Shown here: piece by piece, positions 1 to 34,843 of the stretch
Numbering within the stretch: position 1 is the first letter of the stretch
How the letters are laid out: each line of letters starts with the position of its first letter
Origin: a virus
Length of the DNA stretch: 34,843 nucleotides
Reading direction: 5' to 3' (one strand)
IMG/VR virus record: IMGVR_UViG_3300037104_000290
Coordinates: 1-34,843 of that record
Made by a program: the position numbers and the translations under genes
Notes under the pieces: generated by a model
What the model saw: the letters and a program-made list of their open reading frames with translations, nothing else
The model's database searches: none
Told to the model about the DNA's origin: nothing

Positions 1-127
1 ATATCCTGCGGATCTGCTCACCGACGGGCTCCGCGATGCGTACTCATTCGGTCTCGGGATTGCTCTGCCGACTGGACCGAGAGAGTTGGGATGGGCGATG
101 GATGCCCACGAGGGGAGGACGAGGTGA
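1..127. repeat. Terminal direct repeat: nt 1-127 are identical to nt 34717-34843 (circular closure overlap). A genuine internal copy lies at 30402-30528
   Basis: Read directly: both window ends read atatcctgcggatctgctcacc...cacgaggggaggacgaggtga. The segment is the 3' end of the repeat-protein gene 33947-34843. Confidence 0.9.
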
Positions 128-909
128 GGGTCCTTGTCGCGTGTGAGTTCTCGGGCGTCGTACGGGAGGCGTTTCGCGCGCAGGGACACGACGCGTGGTC
201 CTGTGACCTGCTACCCACTGAGCAGCCCGGGCCGCACATACAAGGTGACGTCCTGGACCTGCTGTGTGGTGACTGGGACCTAATGATCGCACACCCTCCG
301 TGTACTCATCTCGCGTCGAGTGGGGCCGTCTGGTTCCCCGCGAAACGAGCCAATGGGCGTCAGCAGGAAGCTGTAGGCTTCTTTATGAATCTGGTGAATG
401 CTCCTATCCCAAAGATTGTCATAGAGAATCCTGTGGGGATCATGTCTACGCAGTACAGGAAGCCTGATCAGATCATTCAGCCGTGGCAGTTCGGCCACGG
501 GGAGACTAAGGCAACTTGCCTTTGGTTGAAGGGACTCCCGATCCTCCACCCGACAAACGTCGTCACCGGTAGGACGCCGCGCGTCCACATGCTGCCCCCG
601 GGCCCTGACCGCTGGAAAGAACGGAGCCGGACATATCGAGGTATCGCCGAGGCCATGGCCGAACAATGGGGACACAGCCTCGCCGCCTCCCCGACTCTCG
701 CCGAGGCACGCCGGGGACACGAGGAGAGCAAGATGCGTAATCTCGGTTGGGAGAACGGCTGGGAACACACTCCCGCTATAGTCCGCGCGTGCAAGGACAA
801 AGGGCATCGGCCGACCGAAATCGAGCACGATCAGACACGCCATGGCCTCGACACGGAGTATCGGTGTGACATTTGTGGGTACTTGTATCATGTGGATTCG
901 TCGGACTGA
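124..909 (+). CDS. Short phage-type DNA (cytosine-5) methyltransferase-like protein with a ~70-aa Cys/His-containing C-terminal extension
   Basis: ORF 91-909. Motifs: VLVACEFSG (motif I-like), IAHPPCTHLA (PC catalytic motif), VIENPVG (ENV motif), RSRTYRGIAEAMAEQW. Start moved to GTG 124 because GGAGGA lies at 114-119 and GTGA overlaps the stop of the wrapped upstream gene. Confidence 0.8.
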   Translation: MRVLVACEFSGVVREAFRAQGHDAWSCDLLPTEQPGPHIQGDVLDLLCGDWDLMIAHPPCTHLASSGAVWFPAKRANGRQQEAVGFFMNLVNAPIPKIVIENPVGIMSTQYRKPDQIIQPWQFGHGETKATCLWLKGLPILHPTNVVTGRTPRVHMLPPGPDRWKERSRTYRGIAEAMAEQWGHSLAASPTLAEARRGHEESKMRNLGWENGWEHTPAIVRACKDKGHRPTEIEHDQTRHGLDTEYRCDICGYLYHVDSSD

Positions 910-912
910 GCC

Positions 913-1248
913 ATGAGACGAAAATGCCCGTCCTGTGGATTTGTTTGGACTGATGGCGCAAAAAGGAGCGAAGAGCAGTTTCGCCTATTCCATGCGCTGG
1001 TACATGAGTACGCTCTTTCGCAGGGGATGGACATGGTAACGGCAAAGGACACGCTGTGCGTCCTCTATGGAGTGTCGCGCGAAGTAGGGGATGATTTTCT
1101 TTCAAAGCTCCCACCGTGGCCGGGTGTGTTCTGTAAGGTTTGGGGACGCAAGTTCTTTCGCAAATCGACACTTATTTATCGGAAAAAGGAAATGACAGCC
1201 TTGATCGAAGGGGCTACAGAAGCAATACATGAAAGGGTAATGGGATGA
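913..1248 (+). CDS. Hypothetical protein with N-terminal CxxC knuckle; weak NinB-like pattern
   Basis: ORF 913-1248. CPSCG at the N-terminus. The RSEEQFRLFHAL...KST...EMTALIE pattern resembles the lambda NinB C-terminal half. ATGA overlap with the next gene. Confidence 0.35.
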   Translation: MRRKCPSCGFVWTDGAKRSEEQFRLFHALVHEYALSQGMDMVTAKDTLCVLYGVSREVGDDFLSKLPPWPGVFCKVWGRKFFRKSTLIYRKKEMTALIEGATEAIHERVMG

Positions 1249-1637
1249 CGAAAAACAATAATTGGATTCTAGGTAAGGGCGGGAAGGGATACAAACTCCA
1301 GGCTGCGGGAAAGGGTCGCGACTACCTGACGCTGACTATCCCGCATGAAGCTGGGTTCAAGCTCGGGGATCGCGTGGTAATGAGGCCGATGATACTCAAG
1401 GGTGTGCACGGTCTATTGATCACTGCGCACAAGTTTGAAATCAAAGAAAAGAAAACTCGACCTTCTGGTGTGAAAATCTACACCTCTTGTCGTTGGATAA
1501 GCCGTGCCGATGGAAAAGACTTTGTGTGTGGCAAGGATTTGGAAACAGACAAACAGCGCGAACGGGGTCTATGCGAGAGACACATCTACTGTGATGATGC
1601 CAAAAAAGCAAAAGCTGTTTTGAGATCAAGGAAATGA
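1245..1637 (+). CDS. Hypothetical protein, possible AbrB/SpoVT-like swapped-hairpin N-terminal domain
   Basis: ORF 1245-1637. LTLTIPHEAGFKLGDRVVM resembles the AbrB/MazE DNA-binding hairpin. ATGA overlaps at both ends. Confidence 0.35.
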   Translation: MTKNNNWILGKGGKGYKLQAAGKGRDYLTLTIPHEAGFKLGDRVVMRPMILKGVHGLLITAHKFEIKEKKTRPSGVKIYTSCRWISRADGKDFVCGKDLETDKQRERGLCERHIYCDDAKKAKAVLRSRK

Positions 1638-2098
1638 ATCATGATCCGTCTTTTGGCTACGGCGACATCGTACGCGGTAAGACAAAGAAGAAACGCAACC
1701 CCCGGAAGGCCGCCGTGAATGCCGCCGATAAGTGGGCATCCCTTGACGTGCGGCTGGATAGAGACTGCGTGCTCAAAGCTTTCATCTCTGGCCACGTCTG
1801 CAAGGGTAGTCTTGTCTGCGGACATTTGTTCTCCCGTGTCGCCTATTCTACGCGATGGGACGAGGCGAATCTTTATCCCATCTGTTCGTGGGCCAATATC
1901 CGCATGGAAGACGATCCTGTGGTAGCCCGCCAACTCTTGGAGTATGCCGAGGCCCTTTGGGGTATAGACATCATAGCTCAGCTTCACACGGCCTACGAGA
2001 GGGCTGTCCCCATGAAGACGCACGAAATCCAGGAAGCGGCCACCGAGTGGAAGGAAAGGTATGAGAAGCACAGCGAGTGGTGGAGAAGTTTGAAATGA
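1634..2098 (+). CDS. NinG/Rap-like recombination endonuclease family protein
   Basis: ORF 1634-2098. C..GSLVCGHLFSRVAYSTRWDEANLYPICSWAN matches the NinG pattern (C-x-GH-x-SR...RFDE-N...C..CN). Sits in a nin-like gene context. Confidence 0.55.
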   Translation: MNHDPSFGYGDIVRGKTKKKRNPRKAAVNAADKWASLDVRLDRDCVLKAFISGHVCKGSLVCGHLFSRVAYSTRWDEANLYPICSWANIRMEDDPVVARQLLEYAEALWGIDIIAQLHTAYERAVPMKTHEIQEAATEWKERYEKHSEWWRSLK

Positions 2099-2334
2099 GG
2101 GTACGCTTCACCATCACTTCCGACAGGTGGGAGCAAGCCAAAGAATACGCCAAAGCCACCAACCGAACTACCTCGGAGCTGATAAACGAGGCTTTGGAGC
2201 AAATACAGGCGAGGTACTCGAAACGCCACAGATCGCCTGCCGAATCCGAGCTTGACGCTTTATCCGTTCTGGTGGCAGATCGGCTATCCAGGGTACCCGC
2301 AGGTACGTATAAGGGCAAGTATGGCGGGCTTTGA
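2095..2334 (+). CDS. Ribbon-helix-helix (Arc/CopG-like) DNA-binding protein
   Basis: In-frame ATG 2095 forms an ATGA overlap with the upstream stop. MRVRFTITSDRWEQAKEYAKATNRTTSELINEALEQ reads as beta strand plus two helices. Confidence 0.6.
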   Translation: MRVRFTITSDRWEQAKEYAKATNRTTSELINEALEQIQARYSKRHRSPAESELDALSVLVADRLSRVPAGTYKGKYGGL

Positions 2335-2593
2335 AGATGACATTCTCCGACGAGCAATCAAGACGCTATCTGAGGATCTTTTCCCGGAGACTCTCGAGAA
2401 ACTACGCAAGAAGGCGCATGATGAGCATCTAACTCTACAACAGCAGCTCGACATGGTAACCGAGGAAGCAATGCGAGGGTACGTCGAGCCGGAGAGCTTG
2501 AGAGATCGCAAGGAGCCAGAGAAAACCGTTCCTACGCCTCCAGTTAGAGACTGGAAGATGGCTGCGACTGGAGAGAAAGGGTCTGAAATATAA
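2321..2593 (+). CDS. Small RHH-like protein, paralog of 31233-31490
   Basis: ATG 2321 within ORF 2252-2593, overlapping the upstream stop by 14 nt. About 80% identical to the 31233-31490 product (DDILRRAIKT.SEDLFPETLEKLRKKA.DEHLTLQQQLDM.TEEAMRGYVEP). Confidence 0.7.
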   Translation: MAGFEDDILRRAIKTLSEDLFPETLEKLRKKAHDEHLTLQQQLDMVTEEAMRGYVEPESLRDRKEPEKTVPTPPVRDWKMAATGEKGSEI

Positions 2594-2632
2594 ACGCGAG
2601 ACTGCGAACTCGCTGAGAAAGGTGGCCGCGCT

Positions 2633-3145
2633 CTACTTCCACCAACCGAGAGCGTGGCCTCCTTCGTAGATCGCAAACGCTCCGAGTCCTACGCTCAGCG
2701 TAACACAGCCGATCTTGAGAACGCTCACCTGCAATTCAAGAGCCTTTGCGTCAGCCTGGGCTTGTATGGTAGATTGCGTAGAGGCGGATAAGTCCTTCTG
2801 CAAGGCTGCGGATTTGCTTTCCGATGTCGCTTCCGCTTCCTGCGATTTCTTGAGCGATGCTCTCAAGCCCGCGTTTTCCCGCGTCAATGAGTTGTTGCTG
2901 TTCTGTAAGTCGAGATTGCTGCTGGCTAATGATCCGTTGTTCGCTATCTGCAAGTCCAACTGCGCTGTCAAGTTGCTGATGAACAAGTCGTAGCTGTTGG
3001 GCAAGGTCTGCGCTATTGGCAGTAGCGCTTGCCAGATCGGTTCGGAGGCTTGCGAGATCGGCGTTGAGCTTTGCTCCTGAGCCATGCAGGGCGATATAGC
3101 CAACACCAGCACACAAAGCAATACCAGCCATGATACACGCGACAT
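2633..3145 (-). CDS. Alternative-frame lysis-cassette ORF: N-terminal signal peptide, Q/S/L-rich coiled region, C-terminal TM anchor (o-/u-spanin-like layout, no clean lipobox)
   Basis: ORF 2633-3145. MSRVSWLVLLCVLVLAISPCMAQ signal-like start and C-terminal IGCVTLSVGLGAFAIY. Starts 22 nt inside ORF 2751-3167 in another frame and runs 118 nt beyond its end. Confidence 0.4.
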   Translation of the reverse strand: MSRVSWLVLLCVLVLAISPCMAQEQSSTPISQASEPIWQALLPIAQTLPNSYDLFISNLTAQLDLQIANNGSLASSNLDLQNSNNSLTRENAGLRASLKKSQEAEATSESKSAALQKDLSASTQSTIQAQADAKALELQVSVLKIGCVTLSVGLGAFAIYEGGHALGWWK

Positions 3146-3167
3146 AACCCCATCCCTTCCATTTCAT
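2751..3167 (-). CDS. i-spanin (Rz-like) candidate: N-terminal TM plus coiled coil
   Basis: In-frame ATG 3167 of ORF 2751-3287 forms an ATGA overlap with the holin-like gene stop. MKWKGWGYVACIMAGIALCAGVGYIAL TM segment followed by a heptad-like Q/L/A-rich sequence. Confidence 0.55.
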   Translation of the reverse strand: MKWKGWGYVACIMAGIALCAGVGYIALHGSGAKLNADLASLRTDLASATANSADLAQQLRLVHQQLDSAVGLADSEQRIISQQQSRLTEQQQLIDAGKRGLESIAQEIAGSGSDIGKQIRSLAEGLIRLYAIYHTSPG

Positions 3168-3466
3168 GATCTGTCCACCGTCCCGCCTACTATAAACGTC
3201 GGCGGTGAAGATTGCGCCACAGGCATAGGCGGTGCTGACGTCGTAGTCGGCTGCTGTGCGCTTGCGATGCTCGTGTCCGTGAACCATACCCGCAAAATCA
3301 CGTTCAACGCCACGTTTAGAATCCCCACCGCGAGTAGTACCATCTTGGCGTCAACATACTGTTGAATCACAGAGATCGTTCCGAGCACTAACGTGATGAC
3401 GTTCAGCCAGACCGTTTTTGACGAAAACCATTTCTTCTTCACGGTTCCCTCCTTATGCCGCTTCAA
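3164..3466 (-). CDS. Holin-like protein with two TM segments
   Basis: ORF 3164-3466. TM1 is TVWLNVITLVLGTISVI and TM2 is MVLLAVGILNVALNVILRVWF. Lies between the endolysin-like and spanin-like genes. A second possible start is GTG 3442, preceded by AAGGAGG. Confidence 0.6.
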   Translation of the reverse strand: MKRHKEGTVKKKWFSSKTVWLNVITLVLGTISVIQQYVDAKMVLLAVGILNVALNVILRVWFTDTSIASAQQPTTTSAPPMPVAQSSPPTFIVGGTVDRS

Positions 3467-3941
3467 GAGTGATGTACGACTGATCGGGCTTTTCGGCTTT
3501 CAGCTCGGCAAGCTCCGCCTGGATCTGCCCTACCAGCCATTCGAGGTCAGTCCTGTAGATGACGCGGATGCACCCGTACGTATAGGTAAACACAGAGAAG
3601 TGGATTCCGTAGGCGTTGTCCATGACCATACGTCCGCTGGGCTTATCGTACTTGCCATCTGACGTTAGGAGCCATTCCTCCACCATCTGCCATGCATCAG
3701 TGGCGACGAAGAACGGAGCGAGATCCTGCTTTGTCTCAGGCTTCACTTCGAGAACCTTCCATCCCCCAGGAGGCGAGACGGGAAAGCCCTGCGGCTTGTA
3801 GGGAACATTTCCGTAGCTTGTCCGGAGCACGACATCATTCCCAGATGCGTCATGACTTAAGCGGACAAAGTTGGAAACCGGGATCTGTTTGCCATATGCA
3901 TCGAGGAGGTTTTGACTGCGGAGAAAGGTAATGTCCGCCAT
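3453..3941 (-). CDS. Putative endolysin with YkuD (L,D-transpeptidase)-like GIH...YGCIRV motif
   Basis: ORF 3453-3998 trimmed to ATG 3941 (TAAcATG after the upstream stop). AYGIHFSVFTYTYGCIRVIY resembles the His/Cys catalytic motif of the YkuD fold. Position is immediately upstream of the holin. Confidence 0.45.
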   Translation of the reverse strand: MADITFLRSQNLLDAYGKQIPVSNFVRLSHDASGNDVVLRTSYGNVPYKPQGFPVSPPGGWKVLEVKPETKQDLAPFFVATDAWQMVEEWLLTSDGKYDKPSGRMVMDNAYGIHFSVFTYTYGCIRVIYRTDLEWLVGQIQAELAELKAEKPDQSYITLEAA

Positions 3942-3942
3942 G

Positions 3943-4284
3943 TTACGGAGTTGGAGGTTCCTCGCCAGGAGGTTTCGGTTCTGGGGTCGGCTCGGCAATG
4001 GGAGCTGCTATAGGTTCGGGCAACGGCATCGCCTGCGCCTCGATTTTGATGACAGCGTTTCCCTGGCCGTACTCGTCGAAATGCCCCTGGCTGTCGATGT
4101 GGACGCCGATGCTGTGCGTCTTCGCAAGAGGGCTCTTGGAAAACGCCGACTTGATGTCGTAGGCGATGCCTGCCTCGACGGACGCAAACGCCTTGTTGAC
4201 CATAGTGCCCTCGCGCTTGATGGCCTCCTCTGCGGTCTTCGCGACCTGCTCCGCCTCACCGATCAATTTCCTGAACCAGCTCAT
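3943..4284 (-). CDS. Hypothetical protein with Pro/Glu-rich C-terminal tail
   Basis: ORF 3943-4386 trimmed to ATG 4284, preceded by AAGGAGAA at 6-nt spacing. Confidence 0.5.
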   Translation of the reverse strand: MSWFRKLIGEAEQVAKTAEEAIKREGTMVNKAFASVEAGIAYDIKSAFSKSPLAKTHSIGVHIDSQGHFDEYGQGNAVIKIEAQAMPLPEPIAAPIAEPTPEPKPPGEEPPTP

Positions 4285-4409
4285 ATAGTTCTCCTTCGCG
4301 TAACCCCGCCGGGAATTGGAACCATCATACCACGCGGATACGATAGAGGGAAGGACCGAGCGCAAGGAGAGAGAAACGCCCGGCACCCCTTCCCTCTATC
4401 GCGTCAGCT

Positions 4410-4724
4410 TCATTTCGTTTCCGCTCTACTGACACTTTGTCCGTTCACGTACTTTCTGTAATCCTCTCGGCTCTCCGCCATCTTCTTCTGCGCATCTTCA
4501 AGCTCACCGTTGATCCTATGTCCCTGTAGAGCACGGATGTTCAAACTCGATATGTCGAATACCACTTCCATCATGTTCATCATGTGGACTTGGTTTCCTT
4601 CGACGCGATCCAATCGCTTCGGTGACTTCCACACTTTCGCAACGCGTCCCGCAAGATAAACGATAATCGCAACTACAAGCATGCCGCCAACCGTAAGAAG
4701 AGCCACGTACAGATCATGATCCAT
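4410..4724 (-). CDS. Type-II membrane protein with a single N-terminal TM, function unknown
   Basis: ORF 4410-4724. LYVALLTVGGMLVVAIIVYLAG TM segment. AGAAGGAGAG SD upstream. Confidence 0.55.
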   Translation of the reverse strand: MDHDLYVALLTVGGMLVVAIIVYLAGRVAKVWKSPKRLDRVEGNQVHMMNMMEVVFDISSLNIRALQGHRINGELEDAQKKMAESREDYRKYVNGQSVSRAETK

Positions 4725-4794
4725 GATTCTCTCCTTCTATGTTGTTTTCATCCATCATTTATCCTTTCGTTGCCCTATCTTATTGCTGTCCAGA

Positions 4795-5505
4795 TCATGC
4801 TTTCCAGCGACCAATGGCGTGAAATGTCACGTACACGTTCTGTGCCATGACCGAGTTCAATACCTCTCCTTGTCCTTGTGTCAGAGATGGCGGATTGCCT
4901 GGACCACTCGACACATTAGAGAAGCCGCTCCATGTTCCTATTGGCCAACATTGCACTTGCGAAAATCCAACGCTATAGAAGGTGAGTGGGTATGGGGAAG
5001 AAACTGCTTGCACGGCTCCACTGAGGACAAGTGTTGCTTGATACGTTCCCCACTGCTCCATCGTCCCATCGCCGAACTTGATCCATGAGCCGTTGGCGTT
5101 GGAGCCGGAGATTTCGAAAGCATCGGCGGCAATATTGCCGGAGCTATCGAAATAGACATTGAAAAGCAAGCCGCCAGACAATAGCGTGTCGTCAAGGGCG
5201 GCAATTGGGACAACGACCGTGTTGCCCGCCGTGGTCTTGAGCGTGAGCGTATATGGACCGCCAAACGATGCCACCAGATATGGCGACGGTATGAAAACCG
5301 TGTACGACCCCGTCCCGTTCGGCAAGGGATAGATGACGTTGCCATTAGGTACAGATTTGAGAGGAGAGATGACGGAGCTTCCCCCTTCCGACACCTCATT
5401 GATCTTCTTCAGCAGGTCGAGATCGGCCTTCTGGATTTCTTTTTCTATATCCTTCGAGTCTTTTTTGTCCGCGATCTGCGCAAGTAATGTAGATATATAT
5501 GTCAT
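4795..5505 (-). CDS. Tail fibre / receptor-binding protein
   Basis: ORF 4795-5526 trimmed to ATG 5505 (ATGA overlap). The C-terminal NGSWIKFGDGTMEQWGT...LTF motif is typical of phage tail-fibre tip domains. Confidence 0.6.
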   Translation of the reverse strand: MTYISTLLAQIADKKDSKDIEKEIQKADLDLLKKINEVSEGGSSVISPLKSVPNGNVIYPLPNGTGSYTVFIPSPYLVASFGGPYTLTLKTTAGNTVVVPIAALDDTLLSGGLLFNVYFDSSGNIAADAFEISGSNANGSWIKFGDGTMEQWGTYQATLVLSGAVQAVSSPYPLTFYSVGFSQVQCWPIGTWSGFSNVSSGPGNPPSLTQGQGEVLNSVMAQNVYVTFHAIGRWKA

Positions 5506-5801
5506 TTGTCTTGTGGCCTTCCCCATGGTCCATCGAGTGACATGGCATCTGTCGTCCCCGTGTTTTGCATGGCTTTCGAGGGAGACTTTGGGGCAGGAGG
5601 AGCTCCAGGATTATAGATTTTCTGTGCCATCATAGCCGTGGTAATATCTCCAAGAGTACGAGGCTTTTCAACAGGGATAGGCTTAGGGGGCTTTATCCCC
5701 GATAGTTCTGGATCTATCTTTTTGTCAACAGGCCTTATGTCAGGAGGCCGTGCACCATTCTTGAGATATGCCTTCAAGAGCATATCCTTTACCTCACCCA
5801 T
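5502..5801 (-). CDS. Hypothetical Pro/Lys-rich protein
   Basis: ORF 5502-5891 trimmed to ATG 5801, which overlaps the stop of the hidden 49-aa gene (ATGGGTGA). Confidence 0.45.
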   Translation of the reverse strand: MGEVKDMLLKAYLKNGARPPDIRPVDKKIDPELSGIKPPKPIPVEKPRTLGDITTAMMAQKIYNPGAPPAPKSPSKAMQNTGTTDAMSLDGPWGRPQDK

Positions 5802-5943
5802 TCTTTTTGTCCTCTGGTTTCTTCTCGATGCCCTTGATAGTGCCAGCATTCTTGGATGCGTAGAATATGGCATCACCTTTTTTCTTCCCATACTGGGAGT
5901 GCATATTGTCGATTATTTCTTTTCCCTTCTTGCTTAATGGCAT
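5794..5943 (-). CDS. Small basic 49-aa protein (MPLSKKGKEIIDNMHSQYGKKKGDAIFYASKNAGTIKGIEKKPEDKKNG), below the ORF-track size cutoff
   Basis: Hand-translated from ATG 5943 to TGA 5794. The pattern G.K....M...YG.KKG..IFYAS.N matches a small phage protein family I recall. Confidence 0.5.
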   Translation of the reverse strand: MPLSKKGKEIIDNMHSQYGKKKGDAIFYASKNAGTIKGIEKKPEDKKNG

Positions 5944-5952
5944 ATTCCCTTC

Positions 5953-8451
5953 CTATTTCCAGAGTCCCATCTGCATGAGTTTTGTCAGGTCAACTCCACC
6001 TTCGTTCACGATCATGTCGAGCACGGCCTGTTTCTTCTGCTCGGAGTTTTTGCTCTTGTCCCACATTATCTGCTTGAGCCGAGTATCGATCTCCTTTGTA
6101 TCCCCCACCCCCATTCCTTTGAGAGCGGAAATCAACTTCTCATTGTCCGCATCATGAGCCATCCTATCGCTTGAACTCAGCCTCCCCGCTCCTCCTATTC
6201 CAGAATTAAATAGGTTGTCGGTATAGTGATTTAAGGCGTTTGATATGACGTTCGGACCGTCCATTTTCTTCAACGCCATATGCGCTTTGTAGAGTTTCTC
6301 TGCTTGCGCTGGATCATCAACCAACCCTTGCCATGTAGCAGGGTTTTCAGGATTGAAGTTGTCCGTCCCCTGCTTCACAGCTTGCACAAATTGCTCATAA
6401 GGCTCCGCGAATCCCTGCAATCTCCTCTGGTGGAGCTCATACATCATCTGTAGGCGCTGCTCCAGGAGCTTCGGAGCAAATGCGTGTCCTGATGCGTTCT
6501 GTGTTTCTCCGATGAAGTCGCTGTTTGCTTTCTGTTGGAGATCGATAGGACTCGGCTCGGGAGGCTGGGCTGTGGCGTTGGGAATAGGCTGCGCCCCACT
6601 GGGCCCTTGGGGCTGACCCGTAACAGGGGAAATGGGGATAGGGTTAACTGTAGGGGAACCCTGCTCTACGGGGGCATTCTGGGGAGGCTCCGTACCTACC
6701 GGGGTATCGGATGGCACTGTAGGCATGCGAGGGGAAACGATACCACCAATAGCGGGAGCGACTCCATTCAATTGCCCAGTTCCTATCATTTGCGCAGCCT
6801 TCGAACCGATCAATTCACCCGCCCCTCCGGGAATTGTAGCTGTGGCTGAAGAAAGTCCCTTTATGAATCCTGCTGTTTTTCCACCCATTCTATTAGCCAA
6901 TCGTGCCAATCCTTTGTTGGCCATAGAACCTACCACAGTTCCAAGAGTCATGTTTACACCGAGATTAGCCCATGATGCAGGATCACTAGGATCGAAGTTC
7001 TTTAGGCTTGAGGCTCCTCCAATAGCAGCTCCTTCCCCCGCCCCACCGAGAATCTTGGAAAGAATCTCCCTAGGAGCTGTGGGGGATCCAGCCTCTACCC
7101 CTTTCACGGTGCTTTCCGCCCTAGCAGAGCCAAGCTTAAGCATCTTCATGGCAGGCCATGATTGTTTTAATTCAGCAGGCACAAAATGACCATCTAGAAT
7201 ATCGTGGATATGATCCGCCACTTCTCCATTCAGTTGTGTTGGGACATCGGACGATTTGAATCCGTTTGACATATCCTTTGTCAACATCTTTCGGATATCA
7301 GGCAGAGCACTATCTCCGGTAAGTTTCTGCCCTGCCACGTAGGAATCCCCGCGTTGGACAACTTCCTGAATGTAATTTCCTATCCCTTGTCCATATACCG
7401 GATCATTCAAGAGTTTCTGAATATCAGGATGATTGACAATCTCATTTAAGAAATCAGAAGGTTTTGCCTCGCTATTCTTAAATGCATCATCAACTTGATT
7501 CCATATTTTGCCATTTCCTTGAGTAAAGGCCTCTACATCGGATTTGCTAAAAAGATTGTTTTTCAGAATCATATCAGAGAGATTTGATTTCAAATCGGCA
7601 AGATGCTCCGCTGTCGAACCTGCCTTCCCCGCCACTCCACCGGCCGCTACGTTTTTGAGTATCCGTGAGGCTCCTGGAATTGCTGAATTAATTGCCATAT
7701 CGTTGGCTACTTCATCCATGGCCTTGGCTACGGCGGGAGCACCGCCAAGAATCTTGCTTAGTGCAACACCTCCAACGGTACCATAAATCATATTTTGCTT
7801 GAGATCGTTCCATGTCTGACTGGGATCTCCGGTATTGATACTCTGAAATGCCGCTGTGGGTATTGCAAATGTAGCCGCATTCAAAGCCTGCCTAGCGACA
7901 AGAGGTATCAATCCCTTTCCAGCTAAGAATCCCCCCTTAGCTGCCAGCGCTTCTCCACCGCCAGGAATAGCAAGCGAGCTCGCTACCGCTCCCGCTATAT
8001 TCCCTGCTGTGTTCTCAATTCCAAAGTTTTTCTTAAGAAAGTCTGTATCCTGTTGAGAAGTCGTATCCCCAGCTACCTTCTGTGCCGCTTCAAGTCCTCC
8101 CATACTTGCGCCATTCAACATACCTTCCGCTGTAGATCCAACAGCGTTAAGTATTGGCATGTTGGCTTGAACATCTGCGGTCCTTGACTGTTGCCATTCC
8201 CGAGCATCGGAAATATCACTATCAGATGCACCAAATTTGGAAGCAAGTTTCGGAAACGAGCTAATCAACGCTTTCTTGAAATCATACGGAGTGCTCGGAA
8301 CTGCCCCTTTCAACGCCTGATAGTTTGGAGACTGTGAAATCTTGCTTGCAAGTTCTCCCATACCCGGAAGCTGCTTCACAATCCCGTCAGCCGGGGGAAG
8401 AATAGGAGAGGTTACGGGAGGCTGCCAGAGTGTCGAGTTAGGGTCCGACAT
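5953..8451 (-). CDS. Large Gly/Ala-rich virion protein (tape-measure- or internal ejection-protein-like)
   Basis: 832-aa ORF abutting the upstream stop. Contains Gly-rich hydrophobic stretches and sits in the tail module. Confidence 0.5.
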   Translation of the reverse strand: MSDPNSTLWQPPVTSPILPPADGIVKQLPGMGELASKISQSPNYQALKGAVPSTPYDFKKALISSFPKLASKFGASDSDISDAREWQQSRTADVQANMPILNAVGSTAEGMLNGASMGGLEAAQKVAGDTTSQQDTDFLKKNFGIENTAGNIAGAVASSLAIPGGGEALAAKGGFLAGKGLIPLVARQALNAATFAIPTAAFQSINTGDPSQTWNDLKQNMIYGTVGGVALSKILGGAPAVAKAMDEVANDMAINSAIPGASRILKNVAAGGVAGKAGSTAEHLADLKSNLSDMILKNNLFSKSDVEAFTQGNGKIWNQVDDAFKNSEAKPSDFLNEIVNHPDIQKLLNDPVYGQGIGNYIQEVVQRGDSYVAGQKLTGDSALPDIRKMLTKDMSNGFKSSDVPTQLNGEVADHIHDILDGHFVPAELKQSWPAMKMLKLGSARAESTVKGVEAGSPTAPREILSKILGGAGEGAAIGGASSLKNFDPSDPASWANLGVNMTLGTVVGSMANKGLARLANRMGGKTAGFIKGLSSATATIPGGAGELIGSKAAQMIGTGQLNGVAPAIGGIVSPRMPTVPSDTPVGTEPPQNAPVEQGSPTVNPIPISPVTGQPQGPSGAQPIPNATAQPPEPSPIDLQQKANSDFIGETQNASGHAFAPKLLEQRLQMMYELHQRRLQGFAEPYEQFVQAVKQGTDNFNPENPATWQGLVDDPAQAEKLYKAHMALKKMDGPNVISNALNHYTDNLFNSGIGGAGRLSSSDRMAHDADNEKLISALKGMGVGDTKEIDTRLKQIMWDKSKNSEQKKQAVLDMIVNEGGVDLTKLMQMGLWK

Positions 8452-9351
8452 CTATCGGCCCCCTCCCCATGTGGTCATGGCCGGATTTGTACCCGACTTC
8501 TGATAGTTCCCATATCCGTAAGCTGCCATCTCCGCCGCGATCTTCTGAGGGAGCAGCTTCTTCTCGTTCTGGTACGTAGCCTCAAGCTCTGCCAGCCTGT
8601 TGTCTCTCTCCGCCGCCGCCTGTTGCGTGAGATTGGCAACGTTGTACGTCTGCATGAGCGCTTGTCGTTTGGTTTGGTAGTCGTTGTCAAGCAACATGTT
8701 ACGCTGCAAAAGCTCGTTTTGAGTCTTTGCCTTCTGGATTTCAAATGCTTGTGCCCGCTGGGTATCGGCGAGAGTTTGAACACCCGGGGCGTGCATTAGA
8801 CCATTACCCCATGTTTGGAGGAAATCCCCGCCCCCACTAAGCACCTTTTTCAGCATCCCCAACCAGTCGATATCGGTGCCTTTCTTAGGCACTTCCACAT
8901 CAGCCGTACCGGTCGTGTCTACAACGTCTCCCTCTGGCCCTGTATGGCCCGAGAGTACGTTCTTAATCATATCTTTGACTGTAGGGGACTTTGCAGCGAC
9001 TATAGGGCCAACAGATTTAGTAGTCTGAGGGGTCGGCTCGATGGCGGGGGGAGTTTCGGGAGGCGTTTCTGTCCCCGGTTTCGCGTGCCCAGTAGCCTCC
9101 ACGGTCTGCCCGACAGGGACAGGAGAATCCGATCCCGACTGTCCGAGCGAGGCTGCTCCGAAAGGAGAAAGGGTTTCGGAAGGCATTGCGGAATTTTTTG
9201 CTATCGTCTCAGCTATCCTAGCTTCAGCAAGAGCTTTCTGTTGTGCCGCATTTTGCGCATCAATTGATGCCTGATCGGTAGCGGGAGGAAGCTTGAGCGC
9301 GGCATCTTCTGGATTCCCAGCAGCTTGAGCAATTTGCGACGGATTAGGCAT
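8452..9351 (-). CDS. Virion/ejection protein, unknown function
   Basis: 299-aa ORF with a TAATG junction to the upstream gene. Low-complexity N-terminus and coiled-coil C-terminus. Confidence 0.45.
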   Translation of the reverse strand: MPNPSQIAQAAGNPEDAALKLPPATDQASIDAQNAAQQKALAEARIAETIAKNSAMPSETLSPFGAASLGQSGSDSPVPVGQTVEATGHAKPGTETPPETPPAIEPTPQTTKSVGPIVAAKSPTVKDMIKNVLSGHTGPEGDVVDTTGTADVEVPKKGTDIDWLGMLKKVLSGGGDFLQTWGNGLMHAPGVQTLADTQRAQAFEIQKAKTQNELLQRNMLLDNDYQTKRQALMQTYNVANLTQQAAAERDNRLAELEATYQNEKKLLPQKIAAEMAAYGYGNYQKSGTNPAMTTWGGGR

Positions 9352-10181
9352 TAACGTCCTCCCGCCATGGCTTCGAGTTTACGCACCTTGTCAGATAGAG
9401 CAAGAATTGTAGCAAGATAGGGATTCTCTGGTTCGGACGATGAAGTAGATTCAGGTGTTGAAGAAGGAACAACCGGTTCGCTTATTGGAACGGATGTTGC
9501 CCCTTGCTTACCTTTAAGCTTCGCCAGTATTTCACCGATTCGGTCAAGAGGTATTACAGCTTCTGGCCCCGCTTCTCCAACAACTGCACTTGTAGGTTTC
9601 GTAACCACTCCACCCTTAGCAAGTCCAAAAGAACTAGCCATCTTCCCCACTCCCGACATAAGAGCACCGGCATTATTAGCCCCCGCACTTGCATTCGTTG
9701 TCGCTTCCCCAGCCTGATTAGATCCGAGAGCGCCCTGGTTGGCTCCAATATTCCCTTGAGTTCCTACCGCCCCGAGCTGAGTATTAGCACCTTGCTCGTA
9801 GGCATTCATTCCAAGACTTTGCCCTTCTTTTTGGCCCTGAGTATAGGCATTCCCGGCCTGTTGGCTACCGAGTAAGGCAGACTGACCTTTATTGACCCCC
9901 GATGTTCGAGCCGCCTGAGTAGCCGCCTGCGTTCCTGATTTCGCGGCTTGTGTCCCCATTTGCTCACCGAGTGCAGAACCCGCCTGACCGGCTTCGGACG
10001 CCGATTGTGTAGCCGACTTGTTGGCAAGTTGACCGGCGGTTCCAGCAGCATTGGCCATCGTGCTGGCTCCCGCTGCTTGATTCGCGGTTCCTGCGGCTCT
10101 CTGCTCCGCTGCCGCGTTCGATTGATTTACTCCGGTTACATCCCCGATCCAATTACCTACCGATCCCCAAAAGTCTGCCAT
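9351..10181 (-). CDS. Gln/Ala/Gly-rich virion protein with tape-measure-type GGVVTKPTSAVVGEAGPEAVIPL motif
   Basis: 276-aa ORF. The motif VGE.GPE.ViPL is common near the ends of tape-measure/ejection proteins. Confidence 0.5.
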   Translation of the reverse strand: MADFWGSVGNWIGDVTGVNQSNAAAEQRAAGTANQAAGASTMANAAGTAGQLANKSATQSASEAGQAGSALGEQMGTQAAKSGTQAATQAARTSGVNKGQSALLGSQQAGNAYTQGQKEGQSLGMNAYEQGANTQLGAVGTQGNIGANQGALGSNQAGEATTNASAGANNAGALMSGVGKMASSFGLAKGGVVTKPTSAVVGEAGPEAVIPLDRIGEILAKLKGKQGATSVPISEPVVPSSTPESTSSSEPENPYLATILALSDKVRKLEAMAGGR

Positions 10182-12967
10182 TATCTGCTCCTCTGCCCGG
10201 CTATAACGGCCTGGGTCTCATCAGCATATTCAACGGATACGTCAGTGATGATGATGTGTTGCGTAGTGTCGATCTGTAGGGATGATGCAAGCGCCCGCCT
10301 ATTCTTTGGTTGAATCCTTGCGCGGTAGAATCCCAGTCCATCCCAGTCAGAGGGATTGATAGTGAGGTCCGCCCTTTGTAGCGTGTATGTGTCCTGATCG
10401 AACGCATGACAGCGCAAAGTTATTGGGACCGGTGAAAGTCCCTCGGGGTGATAAAAAGTCACAACCCAGTTATGCGCAATAGAGAGCTCGTTACCCTTGA
10501 GGGAGTGATACGCCGACTGCCACGTAAAAGGAGCTACAGTAGTAACCGCGGTCCCCCCCGTGGTTGTCGTCGTCCCCCGTGTAGCAAAGTCATACGTCCA
10601 TTTCAACGTATTGTTAGCTATCTGAATCCCCTGCGCGGTATCATAGAGAGTCAAAGATGTCTGCGTTGCCTTTTTATTGTTCTGCGTGACAATCCCGTCT
10701 CGGACCCATACGAAGGTATTGAAAGTTTGAAGCAATAGCGCGTCATCGCGGACGTTGTAGACTCCGTTGATGATAGTCTCGATACCACCTGACGAATTGC
10801 GAAGATCGTTCATGCGCTTGCTTTTCTGTACCGACCTTCCGCCATCGAACGTGTAGATCGAATTGTCAAACGTGGACAGGAAGTACGCGAGATTCGGAGA
10901 GACAGCGATAAACTGCAATCCCGTTGCTGGGCACACGAAGTATTTCGTCTGGTAGAGCGATCCGCTGAAGGACGTCAAGTAGACATTCAAGCCGTCGAAG
11001 ATGTAGCGCTGGCCGTATAGGTAGAGGCTTTCAAATGTTCCCGAGATATCGTTCCCGAGTTCGTATCCGGCATAGTCGTAGTCTATGTCGGGGACTCCGG
11101 CAACGCCGACGCCAAGAAAGAATGTGGACACGTCGCTCCACGCCACTTTATCGCCGAAGGTCGAACCCATAGCGATCGGAAGCCGCGTGTCTGCGACATA
11201 GAGAGAGCTTGTCAGGTCGTAATCAGTGAAGGGATTGTATACTGTGTAGGAATAACCCGATATCGAGAATGTGTAGACATCTGCCAGATAGACGTCTATC
11301 TGATACTTGACATATCTATCAATAAATGTGGGAAGTTCTACTCCGGGAAACTCGTATATTGAAGTCGATGATCCGCTTGTCTGAGCAAACTTAGCTCCGG
11401 TGTCAATGGAATTGGAATAGTCTCCGACTATCTTTGCAACCCACTGGCCGTCCGTACCGCTTCCCGAGTTCCTCATAATGAAACGGCCGTTATAGTCGTT
11501 CACACCAAGTTCAAGAGATCCTTTTTCGGTGTCAACAACGTTGAAAGCAGAAAGGCAGTTGATCATATACACCCGATCGCTGATCTTGTAGATTTCATGT
11601 GCCTGTCCAGATCGAATGTCCACGTAGTACAGTTGACGATTGTACCTATAGACGATTCTCGTATAGGTGGAATTATCGTCTACTACATGCAGCATGAATG
11701 TCGGATCGAACTCTCCGACGTTTGTGATCGGGACTCCGATGTGATCCCAGGTTGTCTTCCCCGACGTGATCGGTGCAACTGAGATGTATGCGGGTTCATC
11801 GTTGACCATTCCAATCCTGACCGATGTCAGGAATGTGCTATTGGCTCCCGCGACATGAATGTCTGTCAATTTCCCATAGGCATTGATTTTCGGGAACGTC
11901 CCGGTGAACACATCAGAACTTAGCCACCCGGGATCTGGTCCACCGTGCTCGAAATCGGGTGCAACATAGAAGTTGACGGCAGGGGCAGTGTCAGATCGGA
12001 TGTACGTGCATTCCACGTATCCCGGTCCGCTGATTGGATTTTTGACCGTGGCTGTCACGGCCCCAAGAGCTACACCGAAATACGTTTGCGTCGCGCTGTA
12101 CACCCCCAAACCGTTGTACCCGACAACGGCATAGCCGGTAAACATATTGGCTGCGTTTTTTGTCGGAGTGTTGTATGTCAGAACAGCCCGTGAATATGAT
12201 GTCCCGACATAACGATCGATGACAACCCATTTTACATTTACGGACTGGGAAATAGCAAGGTTATAGTAGTCCCCAACATCGCCAATCCAGCACTGCTGAG
12301 TAACCGAAGGTGTACCTTGATTCCACAAGAGGTATTTCCCTGCGGCGAATCTCCATGCACTATTGATGGCACTGGTTTCGGTGTTTGTAACCGATGTCCC
12401 CGATTCTTTCAAAATGTATGTCGTGCTGTCGACTATTTGGATTATGAACTCTTGATTTGCCACATACGTCATGTCGACGTATTTAACAAGAGCGACATAC
12501 AGGAATGGCTTTGCCGGCATTCTCGCAAAGGTGATGTCTCTAGTATTGATCACGCTTGCCGTGGCAGGATCGTATTCATCTACCGTGATGACCTTATTGG
12601 CGAGTTTGATTGCAACGAGGGTCCCCGTCGTTGTCCATGCGGCGTCAAGGTACGCCCCCGGAAGGACTCCGCGGCGATACACAGAGCACGGCCCGACGTT
12701 GCCGATCACGGAATTGTTGAGCCTCACGTTGTGGCTGGAATCGACCTGAAGAAGATCCCCGCTCTTCGTGATGATCGAGTTTGCTCCCGCCGTGGCGAAG
12801 GTCGTCTCCTGTTCGTAGATCGTGCTCACCCCACCATTGCGCTCGATCCCAGTGTTCTGGACGATCTGTGTAGGCTCGGAATTGAAGTCATAGGTATCAG
12901 AGCCTGTAGGGTTGTCAGTACAGATGGAGCTTTTGAGATTAAGCGAAGCTCGACTAGTCCCTTTCAT
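10181..12967 (-). CDS. Large tail structural protein (928 aa)
   Basis: ORF 10181-12976 trimmed to ATG 12967 (ATGA overlap with the upstream stop). Assigned by size and position only. Confidence 0.5.
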   Translation of the reverse strand: MKGTSRASLNLKSSICTDNPTGSDTYDFNSEPTQIVQNTGIERNGGVSTIYEQETTFATAGANSIITKSGDLLQVDSSHNVRLNNSVIGNVGPCSVYRRGVLPGAYLDAAWTTTGTLVAIKLANKVITVDEYDPATASVINTRDITFARMPAKPFLYVALVKYVDMTYVANQEFIIQIVDSTTYILKESGTSVTNTETSAINSAWRFAAGKYLLWNQGTPSVTQQCWIGDVGDYYNLAISQSVNVKWVVIDRYVGTSYSRAVLTYNTPTKNAANMFTGYAVVGYNGLGVYSATQTYFGVALGAVTATVKNPISGPGYVECTYIRSDTAPAVNFYVAPDFEHGGPDPGWLSSDVFTGTFPKINAYGKLTDIHVAGANSTFLTSVRIGMVNDEPAYISVAPITSGKTTWDHIGVPITNVGEFDPTFMLHVVDDNSTYTRIVYRYNRQLYYVDIRSGQAHEIYKISDRVYMINCLSAFNVVDTEKGSLELGVNDYNGRFIMRNSGSGTDGQWVAKIVGDYSNSIDTGAKFAQTSGSSTSIYEFPGVELPTFIDRYVKYQIDVYLADVYTFSISGYSYTVYNPFTDYDLTSSLYVADTRLPIAMGSTFGDKVAWSDVSTFFLGVGVAGVPDIDYDYAGYELGNDISGTFESLYLYGQRYIFDGLNVYLTSFSGSLYQTKYFVCPATGLQFIAVSPNLAYFLSTFDNSIYTFDGGRSVQKSKRMNDLRNSSGGIETIINGVYNVRDDALLLQTFNTFVWVRDGIVTQNNKKATQTSLTLYDTAQGIQIANNTLKWTYDFATRGTTTTTGGTAVTTVAPFTWQSAYHSLKGNELSIAHNWVVTFYHPEGLSPVPITLRCHAFDQDTYTLQRADLTINPSDWDGLGFYRARIQPKNRRALASSLQIDTTQHIIITDVSVEYADETQAVIAGQRSR

Positions 12968-14391
12968 CTTACCCAACTCCTGCTTGCATAGGCATTCCTG
13001 ATATGCTCCGGTTGATAAGCATCGCGCTTGATCGTGTCGTGGAATCTATCCCAGAGCATTTTAAGCTTCGTCATATGAGCGGTCGTGTCGGCTGATTGTT
13101 TCGTTCGGTAATCAACGGCGCTCTGCCATGCCATGATTTCGGGTACAAGGTTGTTAGGGTAGCTAAAAGAATAGTTCACCGTCCCGTCAACCCCGAGGAG
13201 TTGCATGTACGGATTTGTGCTCTTGAGCGTCGGGATGATCCACGTCGAGGGAACTTGATTGACATCGTAGACCACCTGTCCAATATCGGTTACAGCGTTG
13301 TCCACTATGTCATCAGTTAGAATCGCGGCAGTCAGTGCGTTGAACGTTACCCTCCGTACGTTCGAGGCGTTGTCCAGAATGTAGAGGAGAGTCGAACTCC
13401 CACCGTCAGAGGTGATCTTAGCGATACTCGAGGCGTAGAGCGGAGTTGCCACGCCCACGATTGACACGATCGATGCGGAGGTCCGGTAGACCGTCACCGG
13501 TCCTATCTGCACCACACTCGTAGCATTAGCTACCGTGTAGACTAGGGCATCGGTTCCGCCAGTGAGATCGCATGACCGAATAGCTGCCGCTGTCGTGTAG
13601 TAGATCGTCCCCGTGTTCGCTATGTAGAATGAGATAACGCCCGCTGGCGTCGTCGCCTGAGTCGGTGCAAGAAATGCCGCTGTCAAGGCTGTCGTCTTGT
13701 ACCAGATGAGTCCGCCTCGTATCCAGTACAGCACCCCCTTGTAGTACACGAGATTCGTCACGGCCCCGGAATCCGTGAAGAGGGCCACGGGAGCTCCTAC
13801 GGTGTTATTGAGGATGTTCTCCGAGGTTATAATTGCTCCGTTTGCGTAGACCATCGTTTCTAGGTATGGCGCATAACAGGGGGCAAGAATTGCAGAGAAA
13901 AGGTTGGGAGAATAGCTCGTCCCATAGACAAAATCCGCTTGCGGACAGGTGATCGTCGAAGTGATAGGATAGTAACCGAGTCTCAGCGTCATCCCGGTAG
14001 CAGGGACTGCCCCACCGATGATCCATAGGTTCGTCCCCTTGATCCTGTAGTATGGATCTCCGGGTTGATCGTCCTTCTGTGCAAGGTTGAACTTGCGGAC
14101 TGGCATCCAGTCGCTCGTGGCGTTCCTGAAATCGAGATATCGCAGTTTTAGGAAGTCATAAGGCAGGGGAAATAGCCACTCGTTAGCGGATCCTGCCACG
14201 GCATAGATAGTCGTGAGAGTGATGGTCAAGTCCGTCACGTAGTAGTCGTCATCGTTTTCCACCAGTTGGTTATAGATATCCTTCCATGATTCGTTGATGC
14301 TGTTGATCTCGTCGAGATGAGAGACAAATAGGCTGTTAGGAAGGTCTGAGGCACTACGTGCTCGGAGAACAATGTCTATTGCTGTCATCAC
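12964..14391 (-). CDS. Tail/adaptor structural protein (~475 aa)
   Basis: ORF 12964-14478. The region 14392-14478 holds the divergent promoter of the moron. Likely start is GTG 14391 or ATG 14388, embedded in the conserved element also seen at 21555-21576. Confidence 0.5.
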   Translation of the reverse strand: MMTAIDIVLRARSASDLPNSLFVSHLDEINSINESWKDIYNQLVENDDDYYVTDLTITLTTIYAVAGSANEWLFPLPYDFLKLRYLDFRNATSDWMPVRKFNLAQKDDQPGDPYYRIKGTNLWIIGGAVPATGMTLRLGYYPITSTITCPQADFVYGTSYSPNLFSAILAPCYAPYLETMVYANGAIITSENILNNTVGAPVALFTDSGAVTNLVYYKGVLYWIRGGLIWYKTTALTAAFLAPTQATTPAGVISFYIANTGTIYYTTAAAIRSCDLTGGTDALVYTVANATSVVQIGPVTVYRTSASIVSIVGVATPLYASSIAKITSDGGSSTLLYILDNASNVRRVTFNALTAAILTDDIVDNAVTDIGQVVYDVNQVPSTWIIPTLKSTNPYMQLLGVDGTVNYSFSYPNNLVPEIMAWQSAVDYRTKQSADTTAHMTKLKMLWDRFHDTIKRDAYQPEHIRNAYASRSWVR

Positions 14392-14442
14392 ACATATAAG
14401 GTATGATCTGGAAAAATAGTCCCGATTCAATTTATATTTTTG

Positions 14443-14472
14443 TTGCAAAACTATATAAAACGGGTGTATAAT
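14443..14472 (+). promoter_or_regulatory. Sigma70-type promoter of the plus-strand moron
   Basis: TTGCAA (14443-14448), 18-nt spacer, TATAAT (14467-14472) preceded by TG. GGAGGA RBS and ATG 14490 follow. Confidence 0.6.
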
Positions 14473-14489
14473 GGCCACAGGAGGACTAT

Positions 14490-14750
14490 ATGAGAAAGAT
14501 CGTTGAAGAGGTTGGGAATGAAGGCTTGGAAAAGTTCCTTGGAGAAGTGGTAACGCTTTTCTGCGCGAACTACATTTATACCGGGATGCTATCGAGGGTA
14601 AACGATACTTGCGTTCTACTCACCGACCCATCGATTGTCTATGAGACAGGAGCGTTTTCCAATAAAGGATGGAAGGACGCACAGAAATTACCCTCAAAGG
14701 AGTGGTACGTCCAGACCTTAGCCATTGAGAGCTTTGGAAAGATGAAATGA
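14490..14750 (+). CDS. Small globular phage protein (family pattern FCANYIYTG.L..VND.CV.L.D.SIVYETG), function unknown
   Basis: ORF 14490-14750 with a strong promoter and SD. Distant pattern similarity to the 27135-27410 product. Confidence 0.65.
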   Translation: MRKIVEEVGNEGLEKFLGEVVTLFCANYIYTGMLSRVNDTCVLLTDPSIVYETGAFSNKGWKDAQKLPSKEWYVQTLAIESFGKMK

Positions 14751-15001
14751 CCATCAGAACTATTCATAGTCGATATCGACGCCGGAGCGGGAGAGGGAGC
14801 GGGAGCGGGAGCCGGAGCTGGAGCGGGAGCTGGAGCTGGAGCTGGAGCCGGAGCGGGAGCTGGAGCGGGAGCTGGAGCGGGAGCCGGAGCTGGAGCGGGA
14901 GCGGGAGCCGGAGCTGGAACGGGAGCTGGAGCGGGAGCCGGAGCTGGAGCGGGAGCGGGAGCCGGAGCTGGAGCGGGAGCTGGAGCGGGAGCCGGATATG
15001 A
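14747..15001 (+). CDS. Dipeptide-repeat protein (Ser-[Gly/Arg/Trp])n
   Basis: ORF 14747-15001 with ATGA overlaps at both ends. The alternative reading is (Pro-Ala)n on the minus strand, ORF 14639-15043. Confidence 0.45.
   Translation: MTIRTIHSRYRRRSGRGSGSGSRSWSGSWSWSWSRSGSWSGSWSGSRSWSGSGSRSWNGSWSGSRSWSGSGSRSWSGSWSGSRI
14783..14994. repeat. About 35 tandem copies of the hexamer NGGAGC (N = G/T/C) with a 54-nt higher-order duplication
   Basis: Units counted directly. Only position 1 varies, apart from two single substitutions (gggaga, tggaac). Units 18-26 and 27-35 repeat the order C T G G C T G T G. Confidence 0.95.
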
Positions 15002-15315
15002 AAAAGCCTGTCTTGATTTTGGTTCTAGTGCTCTGTCTTGCATCCTTATCCTATGCCGATTCTTTCTCTATCTTTCCTGATTTCACCTTCCGTCAATCAT
15101 TAGATTTGGTCCTAGGGGGTTCTGCGTGCCTTTCCGTGCTTGTTAGCACGGCCTACCTTCCTGACGTCCTTACAAATGCTCCTAGGAACGAATGGGATAT
15201 GGCTCAAGCCTTGTCTATCATAGCCGTTTGGATAATCTCGGAAGTAACGATCGGCTCCATAGGCAATAATGGAACTACAATCTCAATCCAGGGGTTCCAT
15301 ATAGGCTCTCTATAA
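14998..15315 (+). CDS. Secreted/membrane protein (signal peptide plus one TM)
   Basis: ORF 14998-15315. MKKPVLILVLVLCLASLSYA signal-like start and ALSIIAVWIISEVTIGSIG hydrophobic segment. Confidence 0.6.
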   Translation: MKKPVLILVLVLCLASLSYADSFSIFPDFTFRQSLDLVLGGSACLSVLVSTAYLPDVLTNAPRNEWDMAQALSIIAVWIISEVTIGSIGNNGTTISIQGFHIGSL

Positions 15316-15319
15316 AAGA

Positions 15320-15340
15320 GGGGGGCCTTGTGAGCCCCCC
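15320..15340. terminator. GC hairpin between convergent genes; intrinsic terminator for the capsid gene, possibly bidirectional
   Basis: GGGGGGC-cttgtga-GCCCCCC. On the minus strand it is followed by CTCTTTTATA. Confidence 0.65.
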
Positions 15341-15391
15341 AAAGTGCAAGGAGGAGGTAAGTGAAGAGCGGGTCGGGCTCTATCTTACTTT

Positions 15392-16789
15392 CTAGTGAGC
15401 TCCAAAGTCAACCACTGCACCATGTCCTGGCTCCCTATATGCGAAGTTCCCGAGCAAGCTCACGCTGATCTGAGCCGCAGGCCCTTCCGTGGAGGTCGAG
15501 TTGCCGGTTATGCTGATGTAATCGTCAATGTTGAGTTTGAACGTGGTGTCAGGCTCTTCCTGATTTTCGTCAGCAGCCGCAGCTCCCGGTTCATTACCTT
15601 CAACGCCATCCTTGATGATCTTTTCGGCGTTGGTATAAGTGACGAACTCCATGACCTCGCGGTCGAGGATCCACGCATACCCCAGCGGGCAGAAAGGATC
15701 GTCGTACACGTACTCGATCCAGTTCGTGCTCATGGCGAAGCGAAGGGCTGAGAGACCACGAGCTACCTCGTTCTTCTGATTCTTGGCTCCCGTGGTGTTG
15801 ATCTGCTGCATCATGGCGGTCTGCTGGTTCATCTCGCCGTTCATCGTCAGCCAGTCGTTGTCGTTGAGAGCGATCATGTCCGGGACTCCACCGCCCCTGC
15901 GGACATACGCCACACCGTTAACGAGAGCATCCATGTAGAGCTGCCCGTTAGTCTTCTGGTAATACCACCCGGCAAGCATATTCGTGCTTGCGTTTCTGGT
16001 GACTCCATAGAAGGGCGTCGCGTTGTATGCCGCCCAGTTGGCACCCGTTCGGGTCCCCAGGTAGGGAATCCATCCAGCGAGCCCTGTAGGCATGTTGGGA
16101 GCGAGCCCCGCATCACGTCCACCGTTGATGTAGATCATCGATCCAGCCGCCCAGGGAGTAGCGCCAACAACACCGCCTGTCCAAGTGATCGTATTTCCGT
16201 CGATCGCTGACACATTACGTACCGTCGCATCATAGGCCGCAGCACTAGGAAGCGTACCCGTAGCAGCGAATGGAATCACAAGGAACTGTGACCCGATTGC
16301 CAGCTTACATATGGTGTCCGAGTTAAGCGTCGCCGTAGCGGCACCCGTAGCTACAACGCTCGGAAGATATCCGATATCCCCGATCCCATAGCCATAGAGA
16401 CATGCGCCAAAGTTTTTCCGGGTGCTCTCGCACGAGGCGAAGAACTTGAGGCCCAGCGCCTTGAGATATCCACCGCGTTTCGTCCTAGCACCGAGATACT
16501 CTTTCTGCGTGACGTTGAACACGGTGAAGATGTTGCCCGTGGTGACAGCCATTTCAGCAGTCTTTGCGGAGCTCGCGGCATTCGCCACAGCCACCGTGTA
16601 GTCACCGCTCGTGTTACCACCCCTGTCATATGGGATGGTGAACTGATAGGTTTGGCCTTCCCATTTGTTGATCTCGATCTCACGCCCTACCGGGGAGCTT
16701 CTGAAAAAGCATCCACGAATGCGCTTATCGGTGTAATACCGTTTGTATGCCCCCAAAAGAAAGGCATCAGCGGTTACCTGTTGTGCCAT
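15392..16789 (-). CDS. Major capsid protein
   Basis: 465-aa ORF with AGGAGG SD, directly after a scaffold-like gene and followed by a terminator. Assigned by position and size. Confidence 0.65.
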   Translation of the reverse strand: MAQQVTADAFLLGAYKRYYTDKRIRGCFFRSSPVGREIEINKWEGQTYQFTIPYDRGGNTSGDYTVAVANAASSAKTAEMAVTTGNIFTVFNVTQKEYLGARTKRGGYLKALGLKFFASCESTRKNFGACLYGYGIGDIGYLPSVVATGAATATLNSDTICKLAIGSQFLVIPFAATGTLPSAAAYDATVRNVSAIDGNTITWTGGVVGATPWAAGSMIYINGGRDAGLAPNMPTGLAGWIPYLGTRTGANWAAYNATPFYGVTRNASTNMLAGWYYQKTNGQLYMDALVNGVAYVRRGGGVPDMIALNDNDWLTMNGEMNQQTAMMQQINTTGAKNQKNEVARGLSALRFAMSTNWIEYVYDDPFCPLGYAWILDREVMEFVTYTNAEKIIKDGVEGNEPGAAAADENQEEPDTTFKLNIDDYISITGNSTSTEGPAAQISVSLLGNFAYREPGHGAVVDFGAH

Positions 16790-16807
16790 ATTTCATAACC
16801 TCCTGTG

Positions 16808-17437
16808 TTATGCGCCCTTCCTGCGGGCTGTTCGTTTTGCGAAACGCTCATCACGGGAATCATCTCGGTCCTTCATGGCCGCTATTTCGTCCCATGCCTT
16901 CTGCGTATCTTCATCCACTTCGGGCTCTTCATCGGCTTCGCCCTTGGCCTCTTCTTTGGCGGGAACTTCCGCCGTAGTTACTTCGGCAACGATGGGCTCA
17001 TCAGCAATACCCAGCTTTTCCTTGATCTGCTGGATAACCTCTTTGAGCTTTCCTTCGCCCATTTCATCAGTGAATCCTTCTTCACCGCGAAGTTGATCCA
17101 TATAGTCGAAGGCCTTATCATGCAAGTCAGCGCCGAAAGTCCGTTTGAATGGTTCTGCCAGGGGATCAAGCATGGATCCATACTTTCCCTTAAACTCGCC
17201 CATTTTTTCAGTCCGGACATTACCCTCATAAGCCTCTTTGATTCCGCCTATCAGCTCATCCATGACCAAAGCTTTGAGACTTGACAATTCCTCATGCATG
17301 GCTTTGTTTTCATCACAAAGGTATTCAACAACTTCTGCGAGTTTGTCCATAGGATCGGGCTGTTCGGCTTCATCGAGAGCGGCTTTTAGGGCCGCCCTCT
17401 CTTCAGGTGTCAGTAATTGTACGGCCGACATTTCCAT
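16808..17437 (-). CDS. Scaffolding protein
   Basis: ORF 16808-17587 trimmed to ATG 17437 (AGGGAGG SD, after the upstream stop at 17449). Highly acidic and helical, immediately upstream of the capsid gene. Confidence 0.6.
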   Translation of the reverse strand: MEMSAVQLLTPEERAALKAALDEAEQPDPMDKLAEVVEYLCDENKAMHEELSSLKALVMDELIGGIKEAYEGNVRTEKMGEFKGKYGSMLDPLAEPFKRTFGADLHDKAFDYMDQLRGEEGFTDEMGEGKLKEVIQQIKEKLGIADEPIVAEVTTAEVPAKEEAKGEADEEPEVDEDTQKAWDEIAAMKDRDDSRDERFAKRTARRKGA

Positions 17438-17448
17438 ATCAGCCTCCC

Positions 17449-18117
17449 TTACTGGTTGAAGTACGAATATACCGGGAACTCTGCAAACGTGATACTTGTC
17501 CAATACGTCGTACTTGACGCCGTAGTCGGACATCCGAGAGAGATCGAAGTCCCAGGAGGCATGATGACCGAACTCTTGAAATCCCATAGGATATTCGAGA
17601 TCGTCCCCGACGCCGCCGCGCCTTCCAACCAGTGGTTGATTCCAAGATCCATCAGAACCGCAGGCTGAGTCGTGAATGTTACCGCGGCGTTTGCAAACCT
17701 CGTGTTACACGCACCACGCCCAACCATATTTGAGGAAGGTGCAATGTTGGTAAAGGTTGCAAGCGGTGCCCCAGTCCCTACTCCATCGCCCGTATTCTTC
17801 AGCCAGCTAATCGAGAACCCCTGCAAGGCAGGAGTACCGACGGCCGCCACTGAAAGAGCGATGAACATGGGCACTACCACCTTCCCAGAGCTTGCGGCAT
17901 TCCATAGCGTAGGGGAATTGGTGAGAGTCGTGTTGATAGGGATTGCAGCAGCGGCTCCCGAACGTGCCGTGAAAACAAATCCCTGTCTTGTCCATTCGTA
18001 ATAATCGGATGCGCCGGGAATCATCACCTGTTCCCCGTAGTCACCCGACCTAAGATAACTGGGTTGCCCTTTCGTAAAGGGCCCAACAAATCCTACTTGA
18101 GACTGAAAATCAAGCAT
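17449..18117 (-). CDS. Virion-associated protein, paralog of 18133-18813
   Basis: Shared blocks: TTLTN.P.LWN...SGK.V.P, AVGTP...G, TGAP..TF.NIAP, FAN..VT.T.QP, TSI.FAE.P. Confidence 0.5.
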   Translation of the reverse strand: MLDFQSQVGFVGPFTKGQPSYLRSGDYGEQVMIPGASDYYEWTRQGFVFTARSGAAAAIPINTTLTNSPTLWNAASSGKVVVPMFIALSVAAVGTPALQGFSISWLKNTGDGVGTGAPLATFTNIAPSSNMVGRGACNTRFANAAVTFTTQPAVLMDLGINHWLEGAAASGTISNILWDFKSSVIMPPGTSISLGCPTTASSTTYWTSITFAEFPVYSYFNQ

Positions 18118-18132
18118 GTTTCATTTCCTCCC

Positions 18133-18813
18133 TTAGCTCACCAGCAAGGGGATCTCGGCAAACAGAATCGACGTAATGTATGTCGTCGAAGTTGCCGCAG
18201 GAGTCCCGCCGAAAGCTATAAGGCTGCCTGGGTTGATTTGAACTGCCCCCTCGAAGTCATGGAAAAGGGTGACGGGAGTTGAAATCGCATCTGTTCCACT
18301 CTTCCACATCGAAAGGCCAGGATAGTAGAACGCCGTCGGCTGCGCCGTATAGGTAACGGTTGCATTTGCGAACAGCGTCGATGCCGTCCCTTGTTTACCG
18401 AGGTTCGTACCGATGGGGGCAATGTTCGCGAAGGTGATGACCGGTGCTCCCGTTGCCGCCACAGACCCTGCACTATTCAGGAAGCATCCCACAAGACCCG
18501 TGATCACAGGAGTCCCCACGGCTCCGGGGGTAAGAGTGATCTTGAGGGGGATGACGAGCTTTCCAGACCCCGCCGGGTTCCACAGCACCGGCCCGTTTGT
18601 CAGGGTAGTATATACAGGGATGGTGAGCAGGGTTCCGCTGGCCGTATAGACCCAACCCCTTCGACACCATTCCATGTACTTCCCGCCCAACTCGCTCATC
18701 ATGACTTCCCCCTGGTTCCCAGCACGGAAGTTGGTGACTTGCGAGTCGCCGAGGTTTTTAGGCCCTATGGTAAGGGCACTCGAAAAATCTACTTTGCCGA
18801 TATCAGTAGCCAT
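18133..18813 (-). CDS. Virion-associated protein, paralog of 17449-18117
   Basis: ORF 18133-18933 trimmed to ATG 18813 (AAAGGAGAA SD). Confidence 0.5.
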   Translation of the reverse strand: MATDIGKVDFSSALTIGPKNLGDSQVTNFRAGNQGEVMMSELGGKYMEWCRRGWVYTASGTLLTIPVYTTLTNGPVLWNPAGSGKLVIPLKITLTPGAVGTPVITGLVGCFLNSAGSVAATGAPVITFANIAPIGTNLGKQGTASTLFANATVTYTAQPTAFYYPGLSMWKSGTDAISTPVTLFHDFEGAVQINPGSLIAFGGTPAATSTTYITSILFAEIPLLVS

Positions 18814-18829
18814 CTTTTTTCTCCTTTCG

Positions 18830-19441
18830 TTAGGTGTAGTTGTTGCTGACTTCGGTCCACTCAAGGCAGATGTTCCAAACCAGAACACCTGTAGCCCCGA
18901 GTAGAATGTCGTTGGTAATGACGAAACCTTCATTCGCCCTGATCGTGATAGGATTGGTGGCGTCCTGCTGTCCGAGAATCAGATCGGGATTGTTGGATGA
19001 TGTTCCGATGGCCGTAGACGATCCGATCCATGAATAGAGCGCCTGATCGTCAAGCGTCCTCGTTCCTGCCGTTAGTGTCGCCGTGGTGGCAATCCTCATA
19101 TCGCCGTTTCCAGCGAACAGAAGAGACTGCGGCATCGTGGTATCAAGCGCCTGGTCTTTGGTCTGTGTCGTGGTGATTGCCGTCCCACCCGAGTCACTAA
19201 TGGTCCAACTTCTGGCAAACCATAGTGAGTTAGCGATCGCCTGAGCGGTACCGTAGGCAGTCACCGTGTAGAAATCCAGCATGATCGACTGCACAATCAT
19301 CCTGGTGGACGTTGAGGTCCAACGGCATGATAAGATAGGGGCAGCCGCCGCAAGGCCCGCCACTACAGAGCCGGTATACATGGAGATACGATATCCGCCA
19401 CCAGCCGGTGCTCTCTTGGAATACGGAGGATTCAAAGCCAT
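18830..19441 (-). CDS. Virion-associated protein, possibly a third remote paralog
   Basis: 203-aa ORF with AGGAGG SD. Beta-rich Thr/Ser/Ala composition like its two neighbours. Confidence 0.45.
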   Translation of the reverse strand: MALNPPYSKRAPAGGGYRISMYTGSVVAGLAAAAPILSCRWTSTSTRMIVQSIMLDFYTVTAYGTAQAIANSLWFARSWTISDSGGTAITTTQTKDQALDTTMPQSLLFAGNGDMRIATTATLTAGTRTLDDQALYSWIGSSTAIGTSSNNPDLILGQQDATNPITIRANEGFVITNDILLGATGVLVWNICLEWTEVSNNYT

Positions 19442-19451
19442 TTATGGCCTC

Positions 19452-21314
19452 CTATGCCGGCCCCGCCGGCGCTGGCCCACCGCTCTGCGCGGGGGCAGTC
19501 ATAGGTCCGGGTCCAGCCGACGGCTGCCCTTGTAACGGTAGAGGCCCAGTCGGGCCTTGTACGTTCGGTGGTTTCATAGCGTTCTGCTGTGCAATAGCCT
19601 CTTGCTGCTGCTGCATAGCATTCGCCTTTGCCATGTCGTCCATGGCATCCATCTTGCCTTTGACGACATCAATTAGCTTTTTCAGCCTATCAAGCACTTC
19701 CTGTTTCTCATCGTTGGAGTCCAGACGCAAAAGTGTGTTGATCGTCTCACCAAAAAGCTGTTGAAGGTTGACACCCTCGAAGAAATCGTACTTGTCATCT
19801 TCAACCGCTCGCTCTATCACGCGCTGGCAATAATCGTAACTTGCCGAGGTGATGGAGTAGGCAGACTCAAGATCGGGAAATTCAAGAAGCACCGCTGCCA
19901 ACTCAGGTTTTATCACCTTCATGGCGATCAACTTCTCGATCTGCTCCATCTTCTTCTGCGGGTCTTTTGACAGTGAGGAAGACGCGGAGAACTGAATGGA
20001 GAACGATTCCCTTTCCTCTTTGATTTCAGCCCAAGTTATTCGAGCTCGGCCAAGTCTCTTGGGAAGGACTTCCGACTTGGCGGGAGCAACCTGAATGAAT
20101 ATGTTCGCCACGTCCATGAAGAAGTGGATGAATGACTGCAACCACGGATTGTGCCGGTCGCTCTCTACATCTTCCACAGTCTCAAGCGCAACACCGGAAG
20201 GATTGTTTCCCAGCGGATTTTTAGCCTGAGCCGACAATTGGGAAATACCGTTCATCTCCATGGCTTGAGAAATCCAAAATTGAAGTCCTTGCGTATAAGA
20301 TGGGTCGAGAGGAGCCGGGGTAGAAGTGACTACGGGAGTTGTCATGCCCGGCAGATACTTGTAAGGGTAAACTGCTCCGATCTCGTTGGAGATCATAGAG
20401 GCCTTTACACCCGTCCCCTCCACAACCCAGTGTATTTGAGCGGGGTTCAACTCGTAGGCGAGATGTATCTTGTGGCAGAGCGAATCGACTTGTGTCTGGA
20501 TGGTGAATGTATTGTCCGCCATAGAGACGGACTGGTTGCCTTTGATCGGCTGCTCGAGATAAAGAACAGCAGCGGGTGGGACATCGAAATCTATGTCAAC
20601 AATCTCGATAATCTTTCCAGCCGCGAAGGTGTATTTCTTTTTCTCGAATAGTGCGTAGTAAATGGACATCTCCCCACGGAGAAAAGGGGTATCAATTATA
20701 TCGTTGTACAGTTCTTTAGCCGCCGCCTTAGCCTCAGCATCAATCCCCTTGCCAGCCTTGATCTTGTCCTTGAGCTGTATTAGCGGATACATATGCTCGA
20801 CGACAGCGCATCGACTTAAGGGCCCACGGTTCCATTCCTTCGGGTCAACCAAGTATTCCCAAGGATTGAGAATGCGAAACTCTAGCTTGTCATCGTCGAG
20901 CCAAAGAATGCCGCGCTCGAAAATGTCAGCCCTTCGCGCAACCTCTATGGCTTTCCTATAAACATCCTGCTCCTCATAGAGCTGGTCGAAAAACAACTGA
21001 GCGTTTCGGCAAGTCTTGAGAGTCTTGAACGTGCCACCCGTAGGATTGAAGAACGGTCTTACTTTCGTCTCGCTAATCTTGGAAACGTGCGTATCAATGC
21101 AGACACGAATGACGTTAAGGTTCGGTACAGTCCCCTCGTCCTCTCCCTCGTCGGTATTGTAGTAGCTGAGGGCCTGACCATACTGATTGCGCAGGTCTTC
21201 AATGCGCCGTCCATTGTTGGCGTACCGGTTGAATGACCGTCGCCACTTGGTCATCATCTTATTGACTTCGGCACCGAGGAATGCAAGATCGTTTCTGACT
21301 TTATCGACGGTCAA
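19452..21314 (-). CDS. Portal protein
   Basis: 620-aa ORF downstream of the terminase and upstream of scaffold/capsid. TTG start in a TTGA overlap. Gln/Pro-rich C-terminal tail. Confidence 0.6.
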   Translation of the reverse strand: MTVDKVRNDLAFLGAEVNKMMTKWRRSFNRYANNGRRIEDLRNQYGQALSYYNTDEGEDEGTVPNLNVIRVCIDTHVSKISETKVRPFFNPTGGTFKTLKTCRNAQLFFDQLYEEQDVYRKAIEVARRADIFERGILWLDDDKLEFRILNPWEYLVDPKEWNRGPLSRCAVVEHMYPLIQLKDKIKAGKGIDAEAKAAAKELYNDIIDTPFLRGEMSIYYALFEKKKYTFAAGKIIEIVDIDFDVPPAAVLYLEQPIKGNQSVSMADNTFTIQTQVDSLCHKIHLAYELNPAQIHWVVEGTGVKASMISNEIGAVYPYKYLPGMTTPVVTSTPAPLDPSYTQGLQFWISQAMEMNGISQLSAQAKNPLGNNPSGVALETVEDVESDRHNPWLQSFIHFFMDVANIFIQVAPAKSEVLPKRLGRARITWAEIKEERESFSIQFSASSSLSKDPQKKMEQIEKLIAMKVIKPELAAVLLEFPDLESAYSITSASYDYCQRVIERAVEDDKYDFFEGVNLQQLFGETINTLLRLDSNDEKQEVLDRLKKLIDVVKGKMDAMDDMAKANAMQQQQEAIAQQNAMKPPNVQGPTGPLPLQGQPSAGPGPMTAPAQSGGPAPAGPA

Positions 21315-21559
21315 TATGCCTTCTCCCTTTCAGGATCAAGCACCGGCGTCTGGTAACGATCAAACGCATCCGCCTTCTTGAGATCGAGCTTTGTTCCGTT
21401 GGGAAATGAAAGCGTAGCTACGACATCAACCCGCGCCTCGTTGATAAGCGCCTGGATAATCCCATAGTCAGGGTCTTTGCCGATGAAACGCTTATAGGCC
21501 CTCTGTTGGGCTTCCTGTTGTTTGATTGCTCGATATGCTGCTCGGAGTTCTCGTATCAC
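21311..21559 (-). CDS. Hypothetical 82-aa protein
   Basis: GTG start at 21559, embedded in the conserved element 21555-21576. No SD. Confidence 0.5.
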   Translation of the reverse strand: MIRELRAAYRAIKQQEAQQRAYKRFIGKDPDYGIIQALINEARVDVVATLSFPNGTKLDLKKADAFDRYQTPVLDPEREKAY

Positions 21560-21606
21560 ACATATATAAGGTATGAGTCAAGGCGGTTTGGATTACATTT
21601 TAACTA

Positions 21607-21679
21607 TTCAGCGTGAAGGGGTTGAACCTCCAACCGCAGGCTCCAAAGGCCCGTGCTCTACCAATTGAGCTAACGCTGA
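21607..21679 (-). tRNA. tRNA-Gln (anticodon UUG)
   Basis: Hand-folded cloverleaf: acceptor TCAGCGT/ACGCTGA, D arm GCTC-AATTGGTA-GAGC, anticodon arm CGGGC-CTTTGGA-GCCTG, variable CGGTT, T arm GGAGG-TTCAACC-CCTTC, discriminator A. No encoded CCA. Confidence 0.85.
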
Positions 21680-21704
21680 CCGTAAACTACCATGCCAGAT
21701 CAAG

Positions 21705-22301
21705 TTATCTTACTTTAAATGACTTTATGGAATCCTTACTTAAAGCCACGGCTCCACCATTCCTTATTTTCACAAAATCACATTTCGTCTTTGAGTAAAA
21801 ATAAGACAGAGCCTCGCCATCATTAATATCCCAAAAACCCGCCGAATCAACTATATTGGTAGGGTTAATCTCTTCATGGAATAGCTCTTTTGCTCTTTCA
21901 ATGTTGTCACCCGAAGATTCTTGAATACGAATCATACATTCTGCTATGGCAGCAGGAGCCACATCCTTATTAGTGTCACGGTTCATCTTGTCAAACAACT
22001 TGTCCGTATTACCCTTGTCAGTGGCATCGAAAACCTTTGAGGGTTCCTTAATCGCCCAAACAGATCCCTTTTCTCCGGCATACATTTCTGCGGTGCCAGC
22101 ATCCCTTGTCATCTCAATAACATGTCCCCCATGTTGTAGGTCACCAGATCCATTTCTACCATGGACATACCATCCACTTGGAACGTCTCCATTCAATATT
22201 GATTCTTTTACTTTTTCATCGCTACTATCTGTTTTATTTTCATCCTTGATGAGAATATGACCCCCGTTAGATGTTACCCAGTGTCCATTTTCATCACTCA
22301 T
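21705..22301 (-). CDS. AT-rich moron protein with N-terminal GHWVT..GGHILI motif (as in MuF-type/polyvalent virion proteins)
   Basis: ORF 21705-22412 trimmed to ATG 22301 (TAGGAGG SD at 7-nt spacing). Visibly lower GC than the flanks. Confidence 0.55.
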   Translation of the reverse strand: MSDENGHWVTSNGGHILIKDENKTDSSDEKVKESILNGDVPSGWYVHGRNGSGDLQHGGHVIEMTRDAGTAEMYAGEKGSVWAIKEPSKVFDATDKGNTDKLFDKMNRDTNKDVAPAAIAECMIRIQESSGDNIERAKELFHEEINPTNIVDSAGFWDINDGEALSYFYSKTKCDFVKIRNGGAVALSKDSIKSFKVR

Positions 22302-22321
22302 GCCAAACCTCCTACCGCAAG

Positions 22322-22438
22322 CTAATGATGCGTTGAATCCCCTATTGCCATTACCAACAGAAACCAACCTATGCCAAGGAACGCGCACTCGGCTGCGAAC
22401 GTCATCAGCCACGCCATGAACTTGTCGAAATCAGTCAT
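22322..22438 (-). CDS. Possible 38-aa membrane peptide (MTDFDKFMAWLMTFAAECAFLGIGWFLLVMAIGDSTHH)
   Basis: Hand-translated. TAATG junction with the upstream minigene and a hydrophobic core. Confidence 0.3.
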   Translation of the reverse strand: MTDFDKFMAWLMTFAAECAFLGIGWFLLVMAIGDSTHH

Positions 22439-22611
22439 TACGTCACCCCCCTCGACCTGGTGCTCATGGGGAAGAGCACGGCCCCTCCCCCAGCGATCAC
22501 CCTAACCATTTTGTGACCGTCCTTCTGACAGTAGATGTCGGGGTCGTCCTTAATGCTATGATCTTCCTCCCGTACACGTTTGCAGACAGGGCACCGATAG
22601 AGATATGTCAA
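22438..22611 (-). CDS. 57-aa FmdB-like zinc-ribbon protein
   Basis: Hand-translated from TTG 22611 (TTGA overlap). YLYRCPVCKRV...IYCQKDGHKMVRV matches the FmdB-type Zn-ribbon pattern. Confidence 0.45.
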   Translation of the reverse strand: MTYLYRCPVCKRVREEDHSIKDDPDIYCQKDGHKMVRVIAGGGAVLFPMSTRSRGVT

Positions 22612-22949
22612 TTAACACTCCCCCCAGGAAGAACAAGCCCCGACATAGCCTCTTGCGCCTTCTGGATCAAGTCGGGCAGACCGCAATCAGTGATCATCAG
22701 AATCGAAGTCTTAGGCACCCTGATTTGTTTGGGCTGGAACTCGCTCCCCGATACCTTGATCATCTGGATATCAGCAATCCCCGTCTTTCTGCTCGATACG
22801 ATGATCACAAGCGTCTTGTCACCGTCGAATACCCACGAATCGCTATCCTCCCGTGCTGTCTCACTGTAGAAAAACTGACCAGTGAGTAGCTGGTAGATAC
22901 AGGGAATCCCCGCAGTCGCGTTCTTGCCATTCTTGTCAACCAAATGCAC
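22608..22949 (-). CDS. Hypothetical 113-aa protein
   Basis: GTG start at 22949, preceded by GGAAGGAGGA. Confidence 0.55.
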   Translation of the reverse strand: MHLVDKNGKNATAGIPCIYQLLTGQFFYSETAREDSDSWVFDGDKTLVIIVSSRKTGIADIQMIKVSGSEFQPKQIRVPKTSILMITDCGLPDLIQKAQEAMSGLVLPGGSVN

Positions 22950-22994
22950 TTAATCCTCCTTCCGCGTGATTACCTATGCGCGGCCCAGGAAATA

Positions 22995-23156
22995 CTATAT
23001 CTCTTTCAATGCTTTCTCTATCAATTCATCCATACCATGTCGACGAAGATATTTGAAGACCCGAACCATACAATCGTAGCACCATCCATCAGAAAACATG
23101 CCAGAGTTATTGACTTCAATCTTCCCGCATCCAAAGCAATGGAATTGTCCTTTCAT
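22995..23156 (-). CDS. 53-aa zinc-ribbon protein (CFGCG...CYDC)
   Basis: Hand-translated: MKGQFHCFGCGKIEVNNSGMFSDGWCYDCMVRVFKYLRRHGMDELIEKALKEI. ATGA overlap with the upstream stop. Confidence 0.5.
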   Translation of the reverse strand: MKGQFHCFGCGKIEVNNSGMFSDGWCYDCMVRVFKYLRRHGMDELIEKALKEI

Positions 23157-23443
23157 TTCCTTTTGAGCGGCTTTTTGAAATCAGGGTGCGGAGTTACATC
23201 CTCAATACCCAACCGCTTCCGCTGTCTCCTAATATCTTCTGCATTGGGTGCTGTGCACCATGTACAGTTGCAATCCCTGCACGGCATGGCTTGTGTCATC
23301 TGGTAATGCCGAGACAGTCGATGTCCACATTTGCACAGCATGGGAGCGGAGCGTGGGTCTTCTCGCTTCGATGCTTCTTGCATCTGCTCTTTCTCCATGT
23401 CGCGCATCCATGCAAGATCGCGTTTATCCGCCCAGCCCTTCAT
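23153..23443 (-). CDS. Cys-rich 96-aa protein, probable Zn-binding
   Basis: ORF 23153-23443. Contains CKCGH...H...CRDCNCTWC. Confidence 0.5.
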   Translation of the reverse strand: MKGWADKRDLAWMRDMEKEQMQEASKREDPRSAPMLCKCGHRLSRHYQMTQAMPCRDCNCTWCTAPNAEDIRRQRKRLGIEDVTPHPDFKKPLKRK

Positions 23444-23646
23444 CGCTCGATATTCTCCGGTACAGGTTCAGGCGGATCGATAGGACAGCCTACAATATCA
23501 AAAGGCTTATTAGCCTCGAATATCATGGCATCCGCTATATGATAGCTTGTCTTTGCAAGATCTTCACCCTTTACCATGCCTGGACTGGCAAGCAGTCCCT
23601 GCAAAGCAGCCATGGCGAATAGATCGCGCCGAGTCACTTCTTCCAT
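23440..23646 (-). CDS. Small phage protein with RDLFAMAALQGLLA motif
   Basis: ORF 23440-23700. Start probably ATG 23646, after the upstream minigene stop; earlier in-frame starts are possible. Confidence 0.5.
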   Translation of the reverse strand: MEEVTRRDLFAMAALQGLLASPGMVKGEDLAKTSYHIADAMIFEANKPFDIVGCPIDPPEPVPENIER

Positions 23647-23656
23647 TTCGTACACC

Positions 23657-23797
23657 TCATCCTCCCTTCTCAGCATTGCACTCTCTGACCTTTTTAGCAA
23701 GCGTTAGAAGCGCCTGCTCCCGGCTATTAGCCTTGTACCCATGCTCTACTTGTAGTTCGATAGTCTCGGCGATACACAACGCCTCGGATGGTGTCAT
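23657..23797 (-). CDS. 46-aa hypothetical protein
   Basis: Hand-translated: MTPSEALCIAETIELQVEHGYKANSREQALLTLAKKVRECNAEKGG. ATGA overlap with the terminase stop. Confidence 0.35.
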   Translation of the reverse strand: MTPSEALCIAETIELQVEHGYKANSREQALLTLAKKVRECNAEKGG

Positions 23798-25422
23798 CCT
23801 TGCCCTCCTGTAAATAGTTGTATTGGCCTCATGGCGTAGTGTACCGCCCGCATCTGATCAGGATGATACGTTTCGTCGTCTATCTCCCGCGTGAGTTGAT
23901 CCTGCTCATTGCGCTTGTAGATTGTCTTTAGACTCTCGTCCCACAGCGGGCCATCCTTACGACACTTAAAGACACCGCGCCTCGTCTCGTCCTGAAGCAG
24001 CTCGAAAGCCATCTCTTTTTCTTGATTGTAGGCTGCCTGTATCGGTAAGTGATAGGTATTATTGAGATCGAAGGGAGTGATAGCGTTGCCACCAGTGTCG
24101 GCATGGATATCAAAGTTTTTATTGACCACCTTAGAGAATATAGGCGATGTGTTGACATAGTCTATTCCAGCCCTACAGGCTTGTGCAATCTCTTCCGTTC
24201 CCTTACGATTCGCCTTCCACTCGTAGACAAGAAATCGTTGTGGTAAAGATATTGAGTAGCATACCACAGCGAGCGCGTCGGCGTCCTCAAACCCAAAATC
24301 CAAGCCGCTCGAAAAACGCACATCTGTAACAGGCTGTGAATCAATCCAAGCCTTAAGTTGAGCATCGTCAAAGCTATTCTCCTCCGTAAGTCTAAGCACA
24401 AGCGCATCATCATCATATGCTATCCTTCCTAGATACTCACGGATATAGAGCGGGTCAGTCTCTTTAAGGTTTTTCTCGGCGCGTATCATTTCTAGCTGGT
24501 GCTCGTGATCCGGGATGAAGGGGTTGTGCGTTAGGTTCCAATTGAGGCGCAGCGCGTCTGAGTACACCGGCGTTCCGTCGGGCTTCACACCCAGAAACAC
24601 CTCCTCCCAGTATGTACCCCGAACGCGCGGCCCCGTACCTCCCATAGCAAGCTGCCCCGCCTTGTCGATCAGCGTCGGCAGGATAATGGATTCCACGAGA
24701 TATCGAAGTTGCTTCTGCGACTGGCACTCATCTATGCCCACGCGATCCCAATACGGCCCGCGGTTCTTCTCCCGCTCGTCTTGGGTCGCGTTGCCGCCGA
24801 ACTTCATTATCCCATCATCTGCTGTGGTGATCGTTCCCTCAACGCGGTTGTGGCCTTTGATCTTGATGCCGAGGTCTTCCAACTTATCCAGCATCGGAGT
24901 CCAGAGCAAGCCCATAGCCGTGGTAGATGTGAGCCCGATATAGAGACAGCGTGCATCGCCGTGGTCAATGAACTCGTCAGCAAACCACTGGCGCAGGCCT
25001 ACCGTCTTCGCCCCGCGTCGCCCTGCCATGAGGAACAAATACTTCGACATGGTGAACAGGATCTGCCGCTGCATGTCTGTTGACTCTTTGTGCAATCGGT
25101 AGTGCAGAAAAGCGATCTCGCGCTTCTCCCCACGGGTCAGCCATTCGTCTATTTCGTCAAGTACATTGTCTTTGAATAGCCGCTCAGCAAGAAACCGCGA
25201 TTGCCAAGTGTTCTGCTTCTTGGCTCCCATCTTGAACTTGCTTAGGTAGTCGCGTAGGAATTGCTCCCCCTCACTCCCAGAGAGTAGGCCCATGAAGGAT
25301 TGAAGGGCGCGCTGTTTGTAGCCTGTACCGGCCGGACGCCCCGGACCCCCCGCTTTGCCTTCTTTGAACTGTGTATCCTTTTTTGTCCTTTTAATTTCTA
25401 CCGTGTCTGTACGTTTCGCCAT
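23794..25422 (-). CDS. terL: Terminase large subunit
   Basis: 542 aa. Walker A-like MAGRRGAKT, Walker B VGIDECQ, nuclease-domain GLDFGFEDADALAVV. Confidence 0.85.
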   Translation of the reverse strand: MAKRTDTVEIKRTKKDTQFKEGKAGGPGRPAGTGYKQRALQSFMGLLSGSEGEQFLRDYLSKFKMGAKKQNTWQSRFLAERLFKDNVLDEIDEWLTRGEKREIAFLHYRLHKESTDMQRQILFTMSKYLFLMAGRRGAKTVGLRQWFADEFIDHGDARCLYIGLTSTTAMGLLWTPMLDKLEDLGIKIKGHNRVEGTITTADDGIMKFGGNATQDEREKNRGPYWDRVGIDECQSQKQLRYLVESIILPTLIDKAGQLAMGGTGPRVRGTYWEEVFLGVKPDGTPVYSDALRLNWNLTHNPFIPDHEHQLEMIRAEKNLKETDPLYIREYLGRIAYDDDALVLRLTEENSFDDAQLKAWIDSQPVTDVRFSSGLDFGFEDADALAVVCYSISLPQRFLVYEWKANRKGTEEIAQACRAGIDYVNTSPIFSKVVNKNFDIHADTGGNAITPFDLNNTYHLPIQAAYNQEKEMAFELLQDETRRGVFKCRKDGPLWDESLKTIYKRNEQDQLTREIDDETYHPDQMRAVHYAMRPIQLFTGGQG

Positions 25423-25790
25423 TACTTCAATAGCTCCGGGTTTTCGTATATGTTGCCTACAATTTCACACTCAGGCCATGAACATATGAAATAGTTGCCT
25501 CCAAGTAGAAAAGAAGGCCAGTCGGCATCACTACGCCATTCAACGGGGCAGATTGCCGTATCTTTTCCCTTTCCAATTCTTACCAGATCCCCCTCGTATA
25601 TCTCGCGGCCTTTCTTGTCCTTGAGGCCGGTATACTGCATTAGAACGTGATCGGTTTCCCCTAACCAGTGCGTATCATGTCCATTTTGAACCGAATCGAC
25701 GGTCTGATTGATAATGGCTTCGATAGTCAGATCAAAAAACATTCTACCGCATTCTTTGTCCCACGCCCGAAACTTGATCTCTCTCATCAT
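25422..25790 (-). CDS. YopX family protein
   Basis: IKFRAWDK...LMQYTGLKDKKGREIYEGDLV...EIVGNIYENPELL is the classic YopX signature. Confidence 0.85.
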   Translation of the reverse strand: MMREIKFRAWDKECGRMFFDLTIEAIINQTVDSVQNGHDTHWLGETDHVLMQYTGLKDKKGREIYEGDLVRIGKGKDTAICPVEWRSDADWPSFLLGGNYFICSWPECEIVGNIYENPELLK

Positions 25791-25844
25791 TTCACCCTAT
25801 TCCACATGACCAGCATCTTTCCCATAACCTTGCTCAGAGTGAGT

Positions 25845-26489
25845 TTATTTCCTCTTCTTCGGTGCTGGTTTATCTCCACTATCTGACGCTTTGTCTCTGC
25901 TACCACATCGATATCCAAGCTCACCATGACCGCTTTTTTTGCCACTTCTTAAGTATTTCCAGATGTAAAATAACTCTTTGCCGTGGTCATAGATCCATTT
26001 TCGTCCAACAAATGATTCAATAGCAAGGATACTTGAACGATACGTTGCGCGGCGTTTAAGGATGAGGAGCACTCTTGCTCCAAGAGGATCCGAGCTGATT
26101 CCATCGAAATAAGGCCCTGATTGTAAAGATTTGTTTGCCGTTTCTCTTTTGCTCGACGGTTCCGGTATCCCTTCAAGCGACACGATTGATTTCTGGAATA
26201 CCGCTTTCGGGCCTTTGTGATCCGAGAGCTCATGGACAACTTCGATGTTAAGGACTTTCGCAAAGCTATATATTCGATAGGACGGATTGCGATATCGGGA
26301 GAGCACACGTGAAATGATGATTTGTACCGTATCGTCAAGTTCTCCGATTGGCAACTCATGCCTAGAAGCATAAGCCTTCGCCAGTCTCTCCGTGATATGT
26401 CGGCACTCCGCGTATAGACCCGACATCGCCCCGCGTTCGCCTGAAAAATATCTACGTTGGAACTCATGGCACAACCCTTCATTTATCAC
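25845..26489 (-). CDS. Sigma-70 region-2/region-4-like protein (late regulator) or small terminase
   Basis: LYAECRHITERLAKAYASRHELPIGELDDTVQIIISRVLSRY..P.Y.IYSFAKVLNIEVVHEL resembles ECF sigma region 2. First gene of the late block. GTG start with no SD. Confidence 0.35.
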   Translation of the reverse strand: MINEGLCHEFQRRYFSGERGAMSGLYAECRHITERLAKAYASRHELPIGELDDTVQIIISRVLSRYRNPSYRIYSFAKVLNIEVVHELSDHKGPKAVFQKSIVSLEGIPEPSSKRETANKSLQSGPYFDGISSDPLGARVLLILKRRATYRSSILAIESFVGRKWIYDHGKELFYIWKYLRSGKKSGHGELGYRCGSRDKASDSGDKPAPKKRK

Positions 26490-26497
26490 CGATCATC

Positions 26498-26525
26498 ACT
26501 ATACCATCTCCCTGGGAGTTGTCAA
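26498..26525 (-). promoter_or_regulatory. Sigma70-type promoter abutting the first late gene (near-leaderless)
   Basis: Minus strand: TTGACA (26525-26520), 16-nt spacer, TATAGT (26503-26498). GTG start at 26489, only 8 nt after the -10. Confidence 0.55.
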
Positions 26526-26625
26526 CATCAGCGGGGACGTATGCGCGGGGCCGCTCGCGCCTTAACACTCACAACCCCTTGGTACCATCCCCGCGTAATC
26601 TACTGTATCACATCACGGGGGAATG

Positions 26626-26674
26626 TCAAACAAAAACGAGAAAGGCGGAGTCTCCCTGGCTCGGGATTCCGCCT
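26626..26674 (-). terminator. Intrinsic terminator in the late-operon leader
   Basis: Minus strand: AGGCGGA-A-TCCC-GAGCCA-GGGA-GAC-TCCGCCT hairpin followed by TTCTCGTTTTTGTTTG. Confidence 0.6.
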
Positions 26675-26715
26675 CCCTTCCTAGCCCTCCCTCTTGGGGA
26701 CTATATGATAATCCA

Positions 26716-26744
26716 TATATAGCAAAACAATAGAAAGATTACAA
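26716..26744 (-). promoter_or_regulatory. Sigma70-type promoter driving a short terminated leader RNA
   Basis: Minus strand: TTGTAA (26744-26739), 17-nt spacer, TATATA (26721-26716). The terminator hairpin starts about 35 nt downstream of the predicted start. Confidence 0.5.
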
Positions 26745-26957
26745 GAGGTTGGTGAGAACACAGTTATCCCTCAAGCCGGATGTATTGAGTGGGGGCGTGT
26801 CTGTGGGCTTTTAGTGGCCCCCAGCCCCACCCATAGAAAGACCGACGGGAAGCGAAACACAAGACTAGTGGCGTCGTGTGAGTACCACTCCCGCATAGAT
26901 CGGCGAGCGTGTCAATACTATTAAGACAATATCACCTGATAGCAAAAATGATATCTA

Positions 26958-26986
26958 TTGACAAGTATGGAAAAGTGATATAAAAT
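26958..26986 (+). promoter_or_regulatory. Early rightward sigma70 promoter
   Basis: TTGACA (26958-26963), 17-nt spacer, TAAAAT (26981-26986). Alternative -10 is TG-extended TATAAA. Flanked by TGATA[GT] repeats. Confidence 0.65.
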
Positions 26987-26993
26987 CGACATC

Positions 26994-27053
26994 ATGAACA
27001 AGAAAAAGAAGAAAGCGGTTAGGAAGGCATTCCTGGTGCGAATCCACCCGTGA
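26994..27053 (+). pseudogene. 19-codon remnant of an RHH gene (or leader peptide): MNKKKKKAVRKAFLVRIHP*
   Basis: Aligns with the N-terminus of 31040-31249 (MGKKKLTKPARRAILIRIHPW...). The promoter upstream is also similar (tattgacaag). Confidence 0.45.
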
Positions 27054-27134
27054 CGGATTGTCGGAAACGTGCCATACTCTGATCATCAAGACGGATGCGG
27101 GGTAGTGAGGTACCGATCCACGGAGGTATAGGGC

Positions 27135-27410
27135 ATGGAAAAGAAGACGGTTTTGACAGGATTTGCTATCGTCGTCTGTGATCGGGGTTTTGTGTATGTC
27201 GGCCAGATGACCCATGATGGAGAGTTCGCCGTGCTCGAAGGAGCCCGCAATATTCGCTACTGGGGAACGACAAACGGGCTCGGGGAGCTGGCGCTCAATG
27301 GTCCGACGAGCAAAACGAAGCTGGATGCCTGTGGGACTGTTCGCGTCCCGGCGCATGCGGTCATCAACATCCTCGATACGGAGGCAAGAAAATGGCCGTC
27401 CTCGAAGTAA
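27135..27410 (+). CDS. Small conserved phage protein (pattern VVC..G.VYVG......VLEGARNIRYWG...GLGELA..GP), function unknown
   Basis: ORF 27135-27410 with GGAGG SD. I recognise the pattern as a recurrent small phage family. Confidence 0.7.
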   Translation: MEKKTVLTGFAIVVCDRGFVYVGQMTHDGEFAVLEGARNIRYWGTTNGLGELALNGPTSKTKLDACGTVRVPAHAVINILDTEARKWPSSK

Positions 27411-27694
27411 CGCTCGACGGTTCCGGTTACGGTTACGGTTACGGTTACGGTTACGGTTCCGGTGACGGTGACGGTTACGGTTACGGTTCCGGTGACGGTT
27501 ACGGTTACGGTGACGGTTACGGTTCCGGTTCCGGTTACGGTTACGGTTACGGTGACGGTTCCGGTTACGGTTACGGTTACGGTTACGGTTCCGGTTACGG
27601 TTACGGTTCCGGTTACGGTTCCGGTGACGGTTACGGTTCCGGTGACGGTAACGGTTACGGTTCCGGTTACAGTGACGGTGACGGTGACGGGTAA
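27392..27694 (+). CDS. Dipeptide-repeat protein (Gly-[Tyr/Ser/Asp/Asn])n
   Basis: ORF 27392-27694. GGAGG at 27380-27384, 7 nt before the ATG. Overlaps the upstream gene by 19 nt. Confidence 0.6.
   Translation: MAVLEVTLDGSGYGYGYGYGYGSGDGDGYGYGSGDGYGYGDGYGSGSGYGYGYGDGSGYGYGYGYGSGYGYGSGYGSGDGYGSGDGNGYGSGYSDGDGDG
27419..27691. repeat. About 45 tandem hexamers GGT-[T/G/A][A/C]C
   Basis: Read directly: ggttac, ggttcc, ggtgac, one ggtaac, one agtgac. Confidence 0.95.
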
Positions 27695-27699
27695 AAGGA

Positions 27700-27725
27700 A
27701 CGGCCGGGGTGCGACTCCCGGCCGT
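27700..27725 (+). other. Stable 9-bp GC hairpin after the GY-repeat gene, with no U-tract
   Basis: ACGGCCGGG-gtgcgact-CCCGGCCGT. Confidence 0.5.
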
Positions 27726-27819
27726 GGATTGGGGGCGCCGCGTTGCGGCACAGGAGGAATGTGGCAAGGTCGATACTACACGCCTGCCACGCAGTTGTCA
27801 ACACAAGGAGAGGGCACAA

Positions 27820-28059
27820 ATGATCGACAAAAAGCGCATAGCGAACCTGATCGTTGAGATGGGTGAGGGTGACTTCTTCGACTCACTTGTCAGGGTGGTC
27901 AAAGACCGGGAAATCACGGAGTGGGTGGATGGCGGAGAGAACTTCGACGACAAGGCTTACAAAGAGTTTACCGATGCCACCACATGCGCAGGATTGCTCG
28001 CATATCGAATGCGAGAGGGTAGCAAGGAATCGGCGAAGAGAAAGGACGCAACAGAATGA
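27820..28059 (+). CDS. Hypothetical 79-aa acidic protein
   Basis: ATG 27820 within ORF 27709-28059, preceded by AAGGAGAGGG. Confidence 0.55.
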   Translation: MIDKKRIANLIVEMGEGDFFDSLVRVVKDREITEWVDGGENFDDKAYKEFTDATTCAGLLAYRMREGSKESAKRKDATE

Positions 28060-28928
28060 AAGCAAAATCCACAAAGCGCGGGCAGCCGAAGGGGACGGCG
28101 GTAATGAAGAAGGAGTCTTCTCTGCTAATACCGGCCGAGGGCAAGATCGATTTCCAGACTCTTGTGGCCCGGGCGATCGACAAGAGCCTGCCCGTCGAGA
28201 CTATGGAGCGGCTCCTCGCGATGGTAGAGAAGCAGAAAGCGGCATGGGCGAAGGATCAATTCTTCGCAGCCCTTTCGCGGTTTCAAAATGCCTGTCCACC
28301 CGTCAAAAAGACTCATGATGTCTATGATCGCAAAGGTGCCTATCGTTATAGCTACGCGGCGCTTGAGGATATTGTGGAGACCGTAAAGACTCCATTGGAG
28401 CGAAACGGTTTGAGCTACACGATCAAGACCGAGCAGAACAAGGACGAGGTTGCGGCAATCTGCATTGCTCACCACGTGGATGGACACGAGGAGCAGACTC
28501 GTTTTGCCGTCCCCATCGATCATGAGGCATACATGAACGCGGCGCAGAAGGTAGCAAGCGCTCTTACCTACGCGAAACGCTACGCATTCAATAATGCCTT
28601 CGGGATCATGACGGCGGAAGATGATGACGACGCTCAAGGCACAGGGGCTCCAAAGAAGCAGCATACAGCCCGCAAAGAATACGCCGATGAGCCAGTCGAC
28701 ATCGAGTATGAGGTTGGGGGAGGCAAGGGGAGCAAGTCAGATATCCCCGTCGCGTCTTCCGCCGACTGCCAGGCCCTCTACGATGCAATCCTGCCTAAGT
28801 TGGAAACCATGGCGCCGAATGTGGCGAACCGCTTCCGCGACACGGCGGATCGGAACCTTGAACAGAAAAACTGCGATGCTCTCAAGGCATTACTGGATAC
28901 CGTGAATCGAATAGAGGCAAAGGCATGA
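28056..28928 (+). CDS. erf: ERF-family single-strand annealing protein
   Basis: YRYSYAALEDIVETVKTPLERNGL...HHVDGHEE...QKVASALTYAKRYAFNNAFGIMTAEDDDDA matches the ERF pattern. ATGA overlap. Confidence 0.75.
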   Translation: MKAKSTKRGQPKGTAVMKKESSLLIPAEGKIDFQTLVARAIDKSLPVETMERLLAMVEKQKAAWAKDQFFAALSRFQNACPPVKKTHDVYDRKGAYRYSYAALEDIVETVKTPLERNGLSYTIKTEQNKDEVAAICIAHHVDGHEEQTRFAVPIDHEAYMNAAQKVASALTYAKRYAFNNAFGIMTAEDDDDAQGTGAPKKQHTARKEYADEPVDIEYEVGGGKGSKSDIPVASSADCQALYDAILPKLETMAPNVANRFRDTADRNLEQKNCDALKALLDTVNRIEAKA

Positions 28929-29584
28929 TCTACACGCCAAAGGAAGGCCGATCGGTCTACAAGACAAAGGACAATGTCCGCGTCCCCTCGTGCACCACCA
29001 TCACCGACGTAATCCGAAAGCCCGCCCTTGAGCGCTGGAACAACACCATGGGCCTCAAGGGCATCGACACGGTCAAGTACGTGGACGAGCTGGCGCAGGC
29101 GGGAACGCTGGCGCACTACTTTGTCGAATGCGACATCCAGGAGATGGAGCGCGACCCCGCCTTTGTGGCAAAGTTCGACGACGTAGACAGGGCCCGCGCA
29201 GAGACCTCCCTCGTCAAGTACCACGAATGGCGCGTTCAGCACATCATCAAGGTTATCCTCGTGGAGCGGGAACTCGTCAGCGAAGTCTACCGGTATGGCG
29301 GCAAGCTGGACTTGCTCCTGGAAATCGACGGCATGCTGACACTGGTCGACATCAAGACGAGTAAGGCGATATACGACGATCAGTACACGCAGGTCGCCGG
29401 ATATTGGATTCTCGCGCACGAACTCGGCTTCGACATACAGAAGGCTGGTATTCTGCGGATCGGGCGCAATCCTGACGAGGGATTCGAGTATCGCGAGATG
29501 GAGCACGTCGAACTACAGACCCGGCGCTTTCTCGCGTGCCGGGAGTTGTATGAGGTGAGCGGCCTTTTGAAAAAAGCTTCATGA
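28925..29584 (+). CDS. PD-(D/E)XK (RecB/Cas4-like) nuclease
   Basis: GGKLDLLLEIDG.LTLVDIKTSK...QYTQVAGY, i.e. D...D/E-x-K plus a QxxxY motif. Partner position next to the annealase. Confidence 0.7.
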   Translation: MIYTPKEGRSVYKTKDNVRVPSCTTITDVIRKPALERWNNTMGLKGIDTVKYVDELAQAGTLAHYFVECDIQEMERDPAFVAKFDDVDRARAETSLVKYHEWRVQHIIKVILVERELVSEVYRYGGKLDLLLEIDGMLTLVDIKTSKAIYDDQYTQVAGYWILAHELGFDIQKAGILRIGRNPDEGFEYREMEHVELQTRRFLACRELYEVSGLLKKAS

Positions 29585-29676
29585 ATCACGACGAAAGGAG
29601 CGGGTAGTCGTATGACGTTCCATCTCCAGAGGACTGGCGACAGCCGCATGATGGTCTACGAGGGGAAGGAGAAATC

Positions 29677-30528
29677 ATGACAGGCTACAAGGTATTCACG
29701 TACGACAGGCGCCCGCCGGTGCAGGGTGGTGATCCCATCTGGGACGGGGCGATGCCCTACGACCTGCCTACCGTTAAGCTGGATCGCGGCGCTGCGGAGT
29801 GCGCGGCAGGTTGGCATTTCTGCTTGTCTCTACCAATCGCTCTGCGCATTGTAGGGCTGTGGCCCGATGGTCGACCGTCGTGCGTGGCCGCAGTTGAGGC
29901 TGATGACGTGGTGGAGCGAGAGGAGAAATGTCGCGCGGCTACCCTACACCTCACGCGTTGGCTGGACGAGGCGGAGATCAGAGACGGTGTGCTGGAGATG
30001 TCGGCTCCGTTTGGCGCGCACGCAGAGACGATGACCTCCGAGCAGATGTCGTGGCGCACAGCTCTGGCTCGGCCTCAACACGACCGTGCTAACGTAGAGG
30101 CAGGACTACATATAGCGATGGCGACGCGGGGATTGGACTGGCAACTCAGAGAGTTTCCAACCGCCTGGGACGCCAGGGCCGCCAAGGACACCTGGGACGC
30201 CAGGGACGCCAGGGCCGCCAGGGACGCCAGGGCCTCCTGGTCCGCCTGGGACGCCTGGGACGCCAGGGCCGCCTGGTCCGCCAGGGCCGCCTGGGACGCC
30301 AGGGCCGCCTGGGCCGCCTGGGCCGCCAAGGACACCTGGGACGCCAGGGCCGCCTGGGCCGCCATGGTGGTCTATTACGTTGCTCTAATGGGATGGATCA
30401 AATATCCTGCGGATCTGCTCACCGACGGGCTCCGCGATGCGTACTCATTCGGTCTCGGGATTGCTCTGCCGACTGGACCGAGAGAGTTGGGATGGGCGAT
30501 GGATGCCCACGAGGGGAGGACGAGGTGA
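29677..30528 (+). CDS. Repeat protein paralog A: YKVF...GWHFC N-terminal domain plus (Ala-[Trp/Arg/Lys]-[Asp/Ala/Ser])n array plus conserved tail
   Basis: ORF 29677-30528. AAGGAGA SD. The N-terminal pattern GYKVF...C..GWHFC is a recurrent phage domain of unknown function. Confidence 0.75.
   Translation: MTGYKVFTYDRRPPVQGGDPIWDGAMPYDLPTVKLDRGAAECAAGWHFCLSLPIALRIVGLWPDGRPSCVAAVEADDVVEREEKCRAATLHLTRWLDEAEIRDGVLEMSAPFGAHAETMTSEQMSWRTALARPQHDRANVEAGLHIAMATRGLDWQLREFPTAWDARAAKDTWDARDARAARDARASWSAWDAWDARAAWSARAAWDARAAWAAWAAKDTWDARAAWAAMVVYYVALMGWIKYPADLLTDGLRDAYSFGLGIALPTGPRELGWAMDAHEGRTR
30163..30363. repeat. About 22 tandem 9-nt units GCC-NGG-G[A/C]C (variants ACC, TCC, AAG)
   Basis: Read directly, in frame with the CDS. 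Confidence 0.9.
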
Positions 30529-30731
30529 CGTGGCATCTCCTCGGAAGCATGTCCGGCCGAACTGAGCATGTGCTCAAGTACGGGTGTGATCAATACCCGG
30601 GACTCATGAAAGAAATCCTGACCAGCATTCGAAACGGTCACCCTACCGTCCGAGTTGAGACGAGCTACTACTGGGAGGCATCGAAAGAGATATACGATAT
30701 GGTAGATGCTGCTCTCGAGGCCAGGAAGTGA
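30525..30731 (+). CDS. Hypothetical 68-aa protein
   Basis: GTG 30525 in a GTGA overlap with the paralog A stop, using the same GGAGGA SD module that precedes the methyltransferase at 124. Confidence 0.45.
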   Translation: MTWHLLGSMSGRTEHVLKYGCDQYPGLMKEILTSIRNGHPTVRVETSYYWEASKEIYDMVDAALEARK

Positions 30732-30807
30732 TGGAAGGGACATCTCGAATACGAATATCGATCTTTTCACTTGAGTTCTGTAGATCAAACCTGAGAAGGA
30801 AGGGGTT

Positions 30808-30839
30808 GGAAACCAAGAGGTGGTTTCCTCTTTTCTTTC
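30808..30839 (+). terminator. Rho-independent terminator
   Basis: GGAAACCA-agagg-TGGTTTCC followed by TCTTTTCTTTC. Confidence 0.75.
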
Positions 30840-30987
30840 GGCCCTTTGTTGTACGTCCCTATCTCTCTATCGGGGGAAGTACAATATATCCGGCATCGAG
30901 GGAAAAATGTCAATACTTGCAAAACGATTCTGAATCGATTTCACTTGCTTTCCAAAAGATATCAAGAAAAATGTGTTAAAAAAGGTA

Positions 30988-31014
30988 TTGACAAGATGCA
31001 CAAAATGATAGCAT
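30988..31014 (+). promoter_or_regulatory. Second early promoter, similar to the one at 26958
   Basis: TTGACA (30988-30993), then TG-extended TAGCAT (31009-31014) with a short 15-nt spacer. Shares tattgacaag and TGATAGCA with the 26958 promoter region. Confidence 0.45.
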
Positions 31015-31039
31015 GATTTGTTGGAAGGGGGAGGCGTGG

Positions 31040-31249
31040 ATGGGCAAGAAAAAACTAACGAAACCCGCAAGGAGAGCCATTCTGATTCGCATTCATCCCT
31101 GGATGTATACCGCACTCAAGGCTGAGGCGAAGGCGTCCATGATACCGACAAGCGTCAATCGTTTGGTGGTGGAGGCACTTCTGGACAAGTACCGCAACAT
31201 TTCCGTTTCTCTGGGAGCAAAGGTAAAGGGACATGAGCTTCCAAGATGA
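31040..31249 (+). CDS. Ribbon-helix-helix DNA-binding protein
   Basis: ATG 31040 within ORF 31013-31249 (GGGGGAGG SD). ILIRIHPWMYTALKAEAKASMIPTSVNRLVVEALL fits the RHH pattern. Confidence 0.6.
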   Translation: MGKKKLTKPARRAILIRIHPWMYTALKAEAKASMIPTSVNRLVVEALLDKYRNISVSLGAKVKGHELPR

Positions 31250-31490
31250 CATTCTCCGACGAGCAATCAAGACAATCTCAGAGGATTTGTTCCCGGAGAC
31301 TCTGGAGAAGCTACGCAAAAAGGCGCGAGATGAACATCTGACCTTACAGCAGCAACTCGACATGATAACCGAAGAGGCAATGCGCGGATACGTCGAGCCT
31401 GATTCCTTGAAAGGTCGCAAAGAGCCGGAGAAGATTATTCCTCCGCCTTCGGTCAGGGACGGCAAGTCCGCTGCGGCTGGAGATACGTAG
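31233..31490 (+). CDS. Small RHH-like protein, paralog of 2321-2593
   Basis: ORF 31233-31490. About 80% identity at protein and DNA level to 2321-2593. Confidence 0.7.
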   Translation: MSFQDDILRRAIKTISEDLFPETLEKLRKKARDEHLTLQQQLDMITEEAMRGYVEPDSLKGRKEPEKIIPPPSVRDGKSAAAGDT

Positions 31491-31837
31491 AATGATGTCT
31501 CTCATGCGCGGGGTCACGATGTGTCGGTCAGTCAAGGCGGGTTCACTCCCGCCATCCCCACAACCCGGGCCTCACAATCATTGCCCCAGGGTGCGCGCGC
31601 GTTTGGTGCGAGGTTGCAAGCGGGTGGAAAGCCCGCATTTCATGCCCCCGACCGCAACGCGAAAAATCATCGCGTGGTGCGCGACCGGAGAGCGACGAGT
31701 GTTTGCAACGTGACACCGTTCAACTCGGCGCGGGGGCTCGAGGGGGAAGTGGTACCAACGGCGCGAGTAAAGAGGAAAAAAAGACGAGCGTCTGCGCATA
31801 CGCTTCCCCGACTTTTTCAAGGGAGAAAGGAGAGACA
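31491..31837 (+). ncRNA. GC-rich non-coding stretch with multiple hairpins: candidate structured RNA or replication origin
   Basis: No credible ORF; all frames give Arg/Pro-rich nonsense. Hairpins: GGCGGG-ttcact-CCCGCC (31536-31553), GCGGG-tggaaag-CCCGC (31620-31636), ACGCGA-aaaatca-TCGCGT (31657-31675). Possible long-range GCCCCCG/CGGGGGC pairing, and AGCGT-ctgcgcat-ACGCT followed by a T-run. Confidence 0.3.
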
Positions 31838-32419
31838 ATGCAGTACGGAAGATTTTTCGAGATTGGCAAGGGCATCCTTTGCGACCAGCTCCGTTTTCTG
31901 GCGGTCGCCGTCGCGGAAGATATGATGCGGTACTTCATGCAGTACATCCGCGTCGAACAGGCTGAGGAGGGATTGCGCGCTGTCGCGTCGGACGGAAGAC
32001 GGCTACACCTCGTTACCAAACTTGCCCCGAAAGCCGCAATGGAGGGGATCGTGCCCGGAGCCTATGCCGTGATGAAGAAGACAGGTCGGTCGATCTGGCT
32101 CGTGAAGATCGAGGAAGGCGCCGGCGACTTTCCCGACTACAAACGCATTTTCAAAGAGGAGCCCCCAACATTCGAGGGCAAATGGCGAGGGATGCAGAAG
32201 AACACCGCGTCACTGTTCGAGTTGTGCTATTCCTTCCCGGAACCGACAGCGCTGAATCTGCGGTACCTGGAGGACATCGGCGCCGAGGAGTGGACGGTGA
32301 AATGGTGGGCTCCCAGCTACGGCGTTCTTTTCGAGGCCAAGGATCGACAGGCCGTCATCATGCCGATCGATCTAAAGCAGGAAAACTTCGTCCGGCAGGA
32401 AAATAAGGAATCGGCATAA
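31838..32419 (+). CDS. Half-size DnaN (beta sliding clamp)-like protein, 193 aa
   Basis: ATG 31838 (AGGAGA SD) within ORF 31703-32419. LRAVASDGRRLHLV resembles the clamp ATDGHRLA motif, GDFPDYKRIF resembles GRFPDY, and ALNLRYLEDIG...AVIMPI resembles the clamp C-terminus. Confidence 0.55.
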   Translation: MQYGRFFEIGKGILCDQLRFLAVAVAEDMMRYFMQYIRVEQAEEGLRAVASDGRRLHLVTKLAPKAAMEGIVPGAYAVMKKTGRSIWLVKIEEGAGDFPDYKRIFKEEPPTFEGKWRGMQKNTASLFELCYSFPEPTALNLRYLEDIGAEEWTVKWWAPSYGVLFEAKDRQAVIMPIDLKQENFVRQENKESA

Positions 32420-32460
32420 GCCTTTCGTCTCATAGGCAAGGAAGGGCGAGGAGGCGAAAG

Positions 32461-33027
32461 ATGAGGATAATGGATGCGATGCTGGCGGGGGCGTGCAGGG
32501 AGCAGCGGGAGCGCTTTGCAGCCGAATGGCCTGATGGAGCCGAGGTTACGGAGGCTAACGTGCTGCGGGCGTTCGTCCTTGGGTTGGACGTAGACTGGCT
32601 CTTGAGCCATGTCCTGCCGGCCCCGCTGTGGGCGGAGTACCAGCGGCAGGAGGACCCGCTGTTGGCGGAGTACGAGCGGCAGAGGGCCCCGCTGTTGGCG
32701 GAGTACCAGCGGCAGAGGGCCCCGCTGTGGGCGGAGTACCGGTGGCAGGAGGACCCGCTGTTGGCGGAGTACGAGCGGCAGAGGGCCCCGCTGTTGGCGG
32801 AGTACCAGCGGCAGAGGGCCCCGCTGTTGGCGGAGTACCAGCGGCAGGAGGCCCCGCTGTTGGCGGAGTACCAGCGGCAGAGGGCCCCGCTGTGGGTGGA
32901 GTACCAGCGGCAGGAGGCCCAGCTGTTGGAGGAGTACCAGCGGCAGAGGGCCCCGCTGTGGGCGGAGTACCAGCGGCAGAGGGCCCCGCTGATCGTAGCG
33001 ATGCTGGAGCGAGGAGGCGAGAGATGA
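32461..33027 (+). CDS. Repeat protein: ~55-aa N-terminal domain plus 11 copies of an 11-residue unit AEYQRQRAPL[L/W]
   Basis: ORF 32461-33027 with GAGGAGG SD. ATGA overlap with the next gene. Confidence 0.7.
   Translation: MRIMDAMLAGACREQRERFAAEWPDGAEVTEANVLRAFVLGLDVDWLLSHVLPAPLWAEYQRQEDPLLAEYERQRAPLLAEYQRQRAPLWAEYRWQEDPLLAEYERQRAPLLAEYQRQRAPLLAEYQRQEAPLLAEYQRQRAPLWVEYQRQEAQLLEEYQRQRAPLWAEYQRQRAPLIVAMLERGGER
32622..32992. repeat. About 11 tandem 33-nt units
   Basis: Read directly. The region is open in all three plus frames and one minus frame. Confidence 0.9.
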
Positions 33028-33212
33028 CAAGACCGAAAGAGCTGATCCGCGCTGGGCTGTCCCTGCGGACAATCTACCGCCGAGCCGGCGCGCTGCGGGA
33101 GGCGCTGGTGAAGGTGAGGAGAATTGTCGAATCCGAAGCCTCAGTAAACGTACAGGTTAAAGTCGCCAAGATTGTTGGCGCCGCCCTTGCGGCCCACAAA
33201 GGAGATAGGTAG
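33024..33212 (+). CDS. 62-aa basic protein, possible helix-turn-helix
   Basis: ATG 33024 (ATGA overlap). MTRPKELIRAGLSLRTIYRRAGALREAL. The next ATG directly follows its stop. Confidence 0.45.
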   Translation: MTRPKELIRAGLSLRTIYRRAGALREALVKVRRIVESEASVNVQVKVAKIVGAALAAHKGDR

Positions 33213-33950
33213 ATGTGTGACTTCTTTTCGTTTTGCTCCTACAACGAGACGTATTTGTATTCGGAATGGGAAGATCGAAAACGGGACTTTGAGCGCGCCG
33301 ACAGTCACACTGCGATCCTCATGCGAGCCGGTATCGATGTGCGCAAGCAGGAGAACTGGCAGAAGTACGAGTACAACTTACTGACAAAGGCATTCTTCGT
33401 GGACACGCCCGATTTGGGGGGAAATCACGATGTCGCCCGTCGTTGGGTCGAGCGTTTGGACTGGTCTACCATCGTTCCGGACCTGGCGATCAAGCCTATC
33501 GTCAACCCGTTTGAGTTGCAACCTCCGTCTATTACGGACGAGCATGTAAGATTGCTCGCGGCGTGGAACAGTGTGGGGGCCAGTGTGAGGGACAGTATGG
33601 GGGCCAGTGTGAGGGACAGTGTGGGGGCCAGTGTGTGGAACAGTGTGGGGGACAGTGTGTGGAACAGTATGGGGGTCAGTGTGAGGGACAGTGTGGGGGC
33701 CAGTGTGTGGAACAGTGTGGGGGACAGTGTGTGGAACAGTGTGGGGGCCAGTGTGAGGGCATACATATCGTCGTTTTTCACGATCAAATATAGTCACGAT
33801 CCAACCTCGGCTGTGCTCCTGTGGGATCAGGGGATCGTCCCGTCCTTTGACGGTACCACGTGGAGGCTACACGGAGGGAGAGACGCTAAGGTGCTGTACA
33901 CGATATCCGCAAAGGATCTTGCGGCCCACGAGGGGAAGGAGAAATCATGA
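33213..33950 (+). CDS. Repeat protein: MCDFFSF...SH N-terminal domain plus 16 tetrapeptide units Ser-Val-[Gly/Arg/Trp]-[Ala/Asp/Asn] plus C-terminal domain
   Basis: ORF 33213-33950 with AAGGAGA SD. The flanking-domain patterns (MCDF.S, LW..G.VPSFDG..WRL) recur in phage/bacterial hypothetical proteins I recall. Confidence 0.75.
   Translation: MCDFFSFCSYNETYLYSEWEDRKRDFERADSHTAILMRAGIDVRKQENWQKYEYNLLTKAFFVDTPDLGGNHDVARRWVERLDWSTIVPDLAIKPIVNPFELQPPSITDEHVRLLAAWNSVGASVRDSMGASVRDSVGASVWNSVGDSVWNSMGVSVRDSVGASVWNSVGDSVWNSVGASVRAYISSFFTIKYSHDPTSAVLLWDQGIVPSFDGTTWRLHGGRDAKVLYTISAKDLAAHEGKEKS
33570..33761. repeat. 16 tandem 12-nt units AGT-GTG-NGG-[G/A][A/C/T]C
   Basis: Each unit read directly. The NGG codon is GGG, AGG or TGG. 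Confidence 0.95.
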
Positions 33951-34843
33951 CAGGCTACAAGGTATTCACGTACGACAGGCGCCCGCCGGTGCAGGGTGGT
34001 GATCCCATCTGGGACGGGGCGATGCCCTACGACCTGCCTACCGTTAAGCTGGATCGCGGCGCTGCGGAGTGCGCGGCAGGTTGGCATTTCTGCTTGTCTC
34101 TACCAATCGCTCTGCGCATTGTAGGGCTGTGGCCCGATGGTCGACCGTCGCGCGTGGCCGCAGTTGAGGCTGATGACGTGGTGGAGCGAGAGGAGAAATG
34201 TCGCGCGGCTACCCTACACCTCACGCGTTGGCTGGACGAGGCCGAGATCCGCGACGGCGTGCTGGAGATGTCGGCTCCATTTGGAGCGCACGCAGAGACG
34301 ATGACCTCCGAGCAGATGTCGTGGCGCACAGCTCTGGCTCGGCCTCAACACGACCGTGCTAACGTAGAGGCAGGACTACGTATAGCGCTGGCAACGCGGG
34401 GATTGGACTGGCAACTCAGAGAGTTTCTGACCGCCTGGGACGCCAGGGCCGCCAGGGCCGCCTGGGCCGCCTGGGACGCCAGGGACGCCTGGGACGCCTG
34501 GGACGCCTGGGACGCCAGGGCCGCCTGGGACGCCGGGGCCGCCGGGGACGCCTGGGACGCCTGGGACGCCAGGGCCGCCAGGGCCGCCAGGGCCGCCTGG
34601 GACGCCAGGGCCGCCGGGGCCGCCAGGGACGCCTGGGACGCCTGGGACGCCTGGGACGCCGGGGCCGCCTGGGCCGCCATGACTGTGTGCTATACATCCC
34701 TGATGGGATGGATCAAATATCCTGCGGATCTGCTCACCGACGGGCTCCGCGATGCGTACTCATTCGGTCTCGGGATTGCTCTGCCGACTGGACCGAGAGA
34801 GTTGGGATGGGCGATGGATGCCCACGAGGGGAGGACGAGGTGA
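33947..34843 (+). CDS. Repeat protein paralog B (longer array). Its stop overlaps the GTG start of the methyltransferase across the circular junction
   Basis: ORF 33947-34843. The N-terminal 162 aa differ from paralog A at only a handful of positions. Confidence 0.75.
   Translation: MTGYKVFTYDRRPPVQGGDPIWDGAMPYDLPTVKLDRGAAECAAGWHFCLSLPIALRIVGLWPDGRPSRVAAVEADDVVEREEKCRAATLHLTRWLDEAEIRDGVLEMSAPFGAHAETMTSEQMSWRTALARPQHDRANVEAGLRIALATRGLDWQLREFLTAWDARAARAAWAAWDARDAWDAWDAWDARAAWDAGAAGDAWDAWDARAARAARAAWDARAAGAARDAWDAWDAWDAGAAWAAMTVCYTSLMGWIKYPADLLTDGLRDAYSFGLGIALPTGPRELGWAMDAHEGRTR
34433..34678. repeat. About 27 tandem 9-nt units GCC-NGG-G[A/C]C
   Basis: Read directly. The NGG codon is TGG, AGG or GGG. 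Confidence 0.9.

Follow-up and report, generated by a model that had tools for sequence, protein, structure and literature searches.

The window, by which we mean the whole stretch of viral DNA analysed (34,843 nucleotides; IMG/VR record IMGVR_UViG_3300037104_000290), carries a self-contained plus-strand cassette of three genes, flanked by the capsid gene and the next structural gene. A consensus scan places a candidate sigma-70-like promoter for the cassette (TTGCAA, 18 nt, TATAAT; 14443-14472, plus strand) by a pattern match at 10 of 12 positions, and a Shine-Dalgarno sequence, AGGAGG (14479-14484, plus strand), can be read 5 nt upstream of the ATG of the first gene. This gene (termed ORF1; 14490-14750, plus strand) encodes an 86-aa protein for which we predict an Sm/LSm fold, and it overlaps by 4 nt with a gene for an 84-aa peptide (14747-15001, plus strand), the ATG at 14747 lying over the TGA at 14748-14750. 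The 3′ end of the peptide gene is again an ATGA, with the ATG at 14998 over the TGA at 14999-15001; both overlaps had been described in the original prediction and are confirmed from the sequence. The third gene (14998-15315, plus strand) would encode a 105-aa protein with an N-terminal signal-like segment and two more hydrophobic segments. It is an ORFan: we found no relative in IMG/VR, none but itself among 5.8 billion protein clusters, and no family match in Pfam, PHROGs, PADLOC or NCBIfam. A terminator scan located a G+C-rich hairpin (15320-15340, no strand assigned) that separates the cassette from the convergent capsid gene, with a T-run on its minus-strand side. On the minus strand, an ORF with a long Pro-Ala run (14639-15043) is present as had been noted; from the comparison of frames in relatives given below, it appears to be a shadow frame, unsupported as a gene. 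Apart from compositional noise, the cassette proteins have no match in Pfam, PHROGs, PADLOC or NCBIfam, and for none of the three did PADLOC return a family at E ≤ 0.1; a search for DNA similarity to GenBank phages found none. Relatives of the capsid gene (L001-L005) have other cargo or none at the site of the cassette. Two relatives of the cassette, P0001 and P0002, are 90-100% identical.

Most of the peptide gene consists of an array of 35 NGGAGC hexamers (14783-14996, plus strand, by direct reading, 14783 being the start in the NGGAGC register). Tandem Repeats Finder reports the array at 14784-14996 with periods of 12 and 18, 87% matches and scores of 279 and 314. The variable first base is G, T or C only, as predicted, but it is not the only base that varies: one unit has AGA for AGC (14792-14794; Ser to Arg) and another AAC for AGC (14918-14920; Ser to Asn). 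The predicted 54-nt higher-order duplication is borne out, since the self-identity of the array is 0.931 at offset 54 and 0.84-0.90 at the remaining offsets below 108. In the GGAGCN register it comprises units 17-25 and 26-34, and the string of variable letters contains the same nine-unit block twice (CTGGCTGTG CTGGCTGTG), the copies having one extra difference (GGAACG versus GGAGCG). A near-perfect nucleotide repeat within an ORF, here 35 units of 6 nt in 14747-15001, with a unit length divisible by three, is characteristic of the aaTR-type disordered proteins of mobile elements, as is the rapid change in array length between close relatives that is described below. A G-quadruplex element was considered and dropped, the array containing a single G3N3 motif (14789-14809).

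Hexamer arrays of this kind are open in five or six frames and are easily mis-annotated or dismissed. To choose among the frames, the original prediction had proposed asking whether one of them is kept in related phages. We assembled 129 loci that contain a homologue of ORF1 and at least 150 nt of downstream sequence. In 110 of these an ORF with five or more X-Ser repeats adjoins the ORF1 homologue, and short or decayed versions occur in about six more; about 10% of the ORF1 homologues have no array. The two genes overlap by a 4-nt start/stop in 66 of the 110 loci, and their spacing ranges from -17 to +71 nt. Eighty-three arrays are strictly periodic: 31 have NGGTCT as their unit, 28 NGGTCG, 15 NGGAGC and 8 or 9 NGGTCA, depending on the class given to one odd array. 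The NGG-Ser frame is open in all 83, with serine at 1,226 of 1,257 even positions and Gly, Trp or Arg at 1,226 of 1,257 odd positions. Serine is kept by means of AGC, TCG, TCT or TCA, the codon tracking the G+C content of the flanking DNA (0.55, 0.54, 0.42 and 0.38, respectively), and (Gly/Trp/Arg)-Ser is the sole reading common to the four unit types. One homologous array combines TAC, CGC and GGC with TCG, giving Tyr/Arg/Gly-Ser. Parsimony suggests 22 switches between AGY and TCN serine codons, a rough figure obtained from a quick tree of the 86-residue protein. Leaders such as MRGLKQKYR are preserved through synonymous changes. In a clade of Nitrospinaceae genomes the repeat has decayed and the peptide is a non-repetitive 51-mer; in this clade the Ser-X frame has a pN/pS of 0.21, with differences distributed 33:43:125 over the three codon positions. 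Across the 83 arrays, only the plus-strand Ser-X frame was always open with its residues kept, and we regard the frame as settled by this comparison. From these observations, we conclude that the array is very probably the repeat body of a plus-strand Ser-X gene, coupled to the Sm-fold gene that precedes it, and we give this reading, leaving function aside, a probability of roughly 85%. The case also illustrates how such a choice can be made, namely by comparing arrays with differing units and by using clades in which the repeat has decayed.

If this reading is right, the array is neither a ribosome-binding-site sponge nor a minus-strand Pro-Ala gene, as had been suggested. The first of these suggestions, that the array acts as RNA and that its GGAG sites hold or absorb ribosomes and so set the translation of the gene at 14998, has little probability. 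We count 34 GGAG in the 213 nt of the array, close to the 35 predicted, and its last GGGAG (14987-14991, plus strand), 6 nt before the ATG at 14998, could serve as the Shine-Dalgarno sequence of the downstream ORF. However, the array contains neither of the stronger cores, GGAGG and AGGAG, and the RNA of the region folds into no more structure than its composition gives (z = -0.29). Across 125 related arrays the dominant unit carries TCG in 57, TCT in 30, TCA in 8 and AGC in 30, and GGAG occurs only in the AGC type; 95 of the 125 have TCN serine codons and lack GGAG altogether. A gene start within 15 nt after the array is no commoner after the GGAG type (10 of 24) than after the TCN type (40 of 68), and the downstream gene of this phage is an ORFan. 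Since most relatives have no GGAG, a Shine-Dalgarno sponge fails as a function of the family, and we do not retain it as a selected function; in this particular phage the array could still have a local side effect on translation.

The second suggestion, made without deciding for either strand, took the silence of the variable base in the minus frame (CCN, Pro) as a signature of purifying selection on a (Pro-Ala)n protein. The minus ORF is indeed open, with an ATG start and AGGA 5 nt upstream, and all variation at N is synonymous in its frame. The same base is, however, also the wobble base of the plus-strand Gly-Ala frame (GGA GCN), which the original prediction had missed; it is a wobble base in two frames by geometry, so synonymy within the array cannot choose between frames. 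The argument fails on a second ground, because the variation within the array arises from duplication of units and not from independent substitutions. Nor is the frame kept in relatives: translated in the minus frame, 59 of the 83 arrays give Arg-Pro, 15 give Ala-Pro and 9 give stop-Pro, and the pN/pS of this frame in the decayed-repeat clade is 1.5. The ORF also runs antisense through a gene with more than 1,200 relatives, and it sits between the terminator-like hairpin of the capsid gene and the promoter-like site of the next minus-strand gene. We consider a real gene on this strand highly improbable. Scarcely credible is translation of the plus-strand Gly-Ala frame by stop-codon read-through from ORF1: the frame is in phase with 14490-14750 past the TGA, and N is silent in it, but it has no start codon of its own, it changes in relatives to Gly-Leu (31), Gly-Arg (28) and Gly-Gln/His (9) beside Gly-Ala (15), its pN/pS in the decayed-repeat clade is 2.6, its phase is not kept given the variable spacing, and the protein database contains no long fused products. 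A fusion by programmed frameshift was dropped likewise, spacing and phase between the two genes being variable, and an alternative genetic code or TGA read-through was considered and dropped. The array resembles the C9orf72 GGGGCC repeat in being a G-rich hexamer array with several open frames on both strands, each specifying a different dipeptide repeat, Pro-Ala and Gly-Ala among them. Arginine-containing dipeptide repeats bind RNA and ribosomes. The C9orf72 products arise by pathological non-AUG translation of an intronic repeat, whereas the phage frame would be that of an ordinary, conserved, AUG-initiated gene.

Read in the Ser-X frame, the peptide is predicted to consist of a short leader rich in lysine and arginine (MTIRTIHSRYRRR), followed by serine alternating with Gly, Trp or Arg, and its translation appears to be coupled to that of the Sm-like gene through the ATGA overlap. 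Its 84 residues include 34 Ser, 16 Gly, 13 Arg and 12 Trp, which gives a pI of 12 and a net charge of about +12; it has no hydrophobic or signal segment and is probably disordered. The NGG codons comprise the Trp codon TGG and its first-base neighbours. We infer, with higher confidence than we attach to any function, that selection maintains serine at alternate positions and a mixture of Trp, Arg and Gly between them. The array itself seems to evolve through in-frame gain and loss of units: among 47 pairs in which the ORF1 DNA is at least 97% identical, 20 differ in array length, always by a multiple of three (6-150 nt), the lengths being taken from metagenome assemblies, in which repeats may be mis-assembled and differences in length may contain error. 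Synonymous third-base change is nearly absent from the NGG codons (4 of 477 Gly codons), a scarcity that we can explain only by an argument on array turnover. The only family matches of the peptide are to the staphylococcal Clf/Sdr proteins; they are sub-threshold and reflect composition (E about 0.01; 14 bits, where the cut-offs are 999-2,500 bits). Like the peptide, the Ser-Asp (R) regions of these proteins are long X-Ser dipeptide repeats specified by an array of short period, but they are acidic spacer domains within large wall-anchored proteins.

The ORF1 protein is highly conserved and mildly acidic; a search at E ≤ 0.001 brought up no fewer than 1,232 relatives, every one of them unnamed. 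It matches no Pfam family at E ≤ 0.01 (LSM, Hfq and Phage_Hfq included) and no PHROG, its profile finds nothing better than E 0.1 among PDB sequences, and in the Atlas LSM is no more than a weak lead (score 0.83). An AlphaFold2 model built from 45 sequences (pLDDT 93, pTM 0.81) has a helix at residues 12-16 followed by six strands, and it displays the short N-terminal helix and strongly bent five-stranded antiparallel sheet (a small β-barrel) of the Sm fold. The listed Foldseek matches are all of Sm/LSm type (LSm, Sm, Edc3, LSm14), with TM scores of 0.5-0.66. VIA-align gives Z scores of 10.2 to 6ppv_A (rmsd 2.5 Å over 67 residues) and 10.1 to 1n9r_A, and of at least 8 for 35 chains, those listed being Sm, LSm and other Sm-fold proteins. 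On the strength of this model, we confidently predict an Sm/LSm fold. In the alignment Asn38, after strand 2, is nearly invariant, and the invariant residues include Glu52, Asp63 and Glu80; the uridine pocket of Sm1/Sm2 is marked by Asn or Asp in loop 3 and by Arg-Gly or Lys-His in loop 5, and the alignment contains no Arg-Gly motif. The median net charge of the family is -3, compared with +10 for the peptides, and the two charges are not correlated across loci (rho 0.005). A mildly acidic protein is unusual among RNA-binding Sm proteins.

Comparison of the loci suggests that ORF1 and the peptide gene together form a mobile two-gene module, present in more than 100 uncultured phage or prophage loci, and that the ORFan at 14998-15315 lies outside it. 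Clustering all ORFs of 81 loci revealed no other conserved neighbour besides ORF1; the identifiable neighbours of the module are Erf, SSB, a DNA polymerase exonuclease and HNH. The two genes are separate ORFs in all loci, and we found no fused Sm-plus-repeat protein, four longer relatives of ORF1 being N-terminal extensions or a chimera without a repeat fusion. In 21 of the 110 loci a single partner is accompanied by two to four peptide genes. The module is common in phages of freshwater, groundwater, sediment and soil, and its more than 1,200 protein clusters include none that is named. No cultured phage carries it, and a protein search of GenBank phages found one uncultured record, MW202825.1. 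The peptide genes (26-135 codons) mostly escape current annotation pipelines, and a literature search for the module, the peptide motifs or a phage Sm-like protein with a repeat produced nothing relevant beyond the comparators cited here. The same phage contains a second module (27135-27694), in which a further Sm-fold protein, with a net charge of 0 to +4, is paired with a (Gly-[Tyr/Ser/Asp])n peptide that is acidic (net charge -12). A profile comparison detects no sequence relation between the two Sm-like proteins (probability 0.1%).

The pairing of an RNA-chaperone fold with a peptide of such extreme composition is unusual. We tentatively suggest, at less than even odds, that the two products form a two-part complex that binds or condenses nucleic acid and is made early in infection. 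The Sm-like protein would form a ring, and the ring would dock the peptide through its leader, its opposite charge or both; once docked, the peptide would serve as a low-complexity tail in detached form, binding RNA or single-stranded DNA and condensing it. It would be comparable to the Arg-Gly tails that eukaryotic Sm proteins carry, except in being made as a separate chain. A pair of this kind would offer a very small and tractable model of how low-complexity tails function, and would represent a new class of early phage functions.

Alternatively, the genes could encode a toxin-antitoxin-like or effector-chaperone pair, in which a cationic Trp/Arg peptide, likened to Arg/Trp antimicrobial peptides, the phage 'disruptin' or poly-Gly-Arg, disrupts membranes or blocks ribosomes or nucleic acids, with the acidic Sm-like protein serving to neutralise or deliver it. 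Two small overlapping genes with the structured protein first, the opposite net charges, the movement of the module among unrelated phages, its own promoter-like site in the present one and the fact that the genes are never fused would all suit such a pair. However, no toxin-antitoxin or defence model of PADLOC, Pfam or NCBIfam matches; two to four peptide genes per partner would be unusual for a toxin-antitoxin pair; the usual neighbours are genes of DNA metabolism and not of lysis; the peptide lacks a hydrophobic or signal segment; and the acidic, Tyr-rich peptide of the second module fits the antimicrobial-peptide model poorly. We therefore consider this alternative unlikely. Very unlikely is that the peptide is the precursor of a ribosomally made, post-translationally modified product for which the ORF1 protein is the recognition element: the layout of leader and core, the several tandem precursor-like genes in 21 loci and the small size of the partner (about 85 aa) are suggestive of it, but the clustered ORFs of the 81 loci include no conserved modifying enzyme, protease or exporter, and the partner folds as an Sm protein and not as a PqqD-like winged helix.

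Extending the nucleic-acid-binding proposal, one may imagine that many uncultured phages carry a minimal two-chain ribonucleoprotein-granule kit, consisting of an Sm-like ring and a detached peptide. The peptide would be built solely from stickers (Trp, Arg) and spacers (Ser, Gly) and would condense RNA or single-stranded DNA. Its length and sticker pattern would be quickly retuned as repeats slip and as the Trp codon switches at its first base (TGG to GGG, CGG or AGG), and in the sister module an acidic peptide of Gly-Tyr/Asp would take its place. Taken with all these parts the proposal is doubtful; if true, it would provide a bacterial-virus counterpart of the eukaryotic Sm/LSm proteins with low-complexity tails.

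In eukaryotic Sm proteins, the Arg-Gly tails add unspecific RNA contacts and drive assembly. SmD1, SmD3 and SmB, with their Arg-Gly repeats, and LSm4 resemble the phage pair in combining a small Sm-fold core with a cationic, disordered dipeptide-repeat segment; in SmD1, SmD3 and SmB, however, the repeat tail is part of the same polypeptide, whereas the phage repeat is a separate polypeptide encoded by an overlapping gene. The Arg-Gly tails are mentioned, for example, in PMC1064884. The phage repeat is Ser-X and contains Trp, and the phage core is acidic, lacks a Pfam LSM match and belongs to a phage setting; we find no evidence of common descent. Small LSm-like early proteins are known from phages: GoF, MotB.1 and Frd.2 of T4 were recognised by predicted structure only, and a role in RNA stability is suspected (PMC12152347). 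These proteins and Pfam PF23874 (Phage_Hfq) have no sequence relation to the ORF1 protein, which has no Pfam match, and no repeat-peptide partner has been described for them. A further likeness is to the Sm ribonucleoproteins and tandem-repeat proteins of Borgs (Schoelmerich et al., PMC9879509; preprint 10.1101/2022.05.18.492195, section 2.4.1), where, again on a mobile element, Sm proteins are joined to near-perfect, fast-evolving tandem repeats that have a unit divisible by three and form disordered regions. In Borgs the repeat extends the N-terminus of the protein itself, its unit has 4-17 residues and the Sm cores retain their Sm1 and Sm2 motifs, whereas the repeat described here belongs to bacteriophages and has a 2-residue unit and a gene of its own.

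The array lies within a plus-strand ORF of 84 codons (14747-15001) that, as predicted, shares an ATGA overlap with the reading frame on either side: ORF1 upstream (14490-14750, 86 residues) and ORF3 downstream (14998-15315, 105 residues). Tandem Repeats Finder recovers positions 14783-14996 as a tandem array (periods 12 and 18, 87% matches, scores 279 and 314), and direct reading resolves it into 35 hexamers, confirming the NGGAGC register, with N being G, T or C. The original prediction that only this first base varies fails for two units that carry a further change (AGA at 14792-14794 and AAC at 14918-14920), and the roughly 35 consecutive GGAG sites that it proposed number 34, with no occurrence in the array of the stronger cores GGAGG and AGGAG. 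Self-identity is highest at an offset of 54 nt (0.931; other offsets below 108 give 0.84-0.90), and the string of variable letters contains CTGGCTGTG two times back to back; from these observations, we conclude that the proposed recent duplication, of nine units, is real. The 5' end of the array contains, on its coding strand, one canonical G-quadruplex motif, (G3N3)3G3 (14789-14809), and many more occur in the GGGTCG-type arrays of relatives.

Three readings of the hexamers have to be weighed: the plus frame in which NGG is followed by a serine codon (Ser-X), the plus frame GGA GCN (Gly-Ala), which is in phase with ORF1 past its TGA, and the Pro-Ala run of a minus-strand ORF (14639-15043), which is present as described. 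It had been argued that variation confined to the proline wobble base is the signature of purifying selection on the minus frame. We find that the same base is equally the alanine wobble base in the Gly-Ala frame, and that the units have been copied from each other, as seen in the 54-nt duplication, and so are not independent substitutions; synonymy in either frame is therefore a matter of geometry and no evidence of selection.

ORF1 has 95 relatives in IMG/VR, 394 in metagenome contigs and 21 in genome bins, and at least 1,232 protein clusters are related to it, all labelled 'hypothetical'. We compared the loci of 80 of the IMG/VR and 80 of the metagenome-contig relatives and observed that nearly all have a hexamer array next downstream, with a unit that differs between loci. 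An adjacent ORF with at least five consecutive X-Ser dipeptides is present at 110 of the 129 loci in which 150 nt or more follow ORF1, and short or decayed versions are present at about six others; the peptide gene starts with a 4-nt overlap of the ORF1 stop in 66 of the 110, and two to four tandem X-Ser genes occur in 21 loci. In nine loci (L012, L013, L015, L016, L023, L053, L069, L179 and L197) the two to four repeat-peptide genes follow a single Sm-like gene, sometimes in different frames, such that one array reads Gly-Leu or Val-Met in the frame of the next.

The unit is NGGTCT in 31 of the 83 strictly periodic arrays, NGGTCG in 28, NGGAGC in 15 and NGGTCA in 8-9 (one odd array is of ambiguous class). 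Only the Ser-X frame gives an identical product throughout, (Gly/Trp/Arg)-Ser, and it is open in 83/83. The minus frame reads Arg-Pro in 59, Ala-Pro in 15 and stop-Pro in 9 and is open in 74/83, which argues against the Pro-Ala frame as a gene. Serine is retained through AGC, TCG, TCT and TCA, and no route of single silent steps connects AGC with the TCN codons; parsimony on the ORF1 tree requires about 22 AGY/TCN switches, a rough figure given how short the protein is. The serine codon also tracks the flanking G+C content (AGC 0.55, TCG 0.54, TCT 0.42, TCA 0.38), as expected of a translated codon, which further supports the Ser-X frame. Short basic leaders such as MRGLKQKYR are kept through synonymous changes, and the array of the related locus L049 uses TAC, CGC and GGC with TCG (Tyr/Arg/Gly-Ser), thus preserving the aromatic, arginine and glycine mix with different codons. 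In 20 of 47 locus pairs whose ORF1 DNA is at least 97% identical, the arrays are of unequal length; the difference lies between 6 and 150 nt and is divisible by three in every case. The comparison is subject to the metagenome assembly of repeats; the arrays appear to evolve rapidly and in frame.

In Nitrospinaceae genome bins (L190 and L192-L195), ORF1 is followed by a gene for a 51-residue peptide that is no longer a nucleotide repeat, still with serine at alternate positions and Trp, Arg, Gly and Lys between, which makes it possible to count ordinary substitutions. In the Ser-X frame, pooled pN/pS comes to 0.21, against 2.6 and 1.45 for the two remaining plus frames and 1.5, 0.38 and 1.5 for those on the minus strand, and differences at the three codon positions of the Ser-X frame stand at 33:43:125. 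Taken with the 83 arrays, these sequence comparisons in our view settle the question: it is the plus-strand Ser-X frame that is translated. The Gly-Ala frame was rejected as coding, with relatives reading Gly-Leu (31), Gly-Arg (28), Gly-Ala (15) and Gly-Gln/His (9), open in 79/83, and with pN/pS of 2.6 in this frame. The 51-residue peptide resembles a 'fossil' of the Ser-X repeat under purifying selection. Some of these loci lie on contigs of between 84 kb and 3.4 Mb (for L183, another such locus, as much as 3.4 Mb), and the copies suggest long-resident prophages or chromosomal copies in one bacterial family.

A role of the GGAG array as a ribosome standby or sponge element for the gene at 14998 finds no support. 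Three quarters of related arrays are without GGAG; a gene start within 15 nt of the peptide-gene stop is not more frequent after GGAG-type (10/24) than after TCN-type arrays (40/68); ORF3 has no relatives in IMG/VR and stands alone among 5.8 billion clusters; and the folding of the array RNA is no stronger than that of shuffled sequence (z = -0.29). Judging from the sequence, the last GGGAG (14987-14991), 6 nt before the ATG at 14998, can serve as a usable ribosome-binding site for ORF3 alongside the ATGA overlap, and internal GGAG motifs possibly affect elongation in this one phage. ORF3 has a signal-like N-terminus and two more hydrophobic segments; it may encode a membrane protein that is young or evolves fast, or be no gene.

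The array peptide contains 34 Ser, 16 Gly, 13 Arg and 12 Trp among 84 residues, has a pI of 12 and a net charge of about +12.6, and contains no hydrophobic segment. Across the 130 complete members of its family, these four residues make up 79% of positions, and the medians are 63.5 residues (range 26-135) and a net charge of +10. In the 83 periodic arrays, non-serine positions are NGG at 1,218 of 1,257 codons (GGG 473, TGG 379, AGG 212, CGG 154), and synonymous alternatives are nearly absent (GGT or GGA at 4 of 477 Gly codons). The simplest account, we infer, is that tryptophan, with its single codon TGG, was the founding residue, that first-base changes yielding Gly or Arg would be favoured, and that neutral third-base changes could not spread because array turnover is too quick; alternatively, GG may be constrained at the nucleotide level, or a targeted mutational process may be at work.

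ORF1 is strongly conserved (mean column identity 69%, 14 invariant residues) and has no match to Pfam, PHROG, PADLOC or NCBIfam models. Its predicted structure (pLDDT 93, pTM 0.81) has leading matches that are all of the Sm fold (Sm, LSm or Hfq), with VIA-align Z of 10.2 (6ppv_A) and 10.1 (1n9r_A) and 35 chains at Z of at least 8, and LSm and Sm chains are also the top Foldseek matches; the model thus identifies the product as a predicted Sm-fold partner. No fused Sm-plus-repeat protein was found among longer ORF1 relatives. Apart from its own genes the module has no conserved neighbour in the clustered loci; those that can be named are an Erf-type annealing protein (10 loci), SSB, DNA polymerase exonuclease and HNH endonucleases, and from this DNA-metabolism type we place its usual home in the early DNA-metabolism region.

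Sequence and structural prediction together describe a mobile two-gene module in which a Ser-X repeat gene, changing length fast and in frame, is coupled to a Sm-fold partner. For its function we hypothesize, with a probability of about 35%, that the Sm-like protein forms a ring holding the peptide through its leader and/or charge, and that the peptide, a detached low-complexity tail, would bind and condense RNA or ssDNA through Arg and Trp early in infection. The ORF1 family is mildly acidic (median net charge -3), and the main rival, a toxin-like or effector peptide restrained by an acidic partner, is a less probable reading. A modified-peptide precursor and a role at the RNA level are smaller rivals, as is a product of other reading frames. 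The nearest analogues are eukaryotic SmD1, SmD3, SmB and LSm4 with their Arg-Gly or RGG tails. In Borg Sm proteins, tandem amino-acid repeats are found at the N-terminus (PMC9879509), and predicted structure alone led to the recognition of GoF, MotB.1 and Frd.2, LSm-like early proteins of T4 (PMC12152347). Unlike the present module, all of these are without the split two-gene layout and the Ser-X/Trp grammar. Our literature search found no publication on the module, and a single GenBank phage record, uncultured, contains it.

The genome is complete (34.8 kb, with direct terminal repeats), and the plus-strand cassette is bordered on either side by a structural gene of the minus strand: a capsid-like gene of 465 residues (15392-16789) and a 504-residue ORF listed as 12964-14478. 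Alignment with relatives of the latter, which begin at a matching MT(A)xD(I/V)(V/I)LRAR, makes GTG 14391 its most likely start rather than 14478, leaving promoter-like sites on the two strands of a divergent intergenic region: a putative TTGCAA-18-TATAAT pattern match on the plus strand (14443-14472) and another on the minus strand (14477-14450). AGGAGG (plus strand, 14479-14484) precedes ORF1, and a G+C-rich hairpin (15320-15340) closes the cassette. Five phages with 57-86% identical capsid proteins have different small genes, or just about 100 nt, at the same spot; the cassette is therefore a moron-like unit that has been inserted. The closest IMG/VR relative of the module (locus L006, 3382-5535; ORF1 80% identical, with the identical unusual leader MTINTIHSR) is flanked by a protein with a KxDG nucleotidyl-transferase (ligase-like) motif and a tyrosine-recombinase-like gene; the site belongs to the early or lysogeny part of that phage's genome, not to the structural part, and the phage is probably temperate.

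A sister module is found elsewhere in this genome. A 91-residue protein (27135-27410), with no detectable sequence similarity to ORF1, is modelled with a Sm fold (pLDDT 87; best match Z 8.8 to 6ppv_A, nearly all top matches being Sm, LSm or Hfq), and is overlapped by a (Gly-[Tyr/Ser/Asp])n peptide gene (27392-27694) whose product starts MAVLEVTLDGS and has a net charge of -12. Six related loci (L167-L172) retain a Gly-[Tyr/Ser/Asp/Asn/Phe] repeat gene at the matching place. The family of the 91-residue protein has a net charge of -1 to +4, and opposite net charges of core and peptide in both module types are a lead drawn from two types only. The products of 29677-30528 and 33947-34843 are almost identical over their N-terminal halves (about 170 residues), beyond which come Ala-Trp-Asp or Ala-Arg-Ala-type runs with one position that alternates among Trp, Arg and Gly; 11-residue repeats occur at 32461-33027 and 8-residue repeats at 33213-33950. 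The Trp/Arg/Gly switching of the array is thus genome-wide in this phage.

Follow-up and report, generated by a model that had tools for sequence, protein, structure and literature searches.

Each of two loci in the window, by which we mean the whole 34,843-nucleotide stretch of viral DNA analysed here, pairs a gene for a small protein with an overlapping open reading frame (ORF) that encodes a dipeptide repeat. We lean, with modest confidence, towards reading each locus as a two-gene phage accessory cassette, in which a protein with an Sm fold acts together with a disordered low-complexity peptide early in infection; the interaction itself is inferred. Comparison with the sequences of related loci shows that in each cassette selection acts on both genes at the protein level, and that the two are inherited together in almost all relatives. 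There is no direct evidence that either peptide is produced. The cassette apparently has not been described before: we found no account of it in the literature, and nothing relevant on phage dipeptide or Gly-Tyr repeats.

Results

An earlier note on this DNA had described four ORFs arranged as two copies of one layout, with a repeat ORF that overlaps the 3' end of a small gene by 19 nt (gene A and the Gly-X ORF) or by an ATGA (gene B and the Ser-X ORF). We could confirm the four ORFs (Table 1), both overlaps and the twofold layout, which is kept in ~97% of homologous loci of both families. The survey of homologues that had been proposed located a Gly-X ORF next to gene A in 77 of 77 related loci with flanking sequence (76 downstream, 1 upstream; Gly-X ORFs lie upstream of A in L012) and a Ser-X ORF within ~150 nt downstream of gene B in at least 75 of 80 loci. 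The pairing is strict, with A found only alongside Gly-X and B only alongside Ser-X. That the layout is not due to chance, as the note had argued, is supported by a scan of the loci retrieved by way of the two small proteins, 1.22 Mb in all, in which 135 of 149 hexamer-type arrays encode Gly-X or Ser-X on the strand of the small gene. Among metagenome-assembled genome (MAG) contigs that extend past the gene, 10 of 12 also carry a repeat ORF.

Table 1. Features of the two cassettes and their flanks (window coordinates)
Feature	Position	Strand	Description
Sigma-70-like promoter, TTGCAA-18-TATAAT	14443..14472	+	10/12 consensus positions; consensus match only
Gene B	14490..14750	+	86-aa acidic protein, no Pfam family, predicted Sm/LSm fold
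Ser-X repeat ORF	14747..15001	+	84 aa: basic leader MTIRTIHSRYRRR, then ~35 S-[G/R/W] dipeptides; strongly basic
Third coupled ORF	14998..15315	+	105 aa, ATGA overlap with the Ser-X stop
Sigma-70-like promoter, TTGACA-17-TAAAAT	26958..26986	+	11/12 consensus positions; consensus match only, function not shown
Gene A	27135..27410	+	91-aa DUF6948 protein, predicted Sm/LSm-like beta-barrel
Gly-X ORF translation start signals	27380..27394	+	Inside conserved C-terminal codons of A
Gly-X repeat ORF	27392..27694	+	100 aa: MAVLEVTLDG, then ~45 G-[Y/S/D/N] dipeptides; acidic
GC-rich hairpin, 9-bp stem	27700..27725	not assigned	Directly 3' of the Gly-X stop; role not established

The A cassette occurs in the cultured phages RcapNL and Rheinheimera Barba, a cassette is present in the uncultured phage genome MW202613, and both cassettes are found together in this phage and in L056. 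In RcapNL, a phage of Rhodobacter capsulatus, the cassette corresponds to genes RcapNL_00047 and 00046, and in Barba, whose host is Rheinheimera BAL341, to gp018 and gp017. The cultured hosts are Alpha- and Gammaproteobacteria, and the A cassette is also found on contigs binned with many other phyla. Plasmids yielded no homologue of A or B, and no GenBank phage has nucleotide similarity to the region. No PHROGs or Pfam family matches the repeat ORFs or this phage's large genes. The repeat ORF is often left out by gene callers, and the arrays probably break short-read assemblies, since numerous contigs terminate exactly there.

The start signals of the Gly-X ORF are embedded in the 3' end of gene A, with a GGAGG at 27380-27384 falling in its T-E-A codons and the ATG at 27392-27394 straddling the codons of Lys-86 and Trp-87, the latter of which is invariant in the homologue alignment. 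Across relatives, the start of the Gly-X ORF falls within gene A, 10-22 nt before its 3' end, in 56 of 61 distinct contexts; in 53 of the 61 it is located at -13, -16 or -19, counted from where the A stop ends, and an SD-like 4-mer is present in 34. The Ser-X ATG overlaps the stop of gene B (ATGA), and an ATGA or TAATG/TGATG-type overlap is found in 32 of 53 distinct contexts of the B family. The overlap from which coupled expression had been deduced is thus conserved at both kinds of locus; stoichiometric expression and a physical interaction of small protein and peptide are inferences. Repeat ORFs nearly always have an ATG or GTG start of their own and a conserved Met-leader (two near-duplicate loci use TTG, and two atypical B loci have no start). 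We rejected a programmed frameshift fusing the two products, given these independent starts and the occurrence of B-type ORFs in all three frames relative to B (50, 11 and 9). No common slippery heptamer was seen in the listed sequences upstream of the repeat ORFs.

Both arrays are built from hexamers. Tandem Repeats Finder reports 45.7 copies of ACGGTT at 27417-27690, where just 2 of the 6 hexamer positions vary, and a period 12/18 array with the hexamer GGAGCN at 14784-14996. The G-[Y/S/D] frame is open in 75 of 75 related arrays and the S-[G/R/W] frame in nearly all, and the codons behind these residues are exchanged between phages. The dominant Gly codon is GGC in 59 Gly-X arrays, GGG in 12 and GGT in 2, and Tyr is written as both TAC and TAT. 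Across 63 Ser-X arrays, Ser is encoded by five codons from both codon families, AGY and TCN (dominant codon TCG in 27, TCT in 22, AGC in 9, TCA in 4 and AGT in 1). A leader motif (V/L)-T-L-D-G is present in 58 of 75 Gly-X loci and is encoded with all four Thr, six Leu and both Asp codons. Judged by these comparisons, the repeat ORFs meet the criteria for protein-coding genes, namely that the residue is kept across codon replacement and that the frame is always open. Of the plus-strand frames in the window, two run through the A array without a stop and all three do so in the B array; both arrays are also crossed by long minus-strand ORFs. In other phages the alternative frames switch identity (A-T, G-T, V-T; G-A, G-R, G-L, G-V) or hold stops, and the minus-strand frames change identity or gain stops. 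The view that the plus-strand frames are the real ones is therefore strongly backed by codon-level comparison.

Within arrays of the A type, 32% and 28% variation is found at X-codon positions 1 and 2, and in B arrays 54% at X-codon position 1, with at most 9% at the remaining positions of either type, silent sites included. We consider this pattern not to be neutral, because variation is limited to positions that change X and spares silent sites. The X codons of B arrays are almost solely NGG, with Gly encoded by GGG 482 times versus 25 times by other Gly codons. This bias may be due to keeping Trp (TGG) under homogenisation, and it leaves room for a nucleotide-level constraint. Array length shifts by whole hexamers between close relatives: Barba isolates carry arrays one hexamer apart (210 versus 216 nt), and near-identical genomes of this phage have in-frame Ser-X ORFs of 84, 66 and 34 aa. 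For length differences among metagenome assemblies, partial assembly collapse is possible.

The leader of the A-linked Gly-X peptide is MAVLEVTLDGSGYGYG, and A-type peptides have a mean net charge of -9.8. The B-linked Ser-X peptide has the leader MTIRTIHSRYRRRSGRGSGS; B-type leaders are uniformly basic (mean 4.1 K+R versus 0.06 D+E in ~12 residues), and Ser-X peptides have a mean net charge of +10.4 and a pI of 11.9. Charge complementarity between protein and peptide is found for B, where the proteins have a mean net charge of -3.2 and a pI of 4.9, but not for A, where the protein is about neutral. Some phages have two or three tandem Ser-X peptide genes behind one B gene.

The gene A product scores 32.6 bits for PF22253 (DUF6948), above the Pfam gathering threshold of 27 (E 9.2e-8; residues 13-85), and many of its homologues carry a precomputed PF22253 label. 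It has 226 homologues at 90% clustering, and DUF6948 comprises at least 1444 representative clusters (50% identity, E<=1e-3); we found no mention of DUF6948 in the literature. Among the 150 best DUF6948 representatives, no protein fuses both domains. The AlphaFold model (pLDDT 92.7) has five strands and an inserted helix at residues 49-55, and its top Foldseek matches in the PDB are Sm/LSm proteins, 3by7 among them. Tandem DUF6948 proteins with two domains were also found, which is compatible with oligomerisation but no proof of it. The gene B family has at least 1232 homologues (clusters at 90% identity) without annotation, and no family in Pfam or PHROGs covers it. Its model (pLDDT 82) has a helix at residues 13-16 followed by strands, and all of the top 50 Foldseek matches in the PDB are Sm/LSm-domain chains (best E 5.7e-4; target-normalised TM 0.43-0.82). 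Among these matches are LSm domains whose ligand is a peptide and not RNA: 6f9w_A, which is LSM14 with a 4E-T peptide, and 6am0_D, from the Edc1-Dcp1-Dcp2-Edc3 decapping complex. The acidity of B (see above) is indirect evidence that argues against general RNA binding; there are no binding data.

The earlier note had aligned the two small proteins by eye and taken them to be related. At the sequence level this does not hold: BLASTP gave no alignment of A with B, and hhalign returned probabilities below 1% (0.6%, E 0.09, with 35 and 30 sequences; 0.5%, E 0.12, with the larger sets of 116 and 93), so that the alignment has no statistical support. The stretch aligned by hhalign is nonetheless the one picked out by eye, and in both predicted Sm-like folds it coincides with beta strands (about residues 7-42 in A and 16-51 in B). 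The predicted folds do agree, as both AlphaFold models match Sm/LSm structures and little else, with overlapping top matches such as 4m75_D and 1m8v_A; unrelated folds, which would have refuted the proposal, were not found. The common ground of A and B is their predicted fold and gene architecture only. Both are predicted, with good confidence, to be Sm/LSm-like beta-barrels, and the models show the structural hallmark of the superfamily, a small and strongly bent antiparallel beta-sheet with five strands that in most cases follows an N-terminal helix. Neither protein matches Pfam LSM at E<=0.1, profile searches with both against PDB sequences gave nothing at E<=10, and the canonical Sm2 RG motif is absent from both alignments. 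An Sm1-like G-x-L-x3-N pattern can be seen by eye in B. Sm-fold proteins usually oligomerise, and members of the superfamily form homo-oligomeric rings of five to eight subunits; for A and B, ring formation is assumed from the modelled fold alone.

Gene A heads an early block of plus-strand genes and has a promoter-like site ~150 nt upstream. The site directly upstream of gene B opens a small plus-strand island between minus-strand gene blocks. The hairpin behind the Gly-X ORF has a T-run on its minus-strand side. Where annotated, neighbours of the cassettes are genes for DNA replication, recombination, modification and nucleotide metabolism, with no single conserved partner and no recurrent enzyme in Pfam scans of 148 neighbours per family. 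ERF, RecT, exonuclease and SSB genes lie near the cassette in the window and in several annotated examples, but tblastn detects them at just 9 of the 41 loci searched for A and 5 of the 44 for B. We dropped a specific link to these genes for this reason, and retain an early DNA-metabolism neighbourhood. The product of the third ORF of the B operon has a signal-like N-terminus and two further hydrophobic segments, and matches no family in Pfam or PHROGs. This ORF is an operon member in this phage lineage and not a conserved part of the cassette, because the genes downstream of the cassette vary between phages. A lysis-cassette reading of the B operon is unsupported in other phages.

Discussion

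In the mechanism that we propose, the first gene would provide a ~90-aa protein with an Sm/LSm-like beta-barrel, and the second gene, which begins within the first or at its stop, a peptide with a leader of ~8-15 residues and up to ~70 dipeptide repeats read from the hexanucleotide array. The cassette comes in two flavours. In one, DUF6948 is combined with a Tyr-rich and acidic peptide, (Gly-[Tyr/Ser/Asp])n; in the other, the small protein belongs to a second, acidic Sm-like family and the peptide, (Ser-[Gly/Arg/Trp])n, is basic. We infer that the Sm-fold protein oligomerises and binds the leader or the repeat of its cognate peptide, made alongside by translational coupling, which would result in a hub with several disordered low-complexity arms. 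It is equally possible that the two form a chaperone-client pair, in which an aggregation-prone or nucleic-acid-sticky peptide would be restrained. The complex may act early in infection on nucleic acids or on host ribonucleoprotein or DNA-metabolism machinery. GYGYGYG-type peptides have been studied as self-assembling sequences (PMC8163036). A bolder version, which we hold to be improbable, is that the cassettes are minimal viral scaffolds for condensates or fibrils. Here, an Sm-fold ring would show multiple low-complexity peptides, which are acidic and rich in Tyr in one flavour and basic and rich in Arg/Trp in the other. Such assemblies would serve to organise RNA or replication/recombination compartments in the infected cell, and in phages with two cassettes, such as this one and L056, polyanion and polycation could coacervate. 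By analogy, these scaffolds could be to viruses of prokaryotes what Sm/LSm proteins with an RG or RGG tail are to eukaryotes.

Small protein and peptide might instead be two independent effectors that share an operon, the Gly-X peptide being an acidic nucleic-acid mimic or decoy, the Ser-X peptide a polycation that binds nucleic acid or membranes, and the Sm-like protein having a target of its own, for example Rho or RNA-decay factors. The extreme and opposite charges of the peptides would fit this, as would the tandem Ser-X genes behind single B genes and the upstream Gly-X ORFs of L012, and small Sm-like proteins that act alone are known, with Rof inhibiting Rho (PMC11018626) and T4 GoF affecting mRNA level (PMC12152347). 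We find independence rather doubtful, however, since the two genes stay adjacent in ~97% of cases across very divergent phages while all other neighbours change, A and B keep to their own kind of peptide, and the peptide gene has its ribosome-binding site and its start codon within conserved codons of the small gene. Adjacency, strict pairing and embedded start signals together argue for functional dependence.

A device at the nucleic-acid level is the other class of explanation. The Sm-like protein could bind its own mRNA at the hexanucleotide repeat, with each subunit taking up one short motif in the manner of Hfq, Sm or TRAP, for autoregulation, RNA protection or a ribonucleoprotein filament, with translation of the repeat being secondary. 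Both small proteins have the predicted fold of classical RNA-binding rings, GG recurs every six bases in all arrays, 4-5 of 6 positions are nearly invariant within an array, and B arrays show the NGG bias described above; G-rich units (GGGGTC, GGGAGC) could form G-quadruplexes, an inference made without computation. We nevertheless regard this explanation as unlikely. The constant part of the unit varies between phages (AGC, AGT, TCG, TCT or TCA before NGG; GGC, GGG or GGT before TAC), and the encoded residue is kept despite the change of unit, with small proteins still 50-80% identical. Leader peptides are conserved as amino acids, the correct frame is always open with its start codon at a fixed overlapping position, and the B protein is acidic. 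The structure of the B array is unremarkable (z = +0.24), the z of -2.9 for the A array stems from palindromic units particular to the unit type of this phage, no secondary structure is consistent among arrays, and an Rfam search found tRNA only and no match for the arrays. As for particular RNA-binding proteins, a CsrA sponge (GGA every 6 nt) could apply to AGC-type arrays only, 9 of 63, and was rejected on this ground, and an Hfq A-R-N reading fails for TCN-type arrays. Hardly credible to us is a DNA element or neutral by-product of slippage (iterons, a packaging or replication site, a recombination hot spot) that is open in several frames by accident. It would account for the multiple open plus-strand frames and long minus-strand ORFs in the window and for the unstable array length, but not for residues kept across codon families, conserved leaders and starts, the loss or change of the minus-strand and alternative frames elsewhere, or the restriction of within-array variation to X-changing positions with silent sites spared.

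In the eukaryotic proteins Sm D1, D3, B and LSm4, the Sm fold is extended at the C-terminus by low-complexity tails of Arg-Gly or RGG, which become multivalent by ring oligomerisation. The cassettes likewise join a predicted Sm fold with a low-complexity dipeptide repeat that includes Arg and Gly. In contrast to the eukaryotic proteins, the cassettes encode the repeat in an overlapping ORF of its own, which has a separate start and leader, the repeat is composed of Gly-Tyr/Ser/Asp or Ser-Gly/Arg/Trp, the setting is a phage, and A and B lack an Sm1/Sm2 sequence signature that Pfam LSM would match, with RNA binding and rings only inferred. Further systems for comparison are T4 GoF, MotB.1 and Frd.2, which are small, early-expressed phage LSm-like proteins (PMC12152347), and Rof, a small Sm-like inhibitor of termination factor Rho (PMC11018626); a role in host RNA metabolism or transcription termination has been proposed for them (PMC12152347, PMC11018626). 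A and B share with these the small size and, by prediction, the LSm-like fold, and like the T4 genes they appear to be early. They have, however, no detectable sequence relation to any of the four, Rof and GoF are absent from their top structural matches, and we found no report of a coupled repeat-peptide gene for GoF, MotB.1, Frd.2 or Rof.

The arrangement also resembles RiPP precursors with a leader-recognition protein (PqqA/PqqD), in that a short conserved leader precedes a repetitive core and the peptide gene, sometimes as tandem duplicates, adjoins the gene for a ~90-aa protein. The partner is Sm-like, however, and has no PqqD-like winged helix. We rejected a RiPP cluster, as no conserved modifying enzyme lies nearby and downstream genes differ by phage; a radical-SAM gene follows the cassette in two near-duplicate loci only. 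As in the C9orf72 GGGGCC expansion, a G-rich hexanucleotide array is read as dipeptides; some B arrays are GGGGTC-like, and alternative frames would yield Gly-Ala, Gly-Arg and similar repeats. The cassettes differ in having one selected frame with a conserved AUG or GUG start and a leader in hundreds of genomes, and their peptide is not a pathological non-AUG product.

Both first-gene families are large and have members in cultured as well as uncultured phages. Because callers often skip the ORFs and the arrays probably break short-read assemblies, a class of peptides that is widespread among phages has been overlooked. The arrays represent a natural experiment with extreme low-complexity peptides under clear protein-level selection, and show how hexanucleotide repeats stay coding: the anchor residue is fixed, length changes in whole units, and variation is limited to single-step neighbours of Tyr or Trp. 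Should the Sm-fold protein and the peptide act together, they would constitute a novel kind of viral device for taking over the host or forming compartments, for which RcapNL and Barba offer two cultured systems for direct testing.

Strict alternation of Gly with Tyr or Ser is also known from silk- and lamprin-like Gly-X proteins and GYGYGYG peptides (PMC8163036), which are prone to self-assembly; the likeness to the phage peptides is compositional only. Unlike silk or lamprin, the phage peptides are 25-150 aa long, Asp-rich, apparently intracellular and always accompanied by a DUF6948 gene. One GenBank record labels a phage Gly-X ORF 'lamprin'.

Two cassettes in the window

All four ORFs that the earlier note had grouped into two modules were found at their coordinates (see the table below), and both overlaps it had described were confirmed: 19 nt between gene A and the following Gly-X ORF, and an ATGA between gene B and its Ser-X ORF, where X is the variable residue of a dipeptide repeat. 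We refer to a small gene and its repeat ORF as a cassette of A or B type. The two cassettes are 12.6 kb apart, and a near-consensus sigma-70-like promoter is located upstream of each. As concluded from Tandem Repeats Finder, the A-side array consists of 45.7 copies of ACGGTT, and the B-side array is GGAGCN-based. A 105-aa ORF coupled by ATGA to the Ser-X ORF has a holin-like size and topology; its N-terminus is signal-like, and two more segments are hydrophobic. It has no family match and, in other phages, is not a conserved gene downstream of B.

Features of the window
Feature	Position	Strand	Remarks
Terminal repeat	1-127; 34717-34843		identical
Large ORFs (ten)	5953-25422	-	235-931 aa
Gene B	14490-14750	+	86 aa
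Ser-X ORF	14747-15001	+	MTIRTIHSRYRRR, then S-[G/R/W] dipeptides
B-side array	14784-14996		GGAGCN-based
105-aa ORF	14998-15315		holin-like
tRNA-Gln	21607-21679		anticodon TTG; sole tRNA, among large minus-strand ORFs
Region without convincing ORF	26490-27134		~650 nt
Sigma-70-like promoter	26958-26986	+	near-consensus
Sigma-70-like promoters	26525-26498; 26629-26602	-	near-consensus
Gene A	27135-27410	+	91 aa
Gly-X ORF	27392-27694	+	MAVLEVTLDG, then G-[Y/S/D/N] dipeptides
A-side array	27417-27690		ACGGTT
GC-rich hairpin	27700-27725		T-run on minus-strand side
Promoter-like site	27801-27773	-
ERF recombinase	28056-28928
PD-(D/E)XK-like nuclease			adjoins ERF recombinase
Paralogous ORFs	29677-30528; 33947-34843		283 and 298 aa
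9-nt repeat arrays	30161-30364; 34432-34678		one in each paralogous ORF
188-aa ORF	32461-33027		eleven 33-nt repeats
245-aa ORF	33213-33950		eight 24-nt repeats

The small proteins share a predicted Sm/LSm-like fold

Gene A scores above threshold for Pfam DUF6948, a family for which we found no mention in the literature; its homologues form 226 clusters at 90% identity, with at least 1444 representative clusters at 50% identity (E<=1e-3). Gene B matches no family in Pfam or PHROG, and its homologues form at least 1232 clusters. Both proteins are members of real, large families. The earlier note had aligned the two by eye. This could not be upheld as sequence similarity, since BLASTP gave no alignment and profile-profile comparison with hhalign a probability of <1%, with small and large alignments alike; neither profile matched sequences of solved structures. 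What remains is a common predicted fold. Both structures are predicted with confidence (pLDDT 92.7 and 82.0 for A and B, respectively), and in Foldseek searches the top 50 PDB matches of the B model were exclusively Sm/LSm-domain chains (best 4m75_K, E 5.7e-4). Sm/LSm proteins also predominate among the matches of the A model, including 4c92_A at E 4.9e-3, together with the metagenomic 'Sm/LSm-like' protein 3by7; 4m75_D and 1m8v_A are among the entries common to both lists. The stretch aligned by eye is the one that hhalign aligns weakly, and it maps to beta strands of both models. Together with the Sm/LSm matches, this places A and B in one predicted fold class, and shared ancestry is not shown. 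Some DUF6948 representatives (P0241, P0242 and P0246; 180-230 aa) carry two such domains fused in tandem, which would be in keeping with the single-domain form assembling into oligomers.

The repeat ORF accompanies the small gene across phages

We sampled 80 viral contigs with A relatives and 80 with B relatives and ran Tandem Repeats Finder downstream of the gene. A Gly-X array starts within 150 nt of the A stop in 75 loci; locus L062 has a short array missed by the program, and L012 carries two Gly-X ORFs directly upstream of A rather than downstream. Three A loci were uninformative because the contig extends no more than 25 nt past the gene. The adjacent low-complexity ORF, which the earlier note had proposed to look for among homologues, thus accompanies A in 77 of 77 informative loci, and a Ser-X ORF is found close downstream of B in at least 75 of 80. 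Relatives of A occur on MAG contigs that were binned with many phyla, and the array is present in 10 of the 12 informative cases. The A cassette is also present in the cultured Rhodobacter phage RcapNL (RcapNL_00047/00046), in the 80-kb Rheinheimera Barba phages (gp018/gp017) and in the uncultured phage genome MW202613, where the repeat ORF is labelled 'lamprin'. The fetched loci (1.22 Mb) contain 149 hexamer-type arrays, of which 135 read as Gly-X or Ser-X on the small-gene strand and most others are degenerate versions of these; such arrays are otherwise almost absent. Pairing of small gene and repeat ORF is close to certain. Many contigs stop directly after the small gene or within the array, as expected if the repeats break short-read assemblies.

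The two cassette types occur independently of each other. Most phages have one type only, and in L056 both lie side by side (3210-4400; order A, Gly-X, B, Ser-X). Several B loci contain two or three Ser-X genes in tandem, each with its own leader (L102-L104, at about 4400-5060, L093, L129, L150 and L151); these leaders are basic, for example MKKSIYKRNIGSRSWS... three times.

The repeat ORFs are very probably translated

The earlier note had taken the plus-strand frames to be the real ones, a reading now backed by conservation of the open frame, codons, leaders and starts. All A-type arrays keep the G-[Y/S/D] frame open, and nearly all B-type arrays keep the S-[G/R/W] frame open. Alternative frames often contain stops, and their meaning shifts between phages (Ala-Thr, Gly-Thr, Val-Thr or Ala-Met; Gly-Ala, Gly-Arg, Gly-Leu, Gly-Val or Gly-Gln). 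Among the sequence evidence, codon usage argues most strongly for translation. In 63 distinct B arrays the dominant Ser codon is TCG (27), TCT (22), AGC (9), TCA (4) or AGT (1), and a switch between AGY and TCN requires two or three base changes, so it is sensible only if selection acts on serine as such. Among 73 A arrays, GGC is the dominant Gly codon in 59, GGG in 12 and GGT in 2, and Tyr is encoded by TAC or TAT.

The leaders, too, are conserved as peptides. A (V/L)-T-L-D-G leader is present in 58 of 75 A-type ORFs, written with all four Thr, six Leu and both Asp codons; B-type leaders, of which MRGLKQKYR is a typical example, have a mean length of 12 residues, of which 4.1 are Lys or Arg and hardly any are acidic. 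Of 61 distinct A-type contexts, 56 have the repeat ORF starting 10-22 nt before the end of the A stop. The Gly-X ATG of the window is formed by the last base of the Lys-86 codon and the first two bases of that for the invariant Trp-87, and its GGAGG sits within T-E-A codons of A. For B-type ORFs, 26 of 53 contexts show an ATGA overlap, and in most others the start lies within a few bases. Judged on these patterns, it is close to certain that the repeat ORFs are protein-coding in the frames noted earlier. A frameshift fusion of small protein and repeat is unlikely, as all three relative frames are represented among B-type ORFs and nearly every repeat ORF has a separate start.

Array evolution

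In A arrays, the first X-codon position differs in 32% of units and the second in 28%; no other position exceeds 5%, and the two silent third positions, which are included here, reach about 2%. In B arrays, the first X-codon position varies in 54% of units, against 4-9% elsewhere. The window arrays follow the same pattern. Variation is confined to bases that alter residue X, and the X residues are Tyr or Trp and their single-step neighbours (TAC to GAC, AAC or TCC; TGG to GGG, CGG or AGG). Arrays differ in length by whole hexamers. In Barba isolates the length is 210 or 216 nt, and in other samples near-identical copies of the window phage carry a Ser-X ORF of 84, 66 or 34 aa, always in frame and with the ATGA overlaps kept, although assembly collapse may add to these differences. 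We infer that slippage quickly homogenises the units and that selection maintains the residue mixture at X. The near-exclusive NGG at X in B arrays is inferred to reflect a need to retain Trp (TGG), and may also mask nucleotide-level constraint.

Peptide properties and gene neighbourhood

The Gly-X peptides, with a median length of 83 aa, are acidic (mean net charge -9.8), and the Ser-X peptides, with a median length of 63 aa, are basic (mean net charge +10.4, pI 11.9); the B protein is acidic (pI 4.9) and A about neutral. We found no conserved gene downstream of the cassettes, and Pfam scans of 148 neighbouring ORFs per family revealed no recurrent partner. Around A, genes for replication, recombination and modification predominate (DnaB, SNF2/ResIII helicases, methylases, YqaJ, RecT, VRR-NUC), and around B those for nucleotide metabolism or modification (deoxyribosyltransferase, dCMP deaminase, ThyX, methylases). 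A and Gly-X lie upstream of ERF in the window and in MW202613, A lies between DNA polymerase and exonuclease in Barba, and in one genome B and Ser-X lie between ERF-YqaJ and SSB. By tblastn, ERF/exonuclease/SSB-type genes are found within 4 kb in a minority of loci only, and we thus claim no specific link. In two near-duplicate loci (L128 and L132), the Ser-X ORF is followed after ~95 nt by the gene for a 411-aa radical-SAM enzyme that has a B12-binding domain; it is of interest for possible peptide modification and is too rare to define the cassette.

Possible function

Our data establish for each cassette two protein-coding genes, strict pairing, a conserved overlap and rapid in-frame length change, as well as opposite charge types and an Sm-like predicted fold. 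We infer that the Sm-fold protein may oligomerise and bind the leader or repeat of its cognate peptide, which would yield a multivalent hub whose arms are of low complexity or, alternatively, a chaperone-client pair, possibly acting early in infection on nucleic acids or host RNA/DNA machinery. Such an interaction is plausible: peptide-binding LSm domains are among the structural matches of B (6f9w, LSM14 with a 4E-T peptide; 6am0, a chain of the Edc1-Dcp1-Dcp2-Edc3 decapping complex), and the peptide that goes with the acidic B protein is basic. The repeats could instead act as RNA for an RNA-binding Sm ring, but no RNA unit is conserved between phages. The array could also be a DNA element, against which all the codon evidence speaks. 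Finally, small protein and peptide could be independent effectors in a shared operon, a view at odds with their 97% adjacency and with the start signals of the repeat ORF being embedded in the small gene.

Eukaryotic Sm D1, D3 and LSm4 carry RG or RGG tails, the same logic as in the cassette, although there the tail is fused and the members are sequence-defined. Among the closest analogues of the small proteins are small Sm-like proteins from phages and bacteria: T4 GoF and relatives (PMC12152347) and Rof (PMC11018626). For the repeats, close analogues are the self-assembling Gly-Tyr peptides (PMC8163036), C9orf72-type dipeptide repeats and RiPP leader-core precursors. None of these analogues matches the cassette: its small proteins lack the Pfam LSM signature, there is no conserved modifying enzyme as for RiPPs, and its repeats, unlike those of C9orf72, are AUG/GUG-initiated and selected. 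A literature search on dipeptide or Gly-Tyr repeats in phages brought up no relevant work. The cassette is real and general and, as far as can be told, undescribed; the cultured phages RcapNL and Barba make it testable.

The window as a phage genome

The window seems to represent a phage-like contig in full: 127 nt are identical at its two ends, and it is probably a circular complete genome of ~34.7 kb. A false join cannot be excluded, since the overlap falls in a gene with a paralogue elsewhere in the genome. The ten large minus-strand ORFs are presumably structural and packaging genes; scans against PHROGs and Pfam gave no convincing match and two weak sub-threshold hits only, so the lineage is essentially uncharacterised. 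The region upstream of gene A without a convincing ORF contains divergent promoters and is probably the regulatory region for early genes; the 5' leader of gene A would be ~140 nt long. The hairpin and minus-strand promoter-like site beyond the Gly-X ORF could yield an antisense/intergenic RNA of ~75 nt between it and the next gene.

In-frame tandem repeats are unusually plentiful in the plus-strand block. The paralogous ORFs are 94% identical over their first 690 nt, have a weak DUF7666 hit as their only family match, and their 9-nt arrays read as Trp/Asp/Ala/Arg-rich tripeptide repeats (e.g. AWDARAAWD). The 188-aa ORF, with only a weak sub-threshold CotJB hit, encodes an 11-residue unit (APLLAEYQRQR) in an array that is likewise open in another frame and on the opposite strand, and the repeats of the 245-aa ORF read as about (G/D)ASV(W/R)(N/D)SV.

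Follow-up and report, generated by a model that had tools for sequence, protein, structure and literature searches.

Run over the window, which here means the whole 34,843-nt stretch of viral DNA analysed, TRF confirmed six in-frame tandem arrays, and six genes have middles made up of 2- to 11-residue repeats (Table 1). Four such genes within 5.2 kb and two elsewhere had been claimed from the letters of the DNA, and all six arrays lie where they had been placed. Matches within the arrays range from 78 to 90%. With units printed in the ORF frame, scaffold codons are near-invariant within each array and synonymous variants almost absent, and the codon patterns originally described for genes A, B, C, D and E were reproduced exactly. 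Translated, array A reads D/A - A - W/R with occasional K, S and T variants, array B reads D/A - A - W/R/G, and array D reads V - W/R/G - D/A/N - S with a higher-order period of 72 nt; the units of gene C, APL[L/W]AEYQRQ[R/E], toggle TTG/TGG and AGG-GCC/GAG-GAC. One shared grammar, based on a variable NGG codon, had been proposed for the repeat genes; it applies to A, B, D and E but not to F, which has no NGG and is centred on a Tyr codon (TAC/TCC/GAC/AAC-GGT), with the same logic as in the NGG arrays.

Table 1. Repeat genes, their arrays and associated features of the window
Feature	Position	Strand	Description
Gene A	29677..30528	+	283 aa; divergent DUF7666-like N-domain, 23-unit 9-nt array, conserved C-tail
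Array of gene A	30160..30366	+	TRF 30161-30364, period 9; in-frame units G[A/C]C-GCC-[T/A]GG
Gene B	33947..34843	+	298 aa; paralog of A; 28-unit array
Array of gene B	34430..34681	+	TRF 34431-34679, period 9/18; units G[A/C]C-GCC-[T/A/G]GG
Gene C	32461..33027	+	188 aa; ~55-aa N-domain (GAC..Q..F..WPDG), eleven 33-nt units, short hydrophobic tail
Array of gene C	32617..32991	+	TRF 32619-32991, period 33 nt, 89% matches
Gene D	33213..33950	+	245 aa; MCxFFSF-type N-domain, 17-unit 12-nt array, conserved C-tail
Array of gene D	33561..33764	+	TRF 33563-33759, period 12/24/72; units GTG-[T/A/G]GG-[GAC/GCC/AAC]-AGT
Gene E	14747..15001	+	84 aa; short basic N-terminus, then 36 units [C/T/G]GG-AGC = R/W/G - S
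Array of gene E	14784-14996		TRF, period 6/12/18
Gene F	27392..27694	+	100 aa; 46 units [TAC/TCC/GAC/AAC]-GGT = Y/S/D/N - G
Array of gene F	27417-27690		TRF, period 6
DUF6948 gene	27135..27410	+	Pfam PF22253, 32.6 bits vs cutoff 27
Terminal overlap	1..127	+	identical to 34717-34843 and 30402-30528; 3' end of the A/B gene

Gene A closes the first early transcription unit, and terminator-like and promoter-like sites at 30808-31017 divide the operon. Good SD sites, claimed for every repeat gene, precede A, B, C, D and F, that of E being weak, and translational coupling, likewise claimed throughout, is seen for D/B, where the start of gene B overlaps the stop of gene D (ATGA), and in the cassette of E, but not for C/D or exonuclease/A, which are 185 and 92 nt apart. 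Nor is E part of the early operon, as had been thought: it lies inside the minus-strand virion module, as the second of three plus-strand ORFs that form a cassette (14490-15315) with ATGA overlaps. Gene F overlaps by 19 nt the end of the DUF6948 gene immediately upstream, itself the first gene after a promoter-like site at 26958-26986. The contig ends with the stop codon of gene B and, because the terminal overlap repeats the window's end at its beginning, the island continues into positions 1-2600 (DNA methyltransferase, NinG); through the wrapped ends, the methyltransferase gene (91-909) lies directly after B.

An exhaustive search with the N-domain of B yielded 206 cluster representatives for the A/B family, nearly all of 230-320 aa, with a divergent DUF7666-like core interrupted by an ([A/D]-A-[W/R/G])n array, and at least 388 homologs of A have the build of N-domain, array and C-tail. 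The D family comprises 3,209 homologs with an (S-V-[W/R/G]-[D/A/N])n array, the C-tail of gene D itself following the pattern AYISSFF...LWxxGxVPSFDGxxWRLH, and the C family 139 homologs with (APLWAEYERQR)n, some of which carry PF27195. The order of N-domain, array and C-tail is the same in every homolog examined, and the arrays are always in frame with the conserved flanking domains. Homolog searches also bear out that the three N-terminal domains belong to recurrent, uncharacterised families, for which no described function was found in the literature. The Pfam match of the A/B N-domain to DUF7666 (PF24703) is weak and below the gathering threshold, comparison with DUF7666 proteins in BFVD gives E-values of 6.5e-5 to 1e-3, and one relative (P0060) carries a DUF7666 Pfam match; since DUF7666 is without known function, the assignment explains no mechanism.

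The shared grammar proved to be general. In a survey of ~110 related phage arrays, the variable codon was NGG in 90.6% of the 1,081 units of family D and in 85.6% of the 534 units of family A taken from other phages, and E-, F- and C-like arrays outside the window obey the grammar too: E-like ORFs at two loci (L082, L087) write Ser as TCG, yet use TGG/CGG/GGG as in E, and F-like arrays of other phages have other Gly codons and the same TAC-neighbour codons. Of the Arg codons, 97-98% are AGG/CGG inside the arrays and 27-36% in the flanks of these genes (for family D, 427/435 against 159/443, p = 5e-101), and Gly is written as GGG in 330/371 array codons against 148/661 flank codons. From array to array the scaffold codons vary, and each of the six Ser and four Val codons is in use; inside an array a single codon per residue makes up a mean of 79-99% of scaffold codons; the third base of the dominant codon switches in 67/163 cases for Ser/Val against 5/110 for Arg/Gly (p = 9e-13). 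AGG and CGG are rarely mixed in an array, where one Arg codon accounts for a mean of 93-98% of its Arg, which points to inherited unit types and not to site-directed mutation. Trp has seven sense neighbours, among which Arg and Gly are common and Cys, Leu and Ser rare (AGG 321 and GGG 230, against TGT 15 and TTG 5), and in the C array the variable Leu is TTG and the scaffold Leu CTG. Judged from codon usage, the grammar is best explained by protein-level selection together with concerted evolution, the single codon of Trp pinning the "GG", since a third-base change could probably not sweep an array that needs Trp units; recombination between AGA and TGG units, which would create a TGA stop, may be a further reason for NGG.

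Diversification by unit gain and loss, as originally suggested, is the sole difference found between copies with 100% identical flanks, although short-read collapse could mimic it: nine of 13 such pairs are identical and four differ, solely in that blocks of 32-56 residues are cleanly inserted or deleted, with no point toggles. These unit-number differences rest on short-read assemblies, which can collapse arrays. The paralogs A and B, with 14 differences in their 507-nt 5' flank (~2.8%) and the last 141 nt identical, have fully rearranged arrays. As read from the assembled genomes, these comparisons show that the arrays evolve by concerted evolution, whole units being added, removed and reshuffled. 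Co-residence of the genes had also been taken to suggest a common function. Within 10 kb on either side of 113 related loci, however, families A and D occur together once outside the window, neither family is present at any of four C-family loci, and profile comparison of families A and D found no homology; a common function is therefore unsupported, as the families do not co-occur elsewhere.

AlphaFold2 (AF2) models of B (pLDDT 86, pTM 0.79) and D (pLDDT 85, pTM 0.79) pack the N and C parts together with pLDDT >90, and in them the A/B and D cores are built jointly from N-domain and C-tail. Array pLDDT is 45-83, array B is modelled as helices 163-196 and 204-252, and both helix interruptions of each model coincide with Gly-containing units. 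We can thus say with modest confidence that the A/B and D arrays are predicted alpha-helical arms and not beta-solenoids. Against such an arm, repeat periods of 2, 3 and 4 residues leave an alpha-helix with no constant amphipathic face. Nor are Gly units concentrated in the middle of arrays; the W/R/G order is statistically random, with no positional pattern found, so that nothing points to a defined hairpin geometry. The net charge of the arrays is near zero (-0.02 to -0.04 per residue). The PDB gave no structural match to the models.

We tentatively propose, as an account that is possible as a whole if somewhat short of probable, that the products are phage early accessory proteins in which a conserved globular core carries a run of very short, hypervariable repeats that serves as an adjustable interaction arm. 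Slippage or unequal recombination between near-identical units adds, removes and reshuffles whole units, and protein-level selection retains the scaffold residues (Ala-Ala, Ser-Val, Ser or Gly). One exposed position per unit would be kept mixed between an aromatic residue and its one-mutation neighbours, either Trp (TGG) alongside Arg (AGG/CGG) and Gly (GGG) or Tyr (TAC) alongside Asp, Asn, Ser and Phe, and the position after it as Asp/Ala/Asn. The array would project from the core as a long arm, predicted by AF2 as antiparallel helices broken at Gly-containing units, whose W/R/D-studded surface would bind a host or phage macromolecule in early infection, and a different number or order of units would retune arm length and contacts. 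The genes lie in early recombination, replication and modification modules, amid small ORFs. The rule is obeyed by hundreds to thousands of uncharacterised relatives, and it has the look of a fast-shuffling protein surface.

Arrays could instead be tolerated, slippage-prone linkers whose length drifts neutrally while the core does the work. Members with just 2-4 units occur naturally (P0235, and L111 in a 198-kb contig), so long arrays are dispensable for the core, and the random W/R/G order, the nine identical arrays among the 13 identical-flank pairs and the lack of co-occurrence also agree with neutral linkers. We nevertheless find them unlikely, because an array occupies the same site in essentially all of the hundreds to thousands of members examined, at flank identities of 40-60%, because scaffold residues survive synonymous replacement, including jumps between both Ser codon families, and because Arg and Gly alone are common among the sense neighbours of Trp. 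Trp, Arg and Tyr set among small residues are the typical composition of sticker-and-spacer regions, such as FUS-like low-complexity domains, and self-association or condensates, with aromatic and Arg residues as the stickers, Gly, Ser and Ala as the spacers and valency tuned by unit number, would suit the near-zero charge as well as E ((S-W/R/G)n) and F ((G-Y/S/D)n), which are nearly all units without a globular domain; this speculative reading is rather unlikely given that the A/B and D arrays are helical and attached to a folded core in the AF2 models and that Ala-rich and Ser-Val scaffolds are atypical of disordered spacers.

A role as nucleic-acid mimics or binders against host restriction or DNA-targeting defences, pentapeptide-repeat or Ocr-like, is speculative and distinctly unlikely. 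The commonest neighbours of the genes are DNA methyltransferases (18/113 loci, 16%), followed by helicases, SSB and Erf, and a methyltransferase lies directly after B in the window and 1.5 kb downstream at another locus (L115); pentapeptide-repeat genes are found near family members at six loci, and a Rheinheimera phage has DUF7666 joined to pentapeptide repeats. This neighbour signal is nonetheless weak and typical of any early-region gene, the arrays are near-neutral and not strongly acidic, and neither a PADLOC match to a defence family nor a structural match to known mimics was found. For function at the DNA or RNA level, with the protein secondary (G-quadruplex, CCWGG methylation, iterons, or pausing at SD-like or rare AGG codons), speak the 32/32 canonical G4 motifs of the window that lie on the coding strand of arrays A, B and E, the CCWGG site that GCC-[T/A]GG creates every 9 nt in A and B, and the G-initial codon that follows NGG in 82% of family-D units. 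It is very improbable all the same: scaffold codons are not the same from phage to phage (Ala GCC/GCG/GCT; six for Ser), so the peptide is conserved and CCWGG and the exact DNA units are not, for which reason CCWGG sites were rejected as the conserved feature; arrays stay in frame with the conserved domains on either side, and G-quadruplexes are absent from the ViennaRNA minimum-free-energy structures of A, B and D. That targeted mutagenesis writes the variable bases, whether by DGR-like mutagenesis of the adenines in an AGG/GAC template or by another enzyme, is hardly credible. A-to-N changes in (GAC-GCC-AGG)n would yield exactly D/A/G/V and R/W/G, and V and G variants do occur at position 1 of some family-A arrays, but Arg within an array is AGG or CGG and almost never both, and DGR mutagenesis was rejected since no reverse transcriptase is present among the scanned ORFs of at least 150 aa (Pfam or PHROGs), no non-tandem template copy exists and identical-flank copies differ by block indels, never by point toggles.

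High internal conservation combined with hypervariable sites is known from the WD40 repeats of fungal HNWD/NLR proteins (PMC12222747) and from TALE and hypervariable LRR proteins (PMC10392669), and the phage arrays resemble them in units near-identical in DNA by concerted evolution, variation at 1-2 codons per unit, unit number and order that shift by unequal recombination, and poor short-read assembly. The hypervariable residues of Dictyostelium LRRs, Y/D/H/N (PMC10392669), are by the genetic code NAY codons and recall array F. However, the phage units have 2, 3, 4 or 11 residues, compared with folded repeats of 23 to 42, their arrays are predicted to form a helical arm inserted in a globular core and not a solenoid or propeller, and they belong to phage early genes with a putative binding role and a variable set limited to one-step codon neighbours of Trp/Tyr. 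Borg repeats, which are perfect, arose recently and independently, and are A-rich and for the most part disordered (PMC9879509), are likewise in frame, with periods divisible by three, in fast-evolving genes of extrachromosomal elements and with similar residues in related proteins, whereas the phage arrays are imperfect, G-rich, predicted helical and inherited family-wide at a fixed site. Other DUF7666 proteins, found in phages and giant viruses, are also fused to arrays (pentapeptide, ankyrin, and a GYG array in L114), but in A/B the array is inserted and the core completed by the C-tail. With pentapeptide-repeat proteins (Qnr/MfpA) the phage proteins share short tandem units, small size and the same kind of phage regions; membership was rejected, because the units are not A(D/N)LXX, Pfam gave no match and AF2 predicts helices instead of a beta-helix. 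Synthetic antibody libraries build minimal-code binding surfaces rich in Tyr/Ser/Asp/Gly or Trp/Arg, and the D-segments of bovine ultralong CDR H3 use codons one mutation from Cys. By analogy only, the phage arrays may be likened to both in their small hot-spot alphabet (W, R, Y, D, S, G) and in codons one mutation away from alternative functional residues.

The window holds six long arrays, every one with a period divisible by three according to Tandem Repeats Finder and with match levels of 78-90%, each lying in frame within one of the genes that we call A to F. When the units were printed in the frame of the enclosing ORF, the codon patterns of the original prediction were reproduced exactly, and its claim of a single codon grammar, with constant scaffold codons around a variable NGG, stands for A, B, D and E, and in C the toggle is TTG/TGG; F departs from it, as TAC, TCC, GAC or AAC before GGT takes the place of NGG, and follows the same logic with Tyr, not Trp, as the central codon. 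Inside each of these arrays the scaffold codons are near-invariant and synonymous variants are almost nil; in the NGG arrays, variation falls on the initial base of NGG and on the middle base of G[A/C]C. We confirm the observation and can generalize it to related phages, whose loci contain 186 arrays, 175 of them with a period divisible by three; the six of the window are the highest count.

Features of the window, with repeat units read in the frame of the enclosing ORF
Feature	Position	Strand	DNA	Protein or remark
Array of E (gene 14747-15001)	14784-14996	+	[C/T/G]GG-AGC	R/W/G - S
Array of F (gene 27392-27694)	27417-27690	+	[TAC/TCC/GAC/AAC]-GGT	Y/S/D/N - G
Array of A (gene 29677-30528)	30161-30364	+	G[A/C]C-GCC-[T/A/G]GG	D/A - A - W/R/G
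Array of C (gene 32461-33027)	32619-32991	+	33 nt, TTG/TGG toggle	APL[L/W]AEYQRQ[R/E]
Array of D (gene 33213-33950)	33563-33759	+	GTG-[T/A/G]GG-[GAC/GCC/AAC]-AGT	V - W/R/G - D/A/N - S
Array of B (gene 33947-34843)	34431-34679	+	G[A/C]C-GCC-[T/A/G]GG	D/A - A - W/R/G
G4-motif stretch, array of E	14783-14998	+
G4-motif stretch, array of A	30160-30366	+
G4-motif stretch, array of B	34430-34681	+
Identical stretches	1-127; 30402-30528; 34717-34843
Terminator-like hairpin	30808-30836
Promoter-like site	30988-31017		TTGACA-18-CATGAT	in 300-nt gene-poor gap, after the hairpin
Divergent promoter-like site	26498-26629	-
Divergent promoter-like site	26958-26986	+
DUF6948 gene	27135-27410	+
Three-ORF cassette around E	14490-15315	+		86, 84 and 105 aa
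Duplicated early segment	2328-2574; 31237-31483			81% identity over 247 nt
Small ORFs in the duplicated segment	2252-2593; 31233-31490
ORF with faint clamp match	31703-32419	+
Ten largest minus-strand ORFs	within 2633-26489	-
Examples without Pfam/PHROG match	23794-25422; 19452-21314; 10181-12976; 5953-8451	-
ORF with faint capsid hint	15392-16789
ORF with tail-fibre match	4795-5526
tRNA-Gln gene (anticodon TTG)	21607-21679	-

The arrays of 110 genes of family A (homologs of A and B) and family D (homologs of D) from related loci indicate how such a grammar may be kept. Between phages the scaffold codons vary (all six codons for Ser, all four for Val, GCC, GCG or GCT for Ala, GAC or GAT for Asp), whereas within an array a single codon makes up on average 79-99% of the codons of each scaffold residue, which shows both purifying selection on the peptide and homogenization of each array through concerted evolution. 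Of 1,081 family-D units, 90.6% have NGG as the variable codon (TGG 416, AGG 321, GGG 230, CGG 12), and of 534 family-A units 85.6% do, a range of 86-91% over the 1,615 units pooled from outside the window. Arg is encoded by AGG or CGG in 427/435 codons of the family-D arrays versus 159/443 in the flanks (the gene parts outside the array) of the same genes (p = 5e-101), and Gly by GGG in 330/371 array codons versus 148/661 flank codons; counted by array and residue, the dominant codon shows a changed third base in 67 of 163 cases for Ser and Val and in only 5 of 110 cases for Arg and Gly (p = 9e-13). It is very rare for AGG and CGG to occur together in one array, where one Arg codon dominates. 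The other array types behave in a comparable manner: E-like arrays at two loci (L082, L087) use TCG rather than AGC for Ser and keep TGG, CGG and GGG, while the F-like arrays of other phages use four different Gly codons with variable codons that are almost all TAC, GAC, AAC, TCC or TTC, with a few TAT. C-type units encode their variable Leu by TTG and the adjoining scaffold Leu by CTG or CTT, and a C-type chain at locus L119 reads TGG-CGG-CTG. Gly is only a minor variant in the 3-residue arrays, and their Ala (GCC) is invariant.

These data give good support to an explanation of the grammar in which selection acts on the protein, concerted evolution acts on the array and the Trp or Tyr codon is pinned. 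The units of an array would keep exchanging sequence, and a third-base change in the variable codon would be barred from spreading wherever the array must keep Trp, because TGA, TGC and TGT are stop or Cys codons, so that the GG of the variable codon would be pinned. The surviving one-step alternatives would be those accepted by selection, namely Arg and Gly, with Cys, Leu and Ser staying rare.

Copies with 95-100% identical flanks were compared in order to see how arrays change. Nine pairs from different samples have identical arrays; in four pairs with identical flanks the sole difference is a clean internal block of whole units, of 48 residues between B and its counterpart L116, 56 between D and L117, 42 between L001 and L003, and 32 between L044 and L048. 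No point toggle was seen in any pair with identical flanks. These block differences are consistent with slippage or unequal recombination, and array collapse in these short-read assemblies would look alike. For fungal NLR repeats, one study reports that inconsistent published sequences of the repeat domain had hindered analysis and that long reads rebuild the arrays accurately (PMC12222747). The paralogs A and B, whose duplicated stretch begins 24 nt upstream of the ATG, have reshuffled arrays of 23 and 28 units, respectively, differing in order and each with private unit types; their 5' flanks differ at 14/507 positions (about 2.8%), with four amino-acid replacements, and their C-flanks show 13 differences right after the array followed by 141 identical nt. 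The independent ENA contig L116, in which a B-like gene is joined to the region downstream of A, is either a recombinant or a chimera built across this 141-nt identical stretch. The order of the segments around the A and B copies is therefore provisional in these short-read contigs, and a tandem amplification may be present.

Several other accounts of the arrays were weighed. Targeted mutagenesis, by a diversity-generating retroelement (DGR) or otherwise, was rejected: no reverse transcriptase was found by Pfam and PHROG scans of the window ORFs, no array has a non-tandem template copy, each array is dominated by a single Arg codon, and block indels are the sole difference among copies whose flanks are identical. 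A purpose at the DNA level, in which the A and B arrays would serve as CCWGG (Dcm/EcoRII) sites, was also rejected, as the Ala codon before NGG is GCG or GCT in other family-A arrays and the site is not conserved. Canonical G4 motifs (four G3+ tracts, loops of at most 7 nt) do concentrate in the arrays, as 32 of 32 lie on the coding strand of those of A, B and E and none elsewhere in the window or on the minus strand; these motifs arise because NGG is followed by a G-initial codon, and G-quadruplexes are absent from the predicted minimum-free-energy RNA structures of A, B and D. The predicted RNA hairpins are very stable (-156 kcal/mol over 252 nt for the B array).

At the protein level, membership of the pentapeptide repeats (PF00805) was rejected, since the units have 2, 3, 4 or 11 residues that do not follow A(D/N)LXX and gave no Pfam hit. 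A collagen-like or polyproline-II Gly-X-Y structure for the 3-residue arrays was likewise rejected, being at odds with Ala as the invariant residue and with the alpha-helix modeled by AlphaFold2. Neither a fixed hairpin turn, for which the Gly units show no mid-array enrichment, nor a higher-order W/R/G pattern was upheld, successive units being independent (observed/expected 0.85-1.12).

The genes belong to large families. With B as the query, at least 388 homologs of family A/B were retrieved, and an exhaustive search with the N-domain gave 206 clusters at 50% identity, nearly all of 230-320 aa; every sequence inspected has an N-domain of about 165 residues, an ([A/D]-A-[W/R/G])n array and a conserved tail of about 55 residues (ALxVxYAAxxGW...LLTxGLRDAYxxGLxIAxPTGPxELGWAM). 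Family D comprises 3,209 homologs (more than 3,200 clusters at 90% identity) with an MCxFFSF N-domain, an (S-V-[W/R/G]-[D/A/N])n array and a conserved tail. Invariant or near-invariant in its alignment are Cys2, straight after the initiator Met, R22, DSH (D30-S31-H32), E53, D64, K94, Y184 and W217, residues that could form a catalytic or metal site in the core. Homology between A and D was rejected by profile comparison (hhalign probability <1%). The 139 homologs of family C have an N-domain of about 55 residues followed by (APLWAEYERQR)n; three of them (P0243, P0248, P0327) carry a precomputed PF27195 hit, and a scan of gene C itself against the Pfam copy used gave no PF27195 match. PHROGs, NCBIfam and PADLOC gave nothing for A, B, D, E and F, our literature search found no paper on these families, on DUF7666 or DUF6948 or on the peptide motifs, and neither the A protein nor positions 15000-34843 of the window had a match among GenBank phage records. 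Family A occurs in viral contigs and, on a 219-kb metagenomic contig, in a prophage-like region with an integrase gene at its end; it is nearly missing from 185,579 species-representative genomes, where it was seen only on two short MAG contigs.

AlphaFold2 models of B and D, built from 70- and 76-sequence alignments, reached pLDDT values of 86 and 85, respectively, and a pTM of 0.79 in both. The N-domain and C-tail are packed as one core, mostly with pLDDT above 90, and the arrays are modeled as long helices (residues 163-196 and 204-252 in B, 123-186 in D) at an array pLDDT of just 45-83, with two interruptions per model, both at Gly-containing units. PDB sequence profile searches gave nothing significant and the best Foldseek match of the models in the PDB had an E-value of about 1.5. 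Against the structure database BFVD, the top Foldseek matches of the B core were DUF7666 proteins (Hyperionvirus, Pseudomonas phage PspYZU05 and a Podoviridae sp.; E 6.5e-5 to 1.6e-4, probability 1.0, 111-138 aligned columns), and matches also included a phage protein named "Pentapeptide" and giant-virus ankyrin-repeat proteins. The Pfam scores of A and B for DUF7666 (PF24703) lie below the 27-bit gathering threshold (17.0 and 19.7 bits, E 9e-3 and 1e-3, residues 34-100), and the homolog P0060 has a precomputed PF24703 hit. GYG/GSG/GDG arrays like that of F are joined to C-terminal globular regions at two loci, L114 (about 8370-9130) and L064 (1-575), and in L114 the region after the GYG-type array has a Cys...His motif that resembles the DUF7666 hallmark by eye only. 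The BFVD matches and the L114 fusion thus suggest that repeat arrays are repeatedly carried by a core of the DUF7666 type.

A common function for the repeat genes clustered in the window, as had been proposed, is not supported. Families A and D occur together only in L005 within +/-10 kb at 113 related loci, and neither is found at any of the four C-family loci, so that obligate co-occurrence was not found among either set. Loci with several paralogous copies do exist (L096, L099, L016-18, L031/32, L044/48, L119). The recurrent neighbors are DNA methyltransferases (18/113 loci), an SNF2-like helicase, a small nuclease, SSB, Erf and DnaB, which is a generic early DNA-metabolism setting. Further array types nearby include pentapeptide repeats, Ala-rich AAAW/AAAY, a V[S/Y]G[D/N]A[R/Q/W] hexapeptide and [D/Y/R/N]CS. 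Extra in-frame arrays are frequent at loci with family A or D genes (L036, L038, L057, L060, L085, L099, L087, L050, L113, L045), among them an AADA type and several that toggle by one-step codon changes in the same way.

Among known kinds, the closest is that of hypervariable repeats with high internal conservation, such as the WD40 repeats of fungal NLRs (PMC12222747) and the TALE or LRR repeats listed in PMC10392669, with which the phage arrays share a greater likeness of units inside one array than across orthologous arrays and a small number of variable codons. Unlike these, the phage arrays have ultra-short units, are set into a globular core, belong to phage early genes and draw on a variable alphabet limited to one-step codon neighbors. 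The amino-acid tandem repeats of Borgs (PMC9879509) are likewise in frame and fast-evolving; however, they are perfect, recent and disordered, whereas the phage arrays match at 78-90%, are predicted to be helical and occupy one fixed site across families whose flanks are 40-60% identical. Our preferred reading, which we infer only tentatively, is that the arrays may act as an adjustable interaction arm in accessory early proteins. In that case, several large phage families, all of them wholly unannotated, would yield candidate proteins for fast-evolving host interaction or counter-defence. We consider it rather unlikely that the arrays form a natural minimal-code diversity system without a dedicated enzyme, in which a recombination-shuffled arm with a hot-spot alphabet (W/R/G plus D/A/N, or Y/S/D/N), its codons held one mutation apart through concerted evolution, could be rapidly retargeted by unit shuffling and single-base toggles to bind host defence or takeover targets; in the form of tandem repeats, such a system would correspond to DGRs and to hypervariable NLR or TALE repeats. 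The codon rule, an aromatic codon with its one-step neighbors on a synonymously drifting scaffold, would offer a simple signature for such proteins in any genome, and the arrays are a clean natural case of concerted evolution and the genetic code shaping the amino acids open to a repeat. Even if the arrays were neutral, they would carry a practical warning, as such genes break short-read assemblies and mislead gene callers.

Regarding the layout of the window, the identity of its two ends indicates a k-mer-type terminal overlap of the contig, which doubles as the 3' end of both A and B. The plus-strand early genes run in the order DUF6948 gene, F, Erf, PD-(D/E)XK exonuclease, A, a faint sliding-clamp-like ORF, C, D and B, followed past the contig junction by a DNA methyltransferase and NinG, and the terminator-like hairpin and promoter-like site after A suggest that this region comprises two transcription units. 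Divergent promoter-like sites lie at its upstream side. The DUF6948 assignment (PF22253) scored 32.6 bits against a threshold of 27 (E 9e-8, 75/85 profile positions); F has no globular part in the window and overlaps the end of this gene in a different frame. The clamp-like ORF has a faint match to the DNA polymerase III beta subunit (TIGR00663, E 6e-5, well under the cutoff) and may encode a phage sliding-clamp-like protein. A second early segment is duplicated, and its two small ORFs had no family match. E is the middle ORF of a moron-like plus-strand cassette with ATGA overlaps amid minus-strand structural genes, and the two ORFs flanking it had no family match. Neither Pfam nor PHROG gave a match for the ten largest ORFs of the minus strand, which presumably make up the virion module, and the lineage of the phage looks poorly sampled. 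A faint major-capsid hint in the PDB came from ORF 15392-16789 (E 0.03) and a match to a tail-fibre PHROG from ORF 4795-5526, and the tRNA-Gln gene lies inside the minus-strand module.
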